DNA of 64,000 nucleotides, taken from contig CAYLZD010000002.1 in the NCBI GenBank assembly GCA_964388275.1, positions 131,089 to 195,088 of the forward strand, written 5' to 3'. Positions 1 to 64,000 of this stretch are shown piece after piece (the first letter of the stretch is position 1; each line of letters starts with the position of its first letter). The notes under the pieces were generated by a model. That model ran no database searches. It was given only the letters and a program-made list of their open reading frames with translations, and was not told the origin of the DNA. Origin of the DNA: an uncultured Chromatiales bacterium (lineage in GTDB: Bacteria; Bacteroidota; Ignavibacteria; SZUA-365). A program made the translations under genes and the position numbers.

Positions 1-6
1 GCACAG

Positions 7-1296
7 GTGCGCAACCGCAATGAAAACTCCTCCGCTCCTTTCGAACTCCATTTCTCCATCGGCGTGCCTCTTTCCGTCTTGAGATTGACGGTGGATCCGC
101 CGGTTCTGCCTCCGGACGAGGAGGCCCTGGCGCTTGTCTCCATCGAGGCGGCCGACAGCACGGGCAAGCCTGTCCCCGACGGTCTTCCTTTGCGCTTCAC
201 TTCGTCGATCGGGCATGACACCGTTCTCTATACAGCCGGCGGCGCCGCGACCCTTCGCCTGTCCCCCTCCGGCCGGCAGTCCGTATCGCTGCAGGTCTCC
301 AACGGCCCCGTCAAGGCGGAAGGCGCGCTGACGACGTCGCCCGACGCTCTCTTCACGCGCGGGCTGGTCATGAGCTCGGACGGGAAACCCGTTTCCAGGG
401 CGCTCATCACCATGCCTGACGGCAGGCGCGCCTCCGGCTCGGAGACCGGAGAATACGCCATAGCCGGCATAAAAACCGACGGCCTCGAAGTGAAGGTGAC
501 CGCGCCAGGCTATTTCGGAAAAACCGAAGCCCTGAGCGGCGCCGGGGTTCAGGATCCGATAGTCCTGGCTCCGATCGCGCGAGGCGCGCTGCACGGCAAG
601 CGGGTGTTGGTGGACCTGACGGATCATTCCGTGGCGAAGGAGGAGGACCGGCCGGATGTAAAGGCCGCGGAACATCTCGCGGAATTGCTGGAGCATTCGG
701 GCGCGCTCGTGGAGCGGCTTTACTTGTTAAGCAGAGAAGCCCGGCATTCGGCGATTACAGCCGCCAAAGGCGCTACGATATGGCAATTCTCACTGAAGAG
801 ATCGGCAAGCCGCATGACCGCCAGGATAAACGGCGCGTCCGGCGCGAAAATCCTGGCGGACCGCCTGATAAGCGCGACACGCGAATACACATACGTGGGA
901 ATTCAACCGATGGCGTACCGGCTGCAGCCGCGCGAAGAAATCCCGTCGCTCAGGCAGATCAATCTCGTCCTGCCCTCGCCGGGACCCCGCAGCTACGACA
1001 AGACATTGGCGCCTCTGTTTTCCAGGAACATCGCCTGGACCGCCTATGCCGCTCTCCTGGCGGCGGAAGGATACGCGCAGAAAGGCTCAAAGAATGTGGA
1101 GGTCACGGTCGTTGAAAAGGGGAGCGGCGCCCCGGCGGCTTTCGCTCTTGTGCGCCTGAACCATTCGCTCGTCGCCATGACCGACGCCAAAGGAACGGCG
1201 CGCTTCAGGGCCGTCTCTGTGGGCGAGGACGAGGTGCATGCGGTCGATCCGACATTGCACGAAATCACGGGGGTCAAGACGGAAGTCCTGCCCTGA
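7..1296 (+). CDS. Hypothetical protein with a carboxypeptidase-regulatory-like beta-sandwich segment; probably 5'-truncated at the window edge
   Basis: Open frame runs from the window edge (first in-frame start is GTG at 7). The segment VKVTAPGYF...GEYAIAGI resembles CarboxypepD_reg-like folds. I recognise no catalytic motif. Confidence 0.45.
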   Translation: MRNRNENSSAPFELHFSIGVPLSVLRLTVDPPVLPPDEEALALVSIEAADSTGKPVPDGLPLRFTSSIGHDTVLYTAGGAATLRLSPSGRQSVSLQVSNGPVKAEGALTTSPDALFTRGLVMSSDGKPVSRALITMPDGRRASGSETGEYAIAGIKTDGLEVKVTAPGYFGKTEALSGAGVQDPIVLAPIARGALHGKRVLVDLTDHSVAKEEDRPDVKAAEHLAELLEHSGALVERLYLLSREARHSAITAAKGATIWQFSLKRSASRMTARINGASGAKILADRLISATREYTYVGIQPMAYRLQPREEIPSLRQINLVLPSPGPRSYDKTLAPLFSRNIAWTAYAALLAAEGYAQKGSKNVEVTVVEKGSGAPAAFALVRLNHSLVAMTDAKGTARFRAVSVGEDEVHAVDPTLHEITGVKTEVLP

Positions 1297-1372
1297 GCCT
1301 GCGGCTTCACATTCTGGAGGGTGGTGTCCGCTTCTTCCGCATGCAGTCTGAACTTTCTTCCGGATCAATCTC

Positions 1373-2341
1373 ATGCTCAACCATCTCTGGCTCGCGCTCA
1401 TCGCGGCAGGAATCCTTGCCGCCGCCGGACGCGATATCCATGACGGCCTGACCAATGCTTACGGCAACGGGATCCCCTGGATCCTTCTCGGGAGCGAGCC
1501 TGCCGGGGACGGCATCGGATCAGGCCGGCACGAACTGCAAATCACGCTCGGCGCCGACCAGATAAGAAAGCACTTCCCCTCGATGGCGTCCTGCGGGACG
1601 GATGTGACGATGCGCGCTGTAATAATCATGCGCGAGGACGGTCGCGGAAGCGCGGTTCTCACCCCGGGCGACGACAGCCCGGAAATTTTTCGGACCATGG
1701 CCCGTGCGCTGGGCGGCGGAACCCTCACCGGCGCCGTCGCCGCGACGCCCGTCGGAGAAGGGCCTGCGTGGTCGCTTCAAATGGAGCCCGTGCGTTTCGT
1801 CGCTATGCGCGCCGTCACCGCGGCCGCCTTCGACGCCGCCGCGCTCGCGGTTCAAATCGCGATCGGATTGATAGGCATAATGGCTCTCTGGCTGGGCGTC
1901 ATGAAGATCGCCGAACAGGCGGGTCTCGTGGCCCGGCTGGCGGCGCTGGTCAGGCCCTTGACGGTACGTTTATTCCCCGAAGTGCCCCCGGATCATCCGG
2001 CCATCGCGGCCATACTCATGAATGTTTCTGCCAATATGCTGGGTCTCGGCAACGCCGCCACACCCTTCGGACTGAAGGCGATGGAGGAGCTGAACCGCAT
2101 CAATCCGAGCGCGGGAACGGCATCGAATTCGATGTGCACATTTCTCGCGATGAACACGTCCTGCGTCACCCTGATCCCCGCCACGGCCGTCGCCGTGCGG
2201 GCCGCGTCCGGCTCCGCCGATCCGGCGATAATCATCGGCACAACCTTTCTCGCGTCGCTCACCGCCGCCGTAGCCGGCGTGACGGCCGCCAAGCTGCTCC
2301 AGCGCTTGCGCGTTTTCCGCATGAAGGAGGAGACCGCCTGA
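1373..2341 (+). CDS. spmA: Nucleoside-recognition-domain membrane protein (SpmA-like)
   Basis: 322-aa polytopic membrane protein of the Gate/nucleoside-recognition type (GLIGIMALWLGVMKIAEQAGL). Stop overlaps the next start (ATGA). Confidence 0.7.
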   Translation: MLNHLWLALIAAGILAAAGRDIHDGLTNAYGNGIPWILLGSEPAGDGIGSGRHELQITLGADQIRKHFPSMASCGTDVTMRAVIIMREDGRGSAVLTPGDDSPEIFRTMARALGGGTLTGAVAATPVGEGPAWSLQMEPVRFVAMRAVTAAAFDAAALAVQIAIGLIGIMALWLGVMKIAEQAGLVARLAALVRPLTVRLFPEVPPDHPAIAAILMNVSANMLGLGNAATPFGLKAMEELNRINPSAGTASNSMCTFLAMNTSCVTLIPATAVAVRAASGSADPAIIIGTTFLASLTAAVAGVTAAKLLQRLRVFRMKEETA

Positions 2342-2880
2342 TGGAAGCCTTGAAAATAGCAGTATCGGCCCTCTCAGCAATGGCTATCCCCGCCTTGTTG
2401 CTCTTTTTCGTGATTTACGGCGCCGCGAAAAAAGTGAAGGTCTATGAAGCGGCAGTGGAAGGCGCCCGGGAAGGATTCACAGTGGCGGTGAAAATCATCC
2501 CTTACCTCGTGCTGATGCTCGTCGCAATCGCGGTGTTCAGGGCTTCCGGCGCCATGGACATGCTCATTGCGGCCGCGCGCCCGGCGACCGACCTCATCGG
2601 TTTTCCGGCTGAAGTCCTGCCGATGGCTCTCATGCGCCCGCTGTCCGGCAGCGGATCGCTCGGCGTAATGACCGAGATAATGAGCGCCTACGGCCCGGAT
2701 TCGTTCATAGGTGTGCTTGCGTCCACTCTGTACGGCAGCACGGAAACCACGTTCTACGTGCTCGCCGTATACTTCGGCGCCGTAGGAATACGCAATACGC
2801 GCCACGCCCTGGCGAGCGGCCTGATCGCCGATCTGGTCGCCGTCCTCGCCGCTCTCGTAGTGGTTAAAGCGTTGATGTAG
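2341..2880 (+). CDS. spmB: SpmB-like membrane protein
   Basis: 179 aa, 4-5 TM, SpmB-like (LMRPLSGSGSLGVMTEI...STETTFYVLAVYFG). ATG at 2341 overlaps the spmA stop. The 370-aa listed ORF starting at 1768 is an alternate-frame extension. Confidence 0.7.
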   Translation: MEALKIAVSALSAMAIPALLLFFVIYGAAKKVKVYEAAVEGAREGFTVAVKIIPYLVLMLVAIAVFRASGAMDMLIAAARPATDLIGFPAEVLPMALMRPLSGSGSLGVMTEIMSAYGPDSFIGVLASTLYGSTETTFYVLAVYFGAVGIRNTRHALASGLIADLVAVLAALVVVKALM

Positions 2881-2979
2881 GCCCGCGCGGGCGTGATCGG
2901 TCTGCATCCCGAAGTCTATTATTCGTATATTCCACCCTCGAACTTTCTTTCGTTCCACAGAGTCGGCAGTGAGGAGCAT

Positions 2980-3318
2980 ATGAGCAGCATGAATCCATCT
3001 TCGAACAAGGCCTCCGTCATAGAGGTGAGGCAGTATTTCTCCGAGGGGAGCGGTTGGGAACTGCTCGAGGAAGCGAGGAGCCGGATAAGACGGGGCGACT
3101 CGAAACTCGTTCTGGACTTCCAGGGCATCAAACAGATCAACAGCCGCGAGGTGGGAGTCGTCGCGGCCTGCGTGAAGTCCGCCCGCGACGCGGAAGGAGA
3201 TGTGAAGCTCAGCAGTCTCAGCGCCTTCGTTGAAAAGATTTTCAGAATCGCGGGTATGAATACGGTGATCGACATACATCCCGACGCAAACGGCGCTTTA
3301 AAGAGCTTCGAACAATAA
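2980..3318 (+). CDS. STAS-domain protein (anti-sigma-factor antagonist family)
   Basis: STAS-like core LVLDFQGIKQINSREVGVVAACVKSARDAEGDVKLSSLSAFVEKIFRIAGM. GAGGAG lies 4 nt upstream of ATG 2980. Confidence 0.6.
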   Translation: MSSMNPSSNKASVIEVRQYFSEGSGWELLEEARSRIRRGDSKLVLDFQGIKQINSREVGVVAACVKSARDAEGDVKLSSLSAFVEKIFRIAGMNTVIDIHPDANGALKSFEQ

Positions 3319-3439
3319 CCGCGCATACTCCGGCGTGACGCGGCTCGGATTTTCCCAGGCCCCCGCGTCATCCGAGCCAGCTTGTCCCGCCGGTTATTCC
3401 GAACGGCAACGCGCGCAATGTTTCAAATCGGAGAATCTC

Positions 3440-3796
3440 ATGGAGAAGGAACTCGACAGGATATTTGAAGACTACGAACTCGGGGCTGAACTCGACGAGG
3501 AACAGTATCGGGAGAAGTCCCGCGAGGTCAGCGGCCGTTTCGAACAGAAGATGAACGAAGCGGGAAATAAACTCCGCTTCGCGCAGGATCTGCTGGCTCT
3601 ATGGCGTTACTTCACGGACCTCGACGTTCCCTGGCAGCGCAAGGCCGTCGTCGTCGCCGCGCTGCTGTACTTCATATCGCCCATCGACGCCATGCCCGAT
3701 CTGGCGCCGATAGTCGGGTATCTCGATGATTTCGGTGTTATAGCGGCCGTGACGCGTTTCATGTCCGATCAGCTTGCGCCCTATTATCCAGCCTGA
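3440..3796 (+). CDS. DUF1232 (YkvA-like) membrane-associated protein
   Basis: Carries the DUF1232 hallmark YFISPIDAMPDLAPIVGYLDDFGVIA. Confidence 0.6.
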   Translation: MEKELDRIFEDYELGAELDEEQYREKSREVSGRFEQKMNEAGNKLRFAQDLLALWRYFTDLDVPWQRKAVVVAALLYFISPIDAMPDLAPIVGYLDDFGVIAAVTRFMSDQLAPYYPA

Positions 3797-3955
3797 CGCC
3801 TGCAAACTCCGCCACGGACTCCGCCCCCGCCGTCCGTTTACGGATATCGCCTGCGCCCCCACGGCACGCGCGAGCGCGCCCGGACTCAAATGCCGGACAC
3901 CCCTGCGATATTTTCCGCTTCGGACCGGGAACAAAATCTTCCCCCCGCCGGTACA

Positions 3956-6679
3956 ATGGGTCGGCCTTCGGAAGAGCGCGACATGACAACGGACACGGAA
4001 AAAACGAACCTCGAAAATGCCCGCGAAGCGCTTCGCAGGCATTTCGGCTATGCGGACTTCAGGCCCGGACAGGATGAGATAGTCCGCTCTATCCTCGAAG
4101 GCCGCGATACTCTCGCGGTCATGCCGACCGGAGGCGGCAAATCCATCTGCTACCAGACCCCTGCCGTGTTGTTCGACGGTCTGACGATAGTCGTATCGCC
4201 CTTGATCTCCTTGATGCAGGACCAGGTGGATGCCCTTGAGAAGGCCCGAATCAAGGCCACAGTGATCAATTCAATGCTGGATTTCAGGGACGCGGCGGAG
4301 CGCATGGAAAAGGCCCGCCGCGGTTTCTACAAACTAGTTTACGTGGCGCCCGAACGCTTCGAAAGCCAGGCTTTCCTCGAAAGGATGAGCGGCGTGCGCG
4401 TCTCACTCTTCGCGATCGACGAGGCCCATTGCATCAGCGAATGGGGGCACGATTTCCGTCCGAGTTACATGAAGCTGCGCGGCGCCGTCGAGCGCCTCGG
4501 ATCACCACCCATAGCCGCGCTGACCGCGACGGCGACGCCGGATGTAAGGGACGACATTGTGCGGCAATTGGGATTGCGGAATCCGAATATAATTGTGCGG
4601 GGATTCAACAGGGAGAACCTGACTTTCAGGGTTGCGAAGGGCGTCAGGAAGCGGGAAGCCATCCTGCAAGCCTGCGGAGGAGGCGAAACGGGCATAGTCT
4701 ACGCCGGGACGCGGAATACCGTCGAGGAACTCGCCGGGATGCTGGCCGGCCACGGTATCAGGGCGGAAGCGTATCACGCCGGACTCGACGACGTCCGCCG
4801 CAAGGAAACACAGGAACGCTTCATGCGGGGTGATACCCGGATCATAGTCGCAACCACGGCCTTCGGAATGGGAATCGACAAGGCGGACGTCCGCTTCGTG
4901 ATGCATCACGACATGCCCGGAACCATCGAGCAGTACTACCAGGAAGCCGGCCGCGCAGGCCGCGACGGAAGGGAAAGCGTCTGCACCTTGCTTCATCATG
5001 CAGGAGACAGGTCGCTGCCTGAATTCTTCATACGCCAAACCTATCCGGACAGGGCGATGGTTCAGACCGTCTACGGGCATCTGCACAACGCCGCGGGGAC
5101 GCAGCTGGGACAGACTTTCCGCGGGCTCGTCAATTTGAGCGCGCAGAGCATAGCGGCCGGGATCGGAAAAGCCGGAGAGGCCGCCGTCCGCGGAGCTCTC
5201 GATCTTCTGGAGAGAAGCGGATATATTCGCCGCATCGAATCGCAGTACGCCGAGACGACGGTGCGGATTCTGTACCCGCCGGATCGTCTGAGACAGTGGT
5301 TGATTGAAGCCGCGCCCGACGCGCTCGCGCCGATTGCGGTCGCCCTCCTGCGAACAGCCGGCGGCGAGGCGTTTCATTACCCGGTGAATCTCTTCATCGG
5401 CGAAGTGGCGGAAAAAACCTTCCGTCCTGAAGACCAGATCGTGGCCGGCCTGCGGGAACTTCATGCGCTCGGCATCGTTGATTTCCACTCGGGAAGAATT
5501 GCCGGCGGAATCGCCCTGCTCGGCGCCCGCGTGCCGTCGCGGGATCTCGCCATCGACTACAAGTCCCTCGAAGCCCTAATGCGCCGCCAGAACGAAAAAC
5601 TGCAAGCCATGGAGCGCTATATTCTCGGCTCGGCGTGCAGAAGAAACATGATACTCGAGTATTTCCACGAAGACGATGTGAAAGGCGTCTGCGGCAAATG
5701 CGATAACTGCCTGTCTTCGACGCCGATCTATCGCAGTGAAACGCCGGAGGACGTCTTCGAACGCTGCGCAACGGCCGTCATGACCTGCGTGGCGGAATTG
5801 AACGGAAGATTCGGGAGTCATGTGATCGTGGATGTGTTGCGAGGCGGAAAATCAAAGCGCATCGAGCAGTTCCGCCTTTCCAGCGCGCCGAGCTACGGAA
5901 AGGCGGCGGAGGAGGGCCGGGATTCGCTGTTCAGGGTAATCGATGCGCTGATCGGACTCGGTTGGCTCGGGAAATCCGAAAGAACGCGGCCGGCTCTGAG
6001 ACTGACGAAACTCGGACGCGAGAAGCTCGGACGCGAAATCCAGGTATACGAACTGCCGGCATACGGAGAAGCCTTGAAAGGGGAATTGCGCGATCCTGTT
6101 CTGTTCGAAGCGCTCCGCGCGGTTCGAAGACGCATCGCCGGAGAATTGCTCATTCCGTCACATGTACTGATATCCGATGAGACGCTCGTGAACGTGGCGA
6201 ACGCCGCGCCCACGAACGAGGATGAACTCGACGCCGTCGAAGGAATTGGCCCGGTGACAATGAAAAGAGTGGGACGCCACCTGCTCAACGCCGTGCGCGA
6301 GCATATGCATGAGCGCGGGACGGCCGAAGCCGCCGCCCGCGCCCGCGACGCCCTCCCGGCCCTGTCCCCGTCAGTCCGCTCCACCCTTGCGCTTTGCGCG
6401 CAAGGCCTGTCTCTGGCTGAAATTGCAGCCGAAAGAGAATTGACCGACGGAATAGTCTCACAACATATCGCCGAACTGCTCGGAAGAGGAGTGGCTCTCG
6501 ATATGGACGCTTTATTGCCTCCGAAACGGCAGCATCAGATACGGGCTGCGCTCCAAAAAATGCGCAGGCCGGATCTCAAGAAAGTCAAGTCCATGGTCGA
6601 TGCCGAGATAACTTTCGCGGAAATCAGGGTTGTGTCGGCGCTGGTCGAAAGAGAGAAAACGATCCGAGCGGAATCGTAA
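3956..6679 (+). CDS. recQ: ATP-dependent DNA helicase RecQ with a ~300-aa C-terminal extension
   Basis: FGYADFRPGQDEIV N-terminal motif, DEAH box (FAIDEAHCISEWGHDFRP), helicase C motifs, Zn-binding/RQC region, and an HRDC-like segment (LISDETLVNVANAAPTNEDELDAVEGIGPVTMKRVG). Start could be ATG 3956 or 3983. Confidence 0.9.
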   Translation: MGRPSEERDMTTDTEKTNLENAREALRRHFGYADFRPGQDEIVRSILEGRDTLAVMPTGGGKSICYQTPAVLFDGLTIVVSPLISLMQDQVDALEKARIKATVINSMLDFRDAAERMEKARRGFYKLVYVAPERFESQAFLERMSGVRVSLFAIDEAHCISEWGHDFRPSYMKLRGAVERLGSPPIAALTATATPDVRDDIVRQLGLRNPNIIVRGFNRENLTFRVAKGVRKREAILQACGGGETGIVYAGTRNTVEELAGMLAGHGIRAEAYHAGLDDVRRKETQERFMRGDTRIIVATTAFGMGIDKADVRFVMHHDMPGTIEQYYQEAGRAGRDGRESVCTLLHHAGDRSLPEFFIRQTYPDRAMVQTVYGHLHNAAGTQLGQTFRGLVNLSAQSIAAGIGKAGEAAVRGALDLLERSGYIRRIESQYAETTVRILYPPDRLRQWLIEAAPDALAPIAVALLRTAGGEAFHYPVNLFIGEVAEKTFRPEDQIVAGLRELHALGIVDFHSGRIAGGIALLGARVPSRDLAIDYKSLEALMRRQNEKLQAMERYILGSACRRNMILEYFHEDDVKGVCGKCDNCLSSTPIYRSETPEDVFERCATAVMTCVAELNGRFGSHVIVDVLRGGKSKRIEQFRLSSAPSYGKAAEEGRDSLFRVIDALIGLGWLGKSERTRPALRLTKLGREKLGREIQVYELPAYGEALKGELRDPVLFEALRAVRRRIAGELLIPSHVLISDETLVNVANAAPTNEDELDAVEGIGPVTMKRVGRHLLNAVREHMHERGTAEAAARARDALPALSPSVRSTLALCAQGLSLAEIAAERELTDGIVSQHIAELLGRGVALDMDALLPPKRQHQIRAALQKMRRPDLKKVKSMVDAEITFAEIRVVSALVEREKTIRAES

Positions 6680-6706
6680 GAGGTCGCCCGAGGAAACATC
6701 GACCCC

Positions 6707-7072
6707 ATGCCCGAGAATCTCGACACCGCCCGCACGGGCGAGAATTTCGCCGCTTCACATCTCGAATCGCTCGGGTACGAAATACTCGAGCGCAATTACA
6801 GATACGGCCGCGGAGAAATAGACATTATTGCCCGCGATGGCGGCGCCACCGTCTTCATAGAAGTGAAGACCAGAACGAACGACCGGTTCGGCGCGCCCGA
6901 AAGCTCCGTCACGCGCTCGAAACAAAGGCAATTGGCCCGCGTTGCGACGGGATGGCTCCTCGAAAACGGCTTTCCCGATGCTCCGTGCCGCTTCGACGTG
7001 CTCGCAATCACCTGGGAAAAAGGCGTGCCGGTTTTCAACCTCATCCAACATGCTTTCACTCTCGGGCTGTGA
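6707..7072 (+). CDS. yraN: YraN-family (UPF0102) endonuclease
   Basis: 121 aa with the conserved GE.DIIA....FIEVKTR core of UPF0102. Confidence 0.8.
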   Translation: MPENLDTARTGENFAASHLESLGYEILERNYRYGRGEIDIIARDGGATVFIEVKTRTNDRFGAPESSVTRSKQRQLARVATGWLLENGFPDAPCRFDVLAITWEKGVPVFNLIQHAFTLGL

Positions 7073-7188
7073 TATCCAGAAGCCGGATATTCCCTTCCGG
7101 CATCAGCCGGCAACAGGAAAGGGCGCTGAAAAATGAATTGCTTGTATCGTCCCGGAATCGTATTGTCCGGCAACCGACGAGGGAAGAA

Positions 7189-9444
7189 ATGACGATTACG
7201 GGCGCCGCGCGGACAATCTACCGAAATAATTCTCCGAAAATCCGGATCAAGCGTTCGTCATACGGGGCTTTATTGGCCCTCCTGCTTATGGTTGCCGTGC
7301 CTCCCGCGGCTCGCGCCCAGGGCTGGGGATGGCAGAACCCCCTTCCCCGCGGCGGAGTGATCGGCGATATCGTTGCGCTCGGCACTAACTTCGCCGTCGC
7401 CGTCTGCGACGACGGCAACGCGCTGGTCACCTACGACATGGGACGCAACTGGCACCGGAAACCGCTTGCGTACTCCTCTCTCGACCGCGTCCATTGCTTC
7501 GGCGATTCGATCGTGATCGCCGCCGGACAGAACGGCCTGATCGTGCGTTCCACGGACTGGGGATGGACCTGGCGCCGAATCCGTGAGGGGTCCGTGACGG
7601 CCGGCTATCTCACGGATTTGGCGGGCATCGACGACTCGTCGGCGGTCGTTAAAATGGGTTATGACGAACTTTTCGTTACCACCGACCGCGGCCTGAACTG
7701 GGAAAGGCGCGCCATGGGAGTCGCTCCGGATCAGGTGCGATCGGTGTTCATCCAGTCCCCGACGCTCTGGTGGGCCAATACCGGCAACGCGCTTTACCGT
7801 TCCGGCGATGCCGGCGCGACTTGGAAACGCGACACCTCTCTCGATGCGCGCGGATTGGCGCGCCTCGTTTACGTTGACAGCCTTTTCGGCTGGCAGGTCC
7901 GCGACGGCCGCGTGTTGCGCACAAGAGACGGCGGAGTGACCTGGACCGAGATGGATATCTACGGTTTCGAGTACAATCTGGACGTGTTCACAACGGGAAC
8001 GGACAGACAGACCGTTTTTATACTCAGCGACGGGCAATACGTCGTGAATAAATCAACCGACGGAGGCGAGACATGGAACATCAGCCTTACCGCCGCGGCA
8101 TTTCCTGAAAGCTCGCCTTACGCGGGCGCCTTCACATCCGAAAGCGTGGGATACATCGCGGGTGATGGCGGCAGAATTCTTCGCAGCTCCGACGGCGGAG
8201 AATCGTGGGCGATCGTGCACGGCGCCGGTTTCCTCGGCAGCATTGCGCAGGTGCTTTTCCAGGACCCTCGCAACGGCGCGGCGCTCACGCACTCCAACAC
8301 CGTCCTGGTGACCTCGAACGGGGGCGCGCGCTGGGACGAGACCGTACCGGCTGCAGGTTATACCATCCGTAAAGCATCCATGTACAATCGGCAGGAAGGT
8401 TACGGCTTCGGTTTCGATAAAACCTGGCAGCCGTATCTGTTTCGCGCGTCGGACCAGGGGAGAACCTGGACACTCGCCGGTTCACTTCCGATATCCTACG
8501 ATCCGCAACTTTTCGCCCAGCCGGAAGGCATATTCTCCGTTTCCCGCGACACTGTGCTGATCGGAGTGTCATACGGCGTGCTTCTGCTCAGCACGGATGC
8601 CGGCGTTTCATGGGATTCCATACTGGTCAATCGGGAATTCGCCTCGCAATACGGAACAGGGAGGAATATGTTTGTATTCCCTCCCGGCCGGATTGTCTAC
8701 GTCGGAGGCAACGGCATCGGCCGGTCCGCTGATTTCGGTCGCACCTGGGATTATTCGTGGTCCCCGAACAGGCAATACATTTCTTCAAGCCAGTTCGTAA
8801 GTCCTCTGAAAGGCTTCGCGCTGCTTTCGGGACCGGGCGGCAGCGAATTATACCGCACGACTGACGGAGGCGTGAGCTGGGAAATACTGCCGAAAACCGG
8901 ATTCCAGTTGTTTCAATTTTTCAACGAGCATGACGCCATCGCCATCGGAACCGGCGGGGACGGAGGGAGCGTTATCTACAAAACCTACAATGGCGGGAGC
9001 GACTGGTCGGAATTTCCATTGAAGGAACGCGTGGCTTGGTCCGGCTGGACCTTCCTCAACAGCGATCTCGGTTGGGCGTGGGGTTATTCCGGAGAAATCA
9101 GAAACACCTCCAACGGCGGCCTGGCTTCCGGCGGATCGGCGCCCCAAGCGCCGGGAGATCCGCAAATCGGAGCGCCTTACCCGAATCCGTTCTCGATTTC
9201 GCGTCATAGCGCCATGAGCGTTCCCATTGCACTCCCCTCCCGGGAGATCTCGTATTCGCTGACCATATTCGACGCGCTCGGCCGTTTGTCTCCGGTCCTG
9301 CCGTCGGCAGCGCGGCGTGAAACCGCAAGAACGGGGACCTTCGAGGAATCCTTCATCCTGCAATCACTGAAGCCGGGAATGTACATACTGAGGCTGTTCG
9401 CGCGCGGCCGGACTCATTCCCGCGCTTTTCTTGTGGTGAAATAG
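7189..9444 (+). CDS. Secreted BNR/Asp-box beta-propeller protein with a T9SS C-terminal sorting domain (type A)
   Basis: Signal peptide (LLALLLMVAVPPAARAQG). At least 9 Asp-box motifs of the form S/T-x-D-x-G-x-T/S-W (STDGGETW, SSDGGESW, TTDGGVSW and others). C-terminal ~80 aa resemble Por-secretion tails (YSLTIFDALGR...GMYILRLFARG). True start is ATG 7189, not 6952. Confidence 0.65.
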   Translation: MTITGAARTIYRNNSPKIRIKRSSYGALLALLLMVAVPPAARAQGWGWQNPLPRGGVIGDIVALGTNFAVAVCDDGNALVTYDMGRNWHRKPLAYSSLDRVHCFGDSIVIAAGQNGLIVRSTDWGWTWRRIREGSVTAGYLTDLAGIDDSSAVVKMGYDELFVTTDRGLNWERRAMGVAPDQVRSVFIQSPTLWWANTGNALYRSGDAGATWKRDTSLDARGLARLVYVDSLFGWQVRDGRVLRTRDGGVTWTEMDIYGFEYNLDVFTTGTDRQTVFILSDGQYVVNKSTDGGETWNISLTAAAFPESSPYAGAFTSESVGYIAGDGGRILRSSDGGESWAIVHGAGFLGSIAQVLFQDPRNGAALTHSNTVLVTSNGGARWDETVPAAGYTIRKASMYNRQEGYGFGFDKTWQPYLFRASDQGRTWTLAGSLPISYDPQLFAQPEGIFSVSRDTVLIGVSYGVLLLSTDAGVSWDSILVNREFASQYGTGRNMFVFPPGRIVYVGGNGIGRSADFGRTWDYSWSPNRQYISSSQFVSPLKGFALLSGPGGSELYRTTDGGVSWEILPKTGFQLFQFFNEHDAIAIGTGGDGGSVIYKTYNGGSDWSEFPLKERVAWSGWTFLNSDLGWAWGYSGEIRNTSNGGLASGGSAPQAPGDPQIGAPYPNPFSISRHSAMSVPIALPSREISYSLTIFDALGRLSPVLPSAARRETARTGTFEESFILQSLKPGMYILRLFARGRTHSRAFLVVK

Positions 9445-9468
9445 CCTCCGCATTTCCGACTTCATTTG

Positions 9469-10557
9469 TCAGATATCCGTTCCCTCCGGCGCCATTTTCC
9501 TTATCTTCACGCTCTTGCCCGCGCTTCCCGGAACGGGCGCCACGTGCAGAATGCCCTTTTCACCCATCTCCGGCGCGCGCAGGCGAAAACGCAATATATC
9601 CGCATCGTCTTCTATATCGGACGTGTCCGAGTCCTCGGGAATATCAAGCTCATCAAGTCCGATAAGATCGATTAAGGCATCCGGATCCGGAATATGAATC
9701 ATATCGGCGGATTCATCCGGCGCCGCGGCCTCAAGCTGCAGAGTCTGTTTTGTCCCCCGGCGGAGTATCTCGAACGGTATTTTCTCGCCTTCATCGAACG
9801 CTCCCAGAACGCTTCGTATGTCGCCGGCTTTCCTTATAGTCTTTTTGCCGGCTTTCAGTATCACATCGCCCGCCCTGAAACCCGCTTTCGCGGCACGGCT
9901 GTCTTCCTTCACTTCTTCGACCAGCACCCCGCTACCCTCCGGAGCGCCGAAGTACTCGGCGAGCTGCTTGCTCATGGACGACAGTTTCAAACCATACACA
10001 CCGGCGGGAGCGGGTTCGAAAATGCCTTTCAGCTCGGTGCGGATCCGCGGAGCGGCGAATCCCCTATAGGTTTTCATCGTTTCCCCGTATGCTTTTCCCG
10101 CGTCACGGTAGCTTCGCGCAAGCGCCCGAAGCCCGCTCGTACTCCGGGATTTGCCGAGAACGACTTGAAAGGTCTTGCGTTCGCCATTCCGGTTCAGTTC
10201 GATGGCGACTGTTTCGCCGCTTTCCGAAGATCCCACCGCTTCGACTAAATCTTCGGCGCAGGCAATGGCTTTGCCGTCGAATTCCGTGATTACATCCCCT
10301 TTCAAAATGCCGGCGCTGTCGGCCGGGCTTTCATCGACCACCTCTTCCACCAGAGCGCCCTTGCCGGAACCCGGCGCGCTCGTCTGCCCGGGCACGTCTT
10401 TCGCATCTTTCAATTCCACACCCAGCCACGCTTTTCCCGTCATTACCGTTACACGCGCGCTTTTCCGTCTTTTTTCTTTCTGCTGCGCCGGAACGCCTGT
10501 GGTCGCCGAAATAAACAGCGAGAAGCCGAGCAACAAAGTTACAACGAGGGTTTTCAT
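9469..10557 (-). CDS. Periplasmic protein with two PDZ domains and no protease domain
   Basis: Signal peptide, two PDZ-like segments (GALVEEVVDESPADSAGILKGDVI.. and GVLVEEVKEDSRAAKAGFRAGDVI..), acidic C-terminus. No Ser-protease catalytic triad motifs. Confidence 0.65.
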   Translation of the reverse strand: MKTLVVTLLLGFSLFISATTGVPAQQKEKRRKSARVTVMTGKAWLGVELKDAKDVPGQTSAPGSGKGALVEEVVDESPADSAGILKGDVITEFDGKAIACAEDLVEAVGSSESGETVAIELNRNGERKTFQVVLGKSRSTSGLRALARSYRDAGKAYGETMKTYRGFAAPRIRTELKGIFEPAPAGVYGLKLSSMSKQLAEYFGAPEGSGVLVEEVKEDSRAAKAGFRAGDVILKAGKKTIRKAGDIRSVLGAFDEGEKIPFEILRRGTKQTLQLEAAAPDESADMIHIPDPDALIDLIGLDELDIPEDSDTSDIEDDADILRFRLRAPEMGEKGILHVAPVPGSAGKSVKIRKMAPEGTDI

Positions 10558-10882
10558 GTTCCGGTCCTCCATCTTGTGAATTGTGGGATTGGCGGTATCC
10601 TCGCCTCCCGGTCCTGTTCGATCACCCGGATGCGTTTCGTTCGCCCGGAGAGGGTTAGACGCATCTTTGAGTTCTTTGTTCCGTATCTTCCGTTTCTGTC
10701 ATGCGGTGCGTGAAAGCACAAATAACTTGTGGATACGAGGTCCGGAACCGGATTTGCGGCCCCGGCTGCGCGGAAACGAACCCTGTCTGCAACCCTTCGG
10801 CTCCTATACGCGTCAAAAGCGAGGTACAGAGATGCGTTGCCTCGCCCTCAATATTGCAACAGATGCACACACCCATGCGGAA

Positions 10883-11479
10883 ATGAGCGGAGATCTCCGG
10901 ACATACTCGGAAGGACGCCGGATTCCAGACATCAGCGAAGAACTCCTGGCAAGGTGCAGGTCGGGCGAGATACCGGCTTTTGAGCAGCTTTACAAGCTTT
11001 GCGGCTCTTACATGTACTCGCTGGCTTTGCGATTTCACGGAAATCCTTTCGATGCGGAGGACTCCGTGCAAGACGCTTTCGTGGCGGTGTATAAGGGAAT
11101 TGCGGGCTTCGCGGGACAGTCGCGCTTCTCGACCTGGTTATACAGGGTGTTGTTGAACGCTTGCATCAGCTCGCGGAGAAAAAAGCGAGAGATGGAAGAG
11201 TCCTCCGACTTCCTGTCCGAAAACCTTCATCCTCGCGGAGATCCCAAAGGCGGAGATGCTGTGCTGAAAGATATCCTGGAGCGCGAAATCTCGGGCTTGC
11301 AGGGACTGCAACGGGCCGTGTTTCTCCTGTGCGCCTGCGAGGGATTTACTCATCAGGAAGTCGCGGAAACACTGGGCATACGGGTCGGGACGTCGAAGTC
11401 CGCATATCATCGCGCCCGGAAGGCTCTCGGGAAAAAGCTGGTGAAACTGGGCATAGATACAAGCGGAGCGGATCGATGA
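10883..11479 (+). CDS. ECF-type RNA polymerase sigma factor (sigma-70 family, group 4)
   Basis: Region 2 (DAEDSVQDAFVAVYKGIAGF...STWLYRVLLNACIS) and region 4 HTH (LQGLQRAVFLLCACEGFTHQEVAETLGIRVGTSKSAYHRAR). An alternative start is ATG 10832. Confidence 0.8.
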   Translation: MSGDLRTYSEGRRIPDISEELLARCRSGEIPAFEQLYKLCGSYMYSLALRFHGNPFDAEDSVQDAFVAVYKGIAGFAGQSRFSTWLYRVLLNACISSRRKKREMEESSDFLSENLHPRGDPKGGDAVLKDILEREISGLQGLQRAVFLLCACEGFTHQEVAETLGIRVGTSKSAYHRARKALGKKLVKLGIDTSGADR

Positions 11480-12108
11480 CTCGCCACGGATCAAGTCGGG
11501 ACCTCGACGAGCGCATACAGGGCGCGGCATCGGAACTGCCGCGGCATTCAGCGCCCGAGCAGTTGTGGAAAAGCATCGAAGCAAGACTGCGGCGGGCGCA
11601 GGCGGCGAGAGAGGAGGACGCCGAGGCGGTCAAGCCCGCGGCTGCGCCCGGATTTCGGCTTATGTTCGCGTTCCGTCCGCGACTCGTGTACGCGGTCTAC
11701 GCGGCGGCGATCGTTCTTGGTGTCGCGGCCATGGCCGTCCTGATCGTGGAACGGCCTCAACCGATCCCCGAAACCGCGGAAGCGGGTCATGACAGATTGG
11801 TGGAGGAAGCGAGGGACGACATAGACCATGCGATGTTCTTCTACGAACGCGCCATCGAGAAATTGACGAGCGCGGCCGAAAAGAACGAAACCTCGCTCGA
11901 TCCCGGTTGGGTGGAATTGCAGAAAGAGAGAATCGCCGCCCTGAAGGAGGCGGTAAGGGAGTGCAAGGAAGAGCTGCGCGGCAACAAGTACAATCCTGAA
12001 GTGCAGCAATACCTTCTGGCGGCATATATGGAACTGCAGGGCGCCCTGCAGGAAATGGCAACCAGAAGCGGCGAATCAAACAATGCTAGTTCAAGGAGGG
12101 CGCTATGA
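11476..12108 (+). CDS. Putative anti-sigma factor (single-pass membrane protein)
   Basis: ATG overlaps the sigma stop (ATGA). One TM helix (LVYAVYAAAIVLGVAAMAVLIV). Its position right after the ECF sigma gene is typical of a cognate anti-sigma. Confidence 0.5.
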   Translation: MTRHGSSRDLDERIQGAASELPRHSAPEQLWKSIEARLRRAQAAREEDAEAVKPAAAPGFRLMFAFRPRLVYAVYAAAIVLGVAAMAVLIVERPQPIPETAEAGHDRLVEEARDDIDHAMFFYERAIEKLTSAAEKNETSLDPGWVELQKERIAALKEAVRECKEELRGNKYNPEVQQYLLAAYMELQGALQEMATRSGESNNASSRRAL

Positions 12109-13046
12109 ACGCGCACCGTCATCTTACGGCGATTTTTCTGCTGACCGCAATGTCCCTGTCGACAACCGTCGTCTGCGCGCAGCAGCACGAGCGGATTATC
12201 AGGAAAAAATTCGATGTGTCTGAAAACGTCAACGTTCGAGTGAAGGGAAAATTCGGCCCTGTGCGAATCAAGGGCGGCGATAAGAACACTGTGCAGGTGG
12301 AAGTAATCATCGCCGTGAAGGACGAAAATGCTGCCCGCGCGAAACAGGTTGCCGACGAAACCGAAGTGCTGATTGACGGCGGAAGGAATGAAGTACGGGT
12401 GGAAGTGGATTGGAGCGACGGCTATCAGGACGAAGGCAAACGTTCCCTGAACATGAGCATCATGTGCACCGTGCCTAAGAAGAGCGTGCTTCTGCTGGAA
12501 AACAAGTTCGGACGAGTGATCGTGTCTGATGTCGAGGGATCGATTTCCATCGACAACGGTTTCGGATCCGTTGAAGTCACCCGCTGCTCGAACGTGGCCG
12601 TTGAGAACTCATTCGGCGGGACCACCTTGAATTCCGTGCGAGGTTCACTGCAGGTGAAGAGCAAGAACGGTAAGGTGCGGGCGTTCGACATGCCGGCCGG
12701 AGAGATCACGAACGCCTTCGGATCCATAGATGTGTCGGAAGCAAAAGGTCCGGTGACGATAATCAGCCGCATGGGCGCCGTTACGGCCAAGGGAATTCCC
12801 GGCGGGCGGATCAAGAGTTCATACGGTTCGGTGACCGTGGCTCTGAATCCGGACTTCTCCGGCACCGTCGAGGCGAAAACCAAATTCGGCGCCGTGGATA
12901 GTGAAATACCGCTTTCGCCGCGCTCTAAGAGAAGGGAAAGCGGCTATGGTCCAGCTGCCGAGGATTTGGTGGGTCAGTCAGGAACAGGTGACGACCGTCT
13001 GATCGTGGTGGCCGAATTCGGCGATGTAACGATCAGGAAGAAATAG
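12105..13046 (+). CDS. DUF4097 (LiaG-like putative adhesin beta-helix) protein
   Basis: Signal peptide, then repetitive beta-strand segments (VEVTRCSNVAVENSFGGTTLNSVRGSLQVKSKNGKV...) typical of DUF4097. Translationally coupled (ATGA) to the anti-sigma gene. Confidence 0.6.
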   Translation: MNAHRHLTAIFLLTAMSLSTTVVCAQQHERIIRKKFDVSENVNVRVKGKFGPVRIKGGDKNTVQVEVIIAVKDENAARAKQVADETEVLIDGGRNEVRVEVDWSDGYQDEGKRSLNMSIMCTVPKKSVLLLENKFGRVIVSDVEGSISIDNGFGSVEVTRCSNVAVENSFGGTTLNSVRGSLQVKSKNGKVRAFDMPAGEITNAFGSIDVSEAKGPVTIISRMGAVTAKGIPGGRIKSSYGSVTVALNPDFSGTVEAKTKFGAVDSEIPLSPRSKRRESGYGPAAEDLVGQSGTGDDRLIVVAEFGDVTIRKK

Positions 13047-13048
13047 AT

Positions 13049-13531
13049 TTATTTCTTGAGGTATTTCTCGGGATTGTCTGCAAACTTCTTTATACAGGGC
13101 TTGCAACAGAAGCCGTAGACCTTGCCTCGGTAAGTGACTGTAGTTACGCTGTTTACTACTTTTTTACCCATTACGGGGCACAGTTCGTTCGAAATCCGGT
13201 CCGACATGTCGATACCCGCATTGATCACCGCGGTTGCTCCTTCGGCGGCCGCGTGGTCGTGTTCACAGGGTTCGTAGGCTTTTTCATTGCTGGATTTCAT
13301 GTATTTATCTGGATTTTCCCTGAATTTGTCCAGACACCCGTCGCAGCAGAAGTAGTATGTCGTGCCGTCATGTGCCAGCGAAACGGCGGAGTCGGCATCC
13401 TCGCCGGTCACCGGACAAATCAGATTCGCTTCCTTCGCAAGCACGCTGGCGGGAGTGATCCCGTCTTTCTGGGCGCTCGCTGAAAATATGTTCAAGAAGA
13501 TAGCCGCAAGGACGAGAAATATCGACTTCAT
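13049..13531 (-). CDS. Secreted protein with two tandem YHS domains (putative metal/copper-binding)
   Basis: Signal peptide plus two repeats of C-P-V-x-G...YYFCCDGC..KF.ENP.KY (and ...YGFCCKPCIKKFADNPEKY), matching the YHS-domain signature. Confidence 0.7.
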   Translation of the reverse strand: MKSIFLVLAAIFLNIFSASAQKDGITPASVLAKEANLICPVTGEDADSAVSLAHDGTTYYFCCDGCLDKFRENPDKYMKSSNEKAYEPCEHDHAAAEGATAVINAGIDMSDRISNELCPVMGKKVVNSVTTVTYRGKVYGFCCKPCIKKFADNPEKYLKK

Positions 13532-13795
13532 TTATACAGCTCCGTAATATTTTTGGATTCCGCTTTCCACATAACAATTAAACATGCACGAGATTTGTTT
13601 GGTTCGCTGACCTGCGTCTCCGACACAAATGAACCAATGGGCCGATTCTGTTGTTAAAGAGGCGGGAATTGACGAATTTTAACCGACGTATCGGAATATT
13701 TCAGTTCCCGCAAGTATTCATACAAATCATATCCAGTTTAGCACTTTCGTAGCAACGATACAAATTCGCATAGAGACGCGGAAACCGATTGAGTC

Positions 13796-14689
13796 ATGAA
13801 GCACGACGACTATAAAGAAGGCGCCGGAGCGGTTCAGGGAATGCTTCGGACCGAAGACGCCGTACCGAAAGTGAGCGTTTCAAGCGCTGTGGCAGCCCCG
13901 GTAAACGCGCGGAAAAGGACGGTCAGCATCGGCCCGGCCGTTTTGGGAGGGAATTCTTTCATCGTGATCGCCGGGCCTTGCGCCGTGGAAAACTCCGAAC
14001 AGATCCGCCGCACCGCAATGCTCGTCGCGGAGGAGGGCGCCCGCGTATTGAGAGGAGGCACATACAAAGCGCGCACTTCGCCGCATACTTTCCAGGGATT
14101 GGGGCTGGAAGGCGTGCTCATGATGCGCGAGGCGGCCGATGCGGCGGGCCTCCCGATGGTTACGGAAGTGCTGTCGCAGTTCGACCTCGAAGACATGGAA
14201 CCTTATGTGGACGCGTTCCAGGTAGGTTCCAGGAACATGGACAATACTGCTCTGCTCAAAGACCTCGGCGCAATCCGCAAACCGGTGCTCCTGAAAAGAG
14301 GTTTCGCCGCAACCGTCAAGGAATGGCTTCTGGCGGCCGAGTACATTCTGGTGGGGGGGAATTCGGACGTGATACTCTGCGAGCGGGGCATTCGCACTTT
14401 CTCCAACGAGACCCGCTTCACACTGGATCTTGCCGGCGCCGTGCTGGCTCATCAGCTCTCGGAGCTCCCGGTCATTGTAGATCCCTCGCACGCAACCGGA
14501 AATCCCGCTCTGATCCCCGCACTGTCTGCAGCCGTCGCCGCCGCGGGTCTCGACGGACTCATGATAGAGGTGCATCCGGATCCCCCGGCGGCTCTTTCGG
14601 ACTCCGATCAGGCCCTGTCCCCAGACCAATTCCGCGGAATCATGCGACGTGTCGCGGATGCGGCCCGTGCCGCCGGCCGCTCTGTCTGA
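13796..14689 (+). CDS. aroF: 3-deoxy-7-phosphoheptulonate (DAHP) synthase, type I-beta (KDO8PS-like family)
   Basis: Core FIVIAGPCAVENSEQ...VLRGGTYKARTSPHTFQGLG...KRGF....EW..AAEYI...GN..VILCERGIRTF...VIVDPSH. Has a ~45-aa N-terminal extension. Confidence 0.8.
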   Translation: MKHDDYKEGAGAVQGMLRTEDAVPKVSVSSAVAAPVNARKRTVSIGPAVLGGNSFIVIAGPCAVENSEQIRRTAMLVAEEGARVLRGGTYKARTSPHTFQGLGLEGVLMMREAADAAGLPMVTEVLSQFDLEDMEPYVDAFQVGSRNMDNTALLKDLGAIRKPVLLKRGFAATVKEWLLAAEYILVGGNSDVILCERGIRTFSNETRFTLDLAGAVLAHQLSELPVIVDPSHATGNPALIPALSAAVAAAGLDGLMIEVHPDPPAALSDSDQALSPDQFRGIMRRVADAARAAGRSV

Positions 14690-14752
14690 GCCGATATAAA
14701 GGATGCCTTTGCAGACGCTCCGGGTGCAAAATTGAGCCGGGAGGTGCATGAT

Positions 14753-15421
14753 ATGTTTTCCCGTATCGCCGGGACTTACGACCGCGCCAACTCGGTGCTC
14801 TCGGGAGGTGTGCATCACCGCTGGCGGAAGCGCGCGGTCAGAGAAAGCGGCGCCGGACCCGGCGCTTCCGTGCTCGACTGCGCAACGGGCACCGGCGATC
14901 TCGCGATCGAATTCAAATTGGCTGTGGGTGGCGCCGGCCGCGTGATCGGCAGCGATTTCTGCGCCGACATGCTCGCATATGCGCCCATAAAGTCCGAAAA
15001 GCTGGGGATCGAGATTGTGTGGGAGGTGCAGGACGCAATGCGGTTGACCTATCCGGACAATTCGTTCGACGTGGCATCCATCGCCTTCGGAATCAGGAAT
15101 GTGGATGATCCTCTTCAGGCCTTGAGAAGCATGGCGCGCGTCGTCAAGCCGGGCGGCCGGGTGGTCGTGCTGGAGTTCGGACGGCCTCTGTGGTGGATGA
15201 GGCCGCTGTTCTCGATCTACAGCAGAATAGCCATTCCTGTTGTCGGCGGTTTGGTCTCGGGGAAGCGCGACGCTTATGAGTATCTGATCCGAACATCCGC
15301 CGCCTTCCCCGCCGGAGACGCGTTCTTAAGGATGATGGCGGAAACAGGCGCGTTCGCAGACACCCGGATGTTGCCCCTGACCGGAGGAATATCGTACCTG
15401 TATATCGGAATTGTCGCCTGA
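14753..15421 (+). CDS. ubiE: Demethylmenaquinone/ubiquinone methyltransferase UbiE/MenG
   Basis: MFSRIAGTYDRAN..LSGGVHHRWRK N-terminal signature, SAM motif VLDCATGTGD. GGGAGG RBS upstream. Confidence 0.85.
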   Translation: MFSRIAGTYDRANSVLSGGVHHRWRKRAVRESGAGPGASVLDCATGTGDLAIEFKLAVGGAGRVIGSDFCADMLAYAPIKSEKLGIEIVWEVQDAMRLTYPDNSFDVASIAFGIRNVDDPLQALRSMARVVKPGGRVVVLEFGRPLWWMRPLFSIYSRIAIPVVGGLVSGKRDAYEYLIRTSAAFPAGDAFLRMMAETGAFADTRMLPLTGGISYLYIGIVA

Positions 15422-15434
15422 CGGCGCCGCCGGC

Positions 15435-16949
15435 TCATACTCGATCTGTAAATAGCGCCCTTACCGCGGTTCTCGACACTTTGCCGTTGGCCGATACGGG
15501 AAGCTCGTCGAGGACCATCCATCTTTTAGGCCTCTTGAAAGAAGAAAGCTTCGTTCTACAGTACGCTTCCAGTTCCCCGACATCCACCCCGCTCCCTCTC
15601 GGCACGACGGCCGCCGCGACCGATTGCCCCCATTCTTCGTCGGGTATTCCTACGACGCATGCTGAGATAACATTCGGATGCGAGAGTAGAATATTCTCGA
15701 TCTCAAAAGGCTTCGCCTTTTCGCCTCCTGTGACTATCAGGTCCTCTCGTCTGCTCTCTATGTGCAGTCGACCTTCGGAGTCCAAAAATCCCAGATCTCC
15801 CGTTCTGAAGAAACCGCCTTCGAAGCAGTCCGCGGAGTTCAAGCCCAGATAGCCCGATGTCAGAGCGTCGCCGCTTATCCAGATTTCCCCGCTCACGCCG
15901 TTTTGGACGGGCGCCGAGCGATCGTCTCGAATCTCAACCCTGAATCCGCGCAGCGGCCTGCCGGCACATCCGGGTTCGGGAGTTTCGCCGGGACTTGCGG
16001 TCGCCACCTGCGAGCAGGCTTCCGTCAGCCCGTATGTCGGAAGCACCGGGATTCTTCGGCGGAGCGCCTCATCGAGCAGCGCGGCCGGCGCCGGCGCTCC
16101 GCCGAGCAGCACGGCCCGGAGTGATGGAAAGGAAGCTCCGTCGAACTTCTCGGGCATACGCAGCAGGCGCCATAACATGGTGGGGACCATTGAAACAATG
16201 CTGATCGCTTCTTCGCGCATGGCGTTCAGCAATCCGGCCGCTGACGCGGAGTCGGGCAGCGTGACGGTCATTCCATATATAGCGCCGCGAATTAGTACGG
16301 AGATACCGCCGATATGGTGCAGAGGAATCGGGCAGAGCCAGTTATCGTCGTCCCGCACCCCGAGATTGGCGGCCGACGCTCGTGCCGAAGCGAGATAATT
16401 CGCCCAAGTCAACGGTGTCGCTTTGGGTTCGCCGCTGCTCCCGGATGTCAGAATCACCGAGGCCGTGCGCGCGGTGTCGAAGTCCGGGAATGCTTCGCCG
16501 GTCCCTCTCACAGCCGCGCCTCCTCCTTTCCCGCTGTCGGACATGCCGTCCGATCCGCTCGGCACGGGCAGATCGGAGAGGAGCGCCGTTTTGAATTCCG
16601 CGCGCGGAATCTTCACTGAATCGAACACCCCGACCGAGTCCGCGATCAGCAGCCTGGGACTTGTCGCCGACAACGCGGAAGACAACTCCTCAGGCGTCAG
16701 GCGGGGTGACAAAGGCGCAACGGCGGCGCCGAGAAGCCCTGCCCCATTAATCAGGAACGCATGCCCGACAGGGTTGCCGAGAACCGTCGCGATTATGTCA
16801 TCCGGGGCGATTCCGTACACGTCGCGCAGAAATACGGCGAGCGCCGAACAACGGTCCGTGAACGCTCGCCGGCTCCAGCGGCGTTTGCCGACGGAAAGCG
16901 CGACGCCGTCCGGTTTTGCATCTGCCTGCTGTAACAGAGGGTGTTTCAC
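15435..16949 (-). CDS. menE: o-Succinylbenzoate-CoA ligase (AMP-binding enzyme)
   Basis: AMP-binding motifs TSGSSGEPKA, GYGLTE, and the GEI.ISGD..TSGY...F.TGDLG C-terminal core. Start assigned to GTG 16949, overlapping the menC stop (GTGA). The 614-aa listed ORF is an upstream alternate-frame extension. Confidence 0.75.
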   Translation of the reverse strand: MKHPLLQQADAKPDGVALSVGKRRWSRRAFTDRCSALAVFLRDVYGIAPDDIIATVLGNPVGHAFLINGAGLLGAAVAPLSPRLTPEELSSALSATSPRLLIADSVGVFDSVKIPRAEFKTALLSDLPVPSGSDGMSDSGKGGGAAVRGTGEAFPDFDTARTASVILTSGSSGEPKATPLTWANYLASARASAANLGVRDDDNWLCPIPLHHIGGISVLIRGAIYGMTVTLPDSASAAGLLNAMREEAISIVSMVPTMLWRLLRMPEKFDGASFPSLRAVLLGGAPAPAALLDEALRRRIPVLPTYGLTEACSQVATASPGETPEPGCAGRPLRGFRVEIRDDRSAPVQNGVSGEIWISGDALTSGYLGLNSADCFEGGFFRTGDLGFLDSEGRLHIESRREDLIVTGGEKAKPFEIENILLSHPNVISACVVGIPDEEWGQSVAAAVVPRGSGVDVGELEAYCRTKLSSFKRPKRWMVLDELPVSANGKVSRTAVRALFTDRV

Positions 16950-18064
16950 GGCCCGGTGGCGGAATATCCGACATAATGGTCGTATACTTCGGATGAAGAA
17001 ATGCCCAATCCTGCGCCGTTCTGCAGATAATACACGCCACCCTTCACCCTGTCGCCGGCGCTTCGATGCTCGAACAGCATGCCGGTCGCCAGACCGTGAT
17101 GCTTCGACTGCGCCCCCGGTATGGACGCGGCCAGATGGGCCGCCGCTTCGCGGCCGACCGGACCCTCGATCATGGATGTGAAGACTATTCCTTTCCAGGC
17201 GGACATGGCCTGCAGCGCGAATTCCCTGCAGGCGAGCAATGACCCGGCCGCCATCGGCTTGAGGACGAAAACGTCGCAAGCGTCCTCCTTGAGCAGACGG
17301 CGGGCCTCCGTCAGCGACTGTGCCGATTCATCCGCCGCAATGGGAATCGGGGAAGCGGCCGCAAGCGAGCGCAGTCCTTCGATATCCGACGCAGGGAGCG
17401 GCTGTTCCACGTATTCAATATCGAACTCCGCTACGGCTTCCAAGACGGCGGTTGCCTGCTCACGCGTCCATGCGCCGTTGGCGTCCAGTCGGATAAGCGT
17501 GTCCGGTCCCGTGCTTCTCCTCGCCGCTGCCACGGCCTCAATGTCGGCCTCAATGGATCCGCGGCCGACTTTCAGCTTTATGCAGGAGAATCCTCCGCGT
17601 GTGAGTTCGGCGCACCTGTGTTCGATTTCCTGGAGGCCGTCCGCGCTCAGGACGGCATTTGCGGGCACACAACGCGTCGCCCCGTCGGTGCCGGCTAGAA
17701 AACCCGCGAGCGAGACGTCACGGCGTCGTGAAAGTAAGTCTAGCAGCGCGGTTTCAACGGCGAAACGGGCGCAGGGCGCCTCGCGCAATGCCGGTACCGC
17801 CTTGTCCAACCGCCGTATCGAGCGCGCGTCCGCGCTCATTTGTTCGAGGGCGGCCGCGGCCGCTTCGAGCGCGGCGAGTGATTCCTCATATGATTCGGTT
17901 CCGAAGGATTCCAGAGGCGCGGATTCCCCGAAATATCTTTCGTTGCCGCCTTCTTCGCCGAGTTCCAGCAGCAACACGCGACGCTCCAGCATTGTCAGGC
18001 TGCCGGTAACGAAAGGACGTCTCAGCTTAAGCGCCGCCTGATGTATCCGCGGAATCATGAGCAA
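16946..18064 (-). CDS. menC: o-Succinylbenzoate synthase (enolase superfamily, MR/MLE)
   Basis: Enolase-superfamily metal ligand region IRLDANGAWT...DIEYVEQPL. N-terminus ALKLRRPFVT matches the OSBS pattern. Sits in the men operon. Confidence 0.8.
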   Translation of the reverse strand: MLMIPRIHQAALKLRRPFVTGSLTMLERRVLLLELGEEGGNERYFGESAPLESFGTESYEESLAALEAAAAALEQMSADARSIRRLDKAVPALREAPCARFAVETALLDLLSRRRDVSLAGFLAGTDGATRCVPANAVLSADGLQEIEHRCAELTRGGFSCIKLKVGRGSIEADIEAVAAARRSTGPDTLIRLDANGAWTREQATAVLEAVAEFDIEYVEQPLPASDIEGLRSLAAASPIPIAADESAQSLTEARRLLKEDACDVFVLKPMAAGSLLACREFALQAMSAWKGIVFTSMIEGPVGREAAAHLAASIPGAQSKHHGLATGMLFEHRSAGDRVKGGVYYLQNGAGLGISSSEVYDHYVGYSATGP

Positions 18065-18065
18065 A

Positions 18066-19004
18066 TCAATAACGCCCGAGTATGAAACCTGCCGAATAGA
18101 GCATGGCGTACACCAGGAGAAATCGGCCGGTGGACGCCAACGCCTCGTTCAACACAGGACCTTCCTTCGACGTCGACATCACACGCAAAATCCTGAATCC
18201 GAGCGGCAGACACAGCGCGGGGAACAGAAGCCTCGGATTCCGCAAAGCCAGCGCCTGCATCGCCGGAAACAGACCGGCAATGGCCAGCATAGACGCAAAC
18301 TCGACGCGCGTCCACTTCCTGCCTATGCGCACGGCCATCGTTTTTTTTCCCGCTTCCCTGTCCGTGTCGATGTCCCGATAATTGTTGACCACGAGTATGG
18401 CCGTGGTCAGCGCGCCGATGGGAAGCGACGCCCCGAATGCCGTCCACGAGAAGTGGAGGGATTGAACGTAGTGCGCGCCCGTGACGGCGACAATGCCGAA
18501 GAAGACGAATACGAATACATCGCCGAGGCCGTTGTACGCCAGCGGGAAAGGTCCGGCTGTATATAGCACGGCGCATGCCAGAGAAAGAACGCCCGCCGCG
18601 AATACGGGCCATCCGGCTATCGCGACGAGATAAAGTCCGAGCACGAAAGTTGTGCCAAGTGTGAGCAGCATTGCGTTTCTCACCCTGCGCGGCGCGATCA
18701 ATCCGCTTTGTGTCACCCGTATCGGGCCCAATCTTTTCTCGGTATCTGCGCCCTTGATGAAGTCGAAATAATCATTCGCTAGGTTCGTCCCGATTTGGAT
18801 GAGCATTGCGCAGACTAGAGCAACAAGCGCGGGCAGAAACGAGAATACATCCTCCGACCATGCGACGGCCGAACCGACCAGGATGGGCGCCGCCGACGCC
18901 GGCAGCGTTTTCGGACGCGTGGCGAGCACCCATGCTTGCGCGCGGGATATCGGCCGTCCGGTCGGTCCCGCGGTGTCGGCGCCGCCGTGTTTGTCCGCAT
19001 GCAT
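18066..19004 (-). CDS. menA: 1,4-dihydroxy-2-naphthoate polyprenyltransferase (UbiA family)
   Basis: Polytopic UbiA-type prenyltransferase with Asp-rich motifs (NDYFDFIKGAD; NNYRDIDTD). Start ATG 19004 (MHADKHGG...). Confidence 0.8.
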   Translation of the reverse strand: MHADKHGGADTAGPTGRPISRAQAWVLATRPKTLPASAAPILVGSAVAWSEDVFSFLPALVALVCAMLIQIGTNLANDYFDFIKGADTEKRLGPIRVTQSGLIAPRRVRNAMLLTLGTTFVLGLYLVAIAGWPVFAAGVLSLACAVLYTAGPFPLAYNGLGDVFVFVFFGIVAVTGAHYVQSLHFSWTAFGASLPIGALTTAILVVNNYRDIDTDREAGKKTMAVRIGRKWTRVEFASMLAIAGLFPAMQALALRNPRLLFPALCLPLGFRILRVMSTSKEGPVLNEALASTGRFLLVYAMLYSAGFILGRY

Positions 19005-19026
19005 CAGCGTTTGCGTTTGCTTCTTG

Positions 19027-19872
19027 TCACCAGGGAAGCCAGGGGAATGAACGAAAGTTCGGCTTTCGCTTCTCCACGTACGCATTCTTGCCTTCCTGGG
19101 CCTCCTCGGACATATAGTACAGTAAAGTGGCGTTTCCGGACAGTTCCTGAATGCCCGCCTGTCCGTCGAGTTCCGCATTGAACGCGGATTTGAGTAGTCT
19201 TATGGCGAGCGGGGATTTTTCGAGTATCTCCAAAGCCCAGGTCACGCCTTCCTGCTCGAGTTGATCCACCGGGACGACCGCGTTGACAAGGCCCATTTCA
19301 AAGGCCTCACGGGCGTTGTAACGGCGGCACAGATACCAGATTTCCCTCGCCCGTTTCTGCCCGACCAGCCGGGCCAGATACGAGGCGCCGAAACCACCGT
19401 CGAAACTTCCGACGCGCGGACCTGTTTGGCCGAAAACGGCATTGTCGGCCGCTATAGTCAGGTCGCAGACCACGTGAAGCACGTGCCCTCCGCCGATGGC
19501 GAAACCCGCTACCAAAGCGATGACGGGCTTGGGCATCGTGCGTATCAGTCTCTGGAGTTCGAGCACGTGCAATCTTGGCGGACCGCCCTCGGACGACATA
19601 TAGCCCGCATTCCCGCGTATCCGCTGGTCGCCTCCGCTGCAGAATGCGTATTTCCCGTCGCTTGCCGGCCCTTCTCCGGTCAGAAGCACCACTCCGGTGG
19701 AAGTATCGCAGGCGGCGATCCGGAATGCGTCGAGAAGTTCATCGAGCGTTTCGGGACGAAAAGCGTTCCGCACCTCCGGACGGTTGATGGCGATGCGGGC
19801 CACGCCCTCGTCGCATCCCTGAAATGTTATGTCGCCGTACTCCTTGATGGCGCGCCATTTCACGTTTTTCAT
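19027..19872 (-). CDS. menB: 1,4-dihydroxy-2-naphthoyl-CoA synthase
   Basis: Crotonase fold with MenB signatures ([24 protein letters not shown]; [11 protein letters not shown]; SMSEEAQEG). Confidence 0.9.
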
Positions 19873-19949
19873 GTCATACTCCGGAGTGCTTCATTTTCTG
19901 TTTATGGGGCTGGAGAATCCTTTTCTGTGTTGCTTGTGTCGCCGTTCCT

Positions 19950-22595
19950 TCATATGCCGTCCCAGAATCCGTCAAGCGCTGCGGCCACGGCTTCGGGGGA
20001 TTCGGCGGGCGCGTCATGGCCGCAGTCCGGCACTATTACGAGCTTCGAATCCGGAATAAGTTCCGCCATGCGTCTGGAAATATCGGAATAAACGCCGTCT
20101 CGATCACCCGCGATCACGAGTGTCGGGATGGTCAGGCCGGGCAGGACTGTCCACAAGGGATTCATCGCTCCCTGTCCCAGCCCCTCGAGAGCGAGCGCAT
20201 ATCCGGCGGAGCTTCCGCTCATACGCTCGTTCTTTTCTCTTCTTCGCGCGGTTTCCATGTGAACACGGCGTGTCAGAACAGGATTGCCGGCCCATCCGTC
20301 CACGAAACTCTCCAGTCCTTCTTCGAGGATCCTTCGCGCAAGGCGTCGGTCCTCGACGAGGCGCCGTTCCCTGGCGGCTTGATCTTCGATTCCCGGGGAT
20401 GCGCTGATCAGCGCCAGGCCGGCGACGCGTTCAGGATGCGACAGGGCGAAGTGCAGAGCCGCGCGGCCACCCAGCGAATAGCCGGCAAGATGCGCTCTGT
20501 CGGTCCCTATGCGGTCGAGAACGGAAAGAAGCATATCGTCAAGGCGTTCGAACGAGTACCATTCCACGCTTTGCGGACAGGGCGAGGATCCGTGTCCGGG
20601 CAGGTCTACCGCAATTACGGAACGGCCGGCCGACATGAATTTCGCGGCTTGTTCCCACGATGCCCCGCTCCTTGTGAATCCGTGCAGGAGAATTACAGGC
20701 GCCAGGCGCCCGGGCCCTCGTCTGAGCAAACGCCATGCAAGAGCCGCCGCTTCCGCTTCGTCGCTTGTAGTCGATGAGCGGAGGACCGGCCGGTCTTCCA
20801 ACGCTTTTTCAACTTTACCGGCCACGAAGGCCCGCATCGAGCGCGCTGCTTCGGTATTCGACCTGAATTCGATTATACGGGTTCCTGAGGCCGCGACCGA
20901 AGCTTCGAGAAGGCGGCTGTAATGTCCGGCATCCTCGGCCGAGTGGTACTCGATGCGAAAGGCCCGCGCTATTGCTTCGAGGTTCATCCCGTGCGGTGTG
21001 ACGAAGTGTTCGGTGAAAGCCGGCTCGAATTCACGAACGGCCAGCTGGTTGAAAATTTCCCCCCCGTTGTTGTTGATCACCACAATGGTGAGCGCGGCGT
21101 CGGAATTCCTGCACGCAAGCAGTCCGTCCAGATCGTGCAGAAAGGCGATATCGCCGGTGAGAAGAACTGTTGTGCCGCCGCGGGCCCTGGCGATTCCGGT
21201 CGCCGTGGCAGTGATGCCGTCGATTCCGTTGACGCCCCGGTTGAAAAAGACGTCGATATCGTGTTTCGATGAGGTCAGGTAGGTCTCAAGATCGCGTATG
21301 GGCATGCTGCTGGAAACCACAAGAGCCGCGCCGTCGGGCAACACGGCGTGGAGGCGGTGATATGCCTCGCCCACGAAAGCGTCGTCCAGGCCCTCCAGGG
21401 CGTCCGCGAGAGCGGCTCGGGTTTCGGCATCGGCCGCGACAATGCGCCGAGCCCACGAATGGTCGAAGGCGCCGTGCGGGCGTTGTTCAAACTCGTCCGC
21501 CAGCGCCTCCAGCAGAAGGGAGGGTTCGGTGGCGATTTGCGCGGATACCAGATGGTCGGGATCGTTGCGGCGAATGGAATTCGATATCGCGATCTGTTCC
21601 GCCTCTTCGCAGGATGCGAGGAATTTTTGAAGCGCGTCAGTAGTCGGCGCGGCGCCGAGCCGCAGGATCAGATCGGGACGAATAGTCTTCGCAAAAGCCG
21701 GAATCGACAAGGCTGCCGCGGCGCCTCCGAGAACGAGTTCCGCCCGCATCGGATCGAAGCGGAGCTGCGATGAGGCTTCCGCAAAAACCGGTGTTCCGAC
21801 AGCCGCGGCGAAGCGGCCCGCTGCGCGGCGGGCCCTTCGGCCGCGCGAATCCGGGCCCGCGATGACCAGGATTCGCTTGTGGAGACGCAGCGCGTCGGCG
21901 ACTCGGGCGACGAGCAGCGCATCCGGGCCGGCGTTCCCATCGACGAATTTCTGCCACGGCCGCCCGTAGCGGCGGCCTGCTATCGCGGATTCCGCCTCCG
22001 CTGAAAGCGTTTCCGGCAGGGCTGCATGGCCTGCGGCAACCGGTGTGGGTTCCAGAGGTTTTCGAAAGGGAATGTTCAGATGAACCGGGCCCGGGGATCG
22101 GCGGTCGTTGCAGAGCGCTATCGCATAACATGCCGTCGATCTCAGGGCGCGGAGTTTGTGCGCATCGGCTTCCGGCTGCGCCGACTCGCTGAACCAGCGG
22201 ACATGCCTTCCGTATAGATGCGTCTGGTCCATGGTCTGCGGCGCGCCGGAGTCCCGTAAATGAGCCGGCCTGTCCGCTGTGAGTATCAGCAACGGCGCAT
22301 CGGACAGATTCGCTTCGCACACCGCCGGAAGATAATTCGCTGCGGCGGTGCCTGACGTGCAGAGCAGAGCGGCGGGGTTGCCGTCGCCTTTGGCAAGACC
22401 GAGCGCGACGAAGCCGGCCGCCCTTTCGTCGATCACCGAATGTGCAGTGATATCGGGATGATTCGAGAAGGCCAGGACCAGCGGTGTCGAGCGGGCGCCC
22501 GGAGATATCACAACACGGCGCAGTCCGCATCGCGCCAGCTCGTCGACGAGGACCCGCGACCAGAGAGTGTTGATATTAGGGAAGTCGGCCTGCAT
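19950..22595 (-). CDS. menD: Bifunctional MenD (SEPHCHC synthase, ThDP-dependent) fused to MenH (SHCHC synthase, alpha/beta hydrolase)
   Basis: N-terminal ~560 aa is a ThDP enzyme with MenD N-terminus (WSRVLVDELARCGLRRVVISPGARSTPL). C-terminal ~280 aa is an alpha/beta hydrolase (ILLHGFTRSGASW, GYSLGGRAAL nucleophile elbow, C-terminal His). Confidence 0.85.
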   Translation of the reverse strand: MQADFPNINTLWSRVLVDELARCGLRRVVISPGARSTPLVLAFSNHPDITAHSVIDERAAGFVALGLAKGDGNPAALLCTSGTAAANYLPAVCEANLSDAPLLILTADRPAHLRDSGAPQTMDQTHLYGRHVRWFSESAQPEADAHKLRALRSTACYAIALCNDRRSPGPVHLNIPFRKPLEPTPVAAGHAALPETLSAEAESAIAGRRYGRPWQKFVDGNAGPDALLVARVADALRLHKRILVIAGPDSRGRRARRAAGRFAAAVGTPVFAEASSQLRFDPMRAELVLGGAAAALSIPAFAKTIRPDLILRLGAAPTTDALQKFLASCEEAEQIAISNSIRRNDPDHLVSAQIATEPSLLLEALADEFEQRPHGAFDHSWARRIVAADAETRAALADALEGLDDAFVGEAYHRLHAVLPDGAALVVSSSMPIRDLETYLTSSKHDIDVFFNRGVNGIDGITATATGIARARGGTTVLLTGDIAFLHDLDGLLACRNSDAALTIVVINNNGGEIFNQLAVREFEPAFTEHFVTPHGMNLEAIARAFRIEYHSAEDAGHYSRLLEASVAASGTRIIEFRSNTEAARSMRAFVAGKVEKALEDRPVLRSSTTSDEAEAAALAWRLLRRGPGRLAPVILLHGFTRSGASWEQAAKFMSAGRSVIAVDLPGHGSSPCPQSVEWYSFERLDDMLLSVLDRIGTDRAHLAGYSLGGRAALHFALSHPERVAGLALISASPGIEDQAARERRLVEDRRLARRILEEGLESFVDGWAGNPVLTRRVHMETARRREKNERMSGSSAGYALALEGLGQGAMNPLWTVLPGLTIPTLVIAGDRDGVYSDISRRMAELIPDSKLVIVPDCGHDAPAESPEAVAAALDGFWDGI

Positions 22596-22647
22596 CTTGG
22601 ATTAAGATTTTGCGGCACATGTCGTGGCGCGGGCGGCCGTTCGCGGC

Positions 22648-24024
22648 TCAGCCCTGGGCAAGCGCGGAGAGCACGGCTTGCATCTTGAAACGGGTTTCGT
22701 CCACCTCCTGCTTTATAGAACTGTCCGCGAGTATGCCCGCTCCGCCGTAAAGAAGGGCGCTGCGCTCATGGAGCAGCGCCGCCCTTATGGTGACGGCCGC
22801 GTCGCCGTTTCCGTTGCCGTCGAACCAGCCGGCCGCGCCTGCAAAGCGGCCGCGTGTAAAATTCTCAAGGGTTCTGATCATCCCAAGCGCCGTGTCCCTG
22901 GGAGCGCCGCAAACCGCTGGTGTCGGATGAAGCAGCGCCACGGCGTCCGTCAGCATTTTTCCTTCCTTCAGCAGGCCTTTCAAAGGCGTGACAAGATGCT
23001 GCACGTTCCGGAGGCGGAGAATTTCGGGGGAATCCATTTTCACTTCGTCGCAGATTTCACCGAGAACATGGTGGATCATTTCAACTACCAGCGAATGCTC
23101 CTTCCAGATTTTCGCGTTCGTCTGAAGCTGCCTTCTGTTGTTCTGCTCCTCGACGAGGTTTTTTCCGGTGGGCATCGTGCCGGCCATTGCGACTGCGCTG
23201 ATGCGGCCGCCATCGACGGCCGCCAGGCGCTCGGGCGTCGCGCTCATGAAACAGACATCGGGGGCCGGACAGTTGGCGTAAAGAAAGCAATCGGTGTAAC
23301 CGTCGTTCAGCGCCCGCAGGACTCGCGGAAGAATTATCGGCCGTTCCGGCTTCACCAGAGCCCTGCGCGCAAGCACCACTTTATCGATAGCTCTCCGCCT
23401 GAGCGAACGTACCGCCTGTTCCACCACGATCGTGAACGGCGCCTCGTTCCATTCGAGCTCGGCACACAACGGTTCGGATGCAACGGGCATTTCACAGTCA
23501 TCCGCCTTTTCCAGGAGCGGCAATCGCCGTTTCCACCCGTTCACGTCCTCGAAACCGCCCGCAAGCGAAACCACTGCCCCATGCTCGTCCTGGCGGAGAA
23601 GAAATGAAGGTATAACGAATTCGACGGCCGGAAAATCCTTCCATTCCACTGCGTCGTTTCGGTCTGCTGGATCGAAATGAAGCGAGAAAAATGCGCGGTG
23701 TTTTCGTTCGTGCTTTCCGTTCTCGAGCGCGCCTCTCGTCCATTCGGCGCTTTCCCTGAATTCGTTTCTCCAATCAGTCCTGCCGCCAGGCAAGCTCAGG
23801 GCGGCCGCGACGCCGGCGGCGATCATGAACTCGTTTTCCGGCGAGCGCCAGAGAATGACCGGGCCTCGTCCCAACTGACGAAGATGATCGAAGACCGCAA
23901 CCGGCGATGCGAACGGAGTGTGATCGATGAACTCCGTATGCGAAGGCCTGCAAATGCGCGCTGCGCCGGGATCCGGTGGTGGCATGTTCGCTTCCATTGC
24001 CGGAAATTCGCGTTTCCCGACCAC
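22648..24024 (-). CDS. menF: Isochorismate synthase
   Basis: Chorismate-binding enzyme C-terminal core (FAGAAGWFDGNGNGDAAVTIRAALL...SALLYGGAGI..S....E..E...K). Placed upstream of menD. Confidence 0.85.
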   Translation of the reverse strand: MVGKREFPAMEANMPPPDPGAARICRPSHTEFIDHTPFASPVAVFDHLRQLGRGPVILWRSPENEFMIAAGVAAALSLPGGRTDWRNEFRESAEWTRGALENGKHERKHRAFFSLHFDPADRNDAVEWKDFPAVEFVIPSFLLRQDEHGAVVSLAGGFEDVNGWKRRLPLLEKADDCEMPVASEPLCAELEWNEAPFTIVVEQAVRSLRRRAIDKVVLARRALVKPERPIILPRVLRALNDGYTDCFLYANCPAPDVCFMSATPERLAAVDGGRISAVAMAGTMPTGKNLVEEQNNRRQLQTNAKIWKEHSLVVEMIHHVLGEICDEVKMDSPEILRLRNVQHLVTPLKGLLKEGKMLTDAVALLHPTPAVCGAPRDTALGMIRTLENFTRGRFAGAAGWFDGNGNGDAAVTIRAALLHERSALLYGGAGILADSSIKQEVDETRFKMQAVLSALAQG

Positions 24025-24071
24025 AATTGAAAACCGCGTCCTGTTGTCGCGCCCGGGAGAACGCGGAACTT

Positions 24072-24857
24072 CTACAGAACCACTTCGGGAGCGTTTTTCG
24101 GATATCGGAATCTGAAATCGACGGGACTTTCATTCAAAGTAAGCCGCTCGAACGTCAGCGTCAGATTCTCCGAATTCCCCGGACGCGTCATTGAAATGAT
24201 TGTGGGGATGTATAAGTCCGATTTTCGCCTGAAATCCCTGTACCGGATTTCCTCGATAATTTGTCCGGCGGCAGACCTGCGGGTATATCGAGTGATCGCC
24301 TCATACGACGTATGCACGTCGTACTCGTGTGTTTCGTCCCGCGTTTTGTACGTGATGCGGTATACATCGTCCTTGAGTTCGCCGACAGGTGCGGCCTCCC
24401 GGGGCGCATCGTCGAATCCCATTCCCGCGATGAAAGCCCGTATGCGGTTGAACTCTATCGGTATGCGCAGTATGCTGCGCAGATTGGCCGCGGTGGTCAG
24501 GCCCCGCACAACCGTGTTTTCGTATCCGCTGTAGTAGATGAAATCGCGCGAGGTGAATACTCCGCGAGCTATGCCGATGCCGAAAGGCCCCGTTATGTCC
24601 ACCCAGAGTGAATCAGGCAGTTTCAGCCTGAGCTGTATGTTGCCGGTATTCGAAAGATCGGCAGTTTCCACCGAAATGCTGCCGCCTCCCTGCAGCGTCA
24701 GGATTCGCGCGTTTCTTGCCGCGACGGCGGCCATGACGCTTTCGGGGGTCAGAGGGCCGGAAGTATCGATGCCTTTCGGCGCCGAACAACCTGCCGCGAG
24801 AATTGCCGATAAAACGGCAATGGAAATATCATAAACTGCTATCCGCTTGACACGCAT
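24072..24857 (-). CDS. DUF4292-like outer-membrane lipoprotein (LolB-like fold)
   Basis: Lipoprotein signal with lipobox (ILAAGCS). DUF4292-like content. First gene of the men operon strand. Start ATG 24857. Confidence 0.5.
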   Translation of the reverse strand: MRVKRIAVYDISIAVLSAILAAGCSAPKGIDTSGPLTPESVMAAVAARNARILTLQGGGSISVETADLSNTGNIQLRLKLPDSLWVDITGPFGIGIARGVFTSRDFIYYSGYENTVVRGLTTAANLRSILRIPIEFNRIRAFIAGMGFDDAPREAAPVGELKDDVYRITYKTRDETHEYDVHTSYEAITRYTRRSAAGQIIEEIRYRDFRRKSDLYIPTIISMTRPGNSENLTLTFERLTLNESPVDFRFRYPKNAPEVVL

Positions 24858-25156
24858 TCCGAATCTTTCACTGTGGTGTATCGTTCCGGCATTGTCGGCA
24901 ATGCCGCGCCATCGTCGAAAATATAGGGCGTTGGAACGCCTCCGGCAAGGCGGTTTTCGGAAAACCGCTCGTATTGTCGCCTTCAGGGCCATGAGATTCA
25001 TCGCGAACGACAGGTTTTCTTATATTGTGACCTGACTATCGCAGCGCCTTGATCATCTTGCGGCAAGAATGACGGATTCCACAAGCAGTCGTTCCCGCCG
25101 TCTGAAATAACGCTGCGCCGGTATCTTATGGAATGCGAAATCATGAAAGCGCACGC

Positions 25157-26074
25157 ATGAGTCACGATCACAACAGGTTGCGCGCCGCAACATCCGGGGA
25201 TACGCCGCCTTCCGAGTCGAAGCGGCTGGGTTACGCCCTCCTGCTGACGCTCTCCGTCTGCGGCGCCGAAATTGCCGGCGGACTGCTCAGCGGAAGTCTC
25301 GCCCTTCTCAGCGACGCGGGTCACATGTTCGTCGACTCCGCCGCCCTGCTGATGAGCTATGCGGCGATCAAATTATCCGCCCGCCCCTCCGATTCGCGCT
25401 TCACGTACGGTTTGCGCCGCGTCGAGATTCTGGCCGCTCTGTTGAATGGAGCGACCCTGCTGCTCATGTGCGGCTTCATCATCTATGAAGCGGCCCTGCG
25501 CTTTCTGCATCCTCGCGAACCGGAGGTCGGGATCATGCTTGCCTTCGCCATTGTCGGCATCGGCGCCAATCTCGCAAGCGCCCTGTTGTTGCGACACGCG
25601 TGGAGCCTGAACGCGAGGAGCGCGTTCCTGCATGTTCTCGGCGATCTTTTCTCCAGCGGCGCCGTCGTGGCCGGGGGGGTGATCATGCTTTTTGTTTCGG
25701 TTCCCTGGCTGGACCCAGCGCTGTCGATCGCCATATCCGTCGTCGTTCTGACGAGCGCCCTGAAATTGACGCGGGAAGCGGTCGGAGTGCTCCTGGAGGC
25801 CACGCCCCGACACATAAACACTGATGAGATCCGATCCGAGTTCCTCGGCTTCCCTTTCATAAACGATGTCCACGATCTGCACGTGTGGACGATAGCCTCC
25901 GGACTGTGCGCATTGAGTTGTCATGTGGTGATCGAAGACTCCGCGCCGGCTTCGGAGGAAATTCTTCAATCATTGACGAGCGCCCTTCGCGGCAGGCACG
26001 GGATAGAACACGCGACCATACAGCTCGAATCGAGGTCGTACAACAGCAGGGAAGGTTCCTGCTTTTCCTGCTGA
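25157..26074 (+). CDS. czcD: Cation diffusion facilitator (CDF) family divalent-metal efflux transporter
   Basis: Six TM segments with CDF motifs (LLSDAGHMFVDSAALLMSY; HVLGDLFSSG) and a C-terminal cytoplasmic domain (DVHDLHVW). Confidence 0.85.
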   Translation: MSHDHNRLRAATSGDTPPSESKRLGYALLLTLSVCGAEIAGGLLSGSLALLSDAGHMFVDSAALLMSYAAIKLSARPSDSRFTYGLRRVEILAALLNGATLLLMCGFIIYEAALRFLHPREPEVGIMLAFAIVGIGANLASALLLRHAWSLNARSAFLHVLGDLFSSGAVVAGGVIMLFVSVPWLDPALSIAISVVVLTSALKLTREAVGVLLEATPRHINTDEIRSEFLGFPFINDVHDLHVWTIASGLCALSCHVVIEDSAPASEEILQSLTSALRGRHGIEHATIQLESRSYNSREGSCFSC

Positions 26075-26179
26075 CGCGCAGCTGCGCCTGTCGTTCGCGC
26101 CTGCTTATGAGAATCCATGCTCGGCGCTCTTGCTCACCGGCCTGGTTTTCACGATTTTGATATGATATTCCTGGCAGGC

Positions 26180-29056
26180 ATGAGTACGGATTTCATTTCA
26201 ATAAGAGGCGCGCGCGAACACAATCTGAAGAATATCGACATCGATATTCCTCGAAAACGTCTGGTCGTTATAACAGGACTCTCCGGATCGGGGAAATCCA
26301 GCCTCGCTTTCGATACCATATACGCCGAAGGGCAGCGACGATACGTTGAATGCCTCTCGGCTTATGCCAGACAGTTCCTCGGGGCCATGGAACGGCCTGA
26401 TGTAGACAGCATAGAGGGCTTGAGCCCAGCTATCTCGATAGAGCAGAAAACCGTCAGCCGCAGCCCGCGTTCCACAGTCGGCACCGTGACGGAAATCTAC
26501 GATTACCTCCGCTTGCTTTTCTCCAGGGCCGGTGTGCAGCACTGCCCGAAGGACGGAGCGCCTGTGCAGCGGCAGAGCCTGGATCAGATGGTCGACCGGG
26601 TGCTGGCGTTGGAAAAAGGCACAAGACTGGCGATACTTGCGCCGGTGGTTCGGGGAAGAAAAGGCCACTATCGCGAATTGTTCGAGCAGATTTCCAAGGA
26701 CGGTTTCACGAAAGTCCGGGTGGACGGGGAAATCCGTGAGATCGAGGAAGGAATGAAGCTGGACCGCTACAAAATCCACAACATCGAAATCGTGGTGGAT
26801 CGTCTTGTGGCGAATCCGGACGGGCGACGGAGGGTCGCCGACTCGCTCGAAATAGCCATGAGGTTTGGAGACGGCGTCACGATCATCAACACGGGCGGCG
26901 AGGACATCCTCATGAGCAGAAAAAACTCATGTCCTGTCTGCGGCTCGAGTTACGATGAGGCCGCGCCGAATTCGTTCTCGTTCAATTCGCCATATGGAGC
27001 ATGTCCCGAATGCGACGGTTTGGGGGAAAGACGGGAGTTCGATCTCGATCTGATCGTCCCCGATATTCACAAATCCCTCGAAAACGAGGGCATAGCTCCT
27101 CTGGGCAAACCGCGGAACACCTGGTGGTGGGCGCAGATTCGCGCCGTCGCCGAACGCTTCGGTTTCGGTCTCGACAGTCTCATCTGTGATATTCCGGAAG
27201 ACGCGATGCAGGTGCTGCTGAACGGCAGCGGCAAGGAGCAGTACAACATCCTGTATTCGCAATCAGGCGGACGGGTCGTCCAGTACAGGCACTCCATCTC
27301 GGGCGTCCTGCCGGGTTTGAGACATTATTACGAGAACACCGCTTCGAATCAAGTGCGCGAATGGGCCGAATCATTCATGACGTCCATACCGTGCTCCGCT
27401 TGCGGAGGAGGGCGATTGCGCCCAGAATCGCTGGCCGTCCGTTTTGCCGGACAAACCATCGACAGCATCTCCCGCATGTCGATCAAGGATGCCGCAGCGT
27501 TTTTCCACGCTCCCGATATGACGAAGCGACAGGAGGAGATCGCAAGGCAGATCGTGAAGGAAATATCCTCGCGGCTCGAATTCCTCGGGAACGTCGGATT
27601 GGATTATCTGTCGATCGATCGCAGCGCGCGATCCCTTTCCGGCGGCGAAGCCCAGAGAATCCGCCTGGCTACTCAAATCGGAACTCAACTTACCGGTGTT
27701 CTCTACGTTCTCGACGAACCTTCGATCGGTCTGCATCAGCGCGACAATCGCAAGCTCATCGATTCCCTCAAAAAGCTGAGGGATCTCGGCAACTCGGTAA
27801 TCGTGGTCGAGCATGATCGCGAAATGATCGAAAGCGCGGACCACATCGTAGATCTGGGACCGGGCGCGGGAGAGCACGGCGGTTCCGTCGTGTCCGCAGG
27901 CGACATAGATTCCCTGCTGCGCAAACGCCGTTTCAACGGTTCTCTCAAGGCCGGCACGACGGACAGGCCGGCGGCCTCATTGACTTCGGAATATCTGAAA
28001 GGCATCCGATCGATCACTCTTCCTGCAACGCGGCGGAAAGGCAGCGGAAATACGCTGATTCTCGAGGGAGCGCGCGGGCATAATCTCAAGGAAGTCACGC
28101 TTACCCTCCCGCTGGGCGCCCTGATTTGCGTGACGGGGGTCAGCGGCTCGGGAAAATCTTCCCTGATAAACGAGACGCTCTACCCGTTGCTGGCAAGACG
28201 TTTCTACAAGTCCAGCCTCCCCGTGCTGCAGTACCGCGAAATCCGCGGCGTCGAGCATCTGGACAAGGTCATCGACATCGACCAGTTGCCGATCGGCCGC
28301 ACACCACGCTCGAATCCCGCCACTTACACCGGCTTGTTCACATTGGTCCGGGATCTTTTTACCAATCTTCCGGAAGCGAAAATCCGCGGTTACAACGCGG
28401 GTCGATTCAGCTTCAACGTTCAGGGAGGCCGCTGCGACTCCTGCGACGGCGACGGCGTAAGAAAGATCGAGATGAATTTTCTGCCCGATGTCTACGTCCT
28501 CTGCGAGGTTTGTAAAGGAAAAAGATACAATCGCGAAACGCTCGAAGTCCATTACCGGGGCAAATCCATAGCCGACGTGCTCGACATGGCTGTGAGCGAA
28601 GCTCTGGAGTTTTTCGAGGATATCCCCCGCGTCCGGAGAAAACTTCAGACGCTGCACGATGTCGGACTCGGATACATACGCCTCGGCCAACAAGCCACAA
28701 CCCTGTCCGGAGGAGAAGCTCAGCGGGTCAAGCTTTCCACCGAACTCTCCAAGGTCGGAACAGGGAACACTCTTTACATACTGGACGAACCCACCACAGG
28801 TCTGCACTTCGAGGACGTGCGCATGCTTCTGGACGTGCTGTCGAAACTGGTGGATAAAGGGAACACCGTTCTCATCATAGAGCACAATCTCGACGTGATC
28901 AAAACCGCTGACTGGATCATCGACCTCGGTCCCGAAGGAGGGGATGCGGGTGGCTACATTATCGCGGAAGGGATTCCCGAACAGGTGGCCGCCGCGGGAA
29001 TCGGGCATACTGCCGAGTTTCTCCGGAGGGAAATTGTTCCGCAGGATTCGCGTTGA
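26180..29056 (+). CDS. uvrA: Excinuclease ABC subunit A
   Basis: Two ABC ATPase modules (GLSGSGKSSLAFDT; GVSGSGKSSLINE), Zn-finger Cys clusters, LSGGEAQR signatures. Length ~958 aa. Confidence 0.95.
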   Translation: MSTDFISIRGAREHNLKNIDIDIPRKRLVVITGLSGSGKSSLAFDTIYAEGQRRYVECLSAYARQFLGAMERPDVDSIEGLSPAISIEQKTVSRSPRSTVGTVTEIYDYLRLLFSRAGVQHCPKDGAPVQRQSLDQMVDRVLALEKGTRLAILAPVVRGRKGHYRELFEQISKDGFTKVRVDGEIREIEEGMKLDRYKIHNIEIVVDRLVANPDGRRRVADSLEIAMRFGDGVTIINTGGEDILMSRKNSCPVCGSSYDEAAPNSFSFNSPYGACPECDGLGERREFDLDLIVPDIHKSLENEGIAPLGKPRNTWWWAQIRAVAERFGFGLDSLICDIPEDAMQVLLNGSGKEQYNILYSQSGGRVVQYRHSISGVLPGLRHYYENTASNQVREWAESFMTSIPCSACGGGRLRPESLAVRFAGQTIDSISRMSIKDAAAFFHAPDMTKRQEEIARQIVKEISSRLEFLGNVGLDYLSIDRSARSLSGGEAQRIRLATQIGTQLTGVLYVLDEPSIGLHQRDNRKLIDSLKKLRDLGNSVIVVEHDREMIESADHIVDLGPGAGEHGGSVVSAGDIDSLLRKRRFNGSLKAGTTDRPAASLTSEYLKGIRSITLPATRRKGSGNTLILEGARGHNLKEVTLTLPLGALICVTGVSGSGKSSLINETLYPLLARRFYKSSLPVLQYREIRGVEHLDKVIDIDQLPIGRTPRSNPATYTGLFTLVRDLFTNLPEAKIRGYNAGRFSFNVQGGRCDSCDGDGVRKIEMNFLPDVYVLCEVCKGKRYNRETLEVHYRGKSIADVLDMAVSEALEFFEDIPRVRRKLQTLHDVGLGYIRLGQQATTLSGGEAQRVKLSTELSKVGTGNTLYILDEPTTGLHFEDVRMLLDVLSKLVDKGNTVLIIEHNLDVIKTADWIIDLGPEGGDAGGYIIAEGIPEQVAAAGIGHTAEFLRREIVPQDSR

Positions 29057-29160
29057 TATATTGGTTGTTGCAGCGTGACCCCTCTCGGATCGAATGACAA
29101 CAGAGCAGCCCTGCCCGTGAGTGGGGAGCAGAAGCTGTCCTTCCGCCGGATGAATGCATA

Positions 29161-32100
29161 ATGAACATGGACCCGTCTTCAGCGCGCAATTTCCGAACCC
29201 TTGCAGCCGCGGCGTTTTTGCTTCTCACCGTCACGTCTGAAATCGGCGCTCAACAGATCGCCTTCCGACGCTTCAACGCCGAACAAGGATTGCAGCTGGA
29301 AACCGTATCAAGCATCGTCGAGGACAGGCACGGCTTCATCTGGATTGGAGGAACCCCGGGCGCCGTGAGGTACGACGGATACGAGTTCAGGCAGATTGCG
29401 CAGGAGGACCGAACGCGCAATTCACTGCCAGCGGTTAATATCAGCGCCTTGCTGGCGGACCGCAGAGGCGTGCTGTGGTTCGGCACCGCCTCCGACGGAC
29501 TATACCGCATGTACAGGAACGAACACAGTTTCGGTAAATATCGAGCCGACGAAGACACGCCGACCGCGCTGACGGACAACAGGATTCGTGTGCTTTTCGA
29601 GGATGCCGCCGGCGTGTTGTGGGTAGGAACTTATGGAGGATTGAATGCCGTCAATTCGGAGAGAAATTCCGTGCGGCGCTATTCGAGCAATCCCGCCGAC
29701 TCGTCCGGCCTGCCCGGCGACAGAATCTCCGCGATCGCGCAAACGCCCGACGGAAAACTCTGGATAGGAACAAACGCGGGATTGTGTTATCTCGATCAGC
29801 GATCAGGCCGATTTATCCGTGTATCGGCTCAGCGCAGCGCGCACACCTCCGCAGGCGAGAAAATGATCACTTGCCTGCACGTGGATCCCGAGGGGCGGCT
29901 CTGGGTCGGCGGAGACGACGGTTCCATCACCTTGATCGGCAAAGGAGGCCGTGTGGAGGGAACCTGGGCTCTCGCTCCGATTTCGGGTTCATCTCTGTTC
30001 GTCGTGCCGTCGGTGACCGCAATGCACAGCGACAATATCGGGAATCTCTGGATCGGAGTCAGGAGCGAAGGGCTGATACGTTTCAGCCGTCGCGCCGGAA
30101 CCATCGAACGATTCCGGCATAATCCCGAGGACCCGCGTTCCATCAGCAGCAACGATGTCACGTCGATACTGGGAGGAAATGACGGAACGATCTGGATTGG
30201 AACGGAGGACCAGGGGCTGAACACCTTCAGGAACACCGGTTCGCTTTTCACAACGGTCCGGAATCCTCTGCCATCCCCAAATTCCATGTCCGGAAATATC
30301 ACGGCTGTCGGCCGGCTGCCGGGCGGCGGATCGGCGATCGGAACCGGCAACGGAGAAATCGGCCTCGCCGGCCGGGGCGCTGCAATCTTTCGCCCTCTCG
30401 CGATCGCCTGGCCCGCCTCCGCGCCCGGGAACGCCCAGATCAGCGCTCTCGCCGGCGATGCGGAAGGCCGGATCTGGATCGGCACTTTGGGCGCCGGACT
30501 CGTCATGCTGGATCGGGACGGCGTTTCGGTGAAACACTATCGCAAGGACTCGGAATCCCCGTCCTCTCTGCCGAGCGATGATATTCAGGCCTTGCTGCTC
30601 GCGCGGGACGGCACCGCGTGGCTGGGCACCGGCGGAAGCGGGCTTGCTTCGCTCGATCCCCGCACGGGAAAAACGCGCACGTGGACGGGCGTCGCGACCG
30701 ATCCGCGCACGTTGAGCGGCAATTCGATAAACGTGATCTATGAAGACAGCGAAGGCGCGATATGGGTCGGCGCGCGCGATAGCATGCTGAACGTCGTGGA
30801 CCGCAAGTCGGGAAGAATCACCCGCGTCTATCTGGGGAGCATGTCCGGTTCGAGGTACGCTCCGTCGGTCGAATGCATCAGCGAGGACAGATCCGGACAT
30901 CTGTGGGTGGGCACTTCAGCGGGATTGTTCCGCTTGAACAAGATCAACCGATCTTTTATTCGTTATACGACGGCCGATGGACTTCCGGACGACAGGATAA
31001 CGAGCATGCTGGGTGATTCGGAAGGCAATATATGGATAACCACGCCGAAGGGATTGAGCCGTTTCACACCCTTGGCATCCGCATCCGCGCCCGAAGAGGC
31101 GAGACCCGCGGTCGTGACCTTCGGCGCCGAGGAAGGCCTGTCCGACTTCTCTTTCAACGCCCGCGCTGCAACAAGGCGTTCTGACGGGATCATGCTTTTC
31201 GGCGGTCCGAAAGGTCTCGCCGTATTCGACCCCGCCGTCGTGAACCGTCGCACGAGAAGGCCGGCCGTTGCGATCACCGCCTTCAAATTGTACAACGTGC
31301 TGATCCAGGCCGGCGACAGCACGGGATTGCTGGCCCTGCCCATACATGAAACCGACGAAATCCATCTGAGATTCAACGAGAACTTCATCACCATTGAATT
31401 CGCTGTGCTTCACTACGCAAACCCTTTGAAGAACAGATTCGCATGGATGCTCGAAGGTCTGGAAACAGAATGGAATGAAGCCGACGCCACGAGGCGCTAT
31501 GCCACATACACGAATCTCGAACCCGGCGAATATACATTCCGGCTTCGCGGCTGCAACAACAACGGCCTCTGGAACGACGCCGGCGTAGCTCTGCGAATCG
31601 TCATCGCGCCCCCCTGGTACAACACTCTCGCCGCGAGAATCGCGTACGCAGTTCTTCTTGTTGTCGGGATTTTCACTGCGAACAAACTGTTGCATCAGCG
31701 CGTCGTGCGCAAAGAGAGGCGGGAGGCGCTGATCAGGGAGGCGCAGCTGCGCGCTCTGGCGGCTGAACAGGAGAAACGCGCGATCGAGGCCCACGCAGAG
31801 GCTACCGAAGCGAAAGCCCGGGCTCTTCAGGTCGAAAATGCGAGAAAGGAGCTGGAACTCAGCAAAGCGCGCGAACTTGAAGCCGCCTTCACCGAACTCC
31901 GCGAGGCTCACGACAATCTCCAAGCCACTCAAACACAGCTGGTTCATGCGGAAAAAATGGCGTCGCTCGGACAACTCACGGCCGGTATCGCTCATGAAAT
32001 CAAGAATCCTCTCAACTTCGTAAACAATTTCGCGGATCTCTCGAGGGAGCTGCTTGCCGAACTGAGAGAGGAAATGAAAAAAAGCTCCGATGCGAAAGTG

Positions 32101-32739
32101 GCTGATGCCGAGGACGCTTTCGAGCCGCTCATGCAGGATCTGGACGTGAACATCGGAAAAATATTCGAGCATGGAAAACGCGCCGACGGGATCATTCGCA
32201 GCATGCTTCTCCATTCCTCGGGGAAAGCCGGCGAGAAACAGCCCACGGATATCAACACTCTGTTGAACGAGTACATTCTGCTCGCCTTCCACAGCGCAAG
32301 GGCGAACGATCCCGGATTTTCCATGGATCTCAAGGTGAGTCTCGATCCTCAAGCTCCGCAAATCGACGCTATTCCACAGGAGATCGCCCGGGTTTTCCTC
32401 AATCTTCTGACGAACGCCATCGACTCGATGAGGCAGCGCGCGGCGGAAGGCGAGCGCGATTACCAGGCGGTGCTGTCCGTGGATACCGAAAAACTGCCCG
32501 ATGCGCTGCGCATACGGATCGCCGACAACGGCCACGGGATACCGGAAGGGATCCGCGACAGAATCTTCCAACCATTTTTCACTACCAAACCGGCCGGTTC
32601 CGGCACCGGCCTCGGTCTGTCGATCAGCTACGATATCGTCGTACACGGGCACGGCGGATCACTGTCCGTCGAAAGCTCGGACGGCAAAGGAGCGGTGTTC
32701 ACGATATTGCTGCCCGTGGAAACGGCCGCGATTTCCTGA
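29161..32739 (+). CDS. Sensor histidine kinase with periplasmic two-component-regulator propeller repeats and a Y_Y_Y domain (no receiver or DNA-binding domain)
   Basis: Signal peptide, many ~45-aa propeller repeats (LWIGT..GL..), Y_Y_Y-like segment, TM helix ([14 protein letters not shown]), coiled coil, HisKA ([19 protein letters not shown]), HATPase_c ([13 protein letters not shown]). Confidence 0.85.
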
Positions 32740-32847
32740 CAATCCTTGATTTATAAGCGCAGGACATGGATATTAAACTATCGGATTTATACATGTGCTG
32801 TCAAAACGCCCTGCGCGCAGTCGCCGAATAAGACGAAGGAGAATAGA

Positions 32848-33543
32848 ATGAATATACGCGGAACATCCGGATCCGGTCTGCGAAGGCTTCGAACTGCTTT
32901 ACTGACGGCATTGACCGTCTCCGCGGCCGCGATTCTGCAGTCCGGCTCGATGTCGGCCCAATGCACGGAAGCGCCCAAAGGTTCGATCACGATTTTCATG
33001 TTCGACCTTCAATCGACGGATATACCCCAGGAGCACCTCTACCGCATGCTGGATATACTTTCCTTCAAGCTGAACAATGCGGTACGGGAACAACTGAACA
33101 GCCGCGGCCTGCTGGGCGGCGCAAAATTCAGCATACGCTGGTGCTCGGGCAGGACGGTGACGGCGGCGGAAGCGGCCGTGAAAACCGGAAAACGTCTCAA
33201 CTCCGCAGGTGTTTTCTGGGGTTTCCTGGATCAGAGCACCGGCACGCTTCGCTCGGCATTGAAACTTACCGCGCTGGTCGAAGAACCCATTACGGATCTC
33301 CGAAACATCCTGTATCGCGATGATTCCCGTGCCGGCATTGATGATTCGTATATCGCGTTTGCGGCATACATTGTGGGCAAAACGCATCAGCAACGGGGCG
33401 ATCTGGCCCTCGCCAGGAAAAGTTTCCGTTACGCGCGCGACCTGCGGGCCCTTCCGGATCTCCTGCAGAAGGATTGCGGTCTGGCGCTCGCCCAGATAGA
33501 CGCTGAAAATCCCGCCCGCAAACTCAGCGCCGTGGGGAGATGA
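32848..33543 (+). CDS. Hypothetical secreted protein
   Basis: AGGAG RBS, signal-peptide-like N-terminus. No recognisable domain. Confidence 0.4.
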   Translation: MNIRGTSGSGLRRLRTALLTALTVSAAAILQSGSMSAQCTEAPKGSITIFMFDLQSTDIPQEHLYRMLDILSFKLNNAVREQLNSRGLLGGAKFSIRWCSGRTVTAAEAAVKTGKRLNSAGVFWGFLDQSTGTLRSALKLTALVEEPITDLRNILYRDDSRAGIDDSYIAFAAYIVGKTHQQRGDLALARKSFRYARDLRALPDLLQKDCGLALAQIDAENPARKLSAVGR

Positions 33544-33547
33544 AACC

Positions 33548-35383
33548 ATGAAAACGATAGCATGCCGCCTCGCGATCGCTCTTGCGATCTTTTCGGCTGC
33601 CGCCGCGCAAGCGCAGTTGCTCCCCAATCGGACTCTGCCACCGTCGGAGACGCGGGCCGTGATATTGGAATTCGAAAGTCCCGACTCTTCATATCTGGGA
33701 GTCACGATCGCGCGGCTCTATGCCGCCAAAATCTGCGCATCGATGCCGGGAATGAACGGCGCCCGAGCCAGATCAGCGCGCAGACAGGATGACAGGCCTT
33801 CGGTTAACTCAGATGCTCCAGCGGTGATCGCTGCAACCGAGCGCGCCGTCATCGCCGTCTGGGGGGCGTACTATCTCGGCCAGGACACCGTTACGGTTAC
33901 CTCTCACGCCAAGATATTCCCGGTTGCGCCGTTGACGGAACTGGATTTCTCGCTTATTTATAGAACTCCGGACGGGGATCTCGCGGCGCGGCTCCCCACC
34001 GCGCAGGTCAATTTCCCGCCTGTTCATTTTCAGCGTTCGCTACTGGACTCGGTGCATTCGGCGTTCCTGCAGGGATTGCCTCTGTATGCTGCGCCATCCG
34101 GCGATGCGGAGAGACAAGGCGGCCTGCCGCCGCTCGGCGACGCCGATTTCTTTGAGCTGAAGGACGACTGGATGCGTCTGCGGGCGGACAGCGGAGCGCA
34201 GTGCTGGGCCAGGATGCCCTCTCCCTTGACCTCGGCCCTGCCTCGCATAGAACGCCCGGCCGCGTTCATTTCAGGCGTCGCGCTCTACTCGGCTGGATCT
34301 TATGCGGCGGCGGAGAGCGCATTCACGGCCTACGCCAACACCTCCGGGCCGATGGAGGACGCTTTCAACATCGCAACAACGAGGCTGCTGATCGGAAACG
34401 CGCGCCTCAGAAAAACAAAGGCCGCAGCGGCTCTTCCCGCCGATGAAACAGTTTCCTCGGAATTCGAAAGAGCCGCCGCCGCAATTCCCGACGAAGCAGC
34501 CCCCGCCGAACACCTGGCGGTGACACGGATGATGCGGTATGAAGGCGCTCCGGGCGAAACCCACGCCGGAGCTCTCAAGATGAGCGAGCGCCATCTCATC
34601 CGCGCCCTGCAGGACAATCCGGACTCGATCGCGGTAAACAACCTCCGCGTGTTTTACGCGGAAGCCGAGAGAAAGCGCTTCCTTCAGACAACGGGTATAA
34701 CGGATCGGGAGTATGAAGAGGCGATCAGACGACAGCAAGGAGTGCTGGAGCAGGTCGACCGGTTTCTCGTCATACACGTCTACGAGCCGACTGAATTCGG
34801 GGCCATACGCTACGGATGGTGGTCTCCGAAAGATGCTGAAGGGTACACGATCAAGGGCGTGAACGGAGCATTCCCGGGTGATGGAAAAATACACGACCTA
34901 ATCAGACACGGCATCGAGCTGCACGTGCGCAATCGTCTCTTCCATCCAGTGTTTCTGGACGTGTCCGCCGGAGGATGGTATACAGGCTACAGCGTGCGGG
35001 ATATCGATCCTTCCGTCTCGGCCGACGGCGTCGTGAAAACGAACATTTGGTCGGCCATACTCCCGATAACTATCGGGGCTTCCTTTTCACCCGTCAGAAA
35101 TTTCGCGGTCTATCCTTATTTAAACGCCGGAGGCGGAGTAGCCGTCGGTATTTCGAACAGGCGCGCCGAACTGCAGTCGGGAGTCCGCAAGCCGCTTGAA
35201 TCCGAGGCCGTTTTTGCTCCCACATGGTACGTGGGAGCAGGCGCCGACGTGATGCTCCTTAAAAGCCTCGGTTTGTCTTTGGCGGCGAAATACATGAATA
35301 TTGCATTTCGGACGCCGCTCTACACCGGCCAGTCCGATGTTTCCGCGCTGTACATCATGCTAGGTCTGGCCTTTATCCCCTGA
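33548..35383 (+). CDS. Hypothetical secreted protein (possible outer-membrane beta-barrel C-terminal region)
   Basis: Signal peptide MKTIACRLAIALAIFSAAAAQAQ. C-terminal alternating hydrophobic pattern ending aromatic-rich. No recognised domain. Confidence 0.45.
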   Translation: MKTIACRLAIALAIFSAAAAQAQLLPNRTLPPSETRAVILEFESPDSSYLGVTIARLYAAKICASMPGMNGARARSARRQDDRPSVNSDAPAVIAATERAVIAVWGAYYLGQDTVTVTSHAKIFPVAPLTELDFSLIYRTPDGDLAARLPTAQVNFPPVHFQRSLLDSVHSAFLQGLPLYAAPSGDAERQGGLPPLGDADFFELKDDWMRLRADSGAQCWARMPSPLTSALPRIERPAAFISGVALYSAGSYAAAESAFTAYANTSGPMEDAFNIATTRLLIGNARLRKTKAAAALPADETVSSEFERAAAAIPDEAAPAEHLAVTRMMRYEGAPGETHAGALKMSERHLIRALQDNPDSIAVNNLRVFYAEAERKRFLQTTGITDREYEEAIRRQQGVLEQVDRFLVIHVYEPTEFGAIRYGWWSPKDAEGYTIKGVNGAFPGDGKIHDLIRHGIELHVRNRLFHPVFLDVSAGGWYTGYSVRDIDPSVSADGVVKTNIWSAILPITIGASFSPVRNFAVYPYLNAGGGVAVGISNRRAELQSGVRKPLESEAVFAPTWYVGAGADVMLLKSLGLSLAAKYMNIAFRTPLYTGQSDVSALYIMLGLAFIP

Positions 35384-35394
35384 CTCCGCACAAC

Positions 35395-37212
35395 GTGAAC
35401 AAAACGATCATTGTTTTCGTCTCACTGACGGCACTCGCTGTCGTTGCATACTTGTTTTTCGAGGATTTGACCATCCGCATAGTATCCATCGGCATCGGAG
35501 GGATCTCATTTGCGGGCGCCCTCGTCCTGGCATTGCGCTCGCTCAGGAGCGGTGAAGAGGAGGACAAAGACCGGAACGGACCCGTTCCGGCCGACAGCGG
35601 TTCGATTGCGGAAACGGAAAATGACGTCCCCGGGAGCGATGTTCCGTTTCCGGCGGCAGCCGCGTCCCCGGGGCGCGCGTCACGCGTCCATCTCCCCGAT
35701 GAAATTCCGGAGGAGTGTTACCGTTTCGATCACCATTCCATCCCCACCGACGATCCGACGGCGGAATTCGACTTTGCGGTGCAGCATCTTCTGCGCGCTT
35801 TGAAGGAACATGTGCTCGCCCACACGGCGGGACTTTTCTGGATAAATACCGATCGCCAGCACGTCGTCGTAAGCGGATATGTGACCGACAGCAAATATTT
35901 CACGACAGCCAAACGCCTGCCTCTGGGCGAAGATCCCGTGAGCAGAATCGGCCTTACCGGAAAACCGGTCATACTCTCCGCGGTGGCTGAGAAATCCGCG
36001 CAGGACACGTTGATCTATTATGACCAGAGACCCGGAGTGCGCTCCTTCGCCGGCGTTCCCCTGTTCTTCATGGACGACCCCATCGCAGTGCTGGCCGTAG
36101 ACAGCATCGCGCTGGACGCGTTCGGCGTCGAAACAATCATGTCAATGGGCAAATATGCCGGAATTCTGACTCTTCTCGTCGCAAGCTACGATCAGAAATT
36201 CGATCTGAGAGCGGATTCCAAGACGCTCGCGGTTCTGGATGACGCCCGCAAATCCATGCAGTCGGCCCTCGATCCGTATGGTATTTGTTCGGCCGCCGCC
36301 GACGCGGGCATGAGACTGTTGGATTGGGACTACATTGCGGTGATTCTGTTCAATCCGGAGAAACAGGGATGGATCGTGATGCGAAGCCTATCGCGCGTGC
36401 CGAATCTTCCTTACGTGTCGGAAGGCGTCACGGTTGAAGTCGAGAAATCGATACTCCGCCCGGTTCTTCTGAACAGGGAAGGCTGTATACTCGACGCCCC
36501 GGAAGCCCCGGGATTCCGCTTTCATGAAAAAGAGGTTGTCGCATCCCAGGGACAGATATGCGCCGCGCCGATATCGACGACTCGACGTTGCGTGGGCTTC
36601 GTGATGACCGAATATCGCGAAGGCGCGCAGTACGGGAAACGCGATCTGGAGATGCTTCGACGTGTGGGAGACCTTGCCGGGCTTTTTCTGGACATCTCAT
36701 ACTCCCGGGATCTTTTAAGAAAGCATCTGCTGATTGACGAGGCCACACAGACGGGAAGCCGCGCGTATCTCATGCAACGCCTGCAGGAAGAGCATCACAG
36801 GATCAGGCGTCACGGTGGAAACGCAGTGTTCCTGCTGGCCGGCGTCGATAATCCCGAGGACCTTGCCGCGGAACACGGCCCGGAAGGGATGGATGTGATT
36901 CTCGCCCAGCTTGCTCGCCTGCTCCGCGATTCCCTGCAGCCTTTCGACGTTATCGGCCGCTGCGAAACATCTCGGCTCGGCCTGATACTGCTACATACGA
37001 ACGCCGAGGACGCCTATATCCGCGGGGAAAAAATGCGCAAAGCCGCGGCGGGAATGATCCTCGCCAGAGCCGGCATCTCCTTCTCCCTCACCGCCAGCAT
37101 CGCCGGATGCGCCCTTTCCGAAGACAACGATCTCGATCACGTTCTCCGCGTGGCTCGACAGGCAATGGATCTCGCCGTCGGCGAGGGCGGAAACTGCGTA
37201 AAAGTCGTCTGA
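35395..37212 (+). CDS. Membrane-anchored GAF-domain protein with a degenerate GGDEF-like C-terminal domain
   Basis: N-terminal TM helices, two GAF-like regions, C-terminal GGDEF-fold features (D..TQ.GSRAYL..RL; LLAGVDN) with CETSR in place of GG(D/E)EF. Confidence 0.55.
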   Translation: MNKTIIVFVSLTALAVVAYLFFEDLTIRIVSIGIGGISFAGALVLALRSLRSGEEEDKDRNGPVPADSGSIAETENDVPGSDVPFPAAAASPGRASRVHLPDEIPEECYRFDHHSIPTDDPTAEFDFAVQHLLRALKEHVLAHTAGLFWINTDRQHVVVSGYVTDSKYFTTAKRLPLGEDPVSRIGLTGKPVILSAVAEKSAQDTLIYYDQRPGVRSFAGVPLFFMDDPIAVLAVDSIALDAFGVETIMSMGKYAGILTLLVASYDQKFDLRADSKTLAVLDDARKSMQSALDPYGICSAAADAGMRLLDWDYIAVILFNPEKQGWIVMRSLSRVPNLPYVSEGVTVEVEKSILRPVLLNREGCILDAPEAPGFRFHEKEVVASQGQICAAPISTTRRCVGFVMTEYREGAQYGKRDLEMLRRVGDLAGLFLDISYSRDLLRKHLLIDEATQTGSRAYLMQRLQEEHHRIRRHGGNAVFLLAGVDNPEDLAAEHGPEGMDVILAQLARLLRDSLQPFDVIGRCETSRLGLILLHTNAEDAYIRGEKMRKAAAGMILARAGISFSLTASIAGCALSEDNDLDHVLRVARQAMDLAVGEGGNCVKVV

Positions 37213-37439
37213 CGACAAAATCTTTTTATCGATATCGCTTGTTTTCTTTGTTTCTTTTTTGCATAATTCCAGACTGGGCAAAGAAGGAATACCTCGTTGC
37301 CTGGGATCGATAAGAAAAACGAAACCAAATCAGTGCCGAATATTGTTAGAATTTCCGGGATTGAGGGGTATCGCCTTTCGAGCCTTGGCGGTCGGTCCCT
37401 GCAATCGAATAAACATACGATTCCAATACAGGTGAAAGA
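37213..37439 (+). promoter_or_regulatory. AT-rich upstream region of the primary sigma factor gene (candidate promoter)
   Basis: 227-bp intergenic region much more AT-rich than its surroundings, with T-tracts and TTTG motifs (ttgttttctttgtttcttttttgcataattcc). Confidence 0.3.
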
Positions 37440-38303
37440 GTGAGGATTTCAAAACAGTACACGAATCGTGAGAGCCAGTCCCTGGACAAGTATCTCCAGG
37501 AAATCGGCCGTGTAGACCTGCTGACTCCCGACGAGGAAATCGAGTTGGCGAAGAAGATCAAAAGCAGCGGTCCCGGCTCCCAGATAGCCCTGGAGAAATT
37601 GACCAAAGCCAACTTGCGCTTCGTGGTTTCCGTGGCCAAACAGTACCAGAACCAGGGATTATCACTCGGCGACCTTATCAATGAAGGCAATCTGGGGCTG
37701 ATCAAGGCGGCAAAACGCTTTGACGAGACGCGAGGATTCAAGTTTATCTCTTACGCTGTGTGGTGGATACGGCAATCGATACTCCAGGCCCTGGCCGAGC
37801 AGTCACGCATAGTGCGGCTGCCGCTGAACCGTGTCGGCGCGCTCAATAAAATCGGGAAGAAGTTCAGCGAACTGGAGCAGTCTTACGAACGCGAACCCAG
37901 CGCTAGCGAACTGGCTTCGGAACTCGATATGACCCTGTTCGAAGTTGCCGATACCTTGAAAATTTCCGGCCGGCACATTTCGGTCGACGCTCCGTTCGCG
38001 CAGGGCGAAGACAACCGCCTTCTGGATGTGATACAGGACGACCGACAGCCCGCGCCTGACAATTCGCTGATGAACGAATCTCTGAAAGTGGAAGTCCGCC
38101 GTTCGCTGGCCACTCTCAGCGAGCGGGAAGCCGAAGTCATCCGCTTGTATTTCGGCCTCGATCGCGAGCATTCGCTGACCCTGGAAGAGATCGGAGAAAA
38201 ATTCAATCTGACCCGGGAACGCGTCCGTCAGATCAAGGAAAAAGCCATCAGACGGCTGCGTCACGCTTCCCGAAGCAAACAACTTCGGGCATATCTGGGC
38301 TGA
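37440..38303 (+). CDS. rpoD: Primary-type RNA polymerase sigma-70 factor (short, 287 aa)
   Basis: Regions 1.2, 2 ([36 protein letters not shown]), 3 and 4 ([30 protein letters not shown]) are all present. No region 1.1 or non-conserved insert, as in Bacteroidota-type sigma A. Confidence 0.85.
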
Positions 38304-38782
38304 TTCAATCCGTCAAATCGCGGAATTCCGCGCTGGACCGCAGGATTCCACCGAAAGAGTTCCGCATCACGCTCGATCTCTGAAGCGTCGGGCAGGAAAT
38401 AATCAGGGAAAAAAAACTGGATTGACTGGCCAGGGCCAAATGCCTATGTTGTGTTTTGCTTTTCACAGGATGTCCCACCCGGAGTTCCTGAATGATCAAA
38501 CCGGTACTGCCTCTTTCTGAAAGTTTCGTATTACACGCCACCGCGCTCGTCAATCAGCTGCATGGGCGGAAGACCGTCGGTAGAGACCCGCAGCCCCTGG
38601 CCATTGAGCAGGCGAGAAACCGACGCTTCTCCATGACAGCCATGGATCCTCTGGCGCGTATGAATACCAACCCCGTCGTACAGTCCTTGCGGAGGAAATA
38701 ACCGGGGGTGGATTTCCGTGCGATGCGGTTCCCTCGCTGATTCTGTCCGCGGCGGCTTGACCTTCAGGAATGGAGCGGGCCG

Positions 38783-40105
38783 TCAATATGCGGACACGAC
38801 ATCTATTCCGGGAAAATAGGCGCGCAATATCTCCGCGGCGTTGTAACCCTTGCGGGCCCGATCGAGAGCTCCGTATTGGCATAAGCCGATCCCATGTCCA
38901 CTGCCGGCGCCGCGCAGAGTGACGGAACTGATCCAGCGATTCTCATCGCGCTTGACTTCCACGGCGAATAGCGAACTTCGCAGAATTCTGTTTCCGTCGG
39001 GTCTGCGCAGAATCCAGCGGATGCGGTCGCCTCCGAGTGTGAGCACATGATGGCGGGTTTTGTTCCCAAGCACTATGTTCAATTGCGCGACCCGGCCCGA
39101 AGGCATGCGTTTCAACACGCGCAAATCGAGCAGATGCAATCCGCTTTTCATGCTCGCTTGAAAAGGAAGTGAGTCGCTCGCCGAAGGCAGGTATGTGAAC
39201 AGCAACTCCTCGAGTTCTCTGCGGGACCATGTTTCCGTCCAGCGGTAGGAAGGCGATTTCGAACAGTAATCGCCGTGCCTGCCCGCGTCGCGAATGCCCG
39301 TCAGGTAAGGTTTCGATTGAGGCCTGCCCCAAGCAAGCGACACGGCCTCAGTCGCCCCGCCGCAGGTGGAATGGTAGTAACATTCGGCGTATCTGCCTCC
39401 GTAACCTGCCGCGAGGCCGGTGGTTTCGCGCACGGCGCGCGAAGTAACGGGCGACACGGTGGCAAGGCCGGAATAGACTTGATCCCGCGTGTCCGAATGA
39501 ACATCGAAAAGCCGGGCGAGAGGCGACTCGGTTTTACGCAGCGCATACGTGCGGGCGAGAATGGCTTGCGCCTTTACCGCTTCGAGTTCATCGGCGGATC
39601 GGTCGGGACCGATTTCATTCGGCACGACGCCGAGCACGTAAGTCTCCATCGGCACAACATTGAGCAGTGAAAATCCCCGCGAATCCCTGACAATGAGCAT
39701 GGTGTCCGGATAGCGGCGGCCCGAAAGAGTGAAATAGCGGCCGGCCGCGTGATGGAAACACCGCACGGTCTCGCCCGTCAACAGGTCCATACGCCCGACT
39801 CTGACATCCAGTCCGCCGGCTTCGTTCAGGGAACAGACGAGCGCAGCGGAATCCGCGGTCGTGTAGCGCTTGGCGCCTGTTTCGATCACGGCGCCCGCTT
39901 GCAGGCCCAAGACGATGCTCTTTACGCCCTCGGCCAGACAGACTCTTACATTGGGTCCGCCGGAAGCGGGAAGGGATCGTTCAGGCGGACCCGAGCAGGA
40001 GACGGCCGACCACATCGCCGCCGCCATTGTGGCCGCCGCGCAGAAAGTCTTCAACGGATTCTTGCCTGCTATTGGAACGCGCGCGAATCTTCTATGGCAG
40101 GACAT
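38783..40105 (-). CDS. SpoIID/LytB-domain protein (peptidoglycan lytic transglycosylase-like)
   Basis: Hallmark C-terminal SpoIID motif GHGIGLCQYGA plus a conserved central region. N-terminal signal sequence. Confidence 0.8.
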   Translation of the reverse strand: MSCHRRFARVPIAGKNPLKTFCAAATMAAAMWSAVSCSGPPERSLPASGGPNVRVCLAEGVKSIVLGLQAGAVIETGAKRYTTADSAALVCSLNEAGGLDVRVGRMDLLTGETVRCFHHAAGRYFTLSGRRYPDTMLIVRDSRGFSLLNVVPMETYVLGVVPNEIGPDRSADELEAVKAQAILARTYALRKTESPLARLFDVHSDTRDQVYSGLATVSPVTSRAVRETTGLAAGYGGRYAECYYHSTCGGATEAVSLAWGRPQSKPYLTGIRDAGRHGDYCSKSPSYRWTETWSRRELEELLFTYLPSASDSLPFQASMKSGLHLLDLRVLKRMPSGRVAQLNIVLGNKTRHHVLTLGGDRIRWILRRPDGNRILRSSLFAVEVKRDENRWISSVTLRGAGSGHGIGLCQYGALDRARKGYNAAEILRAYFPGIDVVSAY

Positions 40106-40181
40106 GGCGCCTGTTCTCCGAAGCGCGAAAAAAAAAGCCCACCGCACGGTGTGCTCGCTCGACACGCTCCGGAAACCTCCG

Positions 40182-40583
40182 CTAACGGAACATGGCCTTG
40201 ATGCTGCCCCATGTGCGCTTGACACTGCTGACGCTGTGCGTCACAGGAACATCCTGCGAAAAAGAAGCCGTCCCGCCGCTTTCAACGATGCGCAGGCGGT
40301 ATACGTAAACGTTGTCGCTGGTTTTGTAGGCGGTTCGATCGGTATACGAATAGAACGCACCCTCGTCCTTCGGCTGCACCTCGCCGATCGTGATGAATTC
40401 CCCGTTCCATCCGGCTTTCCTCTGAATCTCGAACGCGACCAGATTGCTTTCGCTCCGGGTTTTCCATTCGAGCGTGATATCCGATCCATCGCTTCTGCCC
40501 TGGAAAAAATCCAGAAAGGCGCCGGCCAAGGCGGCGGCGCTCAAAGCGATGATCAATATCGTATAGCCGAAAATTCTATTCAT
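40182..40583 (-). CDS. Hypothetical small secreted or membrane-anchored protein
   Basis: 133 aa, N-terminal hydrophobic segment, beta-rich, lies upstream of the SpoIID-like gene. No recognised domain. Confidence 0.4.
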   Translation of the reverse strand: MNRIFGYTILIIALSAAALAGAFLDFFQGRSDGSDITLEWKTRSESNLVAFEIQRKAGWNGEFITIGEVQPKDEGAFYSYTDRTAYKTSDNVYVYRLRIVESGGTASFSQDVPVTHSVSSVKRTWGSIKAMFR

Positions 40584-40822
40584 TATGCCGTGGATTCTCG
40601 CTTGCCGCGAGAACTAATGTACGTATACACTCCGGGAATGTCAAGAGAAATCAGCGGTCTGACAATGGAGAGCTTTTACCGACCGCTCGTGCGTGCCGCG
40701 CGCCGAATCCGATGGTGAAGGATCCGGCGGCGGGCGGAAGATGGCGGGCCGGGAACAAATGAACCGCTTCTCGCGTATCAGCCGGGTCAGTCCGCGCGGC
40801 GAAAGGAAAACGTAAGGCGATA

Positions 40823-43360
40823 ATGAAAACAGTAATCCGATACATGCTCATCTTCACGACGGCAAGCGCGTGCGCGGTTTCACAGGGAAATCCGATTATC
40901 AATGAAATCATGTACGCTCCGGAGCAGGGGAAGTGCGAGTGGATAGAACTGTACAATCCTTGCGGCGACACCATCGATCTCAACGGCTGGATTATTCACG
41001 ATGCCACCACAGCGAGAAATCCGGTCGCGACCGCGCACTTCGCGCTTCCGCCGGGCGCATATGCCGTGGCATGTGCGGACTCCACCCTGATCTCCGATTT
41101 TCCGGAAATGGCGTCGCGCATGACGGTCATGAAGGGATTTCCTTCTCTCAACAATTCCGGTGACGAGCTTTTCCTTCTGGATCCCGACCTGAAACTGAGG
41201 GATTACATCCATTACAGGTCTTCATGGGGAGGGGGCTCCGGCGTTTCCCTGGAGCGCATCGATCCGAACGGTGAAAGCAACTTGAAAGAGAATTGGAAAA
41301 CCGGCATAGCTGCCGAGAAGGCGACTCCCGGACGCAAGAACAGCGTCTCAAAACCGGATCATGACCTCGCGATCGACGCTGTGCGTATCGATCCCGCCAG
41401 GCCCCGCATGGGCGAAACCGCGCGCATCGAAATTCAGGCGCGCAACGGCGGGACGGCGGACGCCGCGGGATTCGGTTTGAAGGTGTATGAGCACTCCGTT
41501 GACGGGGATTCCACCACGCCGGGGCTTCCAATACTGACACTCTCCTCGACTGCGGTTCTCGCCGCATCCGAAACCGCCGTTCTGTCTGGGATCCTGTATC
41601 CTACGGATATGCCGCAACGAAATCTGAGCGCAGTCATTGCTTGTGAAAACGATGAGGACGCCAGGAACGATACGGGAAGGATCGGCTTCAGATATTCCCC
41701 GGCGGCGGGCAGTGTAGTGATCAACGAGATAATGTACGCTCCATTATCCGGCGACCCGGAATGGATCGAGCTATACAATGCCACGGCCCGGAGTGTCAAT
41801 GCGGCGGGATGGTTCATCTGCGACGAGGCGTCGAGCAGGGAGATCGACGCCGGGTCCGGTGCGACCATCCCGCCGTATGGATTCTGCGTATTGTCGGCAT
41901 CCGAGGATATTCTGCGCCGTTATCCGTCCATGCCCGTGACACCGATAATACTGGCGCTCCCGTCCCTGAACAACGGCGGCGATGCTGTGCGCCTTCTCGA
42001 TGATGCCGGCGCGGCCGTTGACAGCATGCGTTACGAATCGGCATGGGGCGGCGGCGACGGGCTTTCCCTTGAACGCGTGAATTTCACCCGGCCATCATCG
42101 TATGCGGCAAACTGGAAGCCCTGCGAGGACCTTTCGGGCGGCACTCCCGGCGCACCGAACAGCGTGCGAGCGCGGGATCGCAATCTGGCCATCGGCACCG
42201 TCCTTATCATGGGAGCCGATGCGGCGGTGACCGTCTTGAATGCGGGCCTTCTGGCTTCCGCCGCCGGTATGCTGTTTCTTTACCACGACAGGGATGGAGA
42301 TGGAAGCCCTTCGCCGCTCGAGGAGATTGCTCGGGCTGAAATCCCGACTCTGGAGAGCGGCGATTCATGCGTGCTCCGCTTCAATGAAACTACAGATGCA
42401 ACAGGAATTATTCGCCTCATCTTCCGGATCGAATACGATGCCGACGAGAGGCCCGGCGATAACATCCGCAGTGTGGAAATGGTCAGAGCGGCGGAACCCG
42501 GCCTGTTCGCAATCAACGAAATAATGTATGCCCCGTTCAGCGGCGAGGCGGAATGGGTGGAATACATTAATCGGTCACCGGCGGCCGTGGATATCGCGGG
42601 TTACAAGCTGGCGCGGGATAAATCAACGGACGGGACGCGGACGACCATTCAGCTTCCCGTAACTCCGACACCGGTGCTACCTGGCGATTACGTAGTCATT
42701 GCCTCGGACAGCGCCTTGTTTGCGCGTTTCAAGTATCTGCTTGAAGGCGGTTCGACGAGCAGGGTGGTAATATTGAACAGAGTCTCGCTGGGCCTGACCG
42801 AGAACGGCGAGTTGCTTCTGTGCGATCCGGCCGGGACCGTGATCGACAGCATGATGTATTCCCCTTCTCTGCATAATCCCAATGTCCATGACACCAGAGG
42901 GAGATCGCTGGAGCGGCTCAACCCGGAATTTCCCCCGATGCTGCGCTCCAACTGGAGCACCTGTCCTGAAACGGAAGGGGGTACGCCGGGGAAGCGCAAT
43001 GCGCTTTTCACCGGACGCCCGCCATGGGAGAGCGGAGGAAAGGCGCGGCTGCTGGCGACCCCGAATCCCTTCTCGCCCGATGGGGACGGTCACGACGATC
43101 ATTGCGTTATCAGTTGGGAATTGCCCGGCTCGGTATCGCAGATTCGTTTGCGGATTTTCGACAGCATAGGCCGCCAGGTCCGAACCGTGGCGTCGAATCA
43201 ACCCTCCGGTCGCGCCGGCCAGCTCCTTTTCGACGGAAACGATGACGGAGGCAGACGTCTGCCTATCGGAGTGTACATCATGCTGCTGGAAGCGGTGGAT
43301 TTTCACGGCGCCGGAATATCCTCCATAAAGGAGGCGCTCGTAATCGCGACACGCCTATAA
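40823..43360 (+). CDS. Large secreted protein with three lamin-tail (LTD) domains and a T9SS type-B C-terminal sorting domain
   Basis: Motif INEIMYAP..G..EWIELYN occurs three times (near aa 25, 295, 565). C-terminus has NPFSPDGDGHDD (type-B sorting/FlgD-Ig-like) signature. Signal peptide present. Confidence 0.7.
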   Translation: MKTVIRYMLIFTTASACAVSQGNPIINEIMYAPEQGKCEWIELYNPCGDTIDLNGWIIHDATTARNPVATAHFALPPGAYAVACADSTLISDFPEMASRMTVMKGFPSLNNSGDELFLLDPDLKLRDYIHYRSSWGGGSGVSLERIDPNGESNLKENWKTGIAAEKATPGRKNSVSKPDHDLAIDAVRIDPARPRMGETARIEIQARNGGTADAAGFGLKVYEHSVDGDSTTPGLPILTLSSTAVLAASETAVLSGILYPTDMPQRNLSAVIACENDEDARNDTGRIGFRYSPAAGSVVINEIMYAPLSGDPEWIELYNATARSVNAAGWFICDEASSREIDAGSGATIPPYGFCVLSASEDILRRYPSMPVTPIILALPSLNNGGDAVRLLDDAGAAVDSMRYESAWGGGDGLSLERVNFTRPSSYAANWKPCEDLSGGTPGAPNSVRARDRNLAIGTVLIMGADAAVTVLNAGLLASAAGMLFLYHDRDGDGSPSPLEEIARAEIPTLESGDSCVLRFNETTDATGIIRLIFRIEYDADERPGDNIRSVEMVRAAEPGLFAINEIMYAPFSGEAEWVEYINRSPAAVDIAGYKLARDKSTDGTRTTIQLPVTPTPVLPGDYVVIASDSALFARFKYLLEGGSTSRVVILNRVSLGLTENGELLLCDPAGTVIDSMMYSPSLHNPNVHDTRGRSLERLNPEFPPMLRSNWSTCPETEGGTPGKRNALFTGRPPWESGGKARLLATPNPFSPDGDGHDDHCVISWELPGSVSQIRLRIFDSIGRQVRTVASNQPSGRAGQLLFDGNDDGGRRLPIGVYIMLLEAVDFHGAGISSIKEALVIATRL

Positions 43361-43436
43361 ATGGACGGGTCTGATTTTTTCTTCGAGAGACCGGTCGCCA
43401 TGGCCTCGGGCGTTCGGGCGGCGCCGGAGCGCGGAA

Positions 43437-45164
43437 CTACAGTGGGGGCTGATACCGGCCGGCCGCTTCCTGAAGCAGCTCGTTGATCGTGTTCTTGAGT
43501 TCCTCGATCTGGAACGGTTTCGACAGATACCGGTTGCAGCCGGCGGCGAGACAGCGCTGTTTATCCTCCGGAAATGCATGAGCGGTGATGGCTATGACCG
43601 GAATCGGATGGAAGGTTTTATGCTCGCGGATTCGCCGCGTCAGATGTAGTCCGTCTTCATCGCCTCGCAGAGACAGGTCCATCAGTATCAGATCGACGGA
43701 ATTCTGGTTGAGCGCGTCCCAGGCCTCGCTTCCCGAAGTCGCGATCCTTATGTCGTAGTCGCGCTTGAGAAGAACGAGCATGTATTCCTGCGTCTGCTCG
43801 TCGTCCTCCACTATCAGCACGGTTCTGCCGTTCGCAGCGCGGGAGTTGTTTTCGGCATAGGCTGCGGCGGCCGAGTGTTCGACCTGCAGCGGCAGTTCTT
43901 CCTGAAGGCCGTCGGAGGCGGCGGCCGAAAGGAAACGCAGCGTGAAAGTCGTTCCGACGCCCTTCCGGCTCTTGACCGTGATGCTGCCCTGGTTGAATTC
44001 GATATACCTCTTGGTCAGGGCAAGACCCAGTCCCAGTCCTTCGAACGGCCTCGTATATCCGATGATTTCCTGTGAAAACACATTGAACACCCGAGGCAGA
44101 TACTCCGCGCTGATGCCTATGCCAGTGTCGGACACTTCTATGCAGACGCGTCTGTCCTGACGGTACGTGCGGACTTTAACGCCGCCGCGGTTGGTGAACT
44201 TGATCGCATTGTCGATCAGGTTTGTGAGCGCCTGGTCGAGACAGTAGCGGTCGGCGATAATCAGAGCGCCGGGGTATTCGTTCAGCGTTGTGAGCGTGAG
44301 TCCTTTCTCCGCCGCTATGGAGCGCAGATCCATTATCAGGGTTTCGACCCGGTCGTTGACGTCGATCGGTTCCGGGTGGAGTTCGAAGGTTCCGGCCTGT
44401 ATGCTCGAAATGTTGAGTATATGCTCAACCGTGCGCATGAGACGCTGGCCGCCGCGCTCTATGCTTTCGAAGAAAGTCAGTTCCTCGGCCTTGATCCGGT
44501 CGGACATCTCCGCCATGATCAGCGAGGAGTAGCCGAGAATGACGTTGAGAGGAGTCCTGATTTCGTGCGAAATGTTCGCTATGAAAGCATCCTTCAGCCG
44601 GTCCGATTGCTCGGCGCGTTCCTTGGCTGTGATGAGTTCGAGTTCCTGCCGCTTGCGTTCGGTGATATCCCTGATCATGACCTGAACCGCCTCCTCCCCG
44701 TCGTAGGTTATCGGGATGGCGGTAACCTCGATGTCGATAACCTGACCGTCGTAGCGGACAAATTTTTCCTCGATAAAAGACAGTTCGCCGGGATGGCTCA
44801 GAAATTCGGTTATGCGGCTCTTCGCATGTTCGTAGAAGGCGGTGCGGCCGTATTCCTCCAGTTGTTTGCCGATCAATTCGTCGGGATTCATGGCGCCGAA
44901 CAGTTTGGCGCCGGCGTCGTTGACGTAGCGGAACTCGCCTTCGATGAGCACCGCCATCGGGAAAGGAGAGAAATTGACGAGGCGGCGGTATCTCTCCTCG
45001 CTTTCGGTAAGGACTTCCAGATTCTTCTGCTGTATGGCGAACACGCGCCTCTGCTGCACCAGCACTATCACGATAATGCCCACGACAAGCACCAGCGCCG
45101 TGACGACGCCCGAGATTATCGCGACGGCTTCCGTCAATATGCCGGCTAATGCGAGAGTGTCCAC
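43437..45164 (-). CDS. Hybrid sensor histidine kinase/response regulator (TM-PAS-HisKA-HATPase-REC)
   Basis: TM helix, PAS (NPDELIGKQLEEY..), HisKA (FIANISHEIRTPLN), HATPase (N, G1, G2 boxes), C-terminal receiver (LIVEDDE...LILMDLSL...SKPF). No in-frame ATG near the domain start, so start assigned to GTG 45164. Confidence 0.8.
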   Translation of the reverse strand: MDTLALAGILTEAVAIISGVVTALVLVVGIIVIVLVQQRRVFAIQQKNLEVLTESEERYRRLVNFSPFPMAVLIEGEFRYVNDAGAKLFGAMNPDELIGKQLEEYGRTAFYEHAKSRITEFLSHPGELSFIEEKFVRYDGQVIDIEVTAIPITYDGEEAVQVMIRDITERKRQELELITAKERAEQSDRLKDAFIANISHEIRTPLNVILGYSSLIMAEMSDRIKAEELTFFESIERGGQRLMRTVEHILNISSIQAGTFELHPEPIDVNDRVETLIMDLRSIAAEKGLTLTTLNEYPGALIIADRYCLDQALTNLIDNAIKFTNRGGVKVRTYRQDRRVCIEVSDTGIGISAEYLPRVFNVFSQEIIGYTRPFEGLGLGLALTKRYIEFNQGSITVKSRKGVGTTFTLRFLSAAASDGLQEELPLQVEHSAAAAYAENNSRAANGRTVLIVEDDEQTQEYMLVLLKRDYDIRIATSGSEAWDALNQNSVDLILMDLSLRGDEDGLHLTRRIREHKTFHPIPVIAITAHAFPEDKQRCLAAGCNRYLSKPFQIEELKNTINELLQEAAGRYQPPL

Positions 45165-45898
45165 CGCCTGTGCTCGCTGTAGAATGAGTATGCGTAAATC
45201 AGATTCGCCGTGACGCCGAGCATCGAGTGTATGCTCCAGATCAGGTCGAGTTCGCTGTAATCCCCGCTCAGAATGACGTTCGCCAGAGCAAAAATTATCA
45301 GGTTTCCCGAGAAATAGATCATCACGGCTGAAACCACCCAGAAACGGGGATTGCGGAAAATGCCCATGATGTCTTCGGATGTCAATCTTATCAGGGTCAG
45401 CACCGACACTGCTACCAGCACCACGCTCTCGAAAGTCGCGGCGTAGCTGTCGAATCGGGGGTCCCGTTCCGGATTGATCACCTTTACGAGCACCCACACC
45501 ACCACGAAAGCCGGCACGCTGAAAGCTATGAAATATCTCCACTTCGGGCGGTTCTGCCACAGCGCGAAGATCAGCATCAGCAGTCCGAATTCAAAAAGCG
45601 TGTATATGTTGAACGGCCAGTAGTTGTTCCATTTATGCGCTGAAAGCACAACGGAAATCGCTTCAACGACCACCGCCATGGCGATGAGCGTGAGCAACAA
45701 CTTGAATTCGAGTGAGAGTGACTTACCGAACCAGAGACCGACGAATAGAGGAATGATTCCGGTGAAAGCGGTATAGCGGAGTATCAGGGGAACTTCCGAC
45801 GAGGAAGAAGGAAAAAAGTACTCAGCCCCGGGAAGCAGGAGTATGCTGACGAAAGCCAGTACGCGGAACAGGATTTGAGAATTGCGCTCGTGTGCCAA
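45146..45898 (-). CDS. Polytopic (7-8 TM) membrane protein directly upstream of and overlapping the hybrid kinase
   Basis: 250 aa, almost entirely hydrophobic helices. Stop lies inside the kinase 5' end. Confidence 0.55.
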   Translation of the reverse strand: MAHERNSQILFRVLAFVSILLLPGAEYFFPSSSSEVPLILRYTAFTGIIPLFVGLWFGKSLSLEFKLLLTLIAMAVVVEAISVVLSAHKWNNYWPFNIYTLFEFGLLMLIFALWQNRPKWRYFIAFSVPAFVVVWVLVKVINPERDPRFDSYAATFESVVLVAVSVLTLIRLTSEDIMGIFRNPRFWVVSAVMIYFSGNLIIFALANVILSGDYSELDLIWSIHSMLGVTANLIYAYSFYSEHRRWTLSH

Positions 45899-45985
45899 AG
45901 TTCAACGCTTCCCTCCCGCGGGAGGTCTTTTAAAAGGGTGGATGTGGACGAAACCCGCTCTGTAGTGGCCTGTCAGGCCGCGTCA

Positions 45986-46040
45986 ATGCCGCAATATTGC
46001 ACCCACACGCGCAATATATTCCTTTCCGGCGCAATCACAA
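45986..46040. promoter_or_regulatory. Three phased GCGCAAT(A/C) direct repeats (20-bp spacing); the first lies in a 10-bp palindrome GCAATATTGC
   Basis: GCAAT starts at 45991, 46011 and 46031. Located in the 179-bp gap upstream (minus orientation) of the 7TM gene. Confidence 0.35.
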
Positions 46041-46077
46041 GAATCGGGGTCCGTCGCACATCCACCCGCGCGACCGC

Positions 46078-46485
46078 CTAGCTGTTCAGTTCGTTGAAGA
46101 AACCGCAATACGGCGGACACGGGACCGAGCGCTCGAGTATGAATCCCTCGATCAGATCGTTGCCCGTCGCGTCCACACCCACAAGCACGAGCACCGGACG
46201 TCCGTCGTTTTCCTGTCCATAGTAGTAGCGGATCCCGACAACCCCTTCCTGGTCCAGCAACTGCTGCAGCGCTGCCTGGCCGAAGAAGCCGCCCTTTATG
46301 GCGTTCTTGCCTGCGCGCTCGCGGAAGTTGCGAGTCAATGCAGCCGCGTCTCCGAGCATGATGTCGTGATCCTCGTTGCCTGTGAACATCGGACGGCGAC
46401 GCTCACGGATCTCCGGCTTCGCCGGCGCGACGGGGATGTCTACGAAAGACTCAAGAGTCTGGGGGTTGATAGTTGTGGTTTCCAT
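46078..46485 (-). CDS. Unknown-family small protein, tandem paralog A (C-terminal VPCPPYCGFFNELNS)
   Basis: 135 aa, soluble, ~97% identical in protein to paralog B but ~90% in DNA, with mostly synonymous differences. Confidence 0.6.
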   Translation of the reverse strand: METTTINPQTLESFVDIPVAPAKPEIRERRRPMFTGNEDHDIMLGDAAALTRNFRERAGKNAIKGGFFGQAALQQLLDQEGVVGIRYYYGQENDGRPVLVLVGVDATGNDLIEGFILERSVPCPPYCGFFNELNS

Positions 46486-46556
46486 GACGATCTCCTGTAA
46501 AAAGCTTGGCGTTGAAAATTCTGTAATCGAAGGTCGGGGTTTGCGATGAGTGCCGA

Positions 46557-46961
46557 TCAACTGTTGAGTTCGTTGAAGAAGCCGCAATATGGCGGACACG
46601 GGACCGAACGCTCGAGTATGAAGCCCTCGATCAGGTCGTTGCCCGTCGCGTCCACACCCACAAGCACGAGCACCGGACGGCCGTCGTTTTCCTGGCCGTA
46701 GTAGTAACGGATTCCGACTACTCCCTCCTGGTCCAATAGCTGCTGCAATGCGGCCTGTCCGAAAAATCCTCCCTTGATGGCATTTTTGCCTGCGCGCTCG
46801 CGGAAATTGCGAGTCAATGACGCGGCATCTCCGAGCATGATGTCGTGATCCTCGTTGCCTGTGAACATCGGACGGCGACGCTCGCGGATTTCCGGTTTGG
46901 CCGGCGCAACGGGCACGTCGACGAAAGACTCGAGGGTCTGAAGGTTGATTGTGGTTTCCAT
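46557..46961 (-). CDS. Unknown-family small protein, tandem paralog B
   Basis: 134 aa, same family as paralog A. Head-to-tail duplication with a ~476-bp period. Each copy has its own AGGAG-like site upstream. Confidence 0.6.
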   Translation of the reverse strand: METTINLQTLESFVDVPVAPAKPEIRERRRPMFTGNEDHDIMLGDAASLTRNFRERAGKNAIKGGFFGQAALQQLLDQEGVVGIRYYYGQENDGRPVLVLVGVDATGNDLIEGFILERSVPCPPYCGFFNELNS

Positions 46962-47430
46962 AACGACTCCTGTTGAATAGAAAGAATGAATTGAGGATTG
47001 ATTGTCGGTTTCCAGTTTTCGGATCGCGCGGCAGGCAGCACGGAAGCCCTGCGATTTAAGACTTATTTGTCTTGAATAGAGGCACGAGATCGAGCGGCTG
47101 ATGCCGATTACACGGTCCGACGGTTAATACGTTGTCAATTGAAGATGTAGAGCACTGAGCTTCGAGCAGGCCGGCAGGCGATTCATGCGTGAGAGCCGAT
47201 ACGCTTTGCGCGAAATGCGCCTGGTTCGAAGAGGCACCTCAGCACCTCATAGTGCGAATGTACATCAAATGCAAGTGGAAGGCAATAATTATTTTACGTT
47301 TTTGCAAAAATTTTTTATCTGCCCTGAAATCTGCTTATTACCATGGTATTATTGCTGATAGAGGCATTTTGACGTAGCTTTCGAACATGATGCACGTGAG
47401 AGATGATAAAACTGCAGCAATCGACGGCAC

Positions 47431-48258
47431 ATGGAAAAGGTTTCTGTCGTAGACGTGTTGCCGGGACCGATCCCGGTTCTCGAGGCACTGCGGGATACAT
47501 GGAGCAGACGCGAGCTCGTAATTCTGCTGGCCGTCAGGGATATAAAGGTGCGATTCAAACAGACTCTGCTGGGTGTCGCTTGGGCGATCATCAGGCCCGT
47601 GGTCGCGACTTTTGTCTTTACATTTATCTTCGAGCGGATCGCCGGACTGTCATCACAGGGAGTGCCGTATCCCCTGCTGGCGCTCAGCGGCGTTCTGGCC
47701 TGGAATTTCATGTCCGAGGGCATCAACAGCGGCAGCCACGGGATGCTCAGGCATACAGGACTCATTACCAAGGTCTATTTCCCGAGAGTCATCTTTCCTC
47801 TCGCAGGGATGTTGGGAGGACTTGCGGATCTGACGGTTGCCCTGCTCTGCTATGTGGCAATTGCCGCCGCATACGGTTACGCGCCCGGCGCTTCCGTTTT
47901 GCTGCTGCCGGCGGCCGCGGCATACGGCCTGGTAACGGCTTTCGGAGTGAGTCTCTGGTTCAGCTCTCTCGGTGTACACTACCGGGACGTGTGGCATGCG
48001 CTGCCTTTCGTCTTGCAGATACTATTCTGGATCACGCCTGTCGGGTATGGCGCGCAGATCATACCTGACGAGGTCATGCCGCTTTATTGGTGCAATCCCT
48101 TCGTGTCCGTCATCGAACTTTTCCGCTTCACCCTGCTCGACACCCCCTTCCCGCCCGCGCATCTCATGTTGATCTCGGGATGCGCAGGCCTTCTGCTGCT
48201 TGTAACCGGACTCCGCTTCTTCCAGTGGGCCGAGACCGCTTTCGCTGATGTGATATGA
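47431..48258 (+). CDS. wzm: ABC-2 type polysaccharide/O-antigen export permease
   Basis: 275 aa, 6 TM, ABC-2 family signature region (LGVAWAIIRPVV..). Stop overlaps the ATPase start. Confidence 0.8.
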   Translation: MEKVSVVDVLPGPIPVLEALRDTWSRRELVILLAVRDIKVRFKQTLLGVAWAIIRPVVATFVFTFIFERIAGLSSQGVPYPLLALSGVLAWNFMSEGINSGSHGMLRHTGLITKVYFPRVIFPLAGMLGGLADLTVALLCYVAIAAAYGYAPGASVLLLPAAAAYGLVTAFGVSLWFSSLGVHYRDVWHALPFVLQILFWITPVGYGAQIIPDEVMPLYWCNPFVSVIELFRFTLLDTPFPPAHLMLISGCAGLLLLVTGLRFFQWAETAFADVI

Positions 48259-49526
48259 GCACGCCTGTTATCACTGTCCGCAATCTCGGCAAGCAATATC
48301 TTCTCGGGGAAGACGCATACCCGCTCGGCGGACGCACACTGCGGGATACCGCGGGACGGTTTCTCCAAGGCTTTGCCGGTGGAAATAAAGAGAAAGTGCG
48401 CGCGCAAGGCGCCATCTGGGCGTTGAAAAATGTGACCCTTGAGATACATGATGGCGAAATACTCGGCATAATCGGGAGGAACGGCGCCGGGAAAAGCACT
48501 CTTCTGAAAATTTTATCGCGGATCACGAGGCCCACTCAGGGCGCAGTCCGCGTTGTAGGACGTGTCGCGTCTCTACTCGAGGTGGGCACCGGATTTCACA
48601 GGGAACTCACTGGACGTGAAAATATTTTCCTGAACGGCGCGGTTCTGGGAATGAAGCGCTCCGAAATCAAAGCCTGCTTCGACGAAATCGTGGACTTCGC
48701 AGGCATCGAACGCTTCTTGGACACGCCCGTCAAGAGATACTCGAGCGGCATGTACCTGCGGCTCGCCTTTTCCGTCGCCGCCCACTTGCAGCCTGACATA
48801 CTCCTTGTGGACGAGGTGTTAGCCGTCGGCGATGCGGAATTCCAGAACAAATGCCTGAAGAAAATGCATGACGTCGTCCTGGGCGGACGAACGGTGCTTT
48901 TCGTAAGCCATAACCTGGCCGCCATAAGCCGTCTGTGTCCTTCGTCGATACTTCTGGAAGAGGGCGGTGTGCGCACGGCCGGCCCGACGGACGACGTCAT
49001 ACGCGCATACCTAGGCGCAATCGATACGGCTAGCGCAGTAGTCAATCTCGAACAAAACAAACAGGAAAAGGGGAACGACGGGACTCGGCCCGTCCGTCTC
49101 CGCCGCATCGAACTGGCAAACCCCTACGTCGGAAAATTCGCCGTCAGGTGGCGCGAGCCCTTCAAGTTGAGAATCGAAATCGAGGTCGCTTCAGAAATGA
49201 GGCAGGCCGTATTCGAAGTCAGAATCGACGGGTTGAACGGCGGCTCGATACTCTCGACGTACAGCTCCGATCCGGACGATCGTTCATACGACCTCGATTC
49301 AGGCCGATATGCCCTCAACCTCAGCATCGAAAATCACCTGCAAGCGGGACGCTATTTCCTCACCGTCGGAGGACATAATTCTATCTCCCGCGAGAGATTC
49401 CTCTTCGCTCCGCATGCGGCGGCCTGCGATGTGCTCGATATCCCGTATGAAGCGAAGCGCTATATCGGCAGAGACGTGTGTCTCATAAACGGAGACGCGC
49501 TCTGGTCGACTCCGGAGAAGCTGTGA
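48255..49526 (+). CDS. wzt: ABC transporter ATP-binding protein of the polysaccharide-export type with a ~170-aa C-terminal extension
   Basis: Walker A GRNGAGKST, signature YSSGMYLRLAF, Walker B ILLVDEVLAVGD. Residues ~250-423 form a beta-rich domain as in Wzt glycan-binding domains. Confidence 0.85.
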   Translation: MSTPVITVRNLGKQYLLGEDAYPLGGRTLRDTAGRFLQGFAGGNKEKVRAQGAIWALKNVTLEIHDGEILGIIGRNGAGKSTLLKILSRITRPTQGAVRVVGRVASLLEVGTGFHRELTGRENIFLNGAVLGMKRSEIKACFDEIVDFAGIERFLDTPVKRYSSGMYLRLAFSVAAHLQPDILLVDEVLAVGDAEFQNKCLKKMHDVVLGGRTVLFVSHNLAAISRLCPSSILLEEGGVRTAGPTDDVIRAYLGAIDTASAVVNLEQNKQEKGNDGTRPVRLRRIELANPYVGKFAVRWREPFKLRIEIEVASEMRQAVFEVRIDGLNGGSILSTYSSDPDDRSYDLDSGRYALNLSIENHLQAGRYFLTVGGHNSISRERFLFAPHAAACDVLDIPYEAKRYIGRDVCLINGDALWSTPEKL

Positions 49527-49552
49527 TCGGCCCAGGCGGCATCGAGCACCCG

Positions 49553-50560
49553 ATGGTGAGCGTGCTGATGCCCACACGGGACGCGGAGAATTATGTGGGT
49601 GACGCGATCCGCAGCATATTGCGCCAATCTTTCACGGATTTCGAATTCATAATAATCGACGACGGTTCGGCGGACCGCACACCGGAAGTGGTTGCCGGAT
49701 TCGCGGATTCCAGGATCAGTTTCAGGCGCCATGAGTCGTCGAAGGGCATTTCCGCAAGGCGGAACGAGCTGATCTCCCGGGTATCCGGAAAGTACTTCGC
49801 ATGGATCGACAACGACGACGAGTCTCACCCGCGAAGGCTCGAATTGCAGGTGTCGCTGATGGAGAAGAACCCGTCGGTCGGAGTGTGCGGCACCTGGATG
49901 GAAACTTTCGGGGCGGACGCAGGATACATCCACAAGCACGAATCTTCGCATGATGAACTCCGCTGTCAGGTTCTTTTCGAACCGCCTGTTGCCAGTCCTT
50001 CGTGCATGTTCCGCACAGAATTATTGAAGAGATATCCTGAACCTTATGATCCTTCGTTCGTGTTTGCGGCGGACTACGATCTGATTGCGCGCCTCATCCG
50101 GGCGACGGAATTCGCGAACATTCCCCTCGTGCTACATAGATACAGGCGGCATCCCGGGCAGACTAGCGAGATGCGTCGCGCCGAAATAGGAAAGGAAAGA
50201 CGGGAAGTGCAACGCGCATGTCTCGATGAACTCGGTATCGATTACGCTCAAAACGACCTGGCTCTGCATGACGCAATCTCGACATGGAAATTCCCCCCCG
50301 ATGCCGGTTTCGCGGAAGCGGCGCATGATTGGTTCCTGCGCCTGCTCCAGGCCAACGAGTCGCGCGGACCGCTGAATCCAACCGCGTTCCGGCGCGTTCT
50401 GGCGCGGCGCTTCTTCGCGATGTCGAGCTTCTTCGCGCCCTCCGGAAACGGCTCGCTCTCGCGATTGAGAGCCCTGCCTTTGCATCGCGAAGCCGATGTC
50501 GGGACGAGGGCGAGATTCGTGCAGGCGCTTCGCGGAATTCTGCGCGCAGGCATCCGTTGA
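49553..50560 (+). CDS. Family-2 glycosyltransferase
   Basis: GT-A N-terminus VSVLMPTRDAENYVGDAIRSILRQSFTDFEFIIIDDGSAD, DxD (WIDNDD). Confidence 0.8.
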   Translation: MVSVLMPTRDAENYVGDAIRSILRQSFTDFEFIIIDDGSADRTPEVVAGFADSRISFRRHESSKGISARRNELISRVSGKYFAWIDNDDESHPRRLELQVSLMEKNPSVGVCGTWMETFGADAGYIHKHESSHDELRCQVLFEPPVASPSCMFRTELLKRYPEPYDPSFVFAADYDLIARLIRATEFANIPLVLHRYRRHPGQTSEMRRAEIGKERREVQRACLDELGIDYAQNDLALHDAISTWKFPPDAGFAEAAHDWFLRLLQANESRGPLNPTAFRRVLARRFFAMSSFFAPSGNGSLSRLRALPLHREADVGTRARFVQALRGILRAGIR

Positions 50561-50566
50561 ATTACT

Positions 50567-51760
50567 ATGAGATCGCGAGACAATCCGGCAAACTCCGGAA
50601 AAAGAAACTCGAAGCGCCTGAAAATCGCCGTGTTCGGACGTTATAATGAAGGAGAAATACTCAGCGGACCCGAGAAGGTGGCGAGGCGTGTTTACTCGGA
50701 GCTCTCGGCCTGCGACGAAACCGACATGGTGTTCGTGGAGTATTTCTTCGACGGGAAACGATTCGGAATAAAGCGCAAACTCTTAGGATACGAGAGGCTC
50801 GACAGCGGCGGAGGCGGCGCGGTTCTGCGCCTCGGTCTGCTGCGGATCCCGTTTTTCCTGATGCGGTTCCGCCCCTCGGTAGCGGCGATCGTCACATTCG
50901 AACGCTTCGCCGCGATCGCCCTTCTCTGCTGCGTGCCGGCCGGAATACCTGTCGCATACATCGCCCACGGTATTGTCCGCTTCGAAAACGAGAACTTTCG
51001 CAAGGGAATTCCCGCCGGTTTGCGCCGCAGGGATTCGCTGGTCGAACGCCTGCTGTTCAAATATTCGTCCGTCGTCTTCCTCCTCTCCGAACAAAGCCTG
51101 CAACTCGCGCGCTCGTTTTACCGGGTACCGGACCATCGCTGCCGCTTCGCCGACAACGGCGTGGACGCGGTATTCGGCGGGATTTCACGAGCGCTGCCCG
51201 GAAAGGAACGGCTGTTCACCGCCGTCTTCACCGGAGATCCTTCCAGACCCGAGAAGGGATGGTCTTTTCTCCTGGAAGCTTTATCGCATTTAGAGGCGCC
51301 GTTGCGTCTTTTCGTTACGACACTCGGAATGCCGGATGCGACGCTGTCGACGCGCATCGAACTCGTTCAACACCCGCCTATGACTCCCTCCGATCTCGCC
51401 GCCGCCTATGCCGAAGCTGACCTTGTGATCTGCTCCGGCTCGTACGAACCGTTCTCGATTGCGACGGCGGAAGCGATGGCCGCGGGCCTCCCCGCCGTGG
51501 TCACCAGCACGAGCGGCATCGCGCGTCATATACGCGAAGGATATAATGGCTTCACCGTGGATTACGGCGACTCCCGGAAATTGGCATCGATTATCGATAC
51601 ATTCCGCTCCGATACCGAACTGCTCCGGCGCATGTCGGCGAACGCGCGCCTCATCGGAACCGAGCTTTCGTGGTCCGCGGTCGCCGGACGCTACCTCAAG
51701 GAGTTCAAAGAGCTTTCAGAGCGAAAACGAAATGCAGGAAGAAGGGGTCTTAAAAAATGA
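50567..51760 (+). CDS. Family-4 (GT-B, group 1) glycosyltransferase
   Basis: C-terminal EPFSIATAEAMAAGLPAVVTSTSG...GYNGF motif of GT4. Confidence 0.8.
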   Translation: MRSRDNPANSGKRNSKRLKIAVFGRYNEGEILSGPEKVARRVYSELSACDETDMVFVEYFFDGKRFGIKRKLLGYERLDSGGGGAVLRLGLLRIPFFLMRFRPSVAAIVTFERFAAIALLCCVPAGIPVAYIAHGIVRFENENFRKGIPAGLRRRDSLVERLLFKYSSVVFLLSEQSLQLARSFYRVPDHRCRFADNGVDAVFGGISRALPGKERLFTAVFTGDPSRPEKGWSFLLEALSHLEAPLRLFVTTLGMPDATLSTRIELVQHPPMTPSDLAAAYAEADLVICSGSYEPFSIATAEAMAAGLPAVVTSTSGIARHIREGYNGFTVDYGDSRKLASIIDTFRSDTELLRRMSANARLIGTELSWSAVAGRYLKEFKELSERKRNAGRRGLKK

Positions 51761-52401
51761 GACTGCATCAACGTCTTGCCGCCGCCGCGATCCGGCGACT
51801 GGGACGCGTTCTCCGGCGCTCCTATCCGCCCGTCAGAGCGCTAAACGCCGAACATGTCAGGCGCTGCCGCGTGGCGGCGGACAGAAGGGAATTGCTCCGT
51901 CTGCTGCCGAAAGGCGCGGCCTGCGCGGAATTGGGCATAGAACGCGGCGATTTTTCCGCTGCCATACTTGAAAGCACCGCGCCTTCACGATTGCATCTGG
52001 TGGATCTGGCGCCTGAATATATACGCGGCGCGGAAATCCGTTTCGCCGCCGAGATAGCTCTCGGCAGGGTCTCGACTCAAACGGCCGACGCGGCTGACGC
52101 GCTCCATTCCTTCCCGGCCGGCTTTTTCGACTGGGTCTACATAGACGCGGATCACACGTACGAGCGGGTGCGCCTCCATCTTGCGGCCGCGCGGCACGCG
52201 GTGAAAAAGGACGGCTGTATCGTGCTGAACGATTACACATCGTTCGATCATTTGGGCATGCTGAAATACGGCGTTGTGGAGGCGGTAAATGAGATGTGTC
52301 TGGATATGGGATACGAAATCATCGCGCTAGCGCTGGAGCCGAATATGTTCTGCGATGTCGTGCTGGCCCGCACAGGCATATTCCCGGAGGGATTGCTGTG
52401 A
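51757..52401 (+). CDS. Class I SAM-dependent methyltransferase (Methyltransf_24/TylF-like)
   Basis: Motifs AELGIERG and FDWVYIDADHTYE..GCIVLNDY are typical of cap/O-methyltransferases. Overlaps neighbours (ATGA / GTGA). Confidence 0.6.
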   Translation: MRLHQRLAAAAIRRLGRVLRRSYPPVRALNAEHVRRCRVAADRRELLRLLPKGAACAELGIERGDFSAAILESTAPSRLHLVDLAPEYIRGAEIRFAAEIALGRVSTQTADAADALHSFPAGFFDWVYIDADHTYERVRLHLAAARHAVKKDGCIVLNDYTSFDHLGMLKYGVVEAVNEMCLDMGYEIIALALEPNMFCDVVLARTGIFPEGLL

Positions 52402-53537
52402 AAATCCTCCATCTTGCGGATCGCATGGATCGGACGGACGGCAGTTCGCGCCAGGTGTATCTCCTCGCTAAAGAACAGATGTCACGCGGTTTCGATGTTC
52501 TGGTGGCGACAGCCGGCGGCGATGCGCTGGATATGCTGACGAGGAATCTGATTCCGCACGAGGTCATACACTGGATCGGGCACGCCGGGCGTTCGGCGCG
52601 CGGCTTTCTCAACGGCATCATCGCCCTAAAGCGGCTCTTGAACGCCGTGAATCCCGACATCGTGCACGCGCATCACTTCTATGCGGCCAACCAGGCGTGG
52701 TTTGCGGCCAGGAAGTTCCGCGGCCGCCTCTTGCAGACGGTACATGCCTGCATTCCACCGGCCGGACTGCTTCCTCATCATGTCGGCCGCATGCTGATCG
52801 CGGTGAGCGAGGCCGTCAAGGATCATATGACGACCTGCGATCCCCGCCTTGCGGGCCGGATCTCTGTGGCGCGATGCGGAGCGGCGTTTCCGGGCCGCGC
52901 GGAAGAGGTCCTCGGCAAGCCGCTGTACGCAGGCCTGTTGAAGGCGCGCGAAAGTTCGTCCGTCGTTTCTTTTATTGGCCGCATTACCGAGGCGAAGGGC
53001 TGGCGCGTGATGCTGGAGGCATTGGCTGAAGTGATCCGTACCAGGGATAAGGAGCGGGCGGCGGAACCGAAGGAAGGAAAAATCACACTGCTGATAGCAG
53101 GCGGCGGGCCCGAGGCCGGGGAGCTCCGACTGCTCGCGGCCGGGCTGGCCGTTGAGACGCTTTTTTTCGGGATAGTGGAGGACACTCAGCCGTTGCTCGA
53201 AAAAACGGATGTCCTCGTCGTCCCTTCCCTGCGAATGGAGGGACTGCCGATGCTTCTCATCGAAGCCGGACTGGCCGGGACGGCCGTGATCGCTTCGGCG
53301 ACCGACGGCATCCCGGAGATTATCGAGGACGGCGTCACAGGCCTGCTCGTTCCACCGGGAGACGCGGCGGCTCTGGCCGGCGCTCTGCGATCGCTGCTCT
53401 GCAATCCGCGCCTGCGCGGGCGTCTCGCAGCCGCGCTGCAGGAAAGGGCGGAACGCGATTTCAGTGTCTCGAGAATGACCGACGAAGTGCTGCATGTTTA
53501 CCGGCGGCTCGCGGGTGGCCGCGAACCGGCGTACTGA
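52398..53537 (+). CDS. Family-4 glycosyltransferase
   Basis: GT4 C-terminal motifs (VVPSLRMEGLPMLLIEAGLAGTAVIASATDGIPEIIEDGVTGLLVPPGD). GTG start overlaps the previous stop. Confidence 0.8.
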   Translation: MKILHLADRMDRTDGSSRQVYLLAKEQMSRGFDVLVATAGGDALDMLTRNLIPHEVIHWIGHAGRSARGFLNGIIALKRLLNAVNPDIVHAHHFYAANQAWFAARKFRGRLLQTVHACIPPAGLLPHHVGRMLIAVSEAVKDHMTTCDPRLAGRISVARCGAAFPGRAEEVLGKPLYAGLLKARESSSVVSFIGRITEAKGWRVMLEALAEVIRTRDKERAAEPKEGKITLLIAGGGPEAGELRLLAAGLAVETLFFGIVEDTQPLLEKTDVLVVPSLRMEGLPMLLIEAGLAGTAVIASATDGIPEIIEDGVTGLLVPPGDAAALAGALRSLLCNPRLRGRLAAALQERAERDFSVSRMTDEVLHVYRRLAGGREPAY

Positions 53538-53552
53538 CGAGGTGGCGGCCGA

Positions 53553-55760
53553 TCAGGTTCCGCTTTCGTATCGGTCTATCATGTCCTGAATCTCCCTGTC
53601 GTCCGGCCGGAATTCACAGCTCTCCCGATACCGCCTGAGCGTGTGCAGGGCTTTTTCCCTGTCGCCGTAGACGTCATGATATATCGCGGCCAGATCCGTG
53701 AAGGCCTTGCTGAATTCGCAGGGCGCCAGCGACAGCGTGCGCTCCAAAAACACGACGGCCGAGGCGTGATCGCCGGCCCGGGCGTACGCAGTCCCCGCCA
53801 TGAACGCCAACAGCGGCTCCTCGGTATCGGGAGTCAGCGAGCGGCGCATGATCGCGGCCCTTGTGGCGACGTCCAGGTCGCCCCGCAGATACGAGTAGTA
53901 AACGCCGAGCGACGGCCAGTCGTCGATCGCGGTGTCGAATTTCTCCAGCATGCCCCCGGCGATGTCGCCGTGTCCCGCATTGCGCGCCAGCACCAGCGCC
54001 GCGACGATGGTTTCGGTCAATCTGTCCGGAGGAATGTGACGGTAGTCGTCCGCGGGGAAGGGTTTCCGCGCGGCGTCCAGCAATTCGTCGAGCAGAGCTT
54101 TCCACATCGCGCCTCTGTTCGTCGAGTCCTTGCTTTCCCCCGCGATGCGCATCAGCATCCGGTATCCGTCTCGTCTCAACACGCCCGTTTTCACGCCGCG
54201 AAGGGCGGCGTCGAATTCCCTGACCCCGTTTCGCTCGCCCAGATGGAACTGGCGGAGGTTCTCATAGCTGCGGTAACTGTTCCAGGGCAGCACGCTGCCG
54301 GCGTACATGTCGGCGAGATCCGAAAAGCGCTCCGCGGAGGCGCGGCCGGCGTTCAGTCCTATCCAGGGCGCGATGTGCCCGGCGGTGAACAGCAGCAGCG
54401 CGGGGATCAATAATCCGGCCCGCGTTTGAAGTGTCCGGCCGCCGTTCAGCAGCATGTCCAATCCGAGGAATGCGAACGCAGTAAGCGCCGCCGCCGGGAT
54501 GTCCCAATCCTGGGCCATGCCGTAACGGGCGTTGCCGCCGAGGGCCAGCAAAAATGCTCCGAAAGCCGCCAGAGCGAAGAAACGGAAGGAAGGCCTTGCC
54601 GCGCAGTCCTTCCGGATCGCCGGCGAGAACAGTAAAAAAGGGAACAGGCACCAGACGCCGGCGTTCAGGTAGATCGTGTTGAACAGGTCCGCGATGCGGG
54701 CGGCCGAAAATAGGGTGTAAGAAGTGCTTCCCTCACGAATCCCGTTGTTGACGATCGACTCTTCGGACAGCGGGGTCACGAATTCGCGCAGCAAGACCAA
54801 AGCGCCGCTCTCGCGCAGAACGAGCAGAGCGGCGAAGCCCGCCGCCGCCAGAGCGGCCGCCTGCCAAGCCCGGCGCGCGGACCTCTTTCCGTCGCGGCCG
54901 TCGATGATCAGCAACAGCAGGGCCGGCAGGAAAACTGTCGAGGACAGGCCGAACAACGCGGCCGCCGTCAGTAAAACCGCGGGCGGCCATACGGATCCTC
55001 CGTGCCTGTAATAACTCCAGGCCGACAGGAGGAATGCGACGGTGAATCCGTATTGCAGATGGTACAATTCGACGTACCGGAAAAAGAACAGCGTTCCCCC
55101 GCAGCCGAGCACGCCCGCCGCGGTCGTGAGCGCCGCCGGCATGCGTTCCTTTCTCAGGAATACGGCCAGCGCCGCCGCGACCACCGCGAGACTCAACGCG
55201 CTGAGCCATGCGAAGGGCTCGTACAGAGTCTCGAAATTCGTGTTTCTCACAACAGCATGAAGCGCAACGCCCGTCAGCCATGTGCTGGGCTTGAGAAAAA
55301 AATCCGATCCCGCCGGATCCCTGTCGAGGCGCAGCACTTCCGACAGGCACAGCCGCCCGTCGCCGAGCAAGGCGCTGAACACCGGGAACAGCCAGGCCGA
55401 GACGCCGATTATCAGCGCGGCCGTGAGCCCCGCCCATATTCCAGCGCCTCCCGGAAACAACTTCTCCGTCCTCCGCAACGCGGCGTCTGCCGGCCCTGCT
55501 ACCGCCGGAACTAGGAGAAGAAAAGGCGCCGCCAGCAGAATGGGAATGAAGATGCCGTCGTCGATGTATCGGGGGAAATCCACGCCCCAGACGCGGGGAA
55601 GCAGACCCGGGAGCAGGACGAACAGCAGACGCGCCGCCGTCGCCGAGGCGGTCAGTATGATCAGCGCCTTCCCGGACGGCGGGAATTTTTCGGATGCGGC
55701 GTCCGCGGCCGGGCGGGTTTCCTTTCCGCTCCGGGCCCTCCGCTGTTTGTTATTTTTCAT
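53553..55760 (-). CDS. Large polytopic membrane protein with a C-terminal TPR region (DUF2723/PMT-like glycosyltransferase-family candidate)
   Basis: About 12 predicted TM helices over ~480 aa, followed by TPR-like repeats (AIYHDVYGDREKALHTLRRY..). Convergent with the glycan cluster. Confidence 0.5.
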   Translation of the reverse strand: MKNNKQRRARSGKETRPAADAASEKFPPSGKALIILTASATAARLLFVLLPGLLPRVWGVDFPRYIDDGIFIPILLAAPFLLLVPAVAGPADAALRRTEKLFPGGAGIWAGLTAALIIGVSAWLFPVFSALLGDGRLCLSEVLRLDRDPAGSDFFLKPSTWLTGVALHAVVRNTNFETLYEPFAWLSALSLAVVAAALAVFLRKERMPAALTTAAGVLGCGGTLFFFRYVELYHLQYGFTVAFLLSAWSYYRHGGSVWPPAVLLTAAALFGLSSTVFLPALLLLIIDGRDGKRSARRAWQAAALAAAGFAALLVLRESGALVLLREFVTPLSEESIVNNGIREGSTSYTLFSAARIADLFNTIYLNAGVWCLFPFLLFSPAIRKDCAARPSFRFFALAAFGAFLLALGGNARYGMAQDWDIPAAALTAFAFLGLDMLLNGGRTLQTRAGLLIPALLLFTAGHIAPWIGLNAGRASAERFSDLADMYAGSVLPWNSYRSYENLRQFHLGERNGVREFDAALRGVKTGVLRRDGYRMLMRIAGESKDSTNRGAMWKALLDELLDAARKPFPADDYRHIPPDRLTETIVAALVLARNAGHGDIAGGMLEKFDTAIDDWPSLGVYYSYLRGDLDVATRAAIMRRSLTPDTEEPLLAFMAGTAYARAGDHASAVVFLERTLSLAPCEFSKAFTDLAAIYHDVYGDREKALHTLRRYRESCEFRPDDREIQDMIDRYESGT

Positions 55761-55925
55761 GCCTGTGCCGCTTGGGGGAGTCGTTTCACGGAACTTTTCC
55801 GGCTTGACCGCCCGGGGCAAATATAGCAAGGCCGCCGGCACATATCATCGCTTTGCGGCGGCCTCGAAAGAGGACGGCCGCCCTGTCCGGACGGCCGTCT
55901 CTCTATGCTCGATACGGTGGGGGAA

Positions 55926-57257
55926 TCAGAGCTTGCTGACGAAATCGTCCAGCACGGTTTTCAGGGACGGTTCGCCGATTTCCTGCAGCTCGTAAGCAAC
56001 GCGCACAGCGGGCTTCGAAATCTTGATTATGCGCTTGAGATCTATCGGAGTGCCGATTATCACGATGTCGCAAGGCGTCTTGGCTATGGTCGTTTCGAGG
56101 TCTTTCACCTGCTTCGCGCCGTAACCCATGGCCGGGAGCAGCACGCCGATCTCCGGATAAATCTCGAAAGTCTTCTTGATGGTTCCGACGGCGTAGGGAC
56201 GGGGATCGATTATGTCGTCAGCGCCGAATTTCTGCGCCGCTATCATGCCGGCGCCGAATTTCATTTCGCCGTGCGTGAGCGTGGGGCCGTCCTCCACGAC
56301 CAGCGCCTTCTTGCCCGTTATCATGTCTCCCCGTTCGACGATTATGGGCGAAGCCGCGTCGATGATACGCGCGCGGGGATTGACGGAGCGTATGTTTTCG
56401 CGGAGTTCCAGCACCTCGTCGGCGCCGGCCGTGTCGATCTTGTTGATGATGACGACATCGGCGAGTCTGAGATTGGCTTCGCTGGGATAATACCCCAACT
56501 CGTCGCCGACGCGGAGCGGATCGGCCACCACAATGTGCATGTCGGGCTTGTAGAACGGCAGATCGTTGTTGCCGCCGTCCCAGAGTATCACGTCGGCTTC
56601 CTTCTCCGCCTTCTCGAGTATGGCGGCGTAGTCCACGCCGGAGTAGATCACCGTCCCGCTGACGATATGCGGTTCGTACTCTTCCATTTCCTCGATGGTG
56701 CACTCGTGTTTCTTCAGGTCGGCCGTGGAGCCGAAGCGCTGCACTTTCTGCTTGTCGAGATCGCCGTAAGGCATGGGGTGCCGGATGGCCACCACTTTGA
56801 GGCCCATTTCCTGGAGTAGCCGCGCGACTTTGCGCGTGGTCTGGCTCTTGCCGCTCCCCGTGCGGACCGCGCAGACCGAGATCACTGGCTTCCTGCTGCG
56901 TATCATGGTCGGCTCGGCGCCGAGGAATTTGAAATGCGCGCCGGCGGCCACCGCGCGCATGCCGATGCCCATGACATGGTCGTAATTGACGTCGCTGTAG
57001 GCGAACACTACTTCCTGAACGGCGTGCTTCGCGATCCATTTCTCGAGTTCGCGTTCCTCGATGATGGGAATGCCCTTGGGGTACAGCTTGCCGGCCAGCG
57101 AGGCGGGATACTTGCGGCCGGCTATGTCCGGTATCTGAGCCGCCGTGAAGGCGATGACGTTATAAAGATGGTTGTCGCGGTAGACGACGTTGAAATTGTG
57201 GAAATCGCGGCCGGCGGCCCCTACGATGATCGTGTTGATGCGTGTTGTTTCGGGCAT
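55926..57257 (-). CDS. DUF1611-family P-loop protein (cyclic 2,3-diphosphoglycerate-synthetase-like)
   Basis: Walker A VRTGSGKSQTT, DGGNND. Overall resemblance to the cDPGS/DUF1611 family is from memory, not from a search. Confidence 0.55.
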   Translation of the reverse strand: MPETTRINTIIVGAAGRDFHNFNVVYRDNHLYNVIAFTAAQIPDIAGRKYPASLAGKLYPKGIPIIEERELEKWIAKHAVQEVVFAYSDVNYDHVMGIGMRAVAAGAHFKFLGAEPTMIRSRKPVISVCAVRTGSGKSQTTRKVARLLQEMGLKVVAIRHPMPYGDLDKQKVQRFGSTADLKKHECTIEEMEEYEPHIVSGTVIYSGVDYAAILEKAEKEADVILWDGGNNDLPFYKPDMHIVVADPLRVGDELGYYPSEANLRLADVVIINKIDTAGADEVLELRENIRSVNPRARIIDAASPIIVERGDMITGKKALVVEDGPTLTHGEMKFGAGMIAAQKFGADDIIDPRPYAVGTIKKTFEIYPEIGVLLPAMGYGAKQVKDLETTIAKTPCDIVIIGTPIDLKRIIKISKPAVRVAYELQEIGEPSLKTVLDDFVSKL

Positions 57258-57293
57258 GCATTCCTCGGTTTTATTTGCGGTGATTGTTCGATT

Positions 57294-58490
57294 TCAGTCT
57301 CTTGCCAGCACGACTTCCCGGATGCGCTCCGCCGCCCAGTCGATGTCTTCCTTCGAGATGATCAACGGGGGCGCGAAACGTATCACGTTGTCGTGGGTTT
57401 CCTTGCAGAGTATGCCGGCTTTCATGAGGTCCTCGCAGTACGGACGGGCCTGGGTGTCGAGCACGAAGCCGATCCAGAGTCCGCGCCCTCTGACTTCCAC
57501 CACATGCCTGCTCGGAATCTCACGCAGGCGCTTCATCAGATAGGATCCGAGTTCCGCGGATCTCTCGGGAAGTTTTTCTTCCACCAGAACGGACAACGCG
57601 GCACGCGCCACCGCCGCGCCGAGTGGGTTTCCGCCGAAGGTGGAACCGTGATCGCCCGGCTTGAAGACGCCCAGTATCCCGCGGCTCGACAGCACGGCGG
57701 ATACCGGATAGAATCCTCCTGAAAGCGCCTTGCCGATGATGACCATGTCCGGCCTGATGCCCTCGTATTCGAAGGCGAAAAGACGGCCGCTGCGCCCGAG
57801 GCCGGATTGTATCTCGTCGCAGATGAGCAGCACGTTGTTCTGACGGCAGATCTCGGCGGCCTCGCGCAGATAGCCCTCGGGCGGGACGATGATGCCCGCT
57901 TCGCCCTGTATCGGCTCCACCAGGAAAGCCGCGGTGTCGGGCGTGACGGCCGCTCGTAGCGCCTCGATGTCGCCGTACTTCACTATGGGGAAACCCGGAG
58001 TGAGGGGGCCGAAGGATTCCCTGTACTGGGGCTCGGTGGAAAAGCTGACGATCGTGACAGTGCGCCCGTGGAAATTGTCGGACGCGCAGATGATCTCGGC
58101 CTTGCCGTCGGGTATGCCTTTCACGGTGTATCCCCATTTGCGCGCGGCCTTGACCGCGGTTTCCACCGCTTCCGCGCCGGAATTCATGGGCAGCGACATC
58201 TCGTAGCCGGTGAGGTCGTGCAGTTGCTTGTACAGGAGCGGCAGCTGGTCGTTGCGGAAAGCGCGGCTCGTCAGCGTGACGTTCTTCGCCTGAGAGACGA
58301 AGGCCTCCATGATCTTGGGATGGCAATGACCCTGGTTCACGGCCGAGTATGCGGCGAGGCAGTCCAGATAGCGGTTGCCTTCCACGTCGGTCACCCACGC
58401 TCCGCTCGCTTCCCTGATTACCACGTCCAGAGGATGATAGTTGTGCGCGCCGTAAAGATCTTCGAGCGCGATGTAGTCTTGTGTTTTCAT
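57294..58490 (-). CDS. argD: Acetylornithine (class III) aminotransferase
   Basis: PLP fold with LLICDEIQSGLGRSGRLFAFE and the IGKALSGG lysine motif. Confidence 0.85.
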   Translation of the reverse strand: MKTQDYIALEDLYGAHNYHPLDVVIREASGAWVTDVEGNRYLDCLAAYSAVNQGHCHPKIMEAFVSQAKNVTLTSRAFRNDQLPLLYKQLHDLTGYEMSLPMNSGAEAVETAVKAARKWGYTVKGIPDGKAEIICASDNFHGRTVTIVSFSTEPQYRESFGPLTPGFPIVKYGDIEALRAAVTPDTAAFLVEPIQGEAGIIVPPEGYLREAAEICRQNNVLLICDEIQSGLGRSGRLFAFEYEGIRPDMVIIGKALSGGFYPVSAVLSSRGILGVFKPGDHGSTFGGNPLGAAVARAALSVLVEEKLPERSAELGSYLMKRLREIPSRHVVEVRGRGLWIGFVLDTQARPYCEDLMKAGILCKETHDNVIRFAPPLIISKEDIDWAAERIREVVLARD

Positions 58491-58516
58491 TCGTAATCCG
58501 TTGATCGTTGTTGTTT

Positions 58517-59449
58517 TCAGTCTTCGTCGAAAAGCATCGTGAGCAGTGCCATGCGCACGTGCAGCCCGTTGCGCGCCTGGCGGAAATACGCCGCCCGGGG
58601 ATCGCAGTCAACCGCGGGATCGATCTCCACCGAGCGGGGCAACGGGTGCATCACTATGGCGTCCGGTTTCATGCGGCGGAGAACCCCGGCGTCGATGTCG
58701 TATCTGGACGTGTCCAGGTCGCGGCCGCCGAGGCGGTCCCGGTCGATGCGCGTCTGGTATACGACGTCCACCGAGGAAATTGCTCTTTCAGTCGAATTAA
58801 GCAGCTCGTAGGACACTTCGCGTTCGTCGAGGTAAGCGAGTATGTCGGGACGCATCTGCATTTCGTCCGGGGCGATGAAGTAGAGCTTCGTGCGCTCGAA
58901 CTTGGCCAGCAGGTAAGCGAGCGAGCGGGCCGTGCGGCCCCTATCGAGGGCGCCGATCAGAGCCACGGAGAGTCCGTCGAGTTTATTGCATTCGTCGTAG
59001 ATGGTGTAGAGATCCAGCAGGGCTTGCGTGGGATGCTGGCCTCCGGTTCCGTCGCCCGCGTTCACCACCGGCACAGGCGACACGGCGGCGGCGCGTTTGG
59101 CGCCCCCGTCTTCATGATGGCGCAACACTATCGCGTCGCAGTAATTGGCGATGATGCGTATCGTGTCCTCAATCTGCTCGCCCGCTACTTCCGATGAAAA
59201 CTCGCGGGCCTGCTCGGTGGAGAGCACGCGCCCGCCGAGCCGGCACATCGCCGCCTCGAAGGAGAAACGGGTCCGCGTGGAAGGCCTGTAAAACAGCGTG
59301 GCCATTATGCGGTTCTCGTAATCGCGGGTGCCGCCGCGCGCTGCTATCCGCGCCATGGCGCGGGTGCGCTCGAAAAGCTCCATGAGCAACGGCAGCGTGA
59401 ACTGTTGCGATTCTATTACGTGCGGCAGTTTCATTTCCGGAATCTCCAC
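58517..59449 (-). CDS. pyrB: Aspartate-carbamoyltransferase-like catalytic chain (ATCase/OTCase superfamily)
   Basis: STRTR, HPTQALLD, and C-terminal MHPLPRSVEI..AAYFRQARNG (ATCase-type HPLP, not OTCase HCLP). Confidence 0.65.
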   Translation of the reverse strand: MEIPEMKLPHVIESQQFTLPLLMELFERTRAMARIAARGGTRDYENRIMATLFYRPSTRTRFSFEAAMCRLGGRVLSTEQAREFSSEVAGEQIEDTIRIIANYCDAIVLRHHEDGGAKRAAAVSPVPVVNAGDGTGGQHPTQALLDLYTIYDECNKLDGLSVALIGALDRGRTARSLAYLLAKFERTKLYFIAPDEMQMRPDILAYLDEREVSYELLNSTERAISSVDVVYQTRIDRDRLGGRDLDTSRYDIDAGVLRRMKPDAIVMHPLPRSVEIDPAVDCDPRAAYFRQARNGLHVRMALLTMLFDED

Positions 59450-59455
59450 GTCTTG

Positions 59456-60406
59456 TCAGGGGTGAATGTGCGTCCCGGCCGCTCCGTCCAGCGCGTCGAG
59501 GAGATGTTCGTAGGAGGTGATGATGACCTCCTTTCCGCCTGCGGCCAGGAAGCGCAGGGCTGATTCGACTTTGGGACCCATGCTGCCCGGCGGAAATTGC
59601 CCTTCCTCGTAGTGCCTGCGCATCTCCCCGGCCGGAATCCGGTCCAGTCCTCTCTGCGAGGGTTTCTTGAAGTCGAGATACACTTTGTCCGCGTCGGTGC
59701 TTATCACGAAAAGGTCCACACCCAATTCGAGCGCGAGAAGCGCGGAGGCGCGGTCCTTGTCTATCACCGCCTCGCAGCCGTCCACGCGGTGGTTTTCCCT
59801 CTCGATGACGGGTATGCCGCCTCCGCCCAGGGCGATGACTATCATGCCGAGATCCAGCACGGTCTTTATCACGTCCTTCTCGAAAACGTCCACAGGTTCG
59901 GGCGAGGGCACCACGCGTCTCCAGCCGCGCGCGGAATCTTCCACCACGTCCCAGCCGAGCAGCCGCCTTTTCTCCTCGGCGACGCGCTTTGTGTAGAAGG
60001 GTCCTATTGGCTTGGTGGGATTCCGGAAGGCCGGATCCAGGGGATCTACGCGCACCTGCGTGAGCACGGTCATGACCGGCGTGTTCAGACCGGCGAGGCG
60101 GAGTTCCTCCTCCATTGCGCGTTGCAGCAGATAGCCGATCTCGCTTTGCGTGGTCGCCACACACACGTCGAGCGGATGCGTGTAAACCTCGCCGGCGGCG
60201 CGCTCGGACCGCAGCAGGGCGGCGCCCACCTGGGGTCCGTTGCCGTGCGTGATCACGATGCGCCAGCCGCGCTCCACCATGCGGACGATGCTCCGCGCAG
60301 TGGCATGGGCGTTTGCGAGCTGTTCGCCGATTATGCCGCGTTCGCCCGCGCGTATGAGGGAATTTCCGCCGATGGCGACGAGCGCCGTGCGGATCTGGGG
60401 CGGCAT
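59456..60406 (-). CDS. arcC: Carbamate kinase
   Basis: ALVAIGGNSL...VITHGNGPQVG N-terminal signature and amino-acid-kinase fold, ~315 aa. Confidence 0.85.
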   Translation of the reverse strand: MPPQIRTALVAIGGNSLIRAGERGIIGEQLANAHATARSIVRMVERGWRIVITHGNGPQVGAALLRSERAAGEVYTHPLDVCVATTQSEIGYLLQRAMEEELRLAGLNTPVMTVLTQVRVDPLDPAFRNPTKPIGPFYTKRVAEEKRRLLGWDVVEDSARGWRRVVPSPEPVDVFEKDVIKTVLDLGMIVIALGGGGIPVIERENHRVDGCEAVIDKDRASALLALELGVDLFVISTDADKVYLDFKKPSQRGLDRIPAGEMRRHYEEGQFPPGSMGPKVESALRFLAAGGKEVIITSYEHLLDALDGAAGTHIHP

Positions 60407-60409
60407 GGC

Positions 60410-61327
60410 TTACTTCATCAGTTCGTGCATCACTGCTTTCTGCACGTGCAGGCGGTTCTCGGCTTCCTGGAAAACAACCGAATACGGAGCGTCGATGACC
60501 TCGTCCGTCACTTCATCGCCGCGATGCGCGGGCAGGCAGTGCATGAATACGGCGTCGCTCTTCGCATGCGACATCAGCTCGGCGTTCACCTGGAAGGGAC
60601 GGAACACCGATTTGCGCGCCTCTGTCTCCGTTTCCTGACCCATCGAAGCCCAGACGTCGGTGTAAACGGCGTCGGCGCCCCTGACACCCGCTGCCGGGTC
60701 GTTCACGACTTCAATGACGGCGCCGGTGCTCTTGCCGTCCTCCGCCGCCTGCTCGTAAGCCGAGGCGTTGGGTTCGTAGCCGCTCGGGCACGCGATCGTG
60801 ACGTGCGCGCCCAGCCGCGCGCCGGCGAACATCAGCGAATGCGCCACGTTGTTGCCGTCACCCACGTAGGTCAGCTTGCGACCCTTGAGTTCGCCCTTGA
60901 GTTCGTACAGCGTGAAGAAGTCCGCCAATGCCTGGCAGGGATGCGAATAGTCGGTGAGACCGTTTATGACCGGCACCGAGGCGTGTTTCGCCATGTCGAT
61001 CACGATCTGATGCGCGAAGGTGCGGATCATTATGCCCTGCACCATGCGTTCGAGGTTCTTGGCCACGTCGTAAACCGATTCCCGCTTGCCGAGGCTGATT
61101 TCGGCCGGCGACAGGTAGAGCGAGTAACCGCCGAGCTGCTGTATGCCGATGTCGAAGGTCGTACGCGTGCGCAGCGAGGGTTTTTCGAAGATCATTGCGA
61201 GCGCCTTGCCTTTCAGCGCTTCTGCGTATTTCATGCGGTCGGCTTTCATGCCGGCCGCCAGGCGGAAGAGATCCAGGATTTCCTCGCCTGATACGTCCCT
61301 GATGCTCAGGAAGTCTTGTGCTTTCAT
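60410..61327 (-). CDS. argF: Ornithine carbamoyltransferase
   Basis: SLRTRTTF, HPCQALAD, DVWASMG, HCLPAHRGDEV motifs. Confidence 0.9.
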   Translation of the reverse strand: MKAQDFLSIRDVSGEEILDLFRLAAGMKADRMKYAEALKGKALAMIFEKPSLRTRTTFDIGIQQLGGYSLYLSPAEISLGKRESVYDVAKNLERMVQGIMIRTFAHQIVIDMAKHASVPVINGLTDYSHPCQALADFFTLYELKGELKGRKLTYVGDGNNVAHSLMFAGARLGAHVTIACPSGYEPNASAYEQAAEDGKSTGAVIEVVNDPAAGVRGADAVYTDVWASMGQETETEARKSVFRPFQVNAELMSHAKSDAVFMHCLPAHRGDEVTDEVIDAPYSVVFQEAENRLHVQKAVMHELMK

Positions 61328-61738
61328 ATTGTCGTGCTCCTCTCGGACCAGTTATTACCGGGTAAAAGATGAAAATGTCATTTGATGTCGAAAAGCGGAA
61401 CGAGCGCATCCCGCCGCCGCGGCGCGTAAGGCGCGGACGCGGGCTGCGGGGATCAGTGACGTCAGATGGGAGCGTCGGTGCAGTAGTGCTTGAACTGCAC
61501 GATCTTGCGCGAGCGCGTGGCGCCCCGTCGCAGCGGCGTGCGGACGGCCGCCGGCGGCGGGCTTACTTGCTCCTGTATTTTCGTCCTTATGCTCGTCATT
61601 GTGCGTTGTGCCTGGCGTTCAAACCGCCCCATTATTACAAAGATCGGCAAAGCGGAAGCGAGAGGCAAACTTCACGGCACGTTTGAACCGCCATGACACC
61701 AGAGCAATATTTTGCGCTCCGCGCAACCACGACACGTT

Positions 61739-61783
61739 GGTGAATATGGTGAATTCGGTGAATACGGTGAATGGGGTGATTTC
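61739..61783. repeat. 9-bp tandem repeat GGTGAATNN x5
   Basis: ggtgaatat ggtgaattc ggtgaatac ggtgaatgg ggtgatttc, read directly from the sequence. Confidence 0.9.
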
Positions 61784-61899
61784 GGACATACACCCCCTTT
61801 CCACTTCCCCTTTCCCCGTTTTCAACCGCCATAACGCTACTTCCAACGGTCTTGATTTTTCCTGGTGTTTCCTTTTCATCAAGGAAATGAAAGTACAAA

Positions 61900-62400
61900 T
61901 GCAAATTTGCAGGCGTCCTCGTGTCGACTTGCATTAGTCCTTTTGCCGGCTTGCACTGTTTTTCCACCAACTCAAGCGTCCTTCGCGACGACCTGCACAG
62001 CCACTCGTGACGACTTGCCGGAGTCCTCGCGGCAACCTGCACAGCCACTCGCGCGAACCTCCCTGCACTTAACGCGCGCGGAAGAACACTGGAAGCAGAC
62101 TTGCCCGCACTTTTACATGCCCGCACGGCATTTGATGTATACTTACAAGCAGCTTTTACTCACTCGCAGACGTCCTCGCGGCAACTTCCTCCGGCACTCG
62201 TGACAATTTGCAGGCGTCCTCGTGAAGATCTGCTCAGGCACTCGAGCAATCTTTCCGGCACTTGGCGCCCGCTGACGAACACTCGAAGCACGCTCGCACA
62301 GGCGCTTATGAGGATTTGCAGGCGTCCTCGCGGTGACTTGCTCCGGTACTCGTCACAACTTTGCGGCGCCGGATACATGCCGGCTAGCGCATTGGAAGCA
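61900..62400. repeat. Degenerate tandem repeat array, unit ~35-45 bp (core CACTCG(T)GACAA(T)TTGCAGGCGTCCTCGCGG(C/T)(A/G)ACTTGCTCCGG)
   Basis: TTGCAGGCGTCCTCG occurs three times (about 61907, 62207, 62316). CACTCG recurs about every 44 bp. CCTCGCGGCAAC occurs twice. No intact ORF with protein-like composition. Confidence 0.7.
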
Positions 62401-62705
62401 TACTTGCACTATACGCTCTGGAGCACGGTGCGCAATCGCAACCGACGACCGCGCCTCCCCGGTGTCTTTCCGCTTTCAAGCATACTCATGCCAACCAGTT
62501 GCAGCAGATTGAAAGCGATCATTCCGCACAAGAGAAAGACGGTTTTAGGCAAGCGGGATTAGGACTCTACTATGTTATTTCATTATAACCCGGCTCAGGT
62601 AAAAGCATCGCACTCGCGGCACGTAAACTGTACCTAAGATGGATTGCCTCAGGAAGCACAAAAAACACAAATATTTTGTGATCTTTTTGCCATTTGTGGC
62701 AGATA

Positions 62706-62951
62706 CTACCGTCTATTAATCCTGTCGGATAAATAGGCGCGCGCGAAAAGACGGAGCGACGGATCTTGCTTCCAGACGAAATGATCCCCGCGTTTTTCCA
62801 CCTCGCTCTCGTCGATCTTCTCGAAACGATGCTTTGCCCCGTTGCGGAGGTCTACGCTTTCTTCGTCCAGATATTTATAAGAGACCGGTTCATTTTTTTC
62901 TTTGCGAAGGATGCGGTACTCGATTGGTCCGAGTATCATGCCCTGATTCAC
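62706..62951 (-). CDS. Hypothetical small protein (low-GC ORF)
   Basis: 81-aa ORF with GC content and codon usage unlike the rest of the window. No recognised domain. Confidence 0.3.
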   Translation of the reverse strand: MNQGMILGPIEYRILRKEKNEPVSYKYLDEESVDLRNGAKHRFEKIDESEVEKRGDHFVWKQDPSLRLFARAYLSDRINRR

Positions 62952-63125
62952 AAACCGCTGGAACGATTCGAGTTGAAGATTTATACCCGGGATTGTAAAG
63001 GACCATGTTCCGGAAGCGGATGAAAGGAAGATGCCTTCCCTTCAAAAAGGTCATAAATCCGGTACCTCTTGACTTTCTCCTGGGGGGGGGTAAGTTTGCC
63101 CAAAATTACTTTCCTTGAGGTTGTC

Positions 63126-63620
63126 ATGAACGGAAATCTCTTACCCGGTGCAGACTGCAGAGTCGATTCCGCGCTCAGTTATTACGATTTGAAGAATATC
63201 TGCCCGAAGTCGCCCCTCGAACTCATCTACCACGCATGCATAGGAGAAGTGACAGGCGAACTTGCCTTCAGTACAAGCTGGTATCAGCCGGGCGTGGCTT
63301 GGGGCGAGGCATATCCGCTTGTTCATGTGGTCATTTCGCCGGTAGTCGAAGCTCTTGGTACGGACGAAAAGCAGAAGGTTGCTGAAGCATCTCAGTGGAA
63401 TTTTACACATCTCACCTGGGTTGGCGAGGTCGGAGTACCCTGGCCTATTCAGCGCATGATGTTTCTTCGTGCAGGCAGGGAATGGCGTAACAGGATCACA
63501 TTCGAAGTGGTCGGCGATTCGCTTGAGAACCTGGAGCTGGGTTTCCTGTACAACGCAGCCACCCGTGGCGACAGCCAGGGAACGATTCCCGTGATCGCAT
63601 TCCCGAACTACACGGCCTAG
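63126..63620 (+). CDS. Hypothetical protein
   Basis: 164 aa from ATG 63126 (GAGG 7 nt upstream). No recognised domain. Lower GC than core genes. Confidence 0.4.
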   Translation: MNGNLLPGADCRVDSALSYYDLKNICPKSPLELIYHACIGEVTGELAFSTSWYQPGVAWGEAYPLVHVVISPVVEALGTDEKQKVAEASQWNFTHLTWVGEVGVPWPIQRMMFLRAGREWRNRITFEVVGDSLENLELGFLYNAATRGDSQGTIPVIAFPNYTA

Positions 63621-64000
63621 ACAGGCACTTTTACATTGTATGTTGTTCTTGACAGGCCGGGGCTGTTCAGGATGGGACTATTCGTTTCCAGTATCGGAAC
63701 AAAGTATATGTACGACATGGAGTGGATTGTTGTATCGTGATTTACAATCCTTTGATTTCTCTACAATACTTCCATAACTATGATCATTTATTGTGTTTCT
63801 TTTTATGCATATAATGCTTTGAGGTAAATTCATGAAATATTCAGGCATGCCATGGGATTCTAATGTTCCCAGAAATTGCTACAGACGAATAATTTCATCC
63901 TATAAATACTATCCCGGCGATGGTGTGCTTTCTCTCAGCATTCCATCGGCCTGCCTGCAAACAAATCGAATATCCAAGATGATATATAGATGCGATGGGA

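What the first reader, a model, noticed from the sequence alone, without database searches (positions are those of the whole stretch)
43437..45898. 7-8 TM membrane gene overlapping a hybrid histidine kinase that lacks an ATG start: possible split or unconventional 7TM-receptor kinase
The 250-aa polytopic membrane ORF ends 18 nt inside the best start (GTG 45164) of a TM-PAS-HisKA-HATPase-REC hybrid kinase. The kinase reading frame stays open for ~130 codons upstream with no ATG. The layout resembles 7TMR-DISM-type sensors, where a 7TM module sits N-terminal to a kinase. Here the two parts are in different frames. This could be a programmed or accidental frameshift, or two tightly coupled genes.
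Basis: partly seen in the sequence, partly recalled or inferred. Interest (0 to 1): 0.55.

Follow-up and report, generated by a model that had tools for sequence, protein, structure and literature searches.

The report
Membrane sensor gene coupled to kinase
These are two intact, overlapping genes rather than a broken fusion: an eight-helix membrane protein from a large unnamed family that almost always sits directly upstream of a single-helix histidine kinase, so the pair probably works as a two-piece membrane sensor.

Summary
On the minus strand, a 250-aa polytopic membrane ORF (45898..45146) ends 19 nt inside a TM-PAS-HisKA-HATPase-REC hybrid kinase (GTG 45164..43437). The kinase frame is open for 142 codons upstream with no ATG.

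The frameshift or broken-fusion reading is rejected:
- Every orthologous locus has two genes in different frames.
- The closest ortholog has the same 19-nt overlap, with ATG where the window has GTG and TTG.
- The long open frame is not conserved (6-46 codons elsewhere), and its substitution pattern is non-coding.
- The membrane protein's C-terminus is cytoplasmic and the kinase's anchor helix runs from outside to inside, so a direct fusion would be topologically wrong.
- No significant match to 7TMR-DISM or any Pfam or NCBIfam model.

The "two tightly coupled genes" reading is supported and extends well beyond this locus. The membrane protein belongs to a large unannotated family, with 4079 representatives and a 7-TM core. 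Every genome locus found lies in the Bacteroidota/Ignavibacteria group of phyla. In 39 of 42 genome loci the next gene is a histidine kinase, of two different catalytic classes. These kinases share a homologous N-terminal anchor helix.

The likely mechanism is inferred: the membrane protein acts in trans on the kinase through helix-helix contact, as in LiaF-LiaS or sensory rhodopsin with its transducer.

The parts
45146..45898 (-). Gene for a 250-aa polytopic membrane protein: 8 helices, made of a family-wide 7-TM core plus one extra N-terminal helix. TTG start at 45898, TAG stop at 45148-45146.
   Evidence: ORF and translation. AF2 model with 8 long helices, pLDDT 79. The closest ortholog (L055, 252 aa) has ATG at the aligned start column. 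Homologs are all standalone proteins of 153-285 aa. No Pfam or NCBIfam match.
43437..45164 (-). Gene for a 575-aa hybrid histidine kinase (TM anchor, PAS, HisKA, HATPase_c, REC). GTG start at 45164.
   Evidence: Pfam domains. About 50 orthologs at 53-81% identity are 545-581 aa long and none is fused. The closest ortholog P0008 begins MEGIALAG with ATG at the position of the window's GTG (VDTLALAG). H-box SHEIRTPLN, N-box DNAIKFT, G-boxes DTGIGI and GLGLGL, and the receiver Asp in ILMDLSL are readable in the translation.
45146..45164 (-). 19-nt overlap: the kinase start codon lies inside the last codons of the membrane gene, in a different frame. This is the presumed site of translational coupling.
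   Evidence: Sequence. The same 19-nt overlap occurs in L055 (5589 against 5607). Other orthologs have 4-nt GTGA overlaps in L001 and L003-L006. In the wider family my start-codon heuristic puts the first in-frame start 22 nt inside the upstream gene in about half of the loci.
45057..45131 (-). Single N-terminal transmembrane anchor of the kinase (about residues 12-36, EAVAIISGVVTALVLVVGIIVIVLV), followed by QQRR. Proposed docking helix.
   Evidence: Translation. An HMM built from the anchors of 30 HisKA_3-type partner kinases scores this segment 16.5 bits. It scores the hybrid-kinase orthologs at a median of 24 bits, against -2 for core-shuffled controls.
44658..44996 (-). Cytoplasmic PAS domain of the kinase.
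   Evidence: Pfam PAS and PAS_9, E 1e-10. Coordinates converted from residues 189-301 of the 707-aa mechanical ORF.
43932..44594 (-). HisKA dimerisation/phospho-acceptor domain and HATPase_c catalytic domain.
   Evidence: Pfam HisKA E 2e-14 and HATPase_c E 4.7e-24.
43485..43820 (-). C-terminal receiver (REC) domain.
   Evidence: Pfam Response_reg E 1.9e-25.
46078..46961 (-). Two tandem, 98% identical copies of a ~134-aa protein of unknown function (46961..46557 and 46485..46078), directly upstream on the same strand. They are conserved neighbours of this gene pair.
   Evidence: ORFs. One to four copies sit upstream of the pair in L055, L056 and L058. The 45 homologs share contigs with the kinase orthologs. 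No Pfam, NCBIfam or PDB match.
40823..43360 (+). Convergent gene for an 845-aa protein with three lamin-tail domains and a type IX secretion C-terminal signal. Conserved neighbour.
   Evidence: Pfam LTD x3, CHU_C and FlgD_ig. Same position and orientation in L001, L055, L056 and L058.

Best explanation
The window carries two separate genes that are translated as a coupled pair. The upstream gene encodes an 8-helix membrane protein with its C-terminus in the cytoplasm. The downstream gene encodes a hybrid histidine kinase whose only membrane element is one N-terminal helix, oriented from outside to inside, with almost no exposed loop. The kinase start (GTG 45164) lies 19 nt inside the end of the membrane gene, so ribosomes finishing the first gene probably restart on the second. 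That would keep the two proteins in a fixed ratio.

The membrane protein belongs to a large unnamed 7-TM family in Bacteroidota, Ignavibacteria and related phyla. Its members are almost always followed by such a single-helix kinase.

The proposed mechanism is that the membrane protein is the signal-perceiving or signal-gating module. It would act in trans on the kinase by packing against the kinase's anchor helix. The kinase's PAS domain, catalytic core and receiver would then carry the phosphorelay.

Shown: gene structure, start codons, conservation of the two-gene layout, the family-wide link to kinases, and the shared anchor helix. Inferred: physical contact, the direction of control (activation or inhibition), translational coupling, and the signal.
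For: Two genes, not one:
- All orthologous loci have a standalone membrane gene followed by a 556-570-aa kinase in another frame (L001, L003-L006, L055, L056, L058).
- The closest ortholog, L055 (kinase 81% identical), keeps the identical 19-nt overlap. It has ATG at both start positions.
- None of about 50 kinase orthologs, the best 150 membrane-family representatives or 45 genome loci is fused.

The upstream open frame is not coding:
- It is 142 codons here and 46, 7, 7, 35, 6 and 40 in the orthologs.
- Between the window and L055, substitutions in that stretch fall 57/30/77 on membrane-frame codon positions 1/2/3. The kinase frame's third position is therefore the least variable.

Topology:
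- Summed mean K+R counts are 7.2 in loops 2-3, 4-5, 6-7 and the C-terminus, against 2.8 in the other loops.
- The kinase helix is followed by QQRR.

Functional link:
- The family has 4079 representatives at E<=1e-3.
- 39 of 42 downstream ORFs carry HATPase_c; 33 carry HisKA_3 and 5 carry HisKA plus REC.
- One locus shows 7TM, kinase and a REC-GerE regulator in a row.
- The anchor helix is homologous across the two kinase classes. Its median score is 24 bits, against -2 for core-shuffled controls (95th percentile 7.8).
- The HisKA_3 partners have no other sensory domain.
Against: No experiment or complex model shows that the two proteins touch, and AlphaFold multimer was not available. The window's kinase has its own cytoplasmic PAS domain, which could be the real sensor. 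In one sub-branch (L013, L015, L018, L056) the two genes are about 170-200 nt apart, so overlap and coupling are not universal. One family member (L019) has no kinase next to it. The anchor-helix similarity was measured on small sets and against shuffles, not against unrelated natural anchor helices. The start-codon choice between GTG 45164 and TTG 45137 rests on alignment. TTG 45137 aligns with the GTG starts of the L001, L003 and L005 group.
Confidence: 0.7

Rival explanations
1. The two ORFs are one gene for a fused 7TM-receptor kinase, broken by an assembly or sequencing indel, or by a recent mutation. Alternatively they are joined at translation by programmed ribosomal frameshifting.
For: The kinase frame is open for 142 codons upstream of its start with no ATG, and the ORFs overlap in different frames. 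Fused 7TM-kinase sensors exist in other families (general knowledge: 7TMR-DISM, LytS/BtsS; one search lists the BtsS paper).
Against: Independent assemblies and orthologs all show two genes. The identical 19-nt overlap with an ATG start occurs in L055. Overlap length varies (4, 19, 22 nt, or gaps of about 200 nt), so there is no conserved shift site. By eye, the overlap GTGGACACTCTCGCATTAG contains no slippery heptamer. The open frame is not conserved and has a non-coding substitution pattern. A fusion would put a ninth helix after a cytoplasmic C-terminus and so place the kinase outside the cell. No fused relative was seen.
Confidence: 0.02
2. The membrane protein is not the sensor. It is an inhibitor, scaffold or stabiliser of the kinase, as LiaF is for LiaS or VraT for VraS. 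The signal is read by the kinase's own PAS domain or by the membrane itself.
For: The window's kinase has a cytoplasmic PAS domain. The gene order of membrane protein, HisKA_3 kinase and NarL-type regulator in L007 mirrors liaFSR and vraTSR (papers listed: PMC3543457, bioRxiv 10.1101/2025.01.23.634444).
Against: Most partner kinases (33 of 42) are bare anchor, HisKA_3 and HATPase proteins with no sensory domain of their own. The 7-TM core keeps invariant or near-invariant polar residues in its helices (E103, H224, Y195, and E157 in the closer set). That pattern suggests a binding site rather than a passive scaffold. Neither point excludes an inhibitory role.
Confidence: 0.2
3. The adjacency is only operon economy. 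The membrane protein is a transporter, enzyme or envelope component that is co-expressed with, or regulated by, the kinase but does not signal to it.
For: The neighbourhood is rich in envelope and polysaccharide genes: Wzm/Wzt-type ABC exporter, glycosyltransferases, SpoIID, and a T9SS-secreted LTD protein. The weak fold matches are to generic 7-helix bundles only.
Against: The link to kinases holds across at least two kinase classes and several phyla, while the other neighbours change. The kinases keep a homologous anchor helix wherever this family is upstream. There is no similarity to any transporter or enzyme family.
Confidence: 0.08

Closest known systems
LiaFSR / VraTSR three-component systems of Firmicutes
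   Same: A polytopic membrane protein is encoded directly upstream of a histidine kinase that has minimal membrane or extracellular parts. In the wider family the order is membrane protein, HisKA_3 kinase, NarL/GerE-type regulator. The accessory protein controls the kinase in trans (PMC3543457; bioRxiv 10.1101/2025.01.23.634444).
   Different: No sequence relation was found. From general knowledge, LiaF has a cytoplasmic C-terminal domain and fewer helices, and LiaS has two TM helices. Here the partner is a compact 7/8-helix bundle and the kinase has one helix. The window's kinase is a PAS-HisKA-REC hybrid, not HisKA_3. All the loci found are in the Bacteroidota/Ignavibacteria group of phyla, not Firmicutes.
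Sensory rhodopsin with its Htr transducer (archaea)
   Same: A 7-helix receptor is encoded next to a separate membrane-anchored transducer and signals to it by helix-helix contact in the membrane (general knowledge). The AF2 model's best fold matches are rhodopsin- and GPCR-like 7-helix bundles, with TM-score up to 0.60.
   Different: The fold matches are not significant (no hit at E<=1e-3). No Lys is among the invariant or near-invariant columns, so there is no candidate retinal-binding lysine. The partner here is itself the kinase, not a chemotaxis transducer.
7TMR-DISM sensors (Pfam 7TMR-DISM_7TM, PF07695)
   Same: The concept is the same: a 7-helix membrane module upstream of a cytoplasmic signalling module.
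   Different: In 7TMR-DISM the module is fused to its output domain. Here it is always a separate gene. Sequence similarity is not significant: 2 of 19 members at E about 1.5. No extracellular DISMED domain is present.
Other polytopic membrane partners of kinases (SpdC-WalK, BceAB-BceS)
   Same: A multi-helix membrane protein modulates a histidine kinase through membrane contacts (PMC5854430; bioRxiv 10.1101/2020.02.28.969956).
   Different: The protein families are different (Abi/CPBP protease-like, ABC transporter). Those partners are not found across two kinase classes with a shared anchor helix, as seen here.
CbrX-CbrA translational coupling in Pseudomonas putida
   Same: An upstream ORF is translationally coupled to a histidine kinase gene (PMC6591292, abstract).
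   Different: I read only the abstract. It concerns CbrX's role in CbrA expression, not a polytopic sensor partner, and the two upstream proteins are unrelated.

Membership tests
7TMR-DISM_7TM (PF07695) fused 7TM sensors | Significant match to the PF07695 profile | tested here: not met
   No hit for the window protein at E<=1. Among 19 diverse family members only 2 match, with best E 1.5.
7TMR-DISM_7TM (PF07695) fused 7TM sensors | 7TM module and output domain in one polypeptide | tested here: not met
   It is a separate gene in the window and in all orthologs and relatives examined.
7TMR-DISM_7TM (PF07695) fused 7TM sensors | Remote homology by profile-profile comparison | not testable with these tools
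Hybrid histidine kinase (two-component phosphorelay) | HisKA with conserved His, HATPase_c with N and G boxes, and a receiver with the phospho-accepting Asp | tested here: met
   Pfam HisKA 2e-14, HATPase_c 4.7e-24, Response_reg 1.9e-25. The motifs SHEIRTPLN, DNAIKFT, DTGIGI, GLGLGL and ILMDLSL are in the translation.
Accessory-protein-dependent kinases (LiaF-LiaS type 'three-component' systems) | Membrane protein gene conserved immediately upstream of the kinase gene | tested here: met
   39 of 42 downstream ORFs are kinases. Synteny holds in all orthologs.
Accessory-protein-dependent kinases (LiaF-LiaS type 'three-component' systems) | Kinase lacks an extracytoplasmic sensing domain | tested here: met
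   There is a single N-terminal helix preceded by about 10-15 residues in the window, its orthologs and the HisKA_3 partners.
Accessory-protein-dependent kinases (LiaF-LiaS type 'three-component' systems) | Sequence homology of the accessory protein to LiaF/VraT (DUF2154-type) | tested here: not met
   No Pfam or NCBIfam hit of that kind.
Accessory-protein-dependent kinases (LiaF-LiaS type 'three-component' systems) | Physical interaction and control of kinase activity | not testable with these tools
   This needs a multimer model or an experiment.
Microbial rhodopsins | 7-TM bundle with a conserved retinal-binding Lys in the last helix | tested here: not met
   Only weak fold similarity (TM-score at most 0.60, E>0.1). 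The invariant and near-invariant residues are P50, F186, W187, G198, H224, E103 and Y195, with no Lys among them.

The most novel reading that the evidence does not exclude
The 7-TM family is a previously undescribed, widespread class of bacterial seven-helix receptors, found here in Bacteroidota, Ignavibacteria, Fidelibacterota, Zixibacteria and KSB1. It never fuses to its output. It signals in trans through a dedicated, portable anchor helix that has been grafted onto kinases of different catalytic classes. This would be a bacterial counterpart of the sensory-rhodopsin/transducer principle, wired directly to two-component kinases.
Probability: 0.45. Interest if true: 0.7.

Novelty: new variant of a known kind. 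Interest (0 to 1): 0.5.

Why it matters
For this window the practical result is annotation. These are two genes, with TTG and GTG starts. There is no pseudogene and no frameshift.

The wider result concerns a family with thousands of members that has no Pfam or NCBIfam model. It accounts for the otherwise sensorless single-helix kinases that are common in Bacteroidota and related phyla. If the pair is a two-piece sensor, these kinases would gain a candidate input module. There would also be a defined, portable helix-to-bundle interface to study. A cultured organism, Hymenobacter montanus BT664, carries a copy in which this can be tested.

Tried and rejected
- **Known families for the membrane protein.** Pfam and NCBIfam scans of the window protein and 20 or more relatives gave nothing. 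The only hits were sub-threshold: Cytochrom_B561 at 0.0016 (below the cut-off) and 7TMR-DISM_7TM at E 1.5.
- **Fold search of the membrane protein.** Foldseek of the AF2 model against the PDB found no match at E<=1e-3, only generic GPCR- and rhodopsin-like bundles.
- **First genome scan.** The scan with the 19-sequence alignment failed because no stretch was conserved enough. A closer 8-sequence alignment worked.
- **Contig look-ups.** Exact look-ups of the window's own membrane protein and of P0003 found no record.
- **Promoter and terminator scan.** It found only weak consensus matches near chance level, and this lineage may not use sigma-70-type promoters anyway.
- **Literature.** Four full-text searches found no description of the family. 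One apparent lead, RgzAB of Flavobacterium johnsoniae, is an unrelated GAF-type kinase.
- **Small upstream protein.** Its AF2 model is mediocre (pLDDT 68) and has no fold match.
- **TTG 45137 as the kinase start.** It aligns with the GTG starts of the L001, L003 and L005 orthologs (27 residues before QQRR). I prefer GTG 45164 because the closest ortholog has ATG exactly there.
Full report
**1. What is in the sequence**

Both ORFs lie on the minus strand. The membrane ORF runs from TTG 45898 to TAG 45148-45146 and encodes 250 aa. The kinase frame contains GTG at 45164, 19 nt before the end of the membrane ORF, and runs to 43437. The two are in different frames.

Upstream of 45164 the kinase frame stays open for 142 codons. 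Its only start codons there are GTG 45560, 45542 and 45497, with no ATG. TTG 45137 lies 8 nt after the membrane gene's stop.

Pfam finds PAS, HisKA, HATPase_c and Response_reg in the kinase. The translation shows one hydrophobic helix followed by QQRR at the N-terminus, and intact H, N, G and receiver-Asp motifs.

The membrane protein has no Pfam or NCBIfam match. Its AlphaFold2 model has eight long helices (pLDDT 79, pTM 0.77).

**2. Is it a broken or frameshifted fusion? No.**

- **Relatives of the membrane ORF are all standalone.** It has few close relatives, and they are 211-264 aa long.
- **Orthologous loci have the same layout.** An Ignavibacteriae MAG (L001), wastewater contigs (L003-L006) and further MAGs (L055, L056, L058) all carry a membrane gene followed by a 556-570-aa PAS-HisKA-HATPase-REC kinase. 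A convergent lamin-tail-domain/T9SS protein follows where the contig extends far enough.
- **The overlap is conserved as two frames.** In L001, L003 and L005 the genes overlap by 4 nt (GTGA). In L055 the kinase is 81% identical to the window's. There the overlap is the same 19 nt as here, and the kinase starts with ATG where the window has GTG (MEGIALAG against VDTLALAG). The membrane gene also starts with ATG where the window has TTG.
- **No fused kinase exists among the orthologs.** All of about 50 kinase orthologs at 53-81% identity are 545-581 aa long, whereas a fusion would be about 810 aa.
- **The open frame upstream of the kinase start is not conserved.** It is 46, 7, 7, 35, 6 and 40 codons in L055, L001, L003, L005, L056 and L058.
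- **Such open runs are common in this DNA.** The window is 58.7% G+C and holds 42 alternative-frame runs of at least 130 codons inside long ORFs.
- **The substitution pattern is that of the membrane frame.** Between the window and L055, substitutions in the stretch 45165-45590 fall 57/30/77 on membrane-frame codon positions 1/2/3. The third position of the kinase frame is therefore the least variable, the opposite of a coding frame.
- **There is no conserved shift site.** I see no slippery heptamer in the overlap. The overlap length varies among relatives (4, 19, 22 nt, or gaps of about 200 nt), which rules out a conserved frameshift site.

**3. Topology argues against any fusion**

Across 19 family members, Lys and Arg concentrate in loops 2-3, 4-5, 6-7 and the C-terminal tail. 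The summed mean counts are 7.2 there and 2.8 in the other loops. The C-terminal tail is the most positive segment, at +2.05 net charge. The C-terminus is therefore cytoplasmic.

The kinase helix has a short, often acidic N-terminal stub and QQRR or YQKR on its C-terminal side. It therefore runs from outside to inside. Joining the two head to tail would put the catalytic domains outside the cell.

**4. What the membrane protein is**

A profile of the close relatives, searched against 1.84 billion representative proteins, finds 4079 members at E<=1e-3 and 1502 at E<=1e-10. The best 150 are all 153-285 aa long and cover profile positions ~38-253. That is a 7-helix core, and the window protein carries one extra N-terminal helix.

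Ten of these representatives, and later 19 diverse members, have no significant Pfam hit. The 7TMR-DISM_7TM model appears only twice, at E 1.5. NCBIfam is also empty.

The invariant or near-invariant residues are P50, E103, F186, W187, Y195, G198 and H224, plus E157 in the closer set. Several are polar residues inside helices.

Foldseek against the PDB gives no significant match. The best hits are generic rhodopsin- and GPCR-like bundles, with TM-score up to 0.60. No Lys is among the conserved columns.

**5. The link to kinases is family-wide**

A scan of one genome per species found 45 loci. They lie in Bacteroidota, Ignavibacteria, Fidelibacterota, Zixibacteria and KSB1, and include the cultured Hymenobacter montanus BT664.

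In nearly all of them a same-strand ORF starts inside, or just after, the end of the membrane gene. By my start-codon heuristic the start is often 22 nt inside and uses TTG.

| Pfam domain in the downstream ORF | Loci (of 42 tested) |
|---|---|
| HATPase_c | 39 |
| HisKA_3 | 33 |
| HisKA plus Response_reg | 5 |
| PAS | 9 |

My own HMM check added L041, showed an interposed gene in L023, and left L019 as a true orphan. In L007 the order is 7-TM protein, 268-aa kinase and a REC-GerE regulator.

**6. The kinases share a portable anchor helix**

The partner kinases differ in their catalytic class and cytoplasmic domains. All, however, begin with a short stub and one helix carrying a recurring pattern: hydrophobic residues, then G/S-T/S, then L-x-L, ending in Y/Q-Q-K/R-R.

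I built an HMM from the anchors of 30 HisKA_3 partners. It hits 48 of 52 sequences in the hybrid-kinase ortholog set (P0007-P0058) at E<0.03. Among the other 68 PAS kinases returned by the same search, the best E-values are 0.4 or worse.

Real anchors score a median of 24 bits. Versions with the helix core shuffled score -2, with a 95th percentile of 7.8. The window's anchor scores 16.5 bits. The helix therefore travels with the 7-TM gene, not with the catalytic core. That is what one expects of a docking element.

**7. Most likely mechanism**

*Shown:* there are two genes with weak start codons, and the second start is embedded in the first gene's end. The pairing is near-universal and the anchor helix is shared.

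*Inferred:* translation of the kinase is coupled to that of the membrane protein. The two proteins then assemble in the membrane, with the 7/8-helix bundle perceiving or gating a signal. The signal passes to the kinase through the anchor helix. In the window's kinase it would then pass through PAS, HisKA/HATPase and REC.

Whether the bundle activates or inhibits the kinase (LiaF-like) is open. So is the identity of the signal.

Precedents for polytopic partners of kinases and for translational coupling were listed by the literature search: LiaFSR, VraTSR, SpdC-WalK, BceAB-BceS and CbrX-CbrA. No paper describing this family was found.

**8. Verdict**

The specific puzzle, a missing ATG and a possible frameshift, is ordinary. 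These are two overlapping genes with non-ATG starts, and the closest relative has ATG at both positions.

This is a large, unannotated 7-TM family, found here only in Bacteroidota, Ignavibacteria and related phyla, that forms two-gene units with single-helix kinases. I rate it a new variant of a known kind (accessory-membrane-protein-dependent kinases) and of moderate interest.

Noticed in passing
window 46078-46961 (minus strand): 46961..46557 and 46485..46078: Two tandem, 98% identical copies of a ~134-aa protein with a conserved C-terminal PCPP(F/Y)C motif and no known family. The same gene, in 1-4 tandem copies, sits upstream of the membrane-gene/kinase pair in orthologous loci. It is more conserved than the membrane protein: 86% against 46% identity to the closest relative. 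Its AF2 model (pLDDT 68) has no PDB fold match, and its role in the cluster is unknown.
   Followed up: partly
window 40823-43360 (+): An 845-aa protein with three lamin-tail domains, a CARDB-like segment and a type IX secretion C-terminal signal lies convergent to the kinase. It keeps this position in L001, L055, L056 and L058. It may be a target of, or functionally linked to, the sensor pair.
   Followed up: partly
L013, L015, L018, L056 (about 170-200 nt between the membrane gene and the kinase): In one sub-branch of the hybrid-kinase group the two genes do not overlap. A spacer of about 170-200 nt separates them, and the kinase starts at GTG or TTG only a few codons after an in-frame stop. 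What the spacer holds was not examined.
   Followed up: no
window 45912-45925: A perfect palindrome, CCTCCCGCGGGAGG, lies 14-27 nt upstream of the membrane gene's TTG start, in the 180-nt gap after the small-protein genes. On the plus strand it scores as terminator-like because a T-rich tail follows. Its function was not tested.
   Followed up: no
L024-L029, L031, L033, L035, L036, L040, L044, L047, L050, L051, L007: In many HisKA_3-type pairs the first in-frame kinase start is a TTG embedded in the conserved G-F-W-K codons at the end of the 7-TM gene, giving a 22-nt overlap. No ATG precedes the anchor helix. Non-ATG starts inside the upstream gene appear to be a habit of the whole family.
   Followed up: partly
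window 47431-51760 (+) and 38783-40225 (-): The neighbourhood holds a Wzm/Wzt-type ABC exporter (ABC2_membrane; ABC_tran plus Wzt_C), GT2 and GT4 glycosyltransferases and a SpoIID-domain protein. Similar envelope and polysaccharide genes flank the orthologous loci L055, L056 and L058.
   Followed up: partly
L058 7819-9318: In one ortholog a second kinase (REC-PAS-HisKA_3-HATPase, 499 aa) is inserted between the hybrid kinase and the LTD gene. It is a possible downstream phosphorelay partner and is absent from the window.
   Followed up: no

What the first reader, a model, noticed from the sequence alone, without database searches (positions are those of the whole stretch)
46078..46961. Tandemly duplicated unknown-family small proteins under purifying selection
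Two head-to-tail copies encode 134-135-aa proteins that differ at only about 4 residues. The DNA copies are only ~90% identical and most differences are synonymous. So both copies are old, both are maintained by selection, and they have not simply been homogenised. The protein has no family I recognise. It has no signal peptide or TM segment, a Gly/Tyr-rich segment (GVVGIRYYYGQENDGRPVLVLVGVDATGNDL) and a C-terminal Cys pair (VPCPPYCGFFNELNS). The pair sits at the head of a minus-strand unit that continues into a 7TM protein and a hybrid histidine kinase. It may be a dosage-amplified effector or cargo of that signalling module, or a redox or metal-binding protein using the CPPYC pair.
Basis: seen in the sequence. 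Interest (0 to 1): 0.75.

Follow-up and report, generated by a model that had tools for sequence, protein, structure and literature searches.

The report
Duplicated partner protein of 7TM-kinase sensor
Two old, strongly conserved tandem genes encode an unannotated small protein that, across the Bacteroidota–Ignavibacteria group, almost always sits directly upstream of an equally unannotated GPCR-shaped membrane protein and a sensor-less histidine kinase, which points to an undescribed signalling module.

Summary
Copy A (46557-46961, 134 aa) and copy B (46078-46485, 135 aa) differ by 3 substitutions and one codon. Of 402 aligned bases, 47 differ (dS 0.72, dN 0.011, dN/dS 0.016). A sister lineage (92% nt identity) has the same pair. 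A groups with A' (28 synonymous, 0 non-synonymous changes) and B with B'. So the duplication is old and has not been homogenised.

Tandem arrays occur only in the window's clade. There the array appears to be its own transcription unit.

Best reading: a dedicated input-side accessory (co-sensor) subunit of a split 7TM/kinase sensor, amplified for dosage. Its biochemical function is untested.

The parts
46557..46961 (-). Copy A, small-protein CDS (134 aa, stop included)
   Evidence: ORF list and sequence. It is identical to P0001, which is found in 5 public contigs. An HMM built from the family matches over profile positions 3-135.
46078..46485 (-). Copy B, small-protein CDS (135 aa, stop included). 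The true start is the ATG at 46485, not the GTG at 46599.
   Evidence: Public assemblies call a 135-aa gene at this position. Against copy A, dS is 0.72 and dN/dS is 0.016.
46486..46556 (-). 71-nt spacer between the copies, with an SD-like ACAGGAG before the ATG of copy B. The same motif precedes copy A.
   Evidence: Read directly from the sequence. The duplicated segment is about 417 nt, which is the CDS plus about 12 nt upstream.
46962..47262 (-). Promoter-like motif (TACATTCG, 47262-47255) and a ~290-nt leader upstream of copy A. Conserved blocks are CTGAGGTGCC (47242-47233) and the hairpin AAGACAAATAAGTCTT (47073-47058).
   Evidence: Alignment with L006 and L007. Coordinates. No Rfam family matches here. 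That it is a promoter or leader is inferred, not shown.
45928..46067 (-). Long-range RNA stem (GGGUGGAUGUG...CACAUCCACCC, 46067-45936) followed by UUUUAAAA. This is a terminator-like element directly after copy B.
   Evidence: MFE -85.5 kcal/mol with z = -3.96 against dinucleotide shuffles, repeated at z = -3.8. Coordinates. Relatives have hairpins with U-runs at the same place (L007, L008, L017).
46012..46040 (-). Internal promoter-like motif TTGTGA-N16-TATATTG in front of the 7TM gene
   Evidence: Flagged by the promoter scan. The same TTTG-N19-TAtATTTG motif occurs at this position in at least 8 of 11 array-bearing relatives. Its resemblance to the Bacteroidetes -33/-7 consensus rests on my own knowledge.
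45146..45898 (-). 7TM partner protein (250 aa: seven core helices plus an extra N-terminal helix)
43437..45164 (-). Hybrid histidine kinase (575 aa from the GTG at 45164): N-terminal hydrophobic segment, PAS, HisKA, HATPase_c, REC. Its start overlaps the end of the 7TM gene by 19 nt.
   Evidence: Pfam domains. Start-codon analysis. Public assemblies call a 575-aa gene. The 707-aa ORF is over-extended.

Best explanation
The two genes encode a dedicated accessory subunit on the input side of a split membrane sensor.

The sensor consists of a GPCR-fold 7TM protein and a histidine kinase. The kinase is anchored by a single N-terminal helix and has no extracytoplasmic sensing domain of its own. The small alpha/beta domain (about 104 aa in its minimal form) probably acts as a dimer or pseudo-dimer. 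It would bind or sense a cue through its invariant surface (TG.E.H, N-Y/F-R, GG.FG, the GIRYYY/LVLVGVD hairpin, the P-C-P-P-x-C loop and a fixed N.LNS C-terminus). It would then modulate the 7TM/kinase complex, as binding-protein co-sensors or CpxP-type modulators do for other kinases.

In the window's clade the gene acquired a ~30-aa N-terminal extension and its own promoter, leader and terminator. It was also duplicated into arrays of 2-4 copies. In this reading, the two nearly identical proteins raise dosage.

Shown: the duplication, its age and the selection on it; the family and its obligate gene context; the predicted folds.

Inferred: physical interaction with the 7TM/kinase, the direction of information flow, the dimer, the role of the Cys pair, and dosage as the reason for keeping two copies.
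For: 1. Linkage, seeded from the small protein. In 85 genome loci, the small gene is followed on the same strand by a ~210-aa multi-TM protein in 58 loci and by a kinase/regulator cluster in 75 loci. Small-to-7TM gaps are 5-32 nt and 7TM/kinase starts often overlap.
2. Linkage, reciprocal. Of 70 metagenome loci seeded with the 7TM protein, 35 have the small gene directly upstream. Among strong 7TM matches with enough upstream DNA the figure is 33 of 34.
3. The small+7TM pair is combined with different kinases: short 1-TM HisKA_3 kinases with REC-GerE regulators, PAS-HisKA kinases and hybrid kinases. It behaves as a portable input module.
4. In the short-kinase cassettes the small protein is the only soluble non-catalytic domain.
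5. The 7TM model has a receptor-like fold.
6. Domain doubling recurs. 68 of the 194 best-scoring members are two-domain fusions, and 66 of those keep at least one Cys pair. Arrays in relatives combine Cys-bearing copies with a Cys-less last paralog. This is consistent with a (pseudo)dimer.
7. The small protein is the slowest-evolving of the four cassette proteins, with mean p-distance 0.44 against 0.66, 0.55 and 0.50. The same residues are conserved in all architectural classes.
8. Selection is very strong: dN/dS is 0.016 between copies, and there are 0 non-synonymous against 28 synonymous changes between A orthologs.
Against: - No interaction was tested.
- About a third of the top family members have Sec signal peptides or lipoboxes, while the window's copies and many others have none. 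The partner 7TM nevertheless keeps the same topology in all classes. One fixed docking face therefore cannot hold for all members unless leaderless forms are exported by an unknown route.
- In the window's clade the array has its own terminator-like element, and the 7TM genes have their own promoter-like motif. That arrangement fits a regulated output or a signal as well as a subunit.
- Mirror-tree partial correlations link the small protein only weakly to the 7TM (0.20) and the kinase (0.21), and this rests on 13 loci.
- Weak 7TM relatives often lack the small gene.
Confidence: 0.45

Rival explanations
1. Regulated output or effector. In this reading the small protein is the main product controlled by the 7TM-kinase system rather than part of the sensor. 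It could be a stress-protective protein, or a metal-, haem- or thiol-binding protein acting through CxxxC. It may feed back on the sensor, as in liaIH-liaGFSR, cpxP-cpxRA or copM-copRS.
For: - In the array clade the small genes have their own promoter-like region, a long leader and a terminator-like stem. The 7TM-kinase genes have a separate conserved promoter-like motif.
- Copy number is amplified to 2-4.
- The same conserved core occurs in both exported and non-exported forms. That fits a compartment-independent binding function. HMA-type metal-binding domains are a comparable case, from my own knowledge.
- The Cys pair is nearly invariant.
Against: - In most of the family the gene is single copy and packed 5-32 nt upstream of the 7TM gene in one operon. 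That looks like stoichiometric co-expression rather than a separately induced effector.
- The Cys pair is dispensable in one half of many two-domain fusions.
- Nothing here shows metal, haem or redox chemistry.
Confidence: 0.25
2. Secreted or released protein signal. In this reading the small protein, or its C-terminal PCPPxC...LNS tail, is an autocrine or quorum ligand of the GPCR-fold receptor. The receptor then switches the kinase, and the gene array boosts signal production.
For: - 67 of the 194 best-scoring members have N-terminal signal-like segments, with AxA cleavage sites or lipoboxes.
- A Cys pair is typical of extracellular proteins.
- The array is a separate transcription unit.
Against: - The window's copies have no signal peptide, and the conserved neighbourhood contains no exporter or processing enzyme.
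- The periplasmic loops of the 7TM protein are very short.
- The protein is the most conserved component of the cassette and its C-terminal tail is conserved across phyla. This is the opposite of the diversification expected of pheromone/receptor pairs.
Confidence: 0.2
3. RiPP or Agr-like peptide precursor. In this reading a long conserved leader carries a Cys-containing core peptide that is modified or cyclised, and the membrane protein acts as the processing enzyme.
For: - Tandem multi-copy genes and a C-terminal Cys motif are typical of RiPP precursor arrays (my own knowledge).
- A membrane protein and a kinase lie next door, as in agrBDCA.
Against: - There are no NHLP or Nif11 hits in NCBIfam and no AgrD or AgrB hits in Pfam.
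- No modification enzyme or transporter is among the conserved neighbours.
- The 'leader' folds into a confident alpha/beta domain, with pLDDT around 90 over residues 31-134.
- The C-terminus is conserved rather than hypervariable.
- The 7TM protein has no conserved Cys, and its predicted fold is a receptor-like bundle.
Confidence: 0.03
4. A recent, functionally redundant duplicate or an assembly artefact that carries no particular meaning.
For: Tandem duplicates are common, and metagenome assemblies can create repeats.
Against: - dS between the copies is 0.72.
- The same pair is present in at least 3 independent assemblies.
- Orthologous A/A' and B/B' pairing holds, with 22 fixed paralog-specific sites.
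- Arrays of 2-4 copies are present in all close relatives.
Confidence: 0.01

Closest known systems
Binding-protein co-sensors of histidine kinases (LuxP-LuxQ, TorT-TorS); comparison from my own knowledge
   Same: A small soluble protein is encoded directly upstream of, and in the same operon as, the kinase it controls. The kinase does not bind the cue itself.
   Different: LuxP and TorT are periplasmic-binding-protein-fold proteins with signal peptides, and they bind a large periplasmic kinase domain. Here the protein is a ~104-aa domain with no detectable fold relative. It often lacks a signal peptide. The kinase has no periplasmic domain, and a separate 7TM protein sits between the two genes.
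liaIH-liaGFSR of Bacillus subtilis, and CpxP-CpxA or ZraP-ZraS; from my own knowledge
   Same: All combine small accessory or effector genes, a membrane accessory protein, an intramembrane-sensing HisKA_3 kinase and a NarL-type regulator. In lia a terminator lets the upstream small genes be expressed far above the sensor genes. CpxP and ZraP are small modulators that are both output and feedback input.
   Different: There is no sequence or fold relation to LiaI/H/F, CpxP or ZraP. The membrane partner here is a GPCR-fold 7TM protein.
Agr quorum-sensing cassette (AgrB, AgrD, AgrC, AgrA); from my own knowledge
   Same: Both place a small gene next to a polytopic membrane protein, a kinase and a regulator. 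The small gene is present in multiple copies.
   Different: The order of the first two genes differs: in agr the membrane protein (agrB) precedes the peptide gene (agrD), whereas here the small gene comes first. AgrD is a ~46-aa peptide that diversifies quickly. AgrB is a Cys/His peptidase. AgrC carries its own 6-7 TM sensor. None of these features is met here.
7TMR-DISM and other bacterial 7TM receptors fused to signalling domains; microbial rhodopsins
   Different: There is no Pfam 7TMR-DISM or rhodopsin hit, no conserved TM7 lysine and no extracellular DISMED domain. The 7TM is a separate polypeptide paired with a 1-TM kinase and an obligate small soluble partner.
Small metal-binding proteins encoded next to their two-component systems (CopM-CopRS, SilE-SilRS) and HMA or Sco-type Cys motifs; from my own knowledge
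   Same: A small protein with a conserved Cys pair lies adjacent to a TCS. The same domain occurs in exported and non-exported forms and in tandem copies. CxxxC plus a conserved His recalls Sco proteins.
   Different: There is no HMA, Sco or thioredoxin-fold match by sequence or structure. Metal binding is untested. The conserved His stays where the Cys pair is lost, so the two need not form one site.

Membership tests
Any curated protein family (Pfam-A, NCBIfam, PHROGs, PADLOC) or PDB sequence | Significant profile-HMM or sequence match | tested here: not met
   The window copies give no hit at or below E = 0.1 in Pfam (best 0.2, far under the cut-off) and none in NCBIfam, PADLOC or PHROGs. 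Ten diverse family members in Pfam and five in NCBIfam also give nothing relevant. A profile search of PDB sequences gives 0 hits at E <= 10. Public sources name the proteins 'hypothetical protein'.
Any solved protein fold | Structural match of a confident model | tested here: not met
Thioredoxin/glutaredoxin/DsbA-type redox proteins | CxxC active site in a thioredoxin fold | tested here: not met
   The motif is C-P-P-Y/F-C, which is CxxxC spacing. There is no thioredoxin-family Pfam hit and no fold match.
Metal-binding domains with Cys pairs (HMA, Sco) | Family HMM or fold match | tested here: not met
   No Pfam hit and no fold match.
Metal-binding domains with Cys pairs (HMA, Sco) | Binds a metal through the Cys pair | not testable with these tools
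   This needs purified protein (ICP-MS, spectroscopy, C122S/C126S mutants).
RiPP precursors with long leaders (NHLP, Nif11-like) | Leader-family HMM match, a neighbouring modification enzyme or transporter, and a hypervariable core peptide | tested here: not met
   NCBIfam gives no hit. The conserved neighbours are only the 7TM protein, the kinase and the regulator. The C-terminal tail is conserved across the family.
Agr-type quorum sensing (AgrD/AgrB) | A short AgrD peptide and an AgrB membrane peptidase with catalytic His/Cys | tested here: not met
   The protein is a folded domain of 104-135 aa. No AgrD or AgrB Pfam hit for the small protein or the 7TM protein. The 7TM alignment has no conserved Cys.
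Accessory or co-sensor proteins of two-component systems (a functional class, not a homology family) | Conserved genomic linkage with a histidine kinase | tested here: met
   The small-7TM-kinase(-regulator) order holds in most of 85 loci. It is confirmed reciprocally in 33 of 34 strong 7TM-seeded loci. All four proteins co-evolve, with r 0.87-0.96.
Accessory or co-sensor proteins of two-component systems (a functional class, not a homology family) | Binds the sensor and changes kinase activity | not testable with these tools
   No multimer prediction or experiment was available.
7TM partner: GPCR/rhodopsin-like seven-helix bundle | Seven-helix bundle fold with N-out/C-in topology | tested here: met
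7TM partner: microbial rhodopsin or 7TMR-DISM | Retinal-binding Lys in TM7, or a family HMM match | tested here: not met
   No conserved Lys in TM7 (W.IH..LNI..N..YA.GF). No Pfam hit.
Hybrid histidine kinase (downstream gene) | HisKA, HATPase_c and a receiver domain | tested here: met
   Pfam E-values: PAS 2e-10, HisKA 2e-14, HATPase_c 5e-24, Response_reg 2e-25.
Intramembrane-sensing type of histidine kinase | Membrane anchor without an extracytoplasmic input domain | tested here: met
   The window kinase starts with a single ~30-residue hydrophobic segment followed directly by PAS. The short kinases in other loci are one TM plus HisKA_3 plus HATPase, 250-270 aa.

The most novel reading that the evidence does not exclude
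The small protein and the GPCR-fold 7TM protein would form a bacterial ligand/receptor or arrestin-like partner pair that feeds a histidine kinase. This would be a previously unrecognised, FCB-wide '7TM receptor - kinase' signalling architecture. The soluble partner would have a new fold and would be exported in some lineages and retained in others. In the window's clade it would be a separately regulated, gene-amplified signal.
Probability: 0.15. Interest if true: 0.85.

Novelty: new variant of a known kind. Interest (0 to 1): 0.62.

Why it matters
Two-component systems with accessory proteins are well known. This particular input module has no Pfam or NCBIfam model, no solved-structure relative and no mention in the literature searched. 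It consists of a ~104-aa domain with no detectable fold relative, a GPCR-shaped 7TM protein and a kinase without a sensing domain.

It is nevertheless widespread. About 2,800 cluster representatives at 50% identity match the profile, across Bacteroidota, Ignavibacteria, Calditrichota, Gemmatimonadota and Zixibacteria.

Defining it would give a name and a testable hypothesis to thousands of 'hypothetical' gene pairs. It would add a new way for bacteria to couple a seven-helix receptor to phosphorelay. Culturable Chitinophaga and Sphingobacterium appear to carry single-copy cassettes and would make it experimentally tractable.

The window itself supplies an unusually clean example of long-term maintenance of two near-identical protein copies by selection rather than by gene conversion.

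Tried and rejected
- Pfam, NCBIfam, PADLOC and PHROGs scans of the window copies, the 7TM protein and diverse homologs gave nothing.
- Rfam on 43000-48000 gave only a spurious miRNA hit below threshold.
- A word-index search with the 7TM protein and with a 45-sequence 7TM alignment returned only 6 and 9 proteins. The 7TM model therefore rests on a shallow alignment.
It was repeated with a narrower alignment.
- An apparent small-domain/7TM fusion in L080 was a frame artefact of my crude gene caller in GC-rich DNA. No true fusions were found.
- A strict regex for a Bacteroidetes promoter upstream of the arrays found almost nothing. The upstream motif reported comes from an alignment of only three close relatives.
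- I tested whether 7TM topology flips with the presence of a signal peptide on the small protein. It does not.
- The mirror-tree analysis shows that all four genes co-evolve, and the partial correlations of the small protein are weak. With 13 loci it does not discriminate.
- Four literature searches found no description of this family.
- Gene conversion as the cause of protein identity is rejected.
- RiPP and Agr readings are rejected on several defining features.
Full report
**1. What is in the sequence**

The interval 46078-46961 holds two head-to-tail genes on the minus strand.
- Copy A is 46557-46961 and encodes 134 aa.
- Copy B is 46078-46485 and encodes 135 aa. The mechanical ORF for B extends to a GTG at 46599, but the ATG at 46485 aligns with the start of copy A and of every homolog.
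- The proteins differ by L7P, V16I, S48A and one extra Thr codon.
- In the codon alignment 47 of 402 bases differ (88.3% identity). There are 43.5 synonymous and 3.5 non-synonymous differences, giving dS 0.72, dN 0.011 and dN/dS 0.016.
- Neither copy has a signal peptide or TM segment.

**2. Age of the duplication and mode of maintenance**

The same two-gene array occurs in independent public assemblies. L158 and L159 are 99.96% identical to the window over the locus. L160 comes from another metagenome and is 92.4% identical.

Comparing the four genes of the window and L160 gives the following:

| Comparison | Synonymous | Non-synonymous | dS |
|---|---|---|---|
| A vs A' | 28 | 0 | 0.38 |
| B vs B' | 22 | 4 | 0.28 |
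| A vs B within a genome | 39.5-43.5 | 3.5-6.5 | 0.61-0.72 |

Twenty-two sites are fixed paralog-specific differences shared by both lineages. Only 2 sites show a conversion-like pattern. The duplication therefore predates the lineage split, and the copies have not been homogenised since. Each is held by very strong purifying selection.

Across more distant relatives, the Cys-bearing copies within one genome are always each other's closest relatives, with dS 0.05-0.70 against more than 1 between genomes. Over longer times there has therefore been repeated duplication or episodic conversion.

**3. The protein family**

No curated library recognises the protein: Pfam, NCBIfam, PADLOC, PHROGs and PDB sequences all give nothing. 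Public sources call it 'hypothetical protein'.

A profile search of 1.84 billion cluster representatives found 2,807 proteins at E <= 1e-3 and 1,340 at E <= 1e-10. The minimal unit is a ~104-aa domain, corresponding to profile positions 32-135.

Among the 194 best members:
- 68 are two-domain fusions. Of these, 33 keep the Cys pair only in the second domain, 27 in both, 6 only in the first and 2 in neither.
- 67 carry an N-terminal hydrophobic segment that looks like a Sec signal peptide or lipobox.
- 57 start at the core.
- 70, including the window's clade, have a non-hydrophobic extension.

The same residues are conserved in all classes: TG.E.H, N-Y/F-R, GG.FG, Q.GcVGIR.YY, LVLVGVD..G.D and PCPP.C. 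The chain most often ends exactly 8 residues after the second Cys, in LNS.

**4. Genomic context**

A scan of one genome per species returned 80 loci. Nearly all are MAGs of Bacteroidota, Ignavibacteria, Calditrichota, Gemmatimonadota and Zixibacteria.

Clustering of neighbouring ORFs shows one dominant arrangement on one strand:
- the small gene;
- a ~210-aa multi-TM protein, present in 58 loci, with gaps of 5-32 nt in the loci inspected;
- a histidine kinase, often overlapping the end of the TM gene;
- usually a REC-GerE response regulator.

The kinases are of several kinds. Some are short 250-270-aa proteins consisting of one TM helix, HisKA_3 and HATPase. Others are PAS-HisKA kinases of 500-830 aa. 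In the window's clade they are PAS-HisKA-HATPase-REC hybrids. All inspected examples begin with a single hydrophobic segment and have no periplasmic domain.

The reciprocal test used 70 metagenome loci seeded with the TM protein. The small gene lies directly upstream in 35 of them. Among strong TM matches with enough upstream sequence, the figure is 33 of 34. Weak TM relatives mostly lack it.

Neither partner is in Pfam or NCBIfam. The small+7TM pair is therefore the evolutionary unit, and it has been plugged into different kinases.

**5. The membrane partner**

The window's 250-aa protein (45146-45898) was modelled from a shallow alignment of 9 sequences, with pLDDT 80.4 and pTM 0.78. It has seven core helices plus an extra N-terminal helix of low confidence.

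There is no conserved TM7 lysine and no conserved cysteine. The conserved residues include two intramembrane Glu (E79, E103), P.FW at the start of helix 6, YF.GN in helix 6 and W.IH in helix 7.

K+R counts over 55 homologs give an N-out/C-in core topology with very short loops. The topology is the same whether or not the adjacent small protein has a signal peptide.

**6. What is special about the window's clade**

Tandem arrays of 2-4 copies occur only in the clade whose small protein has the ~30-aa extension ...VD.PVAP..PE.RER.RP.FTG (L001-L021 and the window). All other loci are single copy.

In the 3-4-copy arrays the last gene is a diverged paralog without the Cys pair (...LPVSRFHE..NPLNS). 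The window and its nearest relatives lack that type.

In this clade the gap between the last copy and the 7TM gene is 110-200 nt and is structured. In the window a 130-nt long-range stem (46067-45936) is followed by UUUUAAAA (MFE -85.5 kcal/mol, z = -3.96). The stem encloses a promoter-like TTGTGA-N16-TATATTG (46040-46012). Its counterpart TTTG-N19-TAtATTTG is present at the same position in at least 8 of 11 relatives. That it resembles the Bacteroidetes -33/-7 consensus rests on my own knowledge.

Upstream of copy A there is a ~290-nt leader with blocks conserved in L006 and L007.

The array thus looks like its own transcription unit, decoupled from the receptor-kinase genes. In the rest of the family the genes are packed in one operon.

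**7. Interpretation**

The solid conclusion is that this small protein is the dedicated partner of a 7TM/kinase sensory cassette. What it does biochemically is not shown.

I favour an input-side accessory or co-sensor subunit (confidence 0.45), for these reasons:
- the small+7TM pair is portable between kinases;
- in the short cassettes the small protein is the only soluble non-catalytic domain;
- it is the slowest-evolving component, with mean p-distance 0.44 against 0.66, 0.55 and 0.50;
- recurrent domain doubling, including Cys-bearing/Cys-less pairs, suggests a (pseudo)dimer matching a dimeric kinase.

Two rivals remain serious:
- A regulated effector or feedback modulator (0.25). It is favoured by the separate transcription unit, by gene amplification, and by the occurrence of the same domain in exported and non-exported forms.
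- A secreted protein signal (0.20). It is favoured by the signal peptides and the receptor fold. It is disfavoured by the lack of any export signal or exporter here, by the tiny periplasmic loops, and by the strong conservation of the protein and its tail.

RiPP and Agr-like readings fail several defining features (0.03). An artefact or a meaningless recent duplicate is refuted.

**8. Unexplained**

The coexistence of Sec-exported and leaderless members with identical conserved residues, next to a 7TM partner of constant topology, is not accounted for by any simple docking model. There are two possibilities. Leaderless members may cross the membrane by an unknown route. Alternatively, the domain performs a compartment-independent task, such as binding a small ligand, metal or haem through the CxxxC loop. 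The Cys-Pro dipeptide recalls haem-regulatory motifs, but that is a lead from memory and was not tested.

**9. Novelty and score**

Accessory proteins of two-component systems are a known kind. This particular module is undescribed in the libraries and literature I could search and is widespread. It combines a soluble domain with no detectable fold relative, a GPCR-fold 7TM protein and a sensor-less kinase.

I rate it a new variant of a known kind, with interest 0.62. The most novel reading not excluded is a bacterial 7TM-receptor/partner system feeding phosphorelay, with probability about 0.15.

Noticed in passing
window 45928-46067 (-): A 130-nt long-range RNA stem followed by UUUUAAAA lies directly after copy B (z = -3.96). 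It encloses the promoter-like motif of the 7TM gene. A second perfect hairpin, CCTCCCGCGGGAGG (45925-45912), sits just before the 7TM start codon.
   Followed up: partly
window 46012-46040 (-); L001, L002, L008, L010, L012, L013, L016 intergenic regions: A conserved TTTG-N19-TAtATTTG motif (Bacteroidetes-type promoter-like) lies between the last small-protein gene and the 7TM gene in most array-bearing relatives. This implies a separate promoter for the receptor-kinase genes.
   Followed up: partly
window 46962-47262 (-): The ~290-nt leader upstream of copy A has blocks conserved in L006 and L007: TACATTCG 47262-47255, CTGAGGTGCC 47242-47233 and the hairpin AAGACAAATAAGTCTT 47073-47058. No Rfam family matches. 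Three sequences are too few for a covariation test.
   Followed up: partly
L001, L002, L010, L012, L013 (5'UTR of the 7TM gene): A conserved hairpin GAGAGGGTTGTCC-loop-GGACAACCCTCTC lies downstream of the internal promoter-like motif. It is not present in the window.
   Followed up: no
L001-L003, L010-L013, L016, L021 (last gene of each array): A diverged 'type II' paralog lacks the Cys pair (...LPVSRFHE..NPLNS) and is about 50% identical to the Cys-bearing copies. It mirrors the Cys-less domain of many two-domain fusions. It is absent from the window lineage.
   Followed up: partly
window 43437-45560 (-): The 707-aa kinase ORF in the mechanical list is over-extended and overlaps the 7TM gene. 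The real start is most likely the GTG at 45164 (575 aa, as called in public assemblies). That start overlaps the 7TM gene's 3' end (stop codon included) by 19 nt, which suggests translational coupling.
   Followed up: yes
window 38783-43360 and L001-L005: The synteny beyond the cassette is conserved in relatives. A large LTD-domain protein (40823-43360, +) lies on the opposite strand, followed by a ~134-aa protein (40182-40583, -) and SpoIID (38783-40225, -). Relatives continue with glycogen synthase. Upstream genes vary: an ABC-2/Wzt polysaccharide exporter here, and a T9SS_plug-family protein in L001 and L002.
   Followed up: no
L001 7425-7847 and 8001-8423: Two adjacent array genes in this relative appear to encode the identical 140-aa protein. 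Two NCBI accessions are listed for one sequence, and one similar place was not shown. This suggests a much more recent duplication or conversion event than in the window.
   Followed up: no

What the first reader, a model, noticed from the sequence alone, without database searches (positions are those of the whole stretch)
55926..61327. Arginine-type operon combining OTCase, carbamate kinase, an ATCase-like transcarbamylase, ArgD and a DUF1611 P-loop protein
The minus-strand unit argF-arcC-pyrB-like-argD-DUF1611 has gaps of 3, 6, 26 and 36 bp. Carbamate kinase next to a biosynthetic-looking OTCase and ArgD suggests carbamoyl phosphate is made from carbamate and ATP for anabolism, as in some archaea, rather than by the catabolic ADI pathway. 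I see no arcA or arcD here. The second transcarbamylase carries the ATCase-type HPLP motif but sits inside an arginine operon. It could be a true PyrB sharing the CK-derived carbamoyl-phosphate pool, or a transcarbamylase with a different substrate, as with acetyl- or succinyl-ornithine transcarbamylases in related phyla.
Basis: partly seen in the sequence, partly recalled or inferred. Interest (0 to 1): 0.6.

Follow-up and report, generated by a model that had tools for sequence, protein, structure and literature searches.

The report
ArcE arginine operon, unusual transcarbamylase
This is a five-gene bacterial operon for the recently discovered arginine synthetase (ArcE) pathway, most likely breaking arginine down with two ATP gained per molecule; it also carries a conserved aspartate-transcarbamylase-like enzyme whose aspartate-binding residues have been replaced, so what it acts on is unknown.

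Summary
The five minus-strand ORFs and their spacing are real, but two gene calls were wrong. The "DUF1611 P-loop protein" has no DUF1611 match. It is an orthologue of arginine synthetase ArcE: 62-63% identical, without gaps, to Thermococcales ArcE. ArcE is the ATP-forming arginine deiminase described in 2024. "ArgD" is ornithine-oxo-acid transaminase.

The unit is therefore arcB(OTC)-arcC(CK)-X-rocD(OAT)-arcE, a complete arginine synthetase pathway plus ornithine removal. The missing arcA is explained, and an anabolic carbamate kinase is not needed.

X is the interesting part. It belongs to a monophyletic clade (100/100 bootstraps) nested among plant-type ATCases, and it keeps every carbamoyl-phosphate-site residue. 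It has lost both ATCase-defining motifs (FxExSTR reads FYRPSTR; RxQxER reads RIDRDR), as well as K84 and D162, and its 240s loop is four residues shorter.

In every related locus with enough flanking DNA, X sits directly after CK, clustered with OTC and ArcE. This holds across three gene orders and apparently two bacterial phyla. Canonical relatives never show this linkage. X is probably a carbamoyltransferase with a new or re-wired acceptor site.

I could not test its substrate, or whether the same genomes also hold an ordinary pyrB.

The parts
60410..61327 (-). arcB/argF: ornithine carbamoyltransferase (305 aa). First gene of the operon.
   Evidence: TIGR00658 scores 403 bits against a cutoff of 281. 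DVWASMG and HCLP motifs are read in the translation. Best solved relatives are 1a1s/1pvv at 359 bits. All cluster copies carry SLRTR in place of STRTR.
59456..60406 (-). arcC: carbamate kinase (316 aa).
   Evidence: TIGR00746 scores 365 bits against a cutoff of 358. Best solved relative is 1e19 at 296 bits. It lies 3 bp after the OTC stop.
58517..59434 (-). ATCase-derived carbamoyltransferase of unknown acceptor ('ATCL', 305 aa from the ATG at 59434; an upstream in-frame GTG at 59449 would give 310 aa).
   Evidence: Pfam OTCace_N + OTCace; TIGR00670 scores 282 against 237, but NF002032 scores 256 against 263. Best solved relative is Arabidopsis PYRB 6ypo at 323 bits. Motifs read FYRPSTR, VAGEQ, GALD, RIDRDR and HPLPRSVE. 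The clade is monophyletic in 100/100 bootstraps. The gene is always directly downstream of CK.
57294..58490 (-). rocD-type ornithine-oxo-acid (delta) aminotransferase (398 aa), not ArgD.
   Evidence: TIGR01885 scores 536 against 378; the argD model TIGR00707 scores 367 against 410. PDB 3ruy ornithine aminotransferase scores 543 bits, against 276 bits or less for most acetylornithine aminotransferase entries; one entry deposited under that name, 5viu, scores 440.
55926..57257 (-). arcE: arginine synthetase (ATP-forming arginine deiminase), 443 aa. P-loop reads GSGKS.
   Evidence: 63% identity over 441 aa with 0 gaps to a Thermococci ORF whose ends match the TK2200 primers. 62% identity over 442 aa with 0 gaps to P. 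furiosus arcE, identified by its hypC/hypD neighbours. No DUF1611 hit. True cDPG synthetase 9sxb matches only at E 1.8e-6 over 110 aa.
61328..62705 (.). Long non-coding stretch upstream of the operon. The promoter is not identified. It holds strain-specific direct repeats and is probably not a functional part of the system.
   Evidence: No Pfam-positive ORF, no Rfam hit, and the sigma-70 scan is at chance level. The repeats are and occur only on this organism's own contigs.

Best explanation
The locus is a single operon, arcB(OTC)-arcC(CK)-ATCL-rocD(OAT)-arcE, encoding the arginine synthetase pathway.

Proposed flow. ArcE converts arginine + ADP + Pi to citrulline + NH3 + ATP. OTC phosphorolyses citrulline to ornithine + carbamoyl phosphate (CP). 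CK converts CP + ADP to ATP + carbamate, which breaks down to NH3 + CO2. OAT pulls the unfavourable OTC step by transaminating ornithine to glutamate-5-semialdehyde/P5C, which leads on to proline or glutamate. The net yield is two ATP per arginine without arginine deiminase or an ArcD antiporter.

The fifth protein, ATCL, is an ATCase-derived carbamoyltransferase. It still binds CP and keeps the catalytic residues, but its acceptor pocket has been rebuilt. It is co-inherited with CK and, from the 2-25 bp gaps or 1-4 bp overlaps, probably co-translated with it. It most likely draws on, or feeds, the same CP pool with an acceptor other than aspartate bound in the canonical way.

What is shown: the family assignments, ArcE orthology, conserved linkage, and the residue pattern. 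What is inferred: the catabolic direction, the single transcript, catalytic activity of each enzyme, and any role for ATCL.
For: ArcE orthology. The window protein is 63% identical over 441 aa with 0 gaps to a Thermococci ORF. That ORF's 3' end matches the TK2200 primers (22/22 and 28/29 nt), and its N-terminus matches the primer-encoded TK2200 N-terminus at 9 of 11 residues. The window protein is also 62% identical over 442 aa to P. furiosus P0433, which sits beside hypC/hypD exactly as arcE PF0547/PFC_01860 does in the paper's table.

ArcE biochemistry and pathway: PMC11032458 and PMC13260591.

OTC, CK and OAT assignments.

Conserved cluster. All 9 ATCL-anchored loci with at least 69% identity carry CK and OTC together with ATCL, and the 7 of them whose contigs extend far enough also carry ArcE. 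None of about 60 canonical ATCase loci do. All 6 intact bacterial ArcE-anchored loci carry OTC-CK-ATCL, with or without OAT. There are three gene orders and no other recurrent neighbour.

ATCL residues. In 128 sequences, S52, R54, T55, S80, R105, H134, Q137, R167, R229, R234, P266 and L267 are at least 98% conserved. E50 becomes K/R, K84 is variable, D162 becomes A and Q231 becomes D. The 240s loop is 4 residues shorter. Protein identity across lineages (69-79%) equals or exceeds that of the neighbouring pathway enzymes, and the NJ tree shows no long branch. Both points argue for a functional protein.
Against: No enzyme activity, transcript or regulation was measured. Direction is not fixed by sequence: ArcE is near equilibrium (deltaG0' -6.8 kJ/mol) and can make arginine in vivo, and OAT and CK are reversible. 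The rest of the genome could not be searched for arcA, carAB, argG/H or a canonical pyrB. ATCL passes NCBI's ATCase equivalog cutoff (TIGR00670) and keeps R167, R229 and R234, so aspartate is not excluded. The two subclades carry opposite charges at position 231 (D versus R), which weakens any simple prediction of a cationic substrate.
Confidence: 0.72

Rival explanations
1. Anabolic reading (the first reader's, updated). The operon builds arginine and pyrimidines. CK makes CP from carbamate + ATP, OAT makes ornithine from glutamate semialdehyde, OTC makes citrulline, ArcE makes arginine from citrulline + NH3 + ATP, and ATCL uses the same CP pool.
For: ArcE runs in the synthetic direction in vitro and supports growth on citrulline in vivo. 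The authors suggest a biosynthetic role in organisms that lack ArgG/ArgH. The 'anabolic CK' model for Pyrococcus is in the literature. No arcA, arcD or arginine transporter lies in the cluster.
Against: In T. kodakarensis, arcC deletion has little effect while arcE or arcB deletion causes pyrimidine auxotrophy, and the authors conclude CK is not the CP source. CK-driven CP synthesis needs very high ammonia and bicarbonate. The ArcE equilibrium favours citrulline + ATP. The aminotransferase is the RocD/OAT type, not ArgD. ATCL lacks the aspartate-site motifs that a shared pyrimidine branch would need.
Confidence: 0.13
2. ATCL is a genuine aspartate carbamoyltransferase isozyme with a re-wired active site. 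A cationic residue at position 50 or 231 replaces K84/Q231. It channels arginine-derived CP into pyrimidine synthesis, as ArcE/ArcB do for PyrB in Thermococcus.
For: TIGR00670 scores above its cutoff. R167, R229 and R234 are conserved. Both subclades place a new positive charge in the pocket: K/R50 with D231, or R231 with E162. In Thermococcales, canonical pyrI/pyrB lie a few genes from arcE or arcB, and ArcE/ArcB supply CP for pyrimidines. CK-ATCase channelling is reported in Pyrococcus.
Against: [quoted passage not shown] All 27 canonical ATCases compared, from plant, human, archaeal and bacterial sources, keep E50, K84, D162 and Q231. K84 is free to vary within a clade of at least 70% identity. 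The specificity-determining 240s loop is 4 residues shorter. The nearest canonical relatives are never arc-linked.
Confidence: 0.25
3. ATCL is non-catalytic. It would be a CP-binding chaperone, scaffold or sensor that protects CP or hands it to CK, or that regulates the pathway.
For: The residue pattern fits: the CP site is perfectly kept and position 84 is unconstrained. The gene is always adjacent to CK, with overlapping or very close ORFs. Transcarbamylases are reported to stabilise bound CP strongly.
Against: The catalytic residues H134, R105 and T55, and the acceptor-domain arginines R167 and R229, are about 98-100% conserved. CP binding alone would not require that. No precedent is known to me.
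Confidence: 0.08
4. The 443-aa protein is what databases call it: a cyclic 2,3-diphosphoglycerate synthetase, a generic GTPase, or a DUF1611 protein, unrelated to arginine.
For: Source names for homologues are 'cyclic 2,3-diphosphoglycerate synthase' or 'predicted GTPase'. There is a weak cobW P-loop hit.
Against: The solved cDPG synthetase 9sxb matches only 110 residues at E 1.8e-6, against 575-580 bits full-length to Thermococcales ArcE. There is no DUF1611 hit. The same names are attached to the Thermococcales proteins that the papers list as arcE. Linkage to arcB/arcC is constant.
Confidence: 0.02

Closest known systems
Arginine synthetase pathway, ArcE-ArcB-ArcC, of Thermococcus kodakarensis (Michimori et al. 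2024, PMC11032458; 2026, PMC13260591)
   Same: ArcE is 62-63% identical full-length to Thermococcales ArcE. It is accompanied by OTC and CK, whose best solved relatives are 1a1s/1pvv and 1e19 (Pyrococcus furiosus enzymes, from my own knowledge of those entries). No arcA is present. Ornithine is passed on to proline/glutamate metabolism.
   Different: Here all the genes form one tight bacterial operon, whereas they are dispersed in T. kodakarensis (TK2200, TK0871, TK2158). Ornithine is removed by an OAT. A fifth, ATCase-derived gene is an invariant member.
Arginine deiminase (ADI) pathway, arcABC(D)
   Same: The same two downstream steps (catabolic OTC, CK) and the same logic of substrate-level phosphorylation from arginine.
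   Different: There is no ArcA and no ArcD antiporter in the window. Deimination is done by a P-loop enzyme that also makes ATP, giving 2 ATP per arginine instead of 1.
Aspartate carbamoyltransferase, plant-type unregulated trimer (Arabidopsis PYRB, PDB 6ypo) and its bacterial relatives
   Same: ATCL is 54% identical to 6ypo and 56-62% identical to the bacterial sister group. It shares the same fold domains, STRTR, R105, H134/Q137, R167, R229, HPLP, and the plant-type 'EFSS' 80s-loop insertion.
   Different: E50 becomes K/R, K84 is not conserved, D162 becomes A and Q231 becomes D. The 240s loop is 4 residues shorter, there is one extra residue by the H134 loop, and PRxDE becomes PRSVE. ATCL is always in arc clusters, and canonical relatives never are.
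Ureidoglycine transcarbamylase (UGTCase) of Rubrobacter xylanophilus, an ATCase-branch enzyme with a non-aspartate substrate that feeds CK
   Same: It is a precedent for an ATCase-like protein, annotated as ATCase, that works with carbamate kinase in a catabolic cluster.
   Different: UGTCase is defined by H(T/S)LP and keeps the K84 equivalent. ATCL has HPLP, lacks K84, and sits in an arginine context, not a purine one.
Cyclic 2,3-diphosphoglycerate synthetase (PDB 9sxb)
   Same: A distant P-loop relative of ArcE, and the source of the current database name.
   Different: Only a 110-residue local match at E 1.8e-6. This is not the same family in any functional sense.
RocD ornithine aminotransferase of Bacillus (PDB 3ruy)
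   Same: Best solved match at 543 bits, and it scores above the OAT equivalog cutoff.
   Different: RocD works downstream of arginase in Bacillus. Here OAT is coupled to the ArcE route.

Membership tests
Arginine synthetase ArcE | Full-length homology to the characterised enzyme TK2200 or its Thermococcales orthologues | tested here: met
   63% over 441 aa with 0 gaps to L001, whose ORF termini match the TK2200 primers. 62% over 442 aa with 0 gaps to P. furiosus arcE, identified by hypC/hypD context.
Arginine synthetase ArcE | P-loop NTPase with a Walker A motif, and a distant resemblance to LpxK and cDPG synthetase | tested here: met
   GSGKS is read at residues 134-138. There is a weak cobW P-loop hit and a weak cDPGS match. 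Homologues carry a precomputed weak LpxK Pfam hit. The paper reports the same resemblances.
Arginine synthetase ArcE | Genomic association with arcB and arcC | tested here: met
   Same operon in the window, and the same association in L006-L012, L085, L089 and L092-L094. It is also arcC-adjacent on a haloarchaeal plasmid.
Arginine synthetase ArcE | Complementary absence of arcA in the genome | tested here: inconclusive
   No arcA in the 64-kb window. The rest of the genome could not be read.
Arginine synthetase ArcE | [quoted passage not shown] | not testable with these tools
   Requires an enzyme assay.
   Pfam scan at E <= 0.001 returns only cobW (22 bits). NCBIfam returns nothing.
Cyclic 2,3-diphosphoglycerate synthetase | Strong full-length similarity to the solved or characterised enzyme | tested here: not met
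   9sxb matches at E 1.8e-6 and 30.6 bits, with the best stretch covering 110 residues.
Aspartate carbamoyltransferase (PyrB) | [quoted passage not shown] | tested here: not met
   The window reads RIDRDR. Among 128 clade members, position 231 is D in 114, N in 8, R in 3 and never Q.
Aspartate carbamoyltransferase (PyrB) | FxExSTR motif (E50) | tested here: not met
   The window reads FYRPSTR. Position 50 is K or R in 114 of 128 members, and all 27 canonical sequences have E.
Aspartate carbamoyltransferase (PyrB) | K84 from the neighbouring subunit's 80s loop | tested here: not met
   The window has A. Across the clade the counts are E 79, K 21, A 11 and Q 9. All 27 canonical sequences have K.
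Aspartate carbamoyltransferase (PyrB) | Carbamoyl-phosphate site (STRTR, R105, H134, Q137, HPLP/HPGP) plus R167 | tested here: met
   All are at least 98% conserved.
Aspartate carbamoyltransferase (PyrB) | Score above the curated family cutoffs | tested here: inconclusive
   TIGR00670 scores 281.8 against 236.95 and passes. NF002032 scores 255.7 against 263 and fails.
Aspartate carbamoyltransferase (PyrB) | Pyrimidine-gene context (pyrI, pyrC) or being the sole ATCase of the genome | tested here: inconclusive
   There is no pyrI or pyrC near any arc-linked copy. A sister canonical copy, L016, is followed by a DHOase-like gene. The genome-wide count could not be made.
Ureidoglycine transcarbamylase | H(T/S)LP motif and retained K106 (the K84 equivalent) | tested here: not met
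   HPLP occurs in 128 of 128 members, and the K84 equivalent is not conserved.
Ornithine carbamoyltransferase | DxxxSMG and HCLP motifs, and the TIGR00658 cutoff | tested here: met
   DVWASMG and HCLP are present, and the score is 403 bits against 281. The CP motif reads SLRTR, not STRTR.
Carbamate kinase | TIGR00746 equivalog cutoff, and similarity to solved CKs | tested here: met
   364.8 bits against 358.25. 1e19 scores 296 bits.
   TIGR00707 scores 367 against 410, while the OAT model TIGR01885 scores 536 against 378. The PDB ranking agrees.
ADI pathway operon (arcABCD) | Presence of arginine deiminase ArcA and the ArcD antiporter | tested here: not met
   Neither is found in the window or in any related locus.

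The most novel reading that the evidence does not exclude
The arc-linked ATCase-like clade is a new specificity class of carbamoyltransferase and a regular fourth enzyme of the bacterial arginine synthetase pathway. Either it carbamoylates a non-aspartate acceptor with arginine-derived carbamoyl phosphate, or it phosphorolyses a second ureido compound to feed carbamate kinase for extra ATP. It works in physical or translational coupling with CK.
Probability: 0.45. Interest if true: 0.7.

Novelty: new variant of a known kind. Interest (0 to 1): 0.58.

Why it matters
ArcE was described only in 2024, and only in an archaeon. This locus shows the whole pathway packaged as one operon in uncultured Bacteroidota/Ignavibacteria-type bacteria, and apparently in Acidobacteriota as well. 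It suggests how such organisms could gain two ATP per arginine without arginine deiminase.

Public annotation still calls ArcE 'cyclic 2,3-diphosphoglycerate synthase' or 'GTPase', and calls the extra enzyme 'aspartate carbamoyltransferase'. Metabolic reconstructions of these abundant environmental bacteria will therefore miss the pathway and may wrongly credit them with a pyrB.

The ATCase-like clade is a clean, testable case of a transcarbamylase whose acceptor pocket was rebuilt while its carbamoyl-phosphate site was kept. Identifying its substrate could add a reaction to carbamoyl-phosphate metabolism.

Tried and rejected
DUF1611, cDPG synthetase and generic GTPase were rejected for the P-loop protein.

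ArgD was rejected in favour of OAT.

UGTCase and the DPTCase/DBTCase motifs (H(T/S)LP, HDLP) were rejected for ATCL.

Fetching strain KOD1 itself failed. The 22-nt primer hit a different Thermococci MAG, and the flanking-region primers (dTK2200F1/R1, NExTK2200_F) do not match it. The link to TK2200 therefore rests on the ORF termini, the 90% cluster, and the P. furiosus orthologue.

The PNAS paper's supplement is not held.

Rfam found nothing in the window. The sigma-70 promoter scan was at chance level and terminator hits were not convincing, so operon boundaries rest on spacing and conservation.

I looked for further conserved neighbours such as a transporter, a regulator, proC or putA, and found none.

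I tried to learn the taxonomy of the canonical sister ATCases in order to test paralogy within one lineage. The names were uninformative soil MAG labels.

A literature search for COG2403 returned nothing.

The upstream repeats were checked as a possible regulatory element. They are strain-specific.

The tree is only NJ with Kimura distances.

Structure prediction was not run, because the tool returns no coordinates with which to measure the pocket.

Full report
**1. Observation**

The window carries five co-directional minus-strand ORFs at exactly the reported coordinates:
- 60410-61327 (305 aa)
- 59456-60406 (316 aa)
- 58517-59449 (310 aa, from a GTG)
- 57294-58490 (398 aa)
- 55926-57257 (443 aa)

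The gaps are 3, 6, 26 and 36 bp. Gene callers on sibling contigs, and most homologues, start the third gene at the ATG at 59434 (305 aa), which makes that gap 21 bp. A 564-aa plus-strand ORF over CK/OTC is antisense and spurious.

**2. Family assignments**

- Gene 1 is an ornithine carbamoyltransferase. TIGR00658 scores 403 bits against a cutoff of 281, and the DVWASMG and HCLP motifs are present.
- Gene 2 is a carbamate kinase. TIGR00746 scores 365 against 358.
- Gene 4 is not ArgD. It passes the ornithine-oxo-acid transaminase equivalog (536 against 378) and fails the argD model (367 against 410). Its best solved relative is an ornithine aminotransferase, 3ruy, at 543 bits. Most acetylornithine aminotransferases score 276 bits or less; one entry deposited under that name, 5viu, scores 440.
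- Gene 5 has no DUF1611 match. Pfam gives only a marginal cobW P-loop hit, and NCBIfam gives nothing.

**3. The P-loop protein is ArcE**

Michimori et al. [quoted passage not shown] TK2200 had been annotated as a hypothetical protein, with some homologues called putative GTPases, and it is distantly similar to cyclic-2,3-DPG synthetase and LpxK. With OTC and CK it forms the 'arginine synthetase pathway', which yields 2 ATP per arginine.

I took the gene-specific part of primer ExTK2200_R from the 2026 follow-up paper's supplement and searched the genome collection with it. It hit one Thermococci contig. That contig carries a 448-aa ORF ending ...KNCEKLKK*.

- The longer internal primer dTK2200inR matches this ORF at 28 of 29 nt.
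- The primer-encoded TK2200 N-terminus, MAEKKKKRVLI, matches the ORF's MAEKKRKRVVI at 9 of 11 residues.
- The ORF belongs to a 90%-identity cluster of 201 Thermococcus and Palaeococcus proteins.

The window protein is 63% identical to this ORF over 441 residues with no gaps, at 575 bits.

Independently, the window protein is 62% identical over 442 aa, with no gaps and at 580 bits, to P. furiosus P0433. P0433 lies beside hypC/hypD, exactly as arcE PF0547/PFC_01860 does in the paper's table.

By contrast, the solved cDPG synthetase 9sxb aligns over only 110 residues at E 1.8e-6.

The family is very large. More than 8000 proteins were scored, and sources name them 'predicted GTPase' or 'cyclic 2,3-diphosphoglycerate synthase'.

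**4. What the operon encodes**

ArcE + OTC + CK make up the complete published pathway, and OAT disposes of ornithine.
- The absence of arcA is thereby explained.
- The 64-kb window holds no arcA, arcD, carAB, pyrI or argB/C/J/G/H. Its other genes are RecQ, UvrA, menaquinone genes, glycosyltransferases, Wzm/Wzt, sigma-70 and a T9SS-tagged protein, which is typical of an FCB-group genome.
In T. kodakarensis, however, arcE and arcB, not arcC, are needed to supply carbamoyl phosphate.
- Among solved structures, the OTC and CK here are closest to 1a1s/1pvv and 1e19. To my knowledge these are the P. furiosus enzymes.

**5. The ATCase-like protein (ATCL)**

ATCL scores as ATCase on one NCBI model (282 against 237) and just fails another (256 against 263). 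Its best solved relative is Arabidopsis PYRB 6ypo at 323 bits, against 217 for E. coli.

Residue-level comparison shows an intact carbamoyl-phosphate site: STRTR, R105, H134/Q137, R167, R229 and HPLP. Four residues that are invariant in all 27 canonical ATCases compared (plant, human, archaeal, and several bacterial classes) are replaced:

| E. coli position | Canonical residue | ATCL clade |
|---|---|---|
| 50 | E | K or R |
| 84 | K | variable; A in the window, E in 62% of the clade |
| 162 | D | A |
| 231 | Q | D |

[quoted passage not shown] It says R229 and Q231 bind the beta-carboxylate, and that R167 and K84* position the alpha-carboxylate. It treats FxExSTR as typical of ATCases, and it calls the 240s loop the main specificity determinant.

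ATCL reads FYRPSTR and RIDRDR. Its 240s loop is 4 residues shorter, it has an extra residue beside the H134 loop, and it reads HPLPRSVE where canonical enzymes read HPLPRxDE. It is not UGTCase, which carries H(T/S)LP and keeps K84.

Across 128 clade members, the catalytic and CP residues, and R167, R229 and R234, are at least 98% conserved. Protein identity between lineages (69-79%) is as high as for the neighbouring pathway enzymes. This looks like a functional protein with a redesigned acceptor pocket, not a decaying one.

**6. Linkage and phylogeny**

A metagenome scan with ATCL returned 79 loci. tblastn of the five window proteins against those loci gave this split:
- All 9 loci with ATCL at 69% identity or more have CK immediately upstream, with OTC in the cluster. 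ArcE is found in the 7 of them whose contigs extend far enough.
- The cluster appears in three gene orders: OTC-CK-ATCL-ArcE, ArcE-OTC-CK-ATCL-OAT, and OTC-CK-ATCL-OAT-ArcE.
- The nearest canonical group, L013-L017 (56-62% identity, plant-type, with E50/K84/D162/Q231 intact), has no arc genes nearby. One of them is followed by a dihydroorotase-like gene.
- About 55 more distant ATCase loci have no arc genes nearby either.

Sampling anchored on ArcE instead of ATCL gives the same picture in bacteria:
- L085/L086, which include a complete 5.24-Mb Bacteroidia genome
- L089, on a 1.2-Mb contig with the gene order seen in the Acidobacteriota-type loci
- L092
- L093
- L094

All carry the second transcarbamylase right after CK. 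The gaps are 2-25 bp, or the ORFs overlap by 1-4 bp, and all copies bear the altered signature. Archaeal loci (Thermococci, Pyrococcus, Aciduliprofundum, and a haloarchaeal plasmid with arcC next to arcE) lack ATCL. No other gene family recurs around the cluster.

In the exhaustive search of 1.84 billion representatives, the clade collapses to essentially one 50% cluster. Of the 165 sequences scored (150 best representatives plus 15 references), 123 have the canonical EKDQ signature.

An NJ tree (300 columns, 100 bootstraps) recovers the arc-linked clade as monophyletic in 100 of 100 replicates. It nests among plant-type canonical ATCases, without a long branch.

There are two subclades:
- One has K/R50 + A162 + D231. 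Source names place it in the FCB group (Ignavibacteria, Bacteroidota, Kapabacteria).
- The other has E/A50 + E162 + R231. Its co-clustered ArcE type is named Terriglobales/Acidobacteriaceae by sources.

**7. Mechanism**

Shown here:
- the family assignments
- ArcE orthology
- conserved co-localisation
- the residue pattern

Inferred:
- The operon runs catabolically.
- OTC phosphorolysis is pulled on one side by CK and on the other by OAT.
- ATCL binds CP and transfers, or releases, a carbamoyl group with an acceptor that is not aspartate bound in the canonical way.

Both subclades put a new cationic group in the pocket (K/R50, or R231 anchored by E162) while dropping K84. The acceptor may therefore still be anionic. 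I cannot name it.

One alternative keeps 'aspartate with a re-wired site' alive. In Thermococcales, canonical pyrI/pyrB lie within a few genes of arcE or arcB, and ArcE/ArcB feed CP to pyrimidine synthesis. I give that alternative about 0.25.

**8. Limits**

- There is no genome-wide view, so I could not check for a canonical pyrB, argG/H, carAB or arcA elsewhere.
- There are no transcript or enzyme data.
- The promoter was not identified. The sigma-70 scan is at chance level, which is not surprising for an FCB organism.
- The phylogeny is distance-based.
- The organism names attached to PDB codes 1a1s, 1pvv, 1e19 and 3ruy come from my own knowledge, not from the tool output.

**9. Verdict**

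The locus is a bacterial arginine synthetase (ArcE) pathway operon, a recently described and still mis-annotated system. That explains the 'missing arcA' and removes the need for an anabolic carbamate kinase.

The unexpected element is the invariant ATCase-derived carbamoyltransferase with a rebuilt acceptor site. I found no mention of it in the two ArcE papers or in the transcarbamylase reviews that I could read.

Noticed in passing
window 61896-62407: Degenerate direct repeats of 39-67 nt (5 copies; also a 122-nt pair at 73% identity) in the non-coding stretch upstream of the operon. They include three exact copies of TTTGCAGGCGTCCTCG at 61906, 62207 and 62315. The 16-mer is found only on this organism's own contigs (L002, L003) and not upstream of the operon in other lineages.
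   Followed up: partly
window 61739-61779: Tandem 9-nt repeat GGTGAATAC, 3.8 copies, with a short CCCCTTT array next to it at 61794-61817. It lies inside a called 56-aa ORF on sibling contigs. Meaning unknown.
   Followed up: no
window 60410-61327 and the OTC genes of L006-L012, L020, L024, L085, L089: Every OTCase in these clusters reads S-L-R-T-R in the carbamoyl-phosphate motif, where the review lists S-T-R-T for OTCases (L at that position is listed for SOTCase). The OTC-defining DxxxSMG and HCLP motifs are kept.
   Followed up: partly
L088 (P. furiosus COM1, CP003685.1) 2429-5347; supplementary table of PMC13260591: P. furiosus arcE is the divergent neighbour of hypC-hypD, which are [NiFe]-hydrogenase maturation genes that need carbamoyl phosphate. 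In many Thermococcales the locus tags of pyrI/pyrB lie within about 4-7 of arcE (TK2195/96 vs TK2200; TON_1437/38 vs TON_1432) or of arcB (PF0598/99 vs PF0594). Users of carbamoyl phosphate seem to gather around ArcE-pathway genes.
   Followed up: partly
P0023, P0122, P0410 and others; L091 (NZ_CP147842.1, WDJ58_RS23375): RefSeq/PGAP and UniRef currently name ArcE homologues 'cyclic 2,3-diphosphoglycerate synthase' or 'GTPase'. This includes the Thermococcales proteins that the papers list as arcE. NCBIfam release 20 has no model that hits the window protein.
   Followed up: yes
representatives P0262, P0273, P0309, P0315 and 18 'QKDQ' representatives (e.g. P0274, P0276, P0285): Other ATCase-like cluster representatives, at 42-51% identity to ATCL, also depart from the canonical E50/K84/D162/Q231 signature (GTDH, VADS, EEDH, ERDH). 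A group of 18 has Q at position 50 and lacks R234. These may be further uncharacterised specificity classes.
   Followed up: no
L087 (Ignavibacteria MAG GCA_016720835.1) 6820-8761: In this otherwise identical cluster, CK is called as two fragments and no gene is called where ATCL should lie. These are probably assembly frameshifts, but a decayed copy is possible.
   Followed up: no
L089 13674-15971 and L092 13022-15322: In the loci with the Acidobacteriota-type gene order, the five-gene cluster is followed on the same strand by a malic enzyme fused to a PTA-like domain.
   Followed up: no
window 19950-22595 (-): An 881-aa fusion of a TPP-enzyme module with an alpha/beta-hydrolase (MenD-MenH-like). 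It sits beside a chorismate-binding enzyme and, further along, an acyl-CoA-synthetase-like gene and a UbiA prenyltransferase. This is a menaquinone gene cluster.
   Followed up: no
window 62001-64000: GC content drops from about 0.60 to 0.50, and the ORFs there (62706-62951, 63069-63620) have no Pfam match. This may be a small foreign or fast-evolving segment bordering the operon.
   Followed up: no
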